DNA of 20,000 nt from an uncultured virus (IMG/VR IMGVR_UViG_3300023176_002901). Its lineage: Duplodnaviria > Heunggongvirae > Uroviricota > Caudoviricetes > Crassvirales. The position numbers and the translations under genes were made by a program. Of this stretch, positions 1 through 20,000 are shown piece by piece (the stretch's first letter is position 1; every line of letters starts with the position of its first letter). The notes beneath the pieces are model-generated. The model was not told the origin of the DNA, searched no databases, and worked only from the letters and a program-made list of their open reading frames with translations. The stretch lies in IMG/VR virus record IMGVR_UViG_3300023176_002901. The stretch is one strand, 5' to 3'.

Positions 1-1
1 A

Positions 2-169
2 CGGAGAGCGTTGGTTGCTGGCATACCGAAGTGGTCGGTTGCTTTGTCCATCAAAATAAAGGAGTGGTTTTCTTCTCGTATTACGAGATGCCAACATCAA
101 GGTTAGCGGTGCGTTCTTACGCTTGAGAACATACGACTTGTCTTTAGTCGCTACATATTCTTTTGACAT
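2..169 (-). CDS. Conserved hypothetical phage protein downstream of the capsid gene (3'-truncated by window edge)
   Basis: Not in ORF track. ATG at 169 with A/T-rich leader; reads MSKEYVATKDKSYVLKRKNAPLTLMLASRNTRRKPLLYFDGQSNRPLRYASNQRSP with no stop to the edge; same strand as the operon. Confidence 0.8.
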   Translation of the reverse strand, partial: MSKEYVATKDKSYVLKRKNAPLTLMLASRNTRRKPLLYFDGQSNRPLRYASNQRSP

Positions 170-188
170 TTGATATGATTTAAGTTTT

Positions 189-220
189 AAAAAAAAAGGG
201 GGAGGGAAGAACCCTCCCCC
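189..220 (-). terminator. Rho-independent terminator after the major capsid gene
   Basis: Minus strand GGGGGAGGG-TTCTT-CCCTCCCCC (perfect 9-bp stem) followed by T9, about 20 nt after the capsid stop codon. Confidence 0.93.
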
Positions 221-239
221 ATTGGAATCCGATTAAGGA

Positions 240-1652
240 TTAGTCTTCGAACAATACGAAGTTGTTAGCACCCAAGGTACAAACAGCACGCTCAGACAAG
301 AAGTGAACCTCCATGGCATCCAAGCTAGAGGTAGCAGCACCACCAGCAGAGCCAGTCATCCAAGTCTTGTAGCGACGGTCTTCCGTTTCAGAAGCACGAT
401 AGCGAACGTGCAAGAAAGGACGCTTAGCGTTCTTGCCAAGGATTTGGTCGTAAACGGTCGTAGAACCAGCAGGAACCAACAAGCCGTTAATCTTACCACC
501 ATACAATCCACCGCGCATCGTGGGGTCGTTCAAGTATTTCCAGTCGGTCTTGTAGAAGTCATAACCGCGACGGAAGCCTTTGAAGCCGAGGTTCAAAGCC
601 ATAGTCTCGTCGTTGTCAAACAAACCGTAAGAAGTACCGCCCGTACCGTAGCTGTTTTGAGCAGCCAACATATCGTCAACGTCAAAGCCAAACTGACGGT
701 TCAAGAAGATTACGTTCTCCTCGATAGCGCCTTGCTTGTCCAAACGCTCGATGATGGTATCAAACTCAGCAAGAGTGGAGGGGTTACCACCTGACCATAC
801 GTTACCACGCTGGCCTACAACATAGAAGATACCTTCAGAGCCCTTGTTACCAACGTCGCCGGTAGCAGCAATAGCACCTGAACCAGTCTCAGCAGGAACT
901 GCTTCAACCATAGCGGTCTCCAAGTAGTCTTCAAAGCGCAAGCGAGTCTCGTGCTCAGACTTCAAATACCACAAGTAACCAGCAGCGCCGTTCTCCGTGG
1001 TAACCTCAACCCACCCGATTTGAGCCATGTCAGAACCAGATACAGCGTACTTGTCCTTGATGATGATGGGGCTGTTCTCGAAGATTTCGTCGTCAGCCTC
1101 GAGGCTTCCGCTCATGCCTTCGGTGCCCTTCTTGAACTCAGAACCGTAAACAAACAAAGAACAAGCCGTAGCAGCAGCAAAAGTCTGACCGCCTGCCTCG
1201 TAGTATGCAACGTCAATAGTTCCAGCGCCAGTGTCTACAGCAGTAACAATAGCCTTGTTGGAGTTGTTGGCCGTAGCGTTCTGAGAAACCATGATGGTTT
1301 GTCCAACGCGAATCGCAATGCTACCGGAGCCGGGAACAAGCGTGTCGTTGATGGTCAACGTAGCCGTGTCAGCCGCAGCAGATGCAGCAGAAGTTACGTT
1401 GGTGTACTTGGTGTGCAAACGACCCTGCTCTGCCCATTTGATAAGGTCAGAGTTAGAGGGCATTTCTGCACCTACCATGCGCAAGAAAGATGCTATAGTA
1501 CGGTTACCATAGCGCTCGAACTCCTTCTCGTAGGTATCGGGAAGATACTGGTTCAAGAAGTCGAAGTTCGTGATGTAGTTGGTGCTAAGAAGCACCTGCT
1601 CAGCACTGGGCTGTAAAGCGTAGCCGGGTACTGATTGTAATGAACCTGCCAT
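240..1652 (-). CDS. Major capsid protein (putative)
   Basis: 470 aa; position after terminase-portal-scaffold; followed by strong terminator; strongly biased codon usage (long antisense shadow ORFs); size and sequence style like capsid proteins of Bacteroidota phages. Confidence 0.82.
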   Translation of the reverse strand: MAGSLQSVPGYALQPSAEQVLLSTNYITNFDFLNQYLPDTYEKEFERYGNRTIASFLRMVGAEMPSNSDLIKWAEQGRLHTKYTNVTSAASAAADTATLTINDTLVPGSGSIAIRVGQTIMVSQNATANNSNKAIVTAVDTGAGTIDVAYYEAGGQTFAAATACSLFVYGSEFKKGTEGMSGSLEADDEIFENSPIIIKDKYAVSGSDMAQIGWVEVTTENGAAGYLWYLKSEHETRLRFEDYLETAMVEAVPAETGSGAIAATGDVGNKGSEGIFYVVGQRGNVWSGGNPSTLAEFDTIIERLDKQGAIEENVIFLNRQFGFDVDDMLAAQNSYGTGGTSYGLFDNDETMALNLGFKGFRRGYDFYKTDWKYLNDPTMRGGLYGGKINGLLVPAGSTTVYDQILGKNAKRPFLHVRYRASETEDRRYKTWMTGSAGGAATSSLDAMEVHFLSERAVCTLGANNFVLFED

Positions 1653-1672
1653 TTTTTGTCAGATTTAAAGGG

Positions 1673-2749
1673 TTATTTTTTTCTTATTTTAAGACCTCTT
1701 CCAGAATCTGGAGAGAGGGATGCAACCTTGAATCCGCCTTTGCTAACGGTTTGTGGAGATTGTCTAACGTCCATATTAATGTTCTTAGACTTTCTAGACA
1801 AATCGTCAACAGCGTCAGACATGCCCTGTTCGTAGAAGAACTTGGCAAATCTTTCTGGATTCATGGCTACGGCCAAAGCCTTGTGGTATGCGCCGGCGTT
1901 TTCAATTAGACCATCTTCATTAGTAAACTTCTTAAAGAAATTCATAATATCAGATTGCGCCTTCTTTAGTTCCGCAGCTTCAGCTGGAGAAAAGTTGAAC
2001 GTCTTATCGTTGACATTAAATTCAAAACCTTTGAACCCGTCACCGAAGACCTCATCTGTCTTTCGCTGAAACCATTCGTATCGTTTCTGATTCTCCTCCT
2101 CGACACCCTTGGCATTTGACATATATTCTCTATAAGCTTCGAGCTCTTCTTGGCTGACTCCAGAAGTGGCATCCGTACTTGACTCAAGTGGCGCTTTATA
2201 CTTCTCTCGTTGTTCCTTAAAGTGCTGCTTAGCTTTTGCGAGCTCTTTTTTCTTGGCTAATTTTTTACGCTTAACATCAGCCTCATCGTCCAAGTCCTCA
2301 TCGTAATGAAACTTTTCGTTTAGCATGAACTCAATATCTTCCGAGTCTAAGTCGGATTCAATTGCGGCGTAATAGTTAGCCAATAATTCGTCTGGGTCTT
2401 TGTCATCTATGTTCTCGTTTAGTCTAACGAAATCATTGATACCTCGACCCGTTTCCTTTTTGTACTTAAGATAGGCTGCGACATCCTCGGGAAGTTCTGA
2501 AGATTCTTGTCTGACTTCAATTAAATCGTCTAGCGATTTAATCTCTCTGCCGTATCTGTTTCCAATAAATGAAAGAACGTCTTCCTCTTTTAATTCTTGC
2601 GTTGACTCTGTCGTTGTCTCTTGTGGTTCAACAACTTCGTCTTGTTGTGATTGATTCAGCTCAGCTTCATGCTTATCCAAAAGTTCTTGCTCGACCTCTT
2701 GGACAGACTTGGCTTCAATAGAACCAACCTCTTTTACCTTAAATTCCAT
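1673..2749 (-). CDS. Scaffolding-like head assembly protein (putative)
   Basis: 358 aa, very acidic, helical/coiled-coil-like, basic C-terminus (GRGLKIRKK); lies between portal and capsid genes. Confidence 0.6.
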   Translation of the reverse strand: MEFKVKEVGSIEAKSVQEVEQELLDKHEAELNQSQQDEVVEPQETTTESTQELKEEDVLSFIGNRYGREIKSLDDLIEVRQESSELPEDVAAYLKYKKETGRGINDFVRLNENIDDKDPDELLANYYAAIESDLDSEDIEFMLNEKFHYDEDLDDEADVKRKKLAKKKELAKAKQHFKEQREKYKAPLESSTDATSGVSQEELEAYREYMSNAKGVEEENQKRYEWFQRKTDEVFGDGFKGFEFNVNDKTFNFSPAEAAELKKAQSDIMNFFKKFTNEDGLIENAGAYHKALAVAMNPERFAKFFYEQGMSDAVDDLSRKSKNINMDVRQSPQTVSKGGFKVASLSPDSGRGLKIRKK

Positions 2750-2765
2750 AGATTTGATTTTGATA

Positions 2766-2773
2766 CAAAATTA
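2766..2773 (-). promoter_or_regulatory. Bacteroidota-type -7 promoter element for scaffold-capsid unit
   Basis: TAATTTTG matches TAnnTTTG; lies in the 42-nt gap between portal and scaffold, 16 nt before the ATG. Confidence 0.7.
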
Positions 2774-2791
2774 TAACAAAAAAATGAACCC

Positions 2792-5227
2792 TTATCTGGG
2801 CTCAAATTCTGCAAAGTCAAAGCCATCCAACGAGTCTTCGTTTGATTCAAAGTTGATGGAGGGCAATGTTTTTTGGCGCTGCTCTATGAGCTTAGACTGC
2901 TGAGTATTTTGTCGGTCAATTCTCTTGGCCTTCTCGTCCTCTTTCATCTTGTCTCTCTCCGTCAAGGCCCCAACCTCTACGCCCTTAATGCGCATCTGGT
3001 ATGAGAACTCTTCGGCCATCAAAGACTTCTTCAGTTCTGCCTCATTGCGCATCTTTTCAATTTCGAATGCAATCTCGGCCTGCTTAACCTGCATCTTAGA
3101 TTGAGACTCGAGTTGTATTTTTTGAGCAGCAATCTCAGCAGCCATCTGTTGTGACTGCATATTTATCTGAGCCTGAGCTTGTTGCTTCTGCATCTCTGCC
3201 ATTTGCATTTGCTCAAAGTTCTTAGCCCTCTTAACCTTTAGAAGCTGGTTTGCAAGCTTCAAGTTTTTAACCTCGCGAATATCAATGGCATCCTCAAGAC
3301 TAATATCTCCCTTCGACAATGCCATCTGGATATTTGCTTCAAGCTGCGCCTTCTGCTCTTCGTCTGGAGAAACCTCAATAAAGATTCCGAAGTCGTAAAT
3401 GTAGAGGTCTTTAATCTGGTCAAGTATTCTAACGTTGTACTTGCCAATCTGCATCGTGAACTCTTCCTTAAAGTCTGAGTACTGCAAGATGTCCGCAACA
3501 CGACAAGACAAAGCCTCGGCGAGCGAGCGAGTCATAAATAGGCTCCCCTCCAAAATGTGTCGGGTCGCCGTATTTGAGTTAAGAGCAGCAAGCTTCTGCA
3601 CGCCAACGAGAGCGTTGGGGTCTGGTGTAGAACCATCCCTCGCTTCATTAAGGCCAGTCACCGCACGAATCATATCCATGTAGTGGTTGTAATTCCCAAT
3701 GAGAGCCGCCATCTTGGATTGCCCAGAGCTGGCTGTCAACTGCTGAATCGGTACGCGAGCATTATTAAACTCACCATCCTGAGTATAGGAACGACCAACC
3801 ACGCTACCGGTTTGGAAATATAGGCGTAGTGCGTCCTCTGGGTTGTATGCTGCCCCCGTTCCGAGGTCAACCTCATTCAGGCCATCTGCATCAATGAAGA
3901 CGCCATCAGGGACAACCTTCGATATTACTTGCTGTAGCTTGAGGTGTGTGAGCTGAATCAAGTCAGCGAATGGAATCATTCTTCTAACCAAAGACTCGAT
4001 GTTACCCTTGTACATTCTGGGAGCAACAGCAATATAATTTGGAAGGGCATTCTGCGTAGCTGACTTTGGACGAACCATGTTCTCCATCATCTGCCACTTG
4101 AGCATGATGTTTGTTCCCATCACCATGACGCCCTCATACCATACATCGATGGTTTTTTCCACCTTTTCGAACTTTCCGTCCTGCATCATTTCTACAGGTG
4201 GGTTAAAGGTGTCATCCTTCTCAATGACTCTAGAGCCGCCGGTTTCGTTTATCTTTTTCTTGTAGACAAACTTCTTAGTTGTCTTGTAATTGAAATACAA
4301 CAACGTTGCCGTGTCCTTGTAGAAGATGTCGTTCTCATAGAACTGTGCAACATTATAATAATCATACCAGCTTTGGCTATACTGAGAAATTTCTTCAAGG
4401 TCCTTGTTTGTGAGCGATGGGTCAATCTTAATTAATTCCGTAATTGGAAGTGTTTTAATCTCTCCCCAGTAGAAGCAATCTCTAAAGTATGGGTCCTCTG
4501 TATAACTATAAACCACATTAGCTGGGTCTACATAGCTAACTCTAACGCCATCCCCCGCAAGGAACTCGTGCTTGATTGTTCCAACGCCAATGGTTGCAAT
4601 GTCATAGTCCACCCGTCTGCGTGTGTCATCGTAATGATTTTCCGCAAGCAATGTGTTGATGGCTTCCTCTTCAGCTATCTCAATGGATGGCTTATACTTT
4701 AACTGCATGTGCAGCTTAAGCTCGTCCTCATCTCTGGGGAGTTCCATTGGGTTAACATTAAATGGATTGATGCCAAACGCTTCAGACATTTTTGTCAAAG
4801 CATCTTTCGCAACCATATCGCCTTCTACGACATCTTGATATTGGTTTCTCTTCTCTGCCGATACCGCATCCTGAGCGTATGCTTTTACCGTGAATAGTCT
4901 GTCAGACATACCGTTTACAACGATGTCTACAAACTTTGGAAGGATTGGAACTGGCGTCCAGTCTAGGTTCAAATAACTAAGGTCACCGTCAATAGCCAGC
5001 TCATTTTTGTATTTAGCAACCGACTGCTCTCCCCTAGCATATAGTCTCAAGCGATTGAAGTCTCTCCACTGGTTGTAGTACCTACAGCCGTTTCCATCTT
5101 TACGGAACCATTCGTATTGAATGGCTTGGCCTATCTGTAGGCCGAACTCATCCGTGGCTTTCTCTGAATCAGAAACAAATTGACTTGGAAACCCAGTGGC
5201 TGATATATTTACTTTAACTTCTTTCAT
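2792..5227 (-). CDS. Portal protein (putative)
   Basis: 811 aa directly after terminase (ATGA overlap); long Q/E/K-rich C-terminal coiled coil like the barrel of P22/crAss-type portals. Confidence 0.82.
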   Translation of the reverse strand: MKEVKVNISATGFPSQFVSDSEKATDEFGLQIGQAIQYEWFRKDGNGCRYYNQWRDFNRLRLYARGEQSVAKYKNELAIDGDLSYLNLDWTPVPILPKFVDIVVNGMSDRLFTVKAYAQDAVSAEKRNQYQDVVEGDMVAKDALTKMSEAFGINPFNVNPMELPRDEDELKLHMQLKYKPSIEIAEEEAINTLLAENHYDDTRRRVDYDIATIGVGTIKHEFLAGDGVRVSYVDPANVVYSYTEDPYFRDCFYWGEIKTLPITELIKIDPSLTNKDLEEISQYSQSWYDYYNVAQFYENDIFYKDTATLLYFNYKTTKKFVYKKKINETGGSRVIEKDDTFNPPVEMMQDGKFEKVEKTIDVWYEGVMVMGTNIMLKWQMMENMVRPKSATQNALPNYIAVAPRMYKGNIESLVRRMIPFADLIQLTHLKLQQVISKVVPDGVFIDADGLNEVDLGTGAAYNPEDALRLYFQTGSVVGRSYTQDGEFNNARVPIQQLTASSGQSKMAALIGNYNHYMDMIRAVTGLNEARDGSTPDPNALVGVQKLAALNSNTATRHILEGSLFMTRSLAEALSCRVADILQYSDFKEEFTMQIGKYNVRILDQIKDLYIYDFGIFIEVSPDEEQKAQLEANIQMALSKGDISLEDAIDIREVKNLKLANQLLKVKRAKNFEQMQMAEMQKQQAQAQINMQSQQMAAEIAAQKIQLESQSKMQVKQAEIAFEIEKMRNEAELKKSLMAEEFSYQMRIKGVEVGALTERDKMKEDEKAKRIDRQNTQQSKLIEQRQKTLPSINFESNEDSLDGFDFAEFEPR

Positions 5228-7506
5228 CTGTTGACAAGTTCACTTTGGAAGCCCTTGTTATTATATCTAGCAAAGTTAATGCTTATTTTAGTTTCCTTTT
5301 TCTCAGGCTGATATAGATGCTTTTGGTTTGCCATAATTGCCAATCCAGAACTAATCGTAGCGTCAAACTTTGTTCTATTGTTTATATCGAAGCGAGCCCA
5401 GTCCTCCAGTGTCCTGTTAAAATACATAGAGCCAACCTCCTCCGAGTCCCTATATGTGCCCTCTAAATCTAAGCCAACATATTTTTCTATATAAGACTCT
5501 ATAGCAGACGCGTGCGCCTGTTTTACCTCTTCGCTTGAGTTGGGTATACCCCCAAGTTCGCGCTCAGATTTTGATAATTTAGTGAAGTGCTTGTCAGGTC
5601 TGTTCATGCTAAAATTTCTATACCCCCTATTCTTAAAGTGATATAAAAGCCTTGGCTTGTTGTTTTCTGCCAACACGGGCATACCATAAAACACACACGC
5701 CATAAGAACATCTTCAAAAAATATTTCTGCTGTCTGCGGTCTGGCAACATACTCTAGGAAAAACTCATTAGAGGGGGCGTCGTCCATGTTGAACTTAGTC
5801 ATCCCGTGCAGAGCCCCATTAGAACCCCCGCCGCCTACTACTCCAGATATATCATAGGAGTCACAGCCAAACGAACCAATGTGTTCGTTGCCGGGGAAAC
5901 GTACTCCATTACGCATCAGTACATTGTTTTGCATTCTGGCTGATGGTATCCAGCTAACTTTAAACCTCCCCCTCGGGTCTGGAGTCCATATGACCTTCGT
6001 GTCCTTTATGCCATCCTTCCAATGAAACGAGCCAACGGTTATAAAGTGCTCTTTGATTGTGGCGTCATTAAAGTCAATCTGCTGATATATCTTGGTTAGA
6101 TTGAATATAGACTGCTTACTCTCGTCCCTGAAGGCGTGAGACTCCGTTCTGGGGAACTGACGGTAGAATTCGTTTAGCGCATCTGGGTCTGACTTTAGTG
6201 AGGCTACCTCATTTTCCCAGTAGTCAATAGCTCCTATTTTTATCATGTCCCCATCTATGCCCACAATGGGGTTATCTGGTGTCTGTAAAACAGGCATGCC
6301 GTGCTTATCTATGTACCCCTCGAAGTTCCACTCCATTGGGATGAATAGAGAATAGAGCCCACTCTTTGTCTGCCCATTCGGGCTGCGCTTTGTTGTATCC
6401 GAATCGTAATACAGTTTCTTAAAGTTATCACCGCCCTTATCCAGTGCGTTAGACGTAGAGCCCATCATGCACTTACCAATAACTTTTGAGCCCAACCGCA
6501 AACAAGTTTTAGTGACCCGCCAATTGTTAAGGATGTTGTCTGGCTTCATCCACTTACCTGATTCGTCGTGAACAAGGAGCTGTAGCTTCTCGCCGTCATA
6601 ACTGTTGTCTGCCGTATTGCGCCAGTCGATAGTAGTATTAAGGCCCTCCACATCATCCACCTCCGTGTTGGACATGTTCTTCTTGGTAATTTTAGATGCC
6701 GGTATTCTGTATGCAAGCTCTGTCTTCGGCTTGTCCATGCCATCCATAATCGGGCGAAAGAAGAACGGAAGGTTGCTGTTGATGGGAACAACCTTGTCGG
6801 TAAACATCTTTTTGGCGTCGGTACCAGTCTTTGACAGGATGCCAATCCTTGAGTCTTTTGCGACTGTTGCCATGTTCACGCACTCCGACGAGCCCATAAA
6901 TGAAAATCCAGAACGACGAATCTTCAGATAGCACATTCCAAATGCCCTAGGGTCAGCCTTAACAGCTTCCCAGAAAATAAAGAATATCCTGTTGGCCTCT
7001 CGAAAGTCTGGATTACCAACGTCAATCTTTGTCCACTGCAAGTACATATAGTGGGAGCCCGTTATATACGTCGGCTCTCCGTCATTCATAAACCAGAAAC
7101 CCTGCTCGCGTCTATCGAACTCTCCCTCAATGTAGTCTACCCATTTAGACTTGAACTCGTTTGACTTTTCGTGCCATTGGAATATGGACTTTATCTTGTT
7201 GAGTTCTGCTGGGTAATCAAACGCCTCCCAGTATTGCTCATCCGCTTTTTTGTCTCTAGCATAAACCTCCTTAGGTACCGCCGGAAGGGCGACTGCCAGA
7301 TTTGATATCAGATATATATCACCAATAGTCCCGTCCTTCGAGATGACCACCATGTCGTTCTTCTCGTCATAACCATACTGCCAAGAACGCGCCTTATTTT
7401 TTTTATTCCTTAAAGCGGTGGGTATATAGTCCGGTAGGATGTAATAGATGCTATTTTGCTCTTCGTTCTGCAAAGCCCTGCTTACTTTGAGTTGTTTGTT
7501 CACCAA
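5224..7506 (-). CDS. terL: Terminase large subunit (start uncertain: TTG 7506, GTG 7503 or TTG 7473)
   Basis: Walker A-like KIRRSGFS, Walker B LLVHDESGK, motif III GST, nuclease acidic motifs FGCDSYD and KFDATIS; upstream of portal. Confidence 0.92.
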   Translation of the reverse strand: MVNKQLKVSRALQNEEQNSIYYILPDYIPTALRNKKNKARSWQYGYDEKNDMVVISKDGTIGDIYLISNLAVALPAVPKEVYARDKKADEQYWEAFDYPAELNKIKSIFQWHEKSNEFKSKWVDYIEGEFDRREQGFWFMNDGEPTYITGSHYMYLQWTKIDVGNPDFREANRIFFIFWEAVKADPRAFGMCYLKIRRSGFSFMGSSECVNMATVAKDSRIGILSKTGTDAKKMFTDKVVPINSNLPFFFRPIMDGMDKPKTELAYRIPASKITKKNMSNTEVDDVEGLNTTIDWRNTADNSYDGEKLQLLVHDESGKWMKPDNILNNWRVTKTCLRLGSKVIGKCMMGSTSNALDKGGDNFKKLYYDSDTTKRSPNGQTKSGLYSLFIPMEWNFEGYIDKHGMPVLQTPDNPIVGIDGDMIKIGAIDYWENEVASLKSDPDALNEFYRQFPRTESHAFRDESKQSIFNLTKIYQQIDFNDATIKEHFITVGSFHWKDGIKDTKVIWTPDPRGRFKVSWIPSARMQNNVLMRNGVRFPGNEHIGSFGCDSYDISGVVGGGGSNGALHGMTKFNMDDAPSNEFFLEYVARPQTAEIFFEDVLMACVFYGMPVLAENNKPRLLYHFKNRGYRNFSMNRPDKHFTKLSKSERELGGIPNSSEEVKQAHASAIESYIEKYVGLDLEGTYRDSEEVGSMYFNRTLEDWARFDINNRTKFDATISSGLAIMANQKHLYQPEKKETKISINFARYNNKGFQSELVNR
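5271..5278 (-). promoter_or_regulatory. Possible internal -7 promoter element for portal, inside terL 3' end
   Basis: TAACTTTG matches TAnnTTTG, 43 nt upstream of the portal ATG; it is within coding sequence so may be chance. Confidence 0.4.
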
Positions 7507-7735
7507 TAGAATCTCCGCTTAACGCGGCCTTCTCTTGTTCTATTCTTGATAAAATTTCAAACGCATCAAAGATTGCCAGCTTCTTTGTTGCTGCGGCATT
7601 CTTTAGTCGGTCCGCAGCCAGCTCGCTGTCCGGGTCATCGTGAACAATGATTCCCTCCTCAGCAACCTTAATAAGCTCTTCTACAGCCCGCTGGCCAGCC
7701 CTTATGATTCGCTCTTTAATTTCATTTGAATTCAT
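7451..7735 (-). CDS. Terminase small subunit (putative), 94 aa
   Basis: Start reassigned to ATG 7735 (TAATG overlap with upstream gene); helical protein immediately upstream of and overlapping terL. Function is by position only. Confidence 0.55.
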   Translation of the reverse strand: MNSNEIKERIIRAGQRAVEELIKVAEEGIIVHDDPDSELAADRLKNAAATKKLAIFDAFEILSRIEQEKAALSGDSIGEQTTQSKQGFAERRAK

Positions 7736-8298
7736 TACAGCAAGATACAAATGTTTTTGCTGTTCATCCTATAGAGCTTTTCTCCGTCTATCTCAAACTC
7801 ATACTCCGTCCCCGGCGTATAGACCACCTCGTCACCAACTGACAGTCCCATTTGAGACAGGTCTTGAGTTATGTATTTTATACGCCCAACTAGCGGTTCC
7901 TTTGATGAGGTCTTGTGTAAGTAGTAGTCTTTCTTGTCTGATGGAGACAAAAAACAATACTTACCCATAGACTTCCACTCTTCTCCATTGTGAAACATAA
8001 AGAACTGGTCCTCGTCTACAAAAAACAAATCGCCACCAAGGAAGCTTCTTCCGCTTCGCTCTCTGCCGCGCATATCATTGTAAAACTTAAACACATTGTG
8101 GTGCACCAGCAATGTGTCACCAACCTTTATCTCTCCAGAATAATGAGCAGGAACCTCAACAACTTCAGCGAACCTATTCGATACCCTGTGGTCTTCCTTT
8201 GATGAGCTAATAATAAATTCAATTCCGCCAAAATCACGGACGTTGTCGTATCTGCGTCCGCTTACTGGCTTAACAATAAAGTAGAATGGAGAGCGCAT
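7735..8298 (-). CDS. GroES-like co-chaperonin with two tandem GroES-type domains
   Basis: Two copies of the GroES pattern: FIVKP...AEVVEVP...IKVGDTLLV and CFLSP...GRIKYI...LSVGDEVVYTPGTEYEFEIDGEKLYRMNSKNICIL (cf. GroES VKVGDxVxF...EVKIDGEEYLIMxExDILA). Confidence 0.68.
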   Translation of the reverse strand: MRSPFYFIVKPVSGRRYDNVRDFGGIEFIISSSKEDHRVSNRFAEVVEVPAHYSGEIKVGDTLLVHHNVFKFYNDMRGRERSGRSFLGGDLFFVDEDQFFMFHNGEEWKSMGKYCFLSPSDKKDYYLHKTSSKEPLVGRIKYITQDLSQMGLSVGDEVVYTPGTEYEFEIDGEKLYRMNSKNICILL

Positions 8299-8399
8299 CA
8301 GCTACCACATGAATCGCATTCGGGGTTGTCAATACTGCAAGCAGGAGTAACGGGTTCTTGTGCCAACTCTCCGAGCCAGCTGTCGAATGAATCTTTCAT
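8298..8399 (-). CDS. 33-aa acidic Cys peptide resembling the ribonucleotide reductase alpha-subunit C-terminal tail
   Basis: Not in ORF track. MKDSFDSWLGELAQEPVTPACSIDNPECDSCGS*; ATG 4 nt after upstream stop and TGATG overlap with downstream gene, filling the gap exactly. Confidence 0.8.
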   Translation of the reverse strand: MKDSFDSWLGELAQEPVTPACSIDNPECDSCGS

Positions 8400-8403
8400 G
8401 TGT

Positions 8404-8628
8404 TTAAAAATTGATGTTATACTCTATAGATATGGGCATGTTTTCATTGAACTCCTTCCAAAGAAAGACCTCATTGTCCGCTTCCACCCAAACTTTTATG
8501 CTGCCTGTTGAGCTATCTCTTTTTATCAGATGTATCTTGTGTGAGCCACCCAGAACCTCTTGCTCAACAATATAATGCATGGCGCCAGACTTATAATCGG
8601 CGCCAACCGATATCTTGCGAATGTCCAT
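8404..8628 (-). CDS. Hypothetical protein, 74 aa, beta-rich
   Basis: ATG with A/T-rich leader; tiles the operon without overlap conflicts. Confidence 0.8.
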   Translation of the reverse strand: MDIRKISVGADYKSGAMHYIVEQEVLGGSHKIHLIKRDSSTGSIKVWVEADNEVFLWKEFNENMPISIEYNINF

Positions 8629-8641
8629 TATTTAATTAAAA

Positions 8642-9655
8642 TTAAGCGTATGCTGGGAACCTATACGTCGTTCCCTCAATATTTATATCAATCCAAGCAT
8701 CGGGTTCGCCAAGAATATTTGCCGGGTCTCCATTGGTAAATACTCCAGCAACAGTAGTTGGAGCCACTTGAGCGGGCGCGCCCCCCACAGAGCCAACCTG
8801 ACCCTCAACAATATAATCCGGGGTCCAGTTCTCCCATACGGAAAGTGTGCTGTTATAGCGTAGAAGCTGACCGTTTGTAGCCGTGGCAATACGAACATTG
8901 TGAAGCTCCTCAAGCTCGTAGCCATTATCAATCTTCACATAGATTGAACCAACGGATGCGTTTGCGTTTACGACAAACCCAACAATGACCGTATGCTGTG
9001 GAGCGGTTGGTTTTACATTAGTTATGCCACCCATAACAGTGGGGGACAAATAAAGAACATCTCCATCTGCCCACGTCTCTCCCTGAAGAGCCCCCGTAGT
9101 GTTTATATCGCGCACCAATCCGGAGCTGGTAACATACCCCTCTGCATTGTTAGCTATATTCTCGGTGACAATGCCAAGTGTGTTGGCGCTGTTTGCATCT
9201 GAGTCTGCCATTGCGCGAGATACGGAGAGGCGGTTTCCCTGAGCGCCAAGAATTTTTACTACCTGATATGCGGCCTGAGTAAAGTTGACTCCCGACTTAT
9301 TGACTACGCGAGTAACCTGCTCCTGGCCAACCTGGAGAGTGACGTTACCGCCCATAAGGCGCAGGTCAACAGTTCCGTCAGTAGAGTTCCAAGCCATCTG
9401 GCCTACGTCCGAGACGGGAGTTGTACCCATAAAAGTAAGCCTGTCAAGTTCCATATCGCCATCAAGCACAACATCTTGAGTGGCAGAGTTGCCAGCATCA
9501 AGAACCTGCTGAAGGGTATTAGGAACTTCTACATAAAGGTCAGCGATGCTTTGCGCTGTGAAATTTTTTGTAGCATTGGAATCGCTTCCGTCTGTTCCAA
9601 CAACAATATCTGAACCTTGTGGGCTTACCGTAGGATATGAATCAATCTTGGCCAT
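8642..9655 (-). CDS. Virion structural/fibre-like protein
   Basis: 337 aa rich in G/T/N/V; motifs common in phage fibres and decoration proteins (TLQQVLDAGN; GDVLYLSPT; LEELHNVRI...NGQLLRYNS...WEN). Confidence 0.6.
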   Translation of the reverse strand: MAKIDSYPTVSPQGSDIVVGTDGSDSNATKNFTAQSIADLYVEVPNTLQQVLDAGNSATQDVVLDGDMELDRLTFMGTTPVSDVGQMAWNSTDGTVDLRLMGGNVTLQVGQEQVTRVVNKSGVNFTQAAYQVVKILGAQGNRLSVSRAMADSDANSANTLGIVTENIANNAEGYVTSSGLVRDINTTGALQGETWADGDVLYLSPTVMGGITNVKPTAPQHTVIVGFVVNANASVGSIYVKIDNGYELEELHNVRIATATNGQLLRYNSTLSVWENWTPDYIVEGQVGSVGGAPAQVAPTTVAGVFTNGDPANILGEPDAWIDINIEGTTYRFPAYA

Positions 9656-9677
9656 TTGAGAATCTTTACTTGAATAA

Positions 9678-9685
9678 CAAAGATA
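9678..9685 (-). promoter_or_regulatory. Bacteroidota-type -7 promoter element
   Basis: TATCTTTG in the 35-nt intergenic gap, 22 nt before ATG 9655. Confidence 0.75.
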
Positions 9686-9690
9686 CTAAA

Positions 9691-10107
9691 TTAGTTTATG
9701 ATGAATACCCGTGCTAAGTAGCGCACAAGCAGCACCAGTGCGCCACCAATAACAAGAAGCGCAAGCGCATCAAAGACTCTTTCTTTTATGCTCGTTGGCT
9801 TTTTAAGCTCGGTAGTAGTAATTGATTTCGTAACAACAATAGTGTCACTTGGGCAGTCAGCCTCTATATTGACAAAGTTGTCGCGGTATTCAATCTTTAA
9901 TTTGACGCGGTCCTGATATATAACCGTATCCTTGAACAATTCTAGTGTGTCACGAATAGTTCTCTCTTTTGTGACAATGACCGTGTCCTTCTTTACAACA
10001 ACCGTCTGCTGTATGCTTGGGTCCTTGCGTATCGCCTGCTTTAGATGCCATTGTGCTGAGCACCCATAGAGCATAAGGGTGAGGGTTGCTATAGTAAGCC
10101 ATCTCAT
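9691..10107 (-). CDS. Unimolecular spanin-like lipoprotein
   Basis: N-terminal signal with lipobox LYG-C16, beta-rich middle, C-terminal TM helix (ALALLVIGGALVLLV); ATGA-coupled to endolysin. Same topology as T1 gp11. Confidence 0.72.
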   Translation of the reverse strand: MRWLTIATLTLMLYGCSAQWHLKQAIRKDPSIQQTVVVKKDTVIVTKERTIRDTLELFKDTVIYQDRVKLKIEYRDNFVNIEADCPSDTIVVTKSITTTELKKPTSIKERVFDALALLVIGGALVLLVRYLARVFIIN

Positions 10108-10553
10108 TTATAGGGGACGTATTTAGTTTTGCCGTCTTTCTTTATAGCCTTAAGAACCTGACCGCGATTATGGCCATAGTGATAGGATACGTGCACCCAG
10201 TCGGGTTGTTTCTCGTTTCCAAATTCCCAGATGAGCTGGTCGAACTGAAGATTGTTCTTGATGTATTCAAATACTTCTTTATTGTCGTCGATGTCAATGT
10301 CCGCAGCAGCCCCATTGATTGCGCAGTGCTGAGAGGTGGTACTCCCGCCAATAGCCTTGTTGAGTTCCGGAACGCGCAGCCCGCTAGATATTCTAATAGG
10401 CCCAATGGCATCACGAAGCGGCTGGAGAACCTTGTGGCACAGCTCTACAAGATTCTCAAGCTGCTCTGGGTTTGGCGTATTGTCTATGCCTAATCTTTTT
10501 GCGGTAGAACTTTTAGTTAGCTCTGCAAGTGTGAAGTTCTCAGATAGTTTCAT
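10104..10553 (-). CDS. Endolysin, peptidase M15 family zinc peptidase
   Basis: MKLSENFTLAEL start, ISSGLR...LNKAIGG...SQH, AAAD and WVHVSY give the H/D/H zinc ligands typical of M15A-type phage lysins. Confidence 0.88.
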   Translation of the reverse strand: MKLSENFTLAELTKSSTAKRLGIDNTPNPEQLENLVELCHKVLQPLRDAIGPIRISSGLRVPELNKAIGGSTTSQHCAINGAAADIDIDDNKEVFEYIKNNLQFDQLIWEFGNEKQPDWVHVSYHYGHNRGQVLKAIKKDGKTKYVPYK

Positions 10554-10684
10554 CGTCCCTGACCTCTGTATTTCTTTTTATAGTTCCTGCTTGACTTGAG
10601 CGCGGACCCTTTCTTGCTATGCTTCTTAAGCTTTTTAGACTTGCTAACATAAGAACCTATGGTTTGAGCTTTAATCTTTGCCAT
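10550..10684 (-). CDS. 44-aa highly basic peptide
   Basis: Not in ORF track. MAKIKAQTIGSYVSKSKKLKKHSKKGSALKSSRNYKKKYRGQGR*; TAATG overlap upstream and ATGA overlap downstream. Confidence 0.82.
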   Translation of the reverse strand: MAKIKAQTIGSYVSKSKKLKKHSKKGSALKSSRNYKKKYRGQGR

Positions 10685-11007
10685 TAGTATCTGCTTACTA
10701 CGTCGTTAATCTCAGAGAAGTGCATATGAAGCTTCATATCAATGCCCGCCTCCCAGCGGTAGCGCTCTTGGCCATCGTTGAAATAGATGATGGTAGGAAC
10801 AGATTTGATATTGTATTTCTTTTTTACCTCTGGCTTAGCCTCAATGTCAATGCGGTATAGCTTTGCTCCGCTGACGCGCCCCAGGTCTTTGTATCCATTG
10901 CTCTTATTAAAACCAGCGTTAAATTCTATCACGCTCTTTCCCTCGGGCTGCTTGTGGCTTACTGCAACGGAAAACAATAAGAAAGATGCAAGCAAAAATG
11001 GTTTCAT
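10684..11007 (-). CDS. Exported thioredoxin-fold protein lacking CxxC
   Basis: Signal-peptide-like N-terminus; VIEFNAGFNKSN at the position of VVDFWAxWCxxC; RIDIE...KKYNIKSVPTIIYFNDGQE matches the thioredoxin cis-Pro region; no Cys. Confidence 0.72.
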   Translation of the reverse strand: MKPFLLASFLLFSVAVSHKQPEGKSVIEFNAGFNKSNGYKDLGRVSGAKLYRIDIEAKPEVKKKYNIKSVPTIIYFNDGQERYRWEAGIDMKLHMHFSEINDVVSRY

Positions 11008-11294
11008 TTTATCTCGTATAGACGGGTTTCAATCTTATCAAGTTGCGTCTTAATGTCCTCAATATTCTTGGCGTTGGTCATAATGGTTTCACGCACCAGA
11101 TTGTCTTTGAGGTCAAACTCTATGCGGGATACGGCTGGCTCAGGCAATTGCTTGGCGATGTCAATTTCTGCTTTTACATCGTAGTACATACCAACAGCTA
11201 CTGAAAGACCAATAGCCAACGCAATCAGTGTCTTGATGCTTACTCCTAGAACGGTGTCCTCCCCAATCTCCTTGAGGTTTTTGTTGTCGCTCAT
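11004..11294 (-). CDS. Single-TM protein with C-terminal coiled coil (possible lysis regulator)
   Basis: TM segment TLIALAIGLSVAVGMYY followed by heptad-like tail (NIEDIKTQLDKIETRL); ATGA-coupled on both sides. Confidence 0.6.
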   Translation of the reverse strand: MSDNKNLKEIGEDTVLGVSIKTLIALAIGLSVAVGMYYDVKAEIDIAKQLPEPAVSRIEFDLKDNLVRETIMTNAKNIEDIKTQLDKIETRLYEIK

Positions 11295-11545
11295 TTCTTT
11301 GCAAATTTCTCAAGCCCAGCAATACCGAAGCTTCCAAGTGTAACGATAACAAAAGAGTTGTAGGTGAACTCATTGATTACCAAATCTTTACCCACAAAGC
11401 CACTTACTACATCGGCAATCATTACGAGTACCATAACGGCAAACGACAAAAAGCCAATGATGGTCTTCTCATTGTAATCGTTCGTATCCTTGAAGATATC
11501 GGCAAATGCCATAAACTTATTCTTTATAGTTTTTATAATTACCAT
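11291..11545 (-). CDS. Holin-like membrane protein (starts at ATG 11545 and/or 11512)
   Basis: Two hydrophobic segments (TIIGFLSFAVMVLVMIA; FVIVTLGSFGIAGL), basic C-terminus; first gene of a cassette with endolysin and spanin. Track start 11587 lies in the terminator, upstream of the promoter, so was moved. Confidence 0.55.
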   Translation of the reverse strand: MVIIKTIKNKFMAFADIFKDTNDYNEKTIIGFLSFAVMVLVMIADVVSGFVGKDLVINEFTYNSFVIVTLGSFGIAGLEKFAKK

Positions 11546-11573
11546 AATTGAATTTGAATGAGTTCTCTTGTCG

Positions 11574-11581
11574 CAAAGATA
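11574..11581 (-). promoter_or_regulatory. Bacteroidota-type -7 promoter element for lysis cassette
   Basis: TATCTTTG immediately after the terminator T-tract and 28 nt before ATG 11545. Confidence 0.72.
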
Positions 11582-11585
11582 ATTC

Positions 11586-11608
11586 AAAAAAAAACCCCCT
11601 TTCGGGGG
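11586..11608 (-). terminator. Rho-independent terminator
   Basis: Minus strand CCCCC-GAAA-GGGGG followed by T9, 6 nt after stop at 11615. Confidence 0.9.
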
Positions 11609-11614
11609 ATTCCT

Positions 11615-11848
11615 TTATTCTGCCGGGGTAAACTCCCCGGTCGATAGGTCTAGCGTTCCGTCGCCCATCTCATCAGAAATTTCTTTTCGGGTCTCTTGAA
11701 GCTTAGCCTCAAGTTCTTTGTGGATGGCAAGAAGTTCGTTCTTACGGTTTTCCATCAGAGCGATTGCTCCGATTTCAAGCTGGACAGTCTGCATGTCCTT
11801 CTGTATTTCGCGGATAGTCTCTACCAGCTTTTCATCTACTTTGGCCAT
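11615..11848 (-). CDS. Small acidic coiled-coil protein, 77 aa
   Basis: ATG with A/T-rich leader; long amphipathic helix plus short C-terminal hairpin-like GTLDLSTGEF; flanked by promoter and terminator. Confidence 0.82.
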   Translation of the reverse strand: MAKVDEKLVETIREIQKDMQTVQLEIGAIALMENRKNELLAIHKELEAKLQETRKEISDEMGDGTLDLSTGEFTPAE

Positions 11849-11872
11849 AGTAAATTGGTTTTAATTAGATAA

Positions 11873-11880
11873 CAAATATA
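11873..11880 (-). promoter_or_regulatory. Bacteroidota-type -7 promoter element
   Basis: TATATTTG in the 39-nt intergenic gap, 24 nt before ATG 11848. Confidence 0.72.
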
Positions 11881-11887
11881 CAACAGA

Positions 11888-13288
11888 CTATCGTGAATCT
11901 AAAATGTACCACTGCCCCGCAATGCCAATAACGCTTACTACGGCACGTGCGGCAGCAAGCTCAACGTAGGCGAGGCCGTTGATGTTCGTACCTGTATCGG
12001 CGGCATTCGGATAGATGCGTACAATATTGCTTGCGCTTACGTTTGCGCTCGCCAAAAAGCGGAAGATGGGATTGTAGGTTCCATAGCCATAGATGCTTGG
12101 AAGGTATACGGTTCCTGTTCCTGCGCCCCCCGTCCAGTCGTTGAAGATAATGTGCGACTGGGTGGCTACCGTGTTTGAGGAGCCGGAGGAGCTTGTAATG
12201 GTCTTTGCGTCTGGGCGGTATCCACCCTCAAGCTCAATAGCCTCTTGGAACGTAGCGTCGTTTTCAATCAGGGCATCTCCAGCAACATGCAGATTGGCCG
12301 ATGGACTGACGGTCTTAATACCAATCGCGCCCCCAAGCGCCTTGCTTATTACCGCGTAGTTATCGTATGGAACACCGCCCCCCGTAGAAAAAGCAAGGTA
12401 TGTGCCCGTGATTCCATCAATACCAATGCGCCAAAAAGACGCTGTAGACGTTGAGTCCGTCATTACTATCTGCGTCTCAAAGGCGTCGCTGGATATCTGG
12501 AGGGAGTTGTTTGTTTTAATCTCGTTGTCAAACGTCGCGGTCCCCGAAGAGTTGATACTTATGGTAGTGCCTGCCGTTCCTACGTCAGAGATAGAGCTGT
12601 TGCCAAGCGTTGTTCCTGATACCCACTTAGCAATCTGGTTTGTTGTTCCACTACCTGCCGTACTTCCCGTTGAGTTGATGGTGATGGAATCTGTCGCGTC
12701 GTCTGTAGTGATGGTGATATTGCTACCTGCAACAAGGGTCAGCGTATCGGTAGCGCTATCGGCCACAACATCGCTCTGTCCGCTAACAGCAATTGTCTTA
12801 AAGGCATCCGATGCCTTGCTGTTAAATGTGTTCCAGTCCGTAGAGGATAGGTACCCGTCCGTAGAGGCGCCCGACTGGGTGATGCTTATGGTGCCTGAAG
12901 TTGTTATGGTTCCCCCCTGAATAGGCGCCGTTGTGGCGATGCTCGTCACTGTTCCGGTGCCTCCAGTGGCGGCTATTGTAAAGGTGGGGTAGGTGCCCGT
13001 TACATTTATTCCTGTGCCAGAGTTGAGCACAACTACTTGGTCGGGTGCTGTGTTTGTAACGGTGATGCTTCCCGCCGTAGTGATGGGTCCGCCGGAGACA
13101 CTTATGCCCGTGCCGGCGGTAAGGTCAACGGAGGTCACTGTGCCTCCGCTGCTTGCCGTTAGATTAAGGTCCGCCCTTAATCTATTTAAAAGAGTCAGGT
13201 AGGTAACGCCCTTATTTAAAGACTCCCTCGGGTCGTATATTAAGAACTGGTCTCCGGGAGAGATTTGATTGATTACCCTTACTGACAT
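11888..13288 (-). CDS. Tail fibre-like protein
   Basis: 466 aa, very T/S/G-rich; repeated GTVTS...GGxITTxG units, DGYLSSTDWNTFN, AFKTIAVSGQSDVVAD...LVAGSNITIT and AIGIKTVSP motifs typical of phage fibre shafts. Confidence 0.72.
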   Translation of the reverse strand: MSVRVINQISPGDQFLIYDPRESLNKGVTYLTLLNRLRADLNLTASSGGTVTSVDLTAGTGISVSGGPITTAGSITVTNTAPDQVVVLNSGTGINVTGTYPTFTIAATGGTGTVTSIATTAPIQGGTITTSGTISITQSGASTDGYLSSTDWNTFNSKASDAFKTIAVSGQSDVVADSATDTLTLVAGSNITITTDDATDSITINSTGSTAGSGTTNQIAKWVSGTTLGNSSISDVGTAGTTISINSSGTATFDNEIKTNNSLQISSDAFETQIVMTDSTSTASFWRIGIDGITGTYLAFSTGGGVPYDNYAVISKALGGAIGIKTVSPSANLHVAGDALIENDATFQEAIELEGGYRPDAKTITSSSGSSNTVATQSHIIFNDWTGGAGTGTVYLPSIYGYGTYNPIFRFLASANVSASNIVRIYPNAADTGTNINGLAYVELAAARAVVSVIGIAGQWYILDSR

Positions 13289-13297
13289 GCTTTGCCA

Positions 13298-13636
13298 TTA
13301 ATCAGCGAGCGTGATGGTAACGCTGGTGGGGTTAACCTGTGCCTCAATCTGGGCATCCAGAGAAGCCTTCTTTTCAGCAACAACCTCTTCGCCCATAGCG
13401 CTCTCTACCCATCCCGTAACAATCTCATTGGTGAGCTGGTCAACGGGGATAAAGGTATCGGGGGAGATGTCCTCCAAGCTGATGGCGATGGTGCCATACA
13501 AAGAGGTAGAGTAGGTGACGTCGGCTTCGGTGCGCTCTCCAGCGAGAATCCAATGGACATTGTATACAACGTCTGTTAGCTCATCGTAGGAAGGATAGGC
13601 ATCAACGGTTTTGCAGTTCCAAGTGTAGGTAGTCAT
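13298..13636 (-). CDS. Small fibre-associated protein, 112 aa
   Basis: YTW...DVVYNVHW...FIPVDQLT...VTGWV pattern that I associate with small genes next to fibre genes in aquatic phages; function not established. Confidence 0.7.
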   Translation of the reverse strand: MTTYTWNCKTVDAYPSYDELTDVVYNVHWILAGERTEADVTYSTSLYGTIAISLEDISPDTFIPVDQLTNEIVTGWVESAMGEEVVAEKKASLDAQIEAQVNPTSVTITLAD

Positions 13637-13642
13637 TATCTA

Positions 13643-13885
13643 TTAGGGTTGAGGTTCAACAACGGGTGCAGGGGCAGTGTCCCAAGCATCTTGCGCCAAG
13701 TTGCGGTAGTAAGTACCAACGCCCAATACCTCATCGGCAGAGGGGTCATTCACTTGCAATACCGTGCGCCAATAAGATGAGGCGATTACTGCGCCATCCT
13801 TTACCACATCGGTGGTCTTGCGTACTTCAATCGTGCCATCGGGCTTGATGTTGAAAGCACTTACATAGATGTTTTCTTCAATCAT
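13643..13885 (-). CDS. Small fibre partner/chaperone-like protein, 80 aa
   Basis: IEVRKTTDVVKDGAVIASSYWRTVL resembles small proteins usually encoded right after fibres carrying the LDDYEEGTWTP motif; same arrangement here. Confidence 0.65.
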   Translation of the reverse strand: MIEENIYVSAFNIKPDGTIEVRKTTDVVKDGAVIASSYWRTVLQVNDPSADEVLGVGTYYRNLAQDAWDTAPAPVVEPQP

Positions 13886-13904
13886 TGTTTTGTTGTTTTA
13901 TTTT

Positions 13905-15206
13905 TTATACGAAGTAGGTTACTGTTGCTCGGCAAGTCATTGTTCCCGCGCTTAAATAGGTATTTACAGCAAGACCCGAATGCGTTCCCGTTGACCCGTT
14001 ATCTGCAATAAAGTCCGAACCTGAATTAGACGCAGCCTTTTGGATTAGTGGATTACTTAAATCAATAGCAAGATTGTCAAAAAGCAATGCTGCTTCGGGG
14101 TACATATTGGCTTCGGCAGTAAAAGGAAATGCGGTTAACTGCAGCGTACCTCCCGATAGTGTACCCTTTGTGAAAACCAAATGAAAAGTGGCAGTTACTT
14201 GTCTTCCTATTTTTGTATATGTTCCTAATTGAGTTGTGTAGGATGCTTGACCACCGCCACCTGCTGCAATAAGCACAGGCGTCCAAGTCCCCTCCTCGTA
14301 GTCATCCAATGCGTTGGCTGCTGCGGTGTCCCCGTTGAAGGTTAGGCCGTTTGCCGTTGCTCGTACAATTTCATTATTGTTGACACATAAAGCCGTGTAG
14401 GAACCATTAAGGCGAAGCGGTTGGTATGAAACGGTAAGAGTAGAATTTACTCCGTGAATAGTTGATGCGCCTGAACTAAACGTACCGCCATTATCAAAGC
14501 GTATTCCGTATGTCGCTCCTGCAATTCCTGCGGTAGTACCTTCAACACCTGATTCAACATCCAATTTAATGGAAGGCGAAGTCGTGCCAATGCCTACATT
14601 GCCCGTACCACCTGCAACAACAAAAGCGGGTGTGCTAAATGTGCTTCCACCTGCCGTAGTAGATGGCGTAATTTCAAAACCATTGTTTACATTGTATTGA
14701 CGGCCTATTAAGAAGTTGTAGTTGCTTCCTATGGTTTTTAGAAATAATTTACTTCCCGCGCCCGTAGATGATTCATATAAGGTTAATGAAGTAGAAACTT
14801 CTGCTGTACCCGATACGGATAAAGTGCTTTGAGGATTACTCGTACCAATTCCCACATTACCCGTAGAGGTGATGCGCATACGCTCCGATAAAGAGCCACC
14901 ATTTGCCGTGCGAAACCAAAGGTCTGCGGCATTAGTTGCTTCACCACTATTTTGGATAGACAAGCCAAGAGATGCGCCTCCTTTGATTGCACCATTTGTA
15001 TTTTGTGATAGAACAATAACAGTTCCTGAAGAAGATGAAATGCCAGAATTTACATCAAGAGGAGCAAAAGGCAAACTCGTACCAATGCCAACATTGCCTC
15101 CTGAGCCATCCACCTTAAAGATAAGGGTCTCCTTGCCGTCATAGACATTAAAGTCCTTGAAGGTCTCCGTTGCCTCGTTATATGTCTTATGATTTATCGT
15201 AGCCAT
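13905..15206 (-). CDS. Tail fibre/receptor-binding protein
   Basis: 433 aa; three GNVGIGT repeats, ERMRITS, then NALDDYEEGTWTP and GTYTKIGRQV leading into a C-terminal beta-sandwich tip domain. Confidence 0.8.
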   Translation of the reverse strand: MATINHKTYNEATETFKDFNVYDGKETLIFKVDGSGGNVGIGTSLPFAPLDVNSGISSSSGTVIVLSQNTNGAIKGGASLGLSIQNSGEATNAADLWFRTANGGSLSERMRITSTGNVGIGTSNPQSTLSVSGTAEVSTSLTLYESSTGAGSKLFLKTIGSNYNFLIGRQYNVNNGFEITPSTTAGGSTFSTPAFVVAGGTGNVGIGTTSPSIKLDVESGVEGTTAGIAGATYGIRFDNGGTFSSGASTIHGVNSTLTVSYQPLRLNGSYTALCVNNNEIVRATANGLTFNGDTAAANALDDYEEGTWTPVLIAAGGGGQASYTTQLGTYTKIGRQVTATFHLVFTKGTLSGGTLQLTAFPFTAEANMYPEAALLFDNLAIDLSNPLIQKAASNSGSDFIADNGSTGTHSGLAVNTYLSAGTMTCRATVTYFV

Positions 15207-15210
15207 AATG

Positions 15211-15218
15211 CAAAGATA
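15211..15218 (-). promoter_or_regulatory. Bacteroidota-type -7 promoter element (probably leaderless transcript)
   Basis: TATCTTTG in a 17-nt gap, only 4 nt (CATT) before ATG 15206. Confidence 0.68.
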
Positions 15219-15223
15219 CTATT

Positions 15224-15625
15224 TTAAGGTTGGTCAATTGGAGCAGGAGGCTGGCAGTAGGCCGCGTCTGGGTTGGCCACGCAGTACGCCTCAGCATACT
15301 CCTTGTCAAGGCTGTAGCCCATTGATGACACGCCAACTGGCACAGGCCAAACGATAGCCGATTCCCACGTTGCTAATGGCTCATCGTGCCAAACAACATC
15401 CACACTAATCAAAGGAGATGTTACCTCACAAACAGGGTTCCCTTCAGCGTCTGTTCCCCATTGCTCACAAAGGTTGCCAATGTAGTAGACTACATCCACA
15501 AGGGCTTGGTTCCAGCTCTTGACTTCATTGCCGTCAGGGTCTGTGGTGGTGATTTCAATCTCAGCCTTAGCGGCCTCCCAAGCTGTTGGGTTCTTGAATC
15601 CGTATTTTCTAAAATGTTGTGCCAT
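15224..15625 (-). CDS. Acidic hypothetical protein, likely partner of the upstream spike proteins
   Basis: 133 aa, starts 1 nt after the spike paralogue stop; four Cys in two local pairs. Confidence 0.75.
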   Translation of the reverse strand: MAQHFRKYGFKNPTAWEAAKAEIEITTTDPDGNEVKSWNQALVDVVYYIGNLCEQWGTDAEGNPVCEVTSPLISVDVVWHDEPLATWESAIVWPVPVGVSSMGYSLDKEYAEAYCVANPDAAYCQPPAPIDQP

Positions 15626-15626
15626 A

Positions 15627-17300
15627 TCAGAGAGTTGTTAGTGTAATTGCGTCAGTGTCACTTATTTCTGTTGGGAAAATTAAAAATTTATTTATACTCT
15701 TTCGGAAATCAGCATTATATCCTATATACTCTAAATTTGAAGTAAATGTCAAAGAATCGCTGAACACTTGCGTTCCGTTTACATAAGCCTTTGCAGTTGT
15801 CCCGTTCCATTTTATTAGCATCTTATATTGGTTTAAAGTATTATTTGAATAAATACCATTAAAAACGCTATTTGACCTATACGCAAAACGAACACTTCCA
15901 TCAATATCGCTTGCCACTTCAATAGAATTAACAGATGGAAAGCTCGTATTGCTTCTATAATATAAGCCATCCGTTGATGCGTCTCTTGCTGTAGCTGTTG
16001 TTAATCCTCGCTCAAACTCAAGAAAAAAAGTACCAGAAGACAAAGTTGAAATACCAGATACTTCTTTATCCATAACATCAGCTCCCCTTGTTACAGCAGC
16101 ACCATAGGTTGGGATGTAGGAGGTGGCGTAGGTTACATTGTCCTCACATTGTGCTCCATAAATATAAAATGCAGGCTGACCATTTCCAACGTGATTACCA
16201 CTACCGCCGTCCGACGAAGCAATGCCTAAATAGATTCCTCCAGTAGTTGAAGTTGGATTGTGATAAATACATCTATACCAACCGTTTCCGCAATCTTCAA
16301 TAGATGTAACAACCGAACCTTGTGCCCCCCCTACAACTCCGTTCACAATGTCAAACCAAGCCGTTGGACCATTATCAATGGTGAACCACCTATTTGCAGT
16401 TCCGCCAGCCCATTTAGCATAAACACTATACACTTTATTAGAAGATGAAGCAGAAGCTCCAGTGTTAATTCTGTGGTAATTAGTGCTTGTGTCTTCTGTA
16501 TATAGATATGCATTTTCAACCCCTTGTGGAGATACTTCGGCATTTGCCGTTAAAGTACCACCAGATAAGCTCCACGCACCAAAGTATTCACTATATGCAA
16601 GCCCATTCGTCCGTTGTGGCTCCAACAGCAAAGAACCTGTACGCGGAAGGACAGGGTCAAAGTTTATACGGGGAACATTAGCTACTGGTCCTACGCTTAC
16701 TGCTGCTGTAGTGGTCTCAATGTAGTCAGTTGCTACAGTTCCTGCCTCTACTTGGAAACCCCATATCAATGCTTCGTCACCTATTATAGCTGGGTCTGGA
16801 ACTTCAACTCCACAAATTGTTGCACCTGATATTGTTGTTGTTACAGAAACTCGTTGCCAATTAGATGTTAGTGCAATAGTTGTTGGAATAGCTCCAATAC
16901 GAACCTGTGCATTCTTACCTATTGAAGAACCTATGCCCTTCATATAGCACGAAGCCGTTATAACTCCATTAAATGAGATTGATTGATAAATGTAAGGGTC
17001 AATATTAGTAGCTGTAACTTTAGTTGCGGTATTTGTTCCATCTGGCGCAGTTTCAGCATTTGCCGTATATGTTCCGTTTCTTGGAACCCAAGTGCCAATT
17101 TGGCTAAAGTCTTGGCTATATAGTGCAAGATTCGTCCGTACCTTCTCAATGTATCCATTAGGACCCACCCTCGTTGCCGTATCGTTACTACGAGTAAAGG
17201 TCAAGTCAGCACTACCCCCCGCTGGTTTGCTGGTAAAGACAGTACCTGCCTCCACCCCAGAGGGAATCATTACTAATGATGCATCAGATAAATAACTCAT
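15627..17300 (-). CDS. Spike/fibre protein with repeated beta-sandwich domains, paralogue 2
   Basis: 557 aa; FTRS...ATRV, RTNL..YS, NGWYRC, LLLEPQRTN, ATSYIPT..AAVTR motifs; C-terminal LamG/ConA-like domain (YVNGTQ). Confidence 0.75.
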   Translation of the reverse strand: MSYLSDASLVMIPSGVEAGTVFTSKPAGGSADLTFTRSNDTATRVGPNGYIEKVRTNLALYSQDFSQIGTWVPRNGTYTANAETAPDGTNTATKVTATNIDPYIYQSISFNGVITASCYMKGIGSSIGKNAQVRIGAIPTTIALTSNWQRVSVTTTISGATICGVEVPDPAIIGDEALIWGFQVEAGTVATDYIETTTAAVSVGPVANVPRINFDPVLPRTGSLLLEPQRTNGLAYSEYFGAWSLSGGTLTANAEVSPQGVENAYLYTEDTSTNYHRINTGASASSSNKVYSVYAKWAGGTANRWFTIDNGPTAWFDIVNGVVGGAQGSVVTSIEDCGNGWYRCIYHNPTSTTGGIYLGIASSDGGSGNHVGNGQPAFYIYGAQCEDNVTYATSYIPTYGAAVTRGADVMDKEVSGISTLSSGTFFLEFERGLTTATARDASTDGLYYRSNTSFPSVNSIEVASDIDGSVRFAYRSNSVFNGIYSNNTLNQYKMLIKWNGTTAKAYVNGTQVFSDSLTFTSNLEYIGYNADFRKSINKFLIFPTEISDTDAITLTTL

Positions 17301-18955
17301 CAGAGTGTGGTTAAGAGTGAGAGGTCTGCGTTGGAAAGGCGGGTCTGGAATAGGAGGGCTTGCTTAAAGTATTGCGAGTACTCATACCCAGTAACCGTGT
17401 AACTATTTAGTTTAATTTGCGACATTGAAGATGGGATTGCACCGCTTGTATCCGTTCCTTCTTGCGCTCCGTTTACATACAAAACAAAATCGTTTTCTTT
17501 ATAAGCAAATGCTACTTTTAAAGTGGCCCCAGTTTCGTAAATAGATGAACTATCAAAATTCACTTGTGTTGCGCCATTGTACACAAAAGCGTTTACTCTA
17601 CCCGAAGAAGTTAAAATAAGTTCCATAAAATTGGTACCCGAACCCAATAAGGCAAATCTTCCCCCTCTTCGTGCCTCTACCTCTACAAACACAGTCCCTT
17701 CCGTCTGCCCAATCAAAGAAGAAACGCCCGTTTTGTACGCCTCATCAACCCCCCGTGTCACCGCAGCCGAAAGGGTGGGGATGTACGAGGTGGCGTAGGC
17801 TCCGACCTCCGCTTGCAATCCCCAAATCGTCCGAACTGAACCAGCAACGGCATCTAATGTTGTACCATTAGCAGACAATGTAGCATAATATCCAACCGAA
17901 CACAAAGTATTAGAACCCGTATCCGTAGCCGTTGAGCATATGCGCCAATATGTCCCGTAATCCTCTACTTTGGTGGTAGCGGTCAAAGTACTATCAGCAT
18001 AAGTTACCGTTCCATTTACGGCATCTACAATTCCATATACGAGTTTGTAAGTGCCTCCTTGAAAATACATTGTGAATCCACCGTAAGCCGTTTCGCTCGT
18101 TTCTTTCTTTACAAACACGGAAATTGTAAGCGTTGAATTTGCAGAAAGAGAAATGTTTTGGGTTACTGTTTTATATGTACCCGCAACGGTAGATTGAATA
18201 CCATCAGCACCTCCATAGCCATCGGGGGCCGTTGCGATGTTTGTGGTAATAGTTGGCGAACCACCTTTTGACCAAGCCGCGTTGTCTATTGATTCGCTGA
18301 ATTTCAAGAGGTTCGTCCGTTGTGGCTCAAGCAAAAGAGAAGGGCTATTAGCCCCTCCCGAATAGTCAAGGCGAGGGATGTTAGCAAGAGGTCCTACAGA
18401 TACAGCAGAGGTGGTTGTTTCAATGTAGTCGGTAGGTACGCCCGTTTCCATCTGAGCGCCCCATACCAGTATGCCGTCGGTTCCGTTTGACGTAACAGTA
18501 ACTACGCTATCGGAATCGGTTGGATAAATGTGCATATACCCCGTACCTCCGTTGCCTAAATCGGTGAAACCAATACGCCACCATCCGTTACCCGCGTCGG
18601 TTGCAAATCTACCAGTAACATTTGCCCCGCTTCCGTTTGTGATTGCCCCAGTGGTTAGGTTTACCCACATTGCGGTACCACTGCCTCCGTTAAGTGTGTA
18701 AAGCGCCGCAAAATTTTTGCCCGCCGCTTTGACGTAAACGCTTTGCCCGTACTCGACGTTGATAGTAGTAATGATTGCTTGAATAGCGGCAACGATTGAG
18801 CCGTTAATCGACGGATACAAAAGGTCGGCGGTAGTTGTTCCGTCGGGCGCGGTTCCAGCGTTGGCACTTATGGTTGCCCCCGCTTGCAATGCCCAAGCGC
18901 TACCTTGATTTAATTGCTCGCTATACTTAAAGAGGTTCGTCCGCACCTTCTCAAT
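16111..18955. repeat. Four pairs of short direct repeats shared by the two spike paralogues
   Basis: 17131-17150/18936-18955 (19/20 identical), 16717-16727/18420-18430 (11/11), 16606-16622/18312-18328 (17/17), 16111-16132/17778-17799 (21/22). Confidence 0.85.
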
Positions 18956-19108
18956 AAACCCATCAGGGCCTACGCGGGTGGCAGTATCATTAGAACGTGA
19001 GAATGTTAAATCGGCCGATCCGTCATCAGGCACCGAGCTATATACCTTCTGGTCTTTGTAACCAGATGGAACCATAACAACCGATGCATCTTCATAGAAG
19101 TTACTCAT
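17300..19108 (-). CDS. Spike/fibre protein with repeated beta-sandwich domains, paralogue 1
   Basis: 602 aa with the same architecture as 15627-17300 (PRLDY, LLLEPQRTNL, NGWWRI, ATSYIPT, LYVNGAQ); TGATG-coupled to it. Confidence 0.75.
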   Translation of the reverse strand: MSNFYEDASVVMVPSGYKDQKVYSSVPDDGSADLTFSRSNDTATRVGPDGFIEKVRTNLFKYSEQLNQGSAWALQAGATISANAGTAPDGTTTADLLYPSINGSIVAAIQAIITTINVEYGQSVYVKAAGKNFAALYTLNGGSGTAMWVNLTTGAITNGSGANVTGRFATDAGNGWWRIGFTDLGNGGTGYMHIYPTDSDSVVTVTSNGTDGILVWGAQMETGVPTDYIETTTSAVSVGPLANIPRLDYSGGANSPSLLLEPQRTNLLKFSESIDNAAWSKGGSPTITTNIATAPDGYGGADGIQSTVAGTYKTVTQNISLSANSTLTISVFVKKETSETAYGGFTMYFQGGTYKLVYGIVDAVNGTVTYADSTLTATTKVEDYGTYWRICSTATDTGSNTLCSVGYYATLSANGTTLDAVAGSVRTIWGLQAEVGAYATSYIPTLSAAVTRGVDEAYKTGVSSLIGQTEGTVFVEVEARRGGRFALLGSGTNFMELILTSSGRVNAFVYNGATQVNFDSSSIYETGATLKVAFAYKENDFVLYVNGAQEGTDTSGAIPSSMSQIKLNSYTVTGYEYSQYFKQALLFQTRLSNADLSLLTTL

Positions 19109-19110
19109 CT

Positions 19111-20000
19111 TTATTCTGCCTTTAGAATTGTCACCGCACTTTCGTATCCAAGCAAGCCCTCAAACGTACCTCCGTCAGCAATGACGCGGTCGTAGTAGTC
19201 TTGTGTTTCAGGGAAGATGGCAATGGGCAACTTAACAACCAAGCCCCCTACTGAAACCGTTACATAGTCAGCAGCACCTACAAAGACACCACCCAGCCCT
19301 ACGTTACCAAGCTTCCAAGCAGAAGCAGTAGTTGTTTCGGGAGCAGCCGTTTGGATGTCTCCGCTTACAGTAAGCTTAGCCGTAGATGGGGCCTGACCAA
19401 TACCAACCGTAGTTCCGTCATCTTGAATCTGTGAGTCAGTGATGGTGTCCGTATCGCTCCACTTAGAGATGTAGTTAGCCGTACCTGTTCCGTCAACACC
19501 TGAAATCTCAGAAAGTGTAACCCAGTCAGTACCCGTGCCAGTAGACGATAAAATCTGACCTGATGTTCCAGCTGCGTTGTTAGAGTCGTAGATAGCGCCT
19601 GTGATTCGTGCGCTACCATCTATGTGTAACGTCTGAGTAGGCGAAGTCGTACCAATACCGACATTACCTTCTACAATCAATCCATCAGTAGGGGCAGTAT
19701 TACCAAAATACGAAGTACCAATGGATGCATTTCGCAATATTGATTTGTAAGAACTCCCTCCCTCTACTACAAGTGCAAATCCACCTGACGCACCGTCTAT
19801 GCGCAAACCCTCTCCACCTGTGGCTTGCTCTACCTCTAATTTAGCCGCAGGACTACTTGTACCAATGCCGACCTTACCAGAGTTGGCGAATGTCATAACA
19901 TCAAGACCTTGTCGTCCAATAGTCAAAGTTCCGCTTGAACCAATTGAGTCCAAATACCACATTCGGTTAGTGTAGGTTGGGTCGCTTGAATCAAAAGCGA
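19111..20000 (-). CDS. Tail fibre-like protein (5'-truncated by window edge)
   Basis: Frame stays open from 19962 to the window edge (AFDSSDPTYTNR-MWY...); GKVGIGTSSP, GNVGIGTTSP, GTSGQILSSTG and GTANYISKW fibre motifs. Confidence 0.8.
   Translation of the reverse strand, partial: AFDSSDPTYTNRMWYLDSIGSSGTLTIGRQGLDVMTFANSGKVGIGTSSPAAKLEVEQATGGEGLRIDGASGGFALVVEGGSSYKSILRNASIGTSYFGNTAPTDGLIVEGNVGIGTTSPTQTLHIDGSARITGAIYDSNNAAGTSGQILSSTGTGTDWVTLSEISGVDGTGTANYISKWSDTDTITDSQIQDDGTTVGIGQAPSTAKLTVSGDIQTAAPETTTASAWKLGNVGLGGVFVGAADYVTVSVGGLVVKLPIAIFPETQDYYDRVIADGGTFEGLLGYESAVTILKAE

Follow-up and report, generated by a model that had tools for sequence, protein, structure and literature searches.

Ribonucleotide reductase (RNR) sets how much DNA precursor is available, and none of its turnovers can do without re-reduction by way of its tail. 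In Facklamia ignava a glutaredoxin is reportedly fused to NrdB, and PDB entry 1QFN presumably shows glutaredoxin in complex with a peptide from the tail of RNR. Among the small regulators of RNR, the Sml1/Spd1-type proteins are eukaryotic and, unlike the candidate described below, are not known to have a copy of the tail sequence or a CxxC shuttle. CP12 of cyanobacteria and cyanophages is a small, disordered cysteine-pair protein that exists as a host gene and as a phage auxiliary gene which retunes the host enzyme. Class I RNRs are described to re-reduce their active site by a disordered C-terminal double-cysteine tail (PMC9669993) whose CX2C motif is the mediator between the catalytic pair and thioredoxin/glutaredoxin (PMC6382339); the Sml1/Spd1-type yeast regulators are described as small, largely unstructured proteins that target the large subunit when its active site is regenerated by the tail (PMC6382339), and the code 1QFN is listed in PMC10897161.

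The window analysed here, a stretch of 20,000 nucleotides from an uncultured virus, contains a short ORF whose product ends like the large subunit of RNR. As in NrdA/R1, C-S-[IL]-[DE]-N-P-x(1,2)-C-x-x-C plus one or two residues stands at the very C-terminus, the pre-tail stretch PV.P.AC also aligns and the tail is modelled as flexible; unlike NrdA, the peptide has 33 instead of about 800 aa, no catalytic barrel or ATP cone, and a start codon and an N-terminal helix of its own. Its CxxC dithiol would feed electrons towards RNR like thioredoxin, glutaredoxin and NrdH, but it has no thioredoxin fold and copies the acceptor, the tail, and not the donor. Like the Facklamia fusion it presents parts of the RNR redox relay rearranged as modules, and like Sml1/Spd1 its chromosomal counterpart is encoded by a free-standing gene in a cell with an intact RNR. 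CP12 belongs to a different pathway, its mode of action is known, and no sequence relation to the peptide is claimed. A previous, sequence-only reading of the window had known of no such system; we likewise found no published description of free-standing NrdA-tail peptides, which are currently annotated only as 'hypothetical protein'.

Results

The 33-aa ORF and its setting

The ORF (8298..8399) was read directly from the minus strand, which carries all sizeable genes of the window; its translation is MKDSFDSWLGELAQEPVTPACSIDNPECDSCGS-stop, 33 aa followed by a TGA. Upstream lies a gene of 74 aa (8404..8628, minus strand), whose TAA is followed by a 4-nt spacer, ACAC, and then by the ATG of the peptide ORF (TAA and spacer at 8400..8406, minus strand, read directly). 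Downstream lies a gene for a GroES-like co-chaperonin of 187 aa (7735..8298, minus strand), which matched phrog_13932 with an E-value of 4e-20 and Cpn10 of Pfam below its cut-off. The TGA of the peptide ORF and the ATG of the GroES-like gene overlap in TGATG (8296..8300, minus strand, read directly). The 33-aa ORF that had been claimed is confirmed.

Compared with L003, the peptide ORF has four synonymous codon differences and one non-synonymous difference, and compared with L085 its 13 tail codons show six synonymous and no non-synonymous differences. A chromosomal homologue from Flavobacteriales is 61% identical to the peptide over all 33 residues; codon differences and homologue together reveal selection at the protein level. 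Since the ORF recurs with synonymous change and gives strong family profile matches, it is far beyond chance. An RNA-library contig of 395 nt (n = 1) covers 8119-8513 without a difference, but DNA carry-over is possible and the contig is therefore no proof of transcription; the lack of such cover elsewhere carries no information. Rfam had no match at E ≤ 1 over 7000..10000. In sum, the ORF is almost certainly a real gene with a specific copy of the NrdA tail. Its product is a real, small cytoplasmic protein, built of an acidic amphipathic helix, a Pro-rich linker and a flexible copy of the NrdA tail.

The helix comprises residues 2-13 (KDSFDSWLGELA; 8361..8396, minus strand) and bears the motif F-x-x-[WF]-[LIV]-x-x-[LM], into which SFDSWLGEL of the window peptide fits. 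AlphaFold2 (AF2), run on an alignment (A1) with the window ORF as its first row, placed a helix at residues 2-13, with a mean pLDDT of 90 for the block of residues 1-10; block means in the tail were 66 and 56, a low confidence for which the tail is taken as flexible. The invariance of the tail in A1 was imposed by the search pattern, but F5 lies outside this pattern and is nevertheless at least 90% conserved. The helix was not seen in 30 Bacteroidota NrdA C-termini. That it imitates the NrdB tail is no more than an idea: KFSLNEDF, the end of a Cyclobacteriaceae NrdB (n = 1), bears no convincing likeness to SFDSWLGEL. The Pro-rich linker, residues 14-20 (QEPVTPA; 8340..8360, minus strand), also aligns with the stretch in front of the NrdA tail, and residues 21-33 (CSIDNPECDSCGS; 8301..8339, minus strand) are the copy of the class Ia NrdA redox tail, with three cysteines at the extreme C-terminus in the pattern C-x6-C-x2-C-G-S-stop. 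The ORF had no match in Pfam, including Ribonuc_red_lgC (PF02867), and therefore no catalytic alpha/beta barrel; a thioredoxin fold was not found either, as neither PF00085 nor PF00462 matched and AF2 gave one helix plus coil.

Resemblance to the C-terminus of NrdA

Over its last 13-14 residues the peptide matches class Ia RNR large subunits at their extreme C-terminus, with no other likeness found. Among 177,635 PDB sequences there was a single match, to residues 945-962 of the 963 residues of the RNR alpha chain 5im3_A, in which QEPVTPAC of the peptide is aligned with PAPVPQAC. In 50,697 GenBank phage records the sole matches to the peptide were the 3' ends of nrdA. NCBIfam gave nothing but matches below the cut-off, to NrdA model NF005544 over its last ~26 positions; positions 939-964 of the NCBIfam NrdA model align with residues 13-38 of members of the peptide family. 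Conversely, the motif C-S-I-D-N-P-[DE]-C-[DE]-x-C in bacterial genomes marked the C-terminus of a long NrdA ORF at 119 of 120 loci; these ORFs end with CQ in Pseudomonadota and with CGS, CGA or CSA in Bacteroidota. Tails of Bacteroidota NrdA have the form C-x6/7-C-x2-C-G-S, 17 of 30 sampled C-termini end with CGS as had been stated for many bacterial NrdA tails, and the ACSIDNPDCEACGS at the end of a Cyclobacteriaceae NrdA (n = 1) is also the exact tail of many members of the peptide family. The resemblance is specific to the RNR tail and not that of a generic CxxC peptide, in agreement with the sequence-only reading.

Syntenic relatives

With the GroES-like gene as anchor, 80 syntenic relatives were located. 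In 69 of them the 74-aa gene directly abuts the GroES-like gene, and the peptide gene is therefore an insertion, optional within this lineage. Where a relative does carry the ORF, the frame and its three cysteines are conserved; the gene is, however, no constant part of the head operon. A search for relatives of TerL matched 87 records; the 86 named ones are phages of Flavobacterium, Cellulophaga, Tenacibaculum and Maribacter, a host range that fits the -CGS ending of the peptide.

The family of free-standing tail peptides

The peptide has no family in Pfam, PHROG or NCBIfam. It is nevertheless one of a large and abundant group of such peptides, spread over marine phages and some flavobacteria. 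We defined the family as ORFs of 29-128 aa ending with C-x6/7-C-x2-C plus one or two residues and then a stop; the ORF of the window falls within this definition. A profile search of 1.84 billion proteins yielded 124 clusters, 24 of them at E ≤ 1e-10. Three cysteines at the very end were found in 114 of 117 small matches, and these 114 clusters, counted at 50% identity, end with GS (101), SG (7), Q (4) or GA (2). A looser version of the helix motif, [FWYL]-x-x-[FWY]-[LIVMT]-x-x-[LMI], is present in 91 of the 114. At 119 of 120 viral loci with the tail motif a stop codon follows directly. Each of these 119 lies in an ORF of 26-99 codons, measured from stop to stop, with four cut by the end of the locus. 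The ESM Atlas returned only unnamed clusters of 33-46 aa, and a query with a 41-aa member (P0008) gave 40 small unnamed proteins among the near matches; the sole longer match, P0126, turned out to be no true fusion, as peptide and u-spanin are joined there by a frameshift.

At least two N-terminal modules are found on the same tail, the aromatic helix and I-H-x-[IL]-x-M-K (P0065, L179 and P0123); the 60-aa ORFs L038 and L065 also have an N-terminus of the latter type, and in some members a Cys-rich N-terminal segment is added. In one protein of 205 aa (P0084), the N-terminal part is amidase-like by eye, without an NCBIfam family, and the end consists of the helix motif with a variant form of the tail. 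The genes occur in several unrelated contexts, with neighbours that vary between lineages. In other phages they usually lie within a lysis cassette: of 80 further viral loci, 52 have an endolysin gene (Peptidase_M15_3 or Amidase_2) at most 1.3 kb upstream, and 43 have a gene for u-spanin or a phrog_3427 'holin' at most 300 nt downstream.

Chromosomal copies in Flavobacteriales

The gene is not confined to phages: 12 of 301 sampled Flavobacteriales genomes contain a chromosomal homologue. It is a monocistronic gene among housekeeping genes (holA, pyrG, msrB, a TonB-dependent receptor), and a hairpin with a T-run was seen by eye 3' of each of the 12 copies. On the 5' side the bacterial genes have GTTNATAAS boxes in tandem. 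The genome's own NrdA tail is in frame in 11 of the 12 and out of frame after an A-run, by a frameshift, in the twelfth (G042). A split NrdA, in which the free peptide replaces a lost tail, was rejected on these grounds, the tail being intact in 11 of 11 and merely out of frame in G042. In the peptide-bearing bacteria the first two cysteines are spaced C-x7-C in the own NrdA tail but C-x6-C in the peptide, and the peptide is therefore no copy of the NrdA tail of the same genome.

RNR and redox partners in the carriers

A Pfam scan of the window revealed no RNR gene, as had been noted before, nor did the nearest record (G001, 44 kb), which was used for the check beyond the window. The RNR large subunit (PF02867) was found in none of 29 peptide-bearing viral records, that is, G001 and 28 others of which five are at least 90% complete. 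RNR is likewise absent from five complete relatives without the peptide, so its absence is a trait of the lineage and not a demonstrated anticorrelation. Glutaredoxin was found in none of the 29 records, and thioredoxin-family matches at E ≤ 0.01 in four, one of them above the cut-off. The thioredoxin-family protein of the window was dismissed as a redox partner of the peptide; it looks secreted and has no CxxC.

Discussion

From sequence we propose that the peptide is a tail which acts in trans when RNR is re-reduced and which would most likely be an additional shuttle for electrons, a reading to which we give not quite an even chance. That the peptide acts on RNR or its reductant is probable; that it acts there as a positive shuttle is somewhat less likely than not. 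The peptide would join the relay in trans: its dithiol tail would reach the sites otherwise reached by the NrdA tail, the oxidised active-site cysteine pair and a thioredoxin-type reductant, and the N-terminal helix would be the docking element. In the most likely direction the peptide, as an additional and diffusible carrier of electrons, would make the host RNR turn over faster for RNR-less phages, and its gene would be an auxiliary metabolic gene common to phages and some marine Flavobacteriales. The CxxC keeps both cysteines, which would fit a cycling redox substrate better than a dead-end trap; apart from oxidised NrdA, no specific oxidant is expected for the free tail once it is reduced, and a host-type gene carried by a phage would fit a gain in dNTP supply. 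Against a shuttle, it may be questioned whether a free tail adds flux to that of the tethered tail of NrdA itself, a late, lysis-linked position is not obvious for a nucleotide-supply gene, and the gene is optional, being absent from most of the syntenic relatives.

The lysis-linked position bears on the reverse direction as well, a competitive inhibitor or decoy, which we consider unlikely, if not remote. A helix-docked free tail would then fill the tail-access site of NrdA or tie up thioredoxin, and re-reduction of RNR would be slowed as by yeast Sml1, or reducing power diverted. The same identity with the NrdA tail, in the PDB and in the motif matches of bacterial genomes, speaks for such a role, as do the small, acidic and, by AF2, largely flexible build of the peptide, a late place in lysis cassettes that does not suggest a part in early DNA synthesis, and the separate promoter region and terminator of the chromosomal copies, which would suit a regulator. 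According to a secondary source (PMC6382339), Sml1 blocks R1 by competing at the regeneration site. However, inhibition has no obvious benefit because RNR-less phages depend on the host enzyme, the reduced peptide cannot hold thioredoxin, and both CxxC cysteines are kept in 114 of 117 small matches, although loss of the resolving one is what a trap should show. It is improbable that the tail is a bait in an adaptor which recruits host thioredoxin or glutaredoxin to another process, with the helix bound to another partner; the modular build, with one tail on at least two N-terminal modules and a Cys-rich segment in some members, would suit it, but neighbours vary by lineage and offer no conserved candidate for that partner.

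The cassettes themselves, with endolysin genes upstream and u-spanin or 'holin' genes downstream, could point to a lysis-linked metal or redox peptide, for example a zinc buffer or a restraint for a Zn-dependent endolysin, whose likeness to NrdA would be incidental. Three cysteines and acidic residues could bind metal and P0084 joins an amidase-like part to helix motif and tail, but apparent fusions can be frameshift artefacts like P0126, the copy of the window and the 12 bacterial copies lie outside lysis cassettes, and the residue-for-residue match to the NrdA tail at the very C-terminus would be left unexplained; we hold this, too, to be improbable. Hardly credible are three further readings: a relic of the 3' end of nrdA without function, an ORF that arose by chance, and the precursor of a RiPP. 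The ORF is very short and without a family in Pfam, PHROGs or NCBIfam, and its layout of leader and Cys-rich core superficially resembles a precursor. Yet the N-terminal part bears no likeness to NrdA and is conserved in its own right, size, start and stop are kept across more than 100 clusters, synonymous change dominates, and the gene is found in several unrelated contexts. In RiPPs it is usually the leader that is conserved and the core that varies; here the 'core', that is, the tail, is conserved and the leader variable, and no modifying enzyme was seen among the neighbours, which are genes for structural or chaperonin-like proteins or for lysis.

Returning to the tail in trans, a wider reading joins phages and bacteria, and we offer it as a speculation with rather more against it than for it: a fold-less, diffusible peptide of 30-50 residues would be a new redox carrier or regulator of class Ia RNR, used by marine Schleiferiaceae-type Flavobacteriales alongside the intact enzyme and adopted by many RNR-less marine phages for control of host dNTP synthesis, with N-terminal docking helices and tail types (3-Cys, 2-Cys) swapped per host. 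Should it prove to work in trans, no other small protein of bacteria or phages would be known to act where RNR is re-reduced through its tail, and some 100 nt would be a very cheap way for RNR-less phages to tune the host enzyme. The RNR field would gain a natural reagent to probe the access of the tail to active site and reductant, and the phage auxiliary metabolic genes a new candidate class. On the bacterial side, one chromosomal variant of the peptide was present on 845 contigs.

The peptide gene and its surroundings in the window

The 33-aa ORF proposed by the sequence-only reading was read directly on the minus strand at 8298..8399 and is real; it translates to MKDSFDSWLGELAQEPVTPACSIDNPECDSCGS, followed by TGA. 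The TAA of a 74-aa gene lies 4 nt before its start, and its stop overlaps the ATG (TGATG) of a downstream gene encoding a 187-aa GroES-like protein (phrog_13932, E 4e-20). The window is a phage late region in which all genes are read from the minus strand, with genes for the portal (2792-5227), the large terminase (5224-7506), an M15 endolysin (10104-10553) and tail proteins (13905-19962). Directly after the endolysin, a gene at 9691-10107 (minus strand) encodes a putative unimolecular spanin, a 138-aa lipoprotein whose N-terminus resembles a lipobox (…LMLYGC) and which has a membrane helix at the C-terminus. In other phages its homologues (cluster 3) are usually encoded 3' of the peptide, and P0126 combines peptide and spanin homologue through a frameshift. 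An Rfam search returned zero family matches across 7000-10000. TerL matched 87 records, 86 of them named, with Flavobacterium (68), Cellulophaga (15), Tenacibaculum (2) and Maribacter (1) as hosts; judged from these relatives only, the window phage may infect one of these flavobacterial genera. The peptide stretch was found in runs labelled salt-marsh metagenome, and one RNA library contained a 395-nt contig identical to 8119-8513 (zero differences) that bridges the peptide ORF and both neighbours; it may stem from a transcript, DNA carry-over being a possible source as well.

The peptide resembles the C-terminal tail of NrdA

Among 177,635 distinct PDB sequences, the sole match of the peptide was the RNR alpha chain 5im3_A, at residues 945-962 of 963 (PAPVPQACSIDNPDCEAC in the peptide vs QEPVTPACSIDNPECDSC). 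With so short a query the E-value (0.34) is weak, yet the match was the only one and lay at the extreme C-terminus. Annotated nrdA 3' ends in two records were the sole tblastn matches in GenBank phages (50,697 records), and the NCBIfam matches of family members were restricted to the end (~26 positions) of the NrdA model NF005544, with scores far below cut-off. Scanning bacterial genomes for C-S-I-D-N-P-[DE]-C-[DE]-x-C gave at least 120 loci, and 119 of the 120 listed lay at the end of long ORFs that carry the C-terminal signature of NrdA (…YYLR…). Among these listed NrdA ends, 111 terminated in CQ, one in CP and seven in two further residues (CGS 2, CGA 2, CSA 3); six of the seven were labelled Bacteroidota and the other, L250 (CGS), belongs to a Limnohabitans MAG. 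Thirty Bacteroidota NrdA proteins ended in CGS (17), CSG (4), CSS (3), CSA (1) or CQ (5), and had a three-cysteine tail in 20 and a two-cysteine tail in 10 cases (e.g. GPEDCEMCGS); one 813-aa NrdA from Cyclobacteriaceae has the C-terminus ACSIDNPDCEACGS. Therefore, the NrdA-tail consensus of the sequence-only reading, supported by CGS in 17/30 Bacteroidota NrdA and by the bacterial motif loci, is sound. Whether the peptide resembles generic CxxC peptides as closely as it does NrdA tails was tested in the PDB, GenBank phages, NCBIfam and genomes, and the outcome does not refute the assignment; at the sequence level, the resemblance to the RNR tail is specific.

A large family of free-standing tail peptides

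Free-standing peptides of this kind form a large family, to which the window peptide belongs. A scan of viral contigs for the tail plus TRR gave at least 120 loci, and in 119 of the 120 listed (the exception being L124) the motif was followed by a stop. All 119 were short ORFs of 26-99 codons from stop to stop (4 clipped by the locus end), a long NrdA ending in the motif was seen in 0/119 of the viral matches listed, and at least 85 distinct peptides were obtained. In the resulting alignment the invariance of the tail is given by construction (search pattern); the upstream part lies outside the pattern and is still conserved: the start codon precedes the tail by 30-70 codons, and at least 90% of the rows keep F5. 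In the AF2 model from this alignment, residues 2-13 form a helix, the block of residues 1-10 has a pLDDT of 90, and the tail is of low confidence (block pLDDT 66, 56).

The alignment profile was run against 1.84 billion representative proteins and gave 124 matches at E<=1e-3, of which 24 reached 1e-10 and 117 were <=130 aa. Of these small proteins, 114 carried C-x(5-8)-C-x2-C plus 1-2 residues at the very end, the final residues being GS (101), SG (7), Q (4) or GA (2) and the Cys1-Cys2 spacing 6 (80), 7 (33) or 8 (1); 91 of the 114 had the aromatic helix motif and ~3 (P0116, P0118, P0120) resemble NrdA end fragments. Seven matches were long: one was a genuine 807-aa NrdA with the C-terminus …STCSIDNPDCEACGA, and five had no tail and were rejected as spurious. 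In P0084 (205 aa), the seventh, the N-terminal part is amidase-like by eye, and the helix motif followed by a variant tail (…CSIDDDSCDSCGA) forms the C-terminus; NCBIfam gave no family for this protein, and either a genuine fusion or read-through in gene calling may lie behind it. In some members (L086:2504-2716, L108:2504-2707, L184:160-339, L194:154-339) an extra N-terminal Cys-rich segment (e.g. CGDRNCVCCKGEATCPQCPEHCQC) precedes helix and tail. P0079, P0085 and P0111, ORFs of 42-52 aa with an acidic (E/D)DFL motif upstream of the tail, end in ...ACS(I/L)D(N/Q)PDCEACQ, the proteobacterial NrdA tail type; from these, free tails may also exist for Proteobacteria.

Family members were annotated as "hypothetical protein" only, had no Pfam domain, and the ESM Atlas neighbours of the peptide were all unnamed. 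No description of the family was found in Pfam, PHROGs, NCBIfam or ESM Atlas, nor in the full-text literature searched, which left most subscription papers and preprint supplements out of reach.

Codon differences point to selection on the peptide at the protein level. Between the window and L003, a locus found via the neighbouring gene so that the comparison is not circular, all codon differences but one were synonymous (4 vs 1). In the tail, the window had 3 non-synonymous changes, all conservative, against 5 synonymous ones relative to L004, and 0 against 6 relative to L085.

Genomic position in phages

Conservation of the ORF in syntenic relatives was examined in 80 viral loci that contain the GroES-like gene and were selected from 597 confirmed relatives. 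It held in part: 4/80 carry the three-Cys peptide (L001-L004), but in 69/80 the 74-aa gene directly adjoins the GroES-like gene. Another 4/80 have a different 60-aa ORF ending in …IDCIGCGS in the same slot and 3/80 some other insert. Therefore, the slot is an insertion hot spot and the peptide an accessory gene in it. The 60-aa ORFs between the 74-aa and GroES-like genes (L038:2812-2994, L065:2311-2493, also L042 and L043) end in ...KPTD(T/S)(H/N)IDCIGCGS-stop, a two-cysteine CxxCGS that resembles the two-Cys NrdA tails of flavobacteria, and their N-terminal module (…I-H-x-[IL]-x-M-K…) is common to the three-Cys members P0065, L179 and P0123. Because of the common module and the NrdA-like end, both types may form one modular superfamily with the tail as constant working part.

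In 80 pattern-derived viral loci with flanks, an endolysin (Peptidase_M15_3 or Amidase_2) was encoded <=1.3 kb upstream of the peptide in 52, a u-spanin homologue or phrog_3427 "holin" <=300 nt downstream in 43, and both together in 39. Thus, the usual home of the peptide is the lysis cassette of ~30-kb phages. The same endolysin and spanin genes are present in the window lineage, where the peptide lies 1.3 kb further on.

Peptide genes on bacterial chromosomes

The family is not confined to phages but also bacterial. The single short ORF among the 120 bacterial loci listed was on a 399-kb contig of the Flavobacteriales MAG G042, where it adjoins a glucosaminidase-LysM gene and the S-adenosylhomocysteine hydrolase gene, with alanyl-tRNA synthetase, DnaG, MscS and others in the wider surroundings and nrdA-nrdB at a distance of 9.5 kb. 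It has an upstream spacer of ~190 nt, and a GC hairpin and T-run 3' of the stop. NCBI lists the G042 variant, which is present on 845 contigs, as "hypothetical protein [Schleiferiaceae bacterium]". A profile search of 401 genomes across the phylum found the free ORF in G042 only, the other 10 matches being NrdA ends; in 301 genomes of G042's order, the free gene was present in 12 (E 1e-13 to 1e-19), with genome sizes of 1.2-2.3 Mb. The 12 peptides of 40-50 aa have the consensus …(E/D)DSF(S/D)SWL(N/G)DLE(D/E)K(E/D)QPQACS(I/V)D(N/D)P(D/E)CEACGS, and one of them is 61% identical to the window peptide over all 33 residues without gaps. By eye, a hairpin and T-run follow each of the 12 genes; neighbours include a TonB-dependent receptor (6 genomes), DNA polymerase III delta (5), CTP synthase (4) and MsrB (2).

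The NrdA tail (…EEQLACSI(E/D)NPDDC(V/E/I)(A/S/T)CGS) was intact in 11/11 peptide-bearing genomes checked; therefore, the bacterial peptide adds to NrdA's own tail and does not replace it. Cysteine spacing is x6 in the peptide and x7 in NrdA of the same genome. At the nrdA 3' end of G042 (L359:1300-1420) the reading frame changes after an A-run, so that body and tail (ACSIDNPDECIACGS) are in different frames; this could reflect a misassembly or a true frameshift.

Upstream of the bacterial peptide genes (L360, L373-L383), boxes of the type GTT[ACG]ATAA[CG] are found at distances of ~83-93 and 126-138 nt from the ATG; 9/12 genes have both boxes, ~44 nt apart, and 3/12 have one. A TTGTTAATAAC box was also seen upstream of nrdB in 2/12 genomes (L359, L387); judged against a rough expectation, the boxes may be sites of a common regulator.

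Possible function of the peptide

The RNR large-subunit family PF02867 was found in 0/4 records (G001, the 44-kb record nearest to the window, and three fragments) and in 0/28 peptide-bearing viral records, five of them >=90% complete. It was likewise absent from 5 complete relatives without the peptide; therefore, missing RNR is a property of the carrier lineages, with no proven anticorrelation with the peptide. Glutaredoxin was found in 0/29 peptide-bearing viral records and thioredoxin-family matches in 4/29 at E<=0.01 (one over cut-off). In these matches no more than the second half of the Thioredoxin model is aligned. The copy in the window, a 107-aa thioredoxin-fold protein (10684-11007, minus strand), scores 24.7 bits against that half of PF00085; it lacks a CxxC, and its N-terminal region includes a hydrophobic segment. 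Its homologues (cluster 27; L142, L093, L138) travel with the endolysin in other phages.

RNR re-reduction is rate-limiting in E. coli. A residue-for-residue copy of the tail at a free C-terminus would be meaningful only to the partners of the tail, presumably the oxidised NrdA active site and the reductant. For class I RNRs, PMC9669993 and bioRxiv 10.1101/2022.04.23.489257 describe re-reduction of the active-site disulfide via a disordered C-terminal double-cysteine tail, and PMC6382339 a CX2C motif as mediator between the catalytic pair and thioredoxin or glutaredoxin. The latter also states, citing Zhang et al. 2007, that Sml1 blocks regeneration, and an Sml1-like competitor or decoy is the main rival explanation; both CxxC cysteines are kept almost everywhere, which suggests that the peptide cycles rather than traps. 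In a reducing cytoplasm, oxidised NrdA would be its only specific oxidant. From the tail copy, the kept cysteines and this sole oxidant we favour a diffusible extra electron shuttle for RNR, in which electrons would be relayed along NrdA(S-S) -> peptide -> thioredoxin, the helix would serve as docking element, and phages living off the host RNR would carry the peptide as an auxiliary gene.

Against an extra shuttle speak the tethered NrdA tail, which is already at high local concentration, and the usual place of the peptide gene among late lysis genes. Two further rivals, an adaptor that recruits thioredoxin and a metal or redox peptide linked to lysis, are less probable than the competitor or decoy, and a remnant, a chance ORF or a RiPP precursor is very unlikely.

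Elsewhere in the window, 15627-17300 and 17300-19108 (minus strand) encode adjacent paralogous tail proteins, each matching phrog_5939, the second with a weak Laminin_G_3 match.
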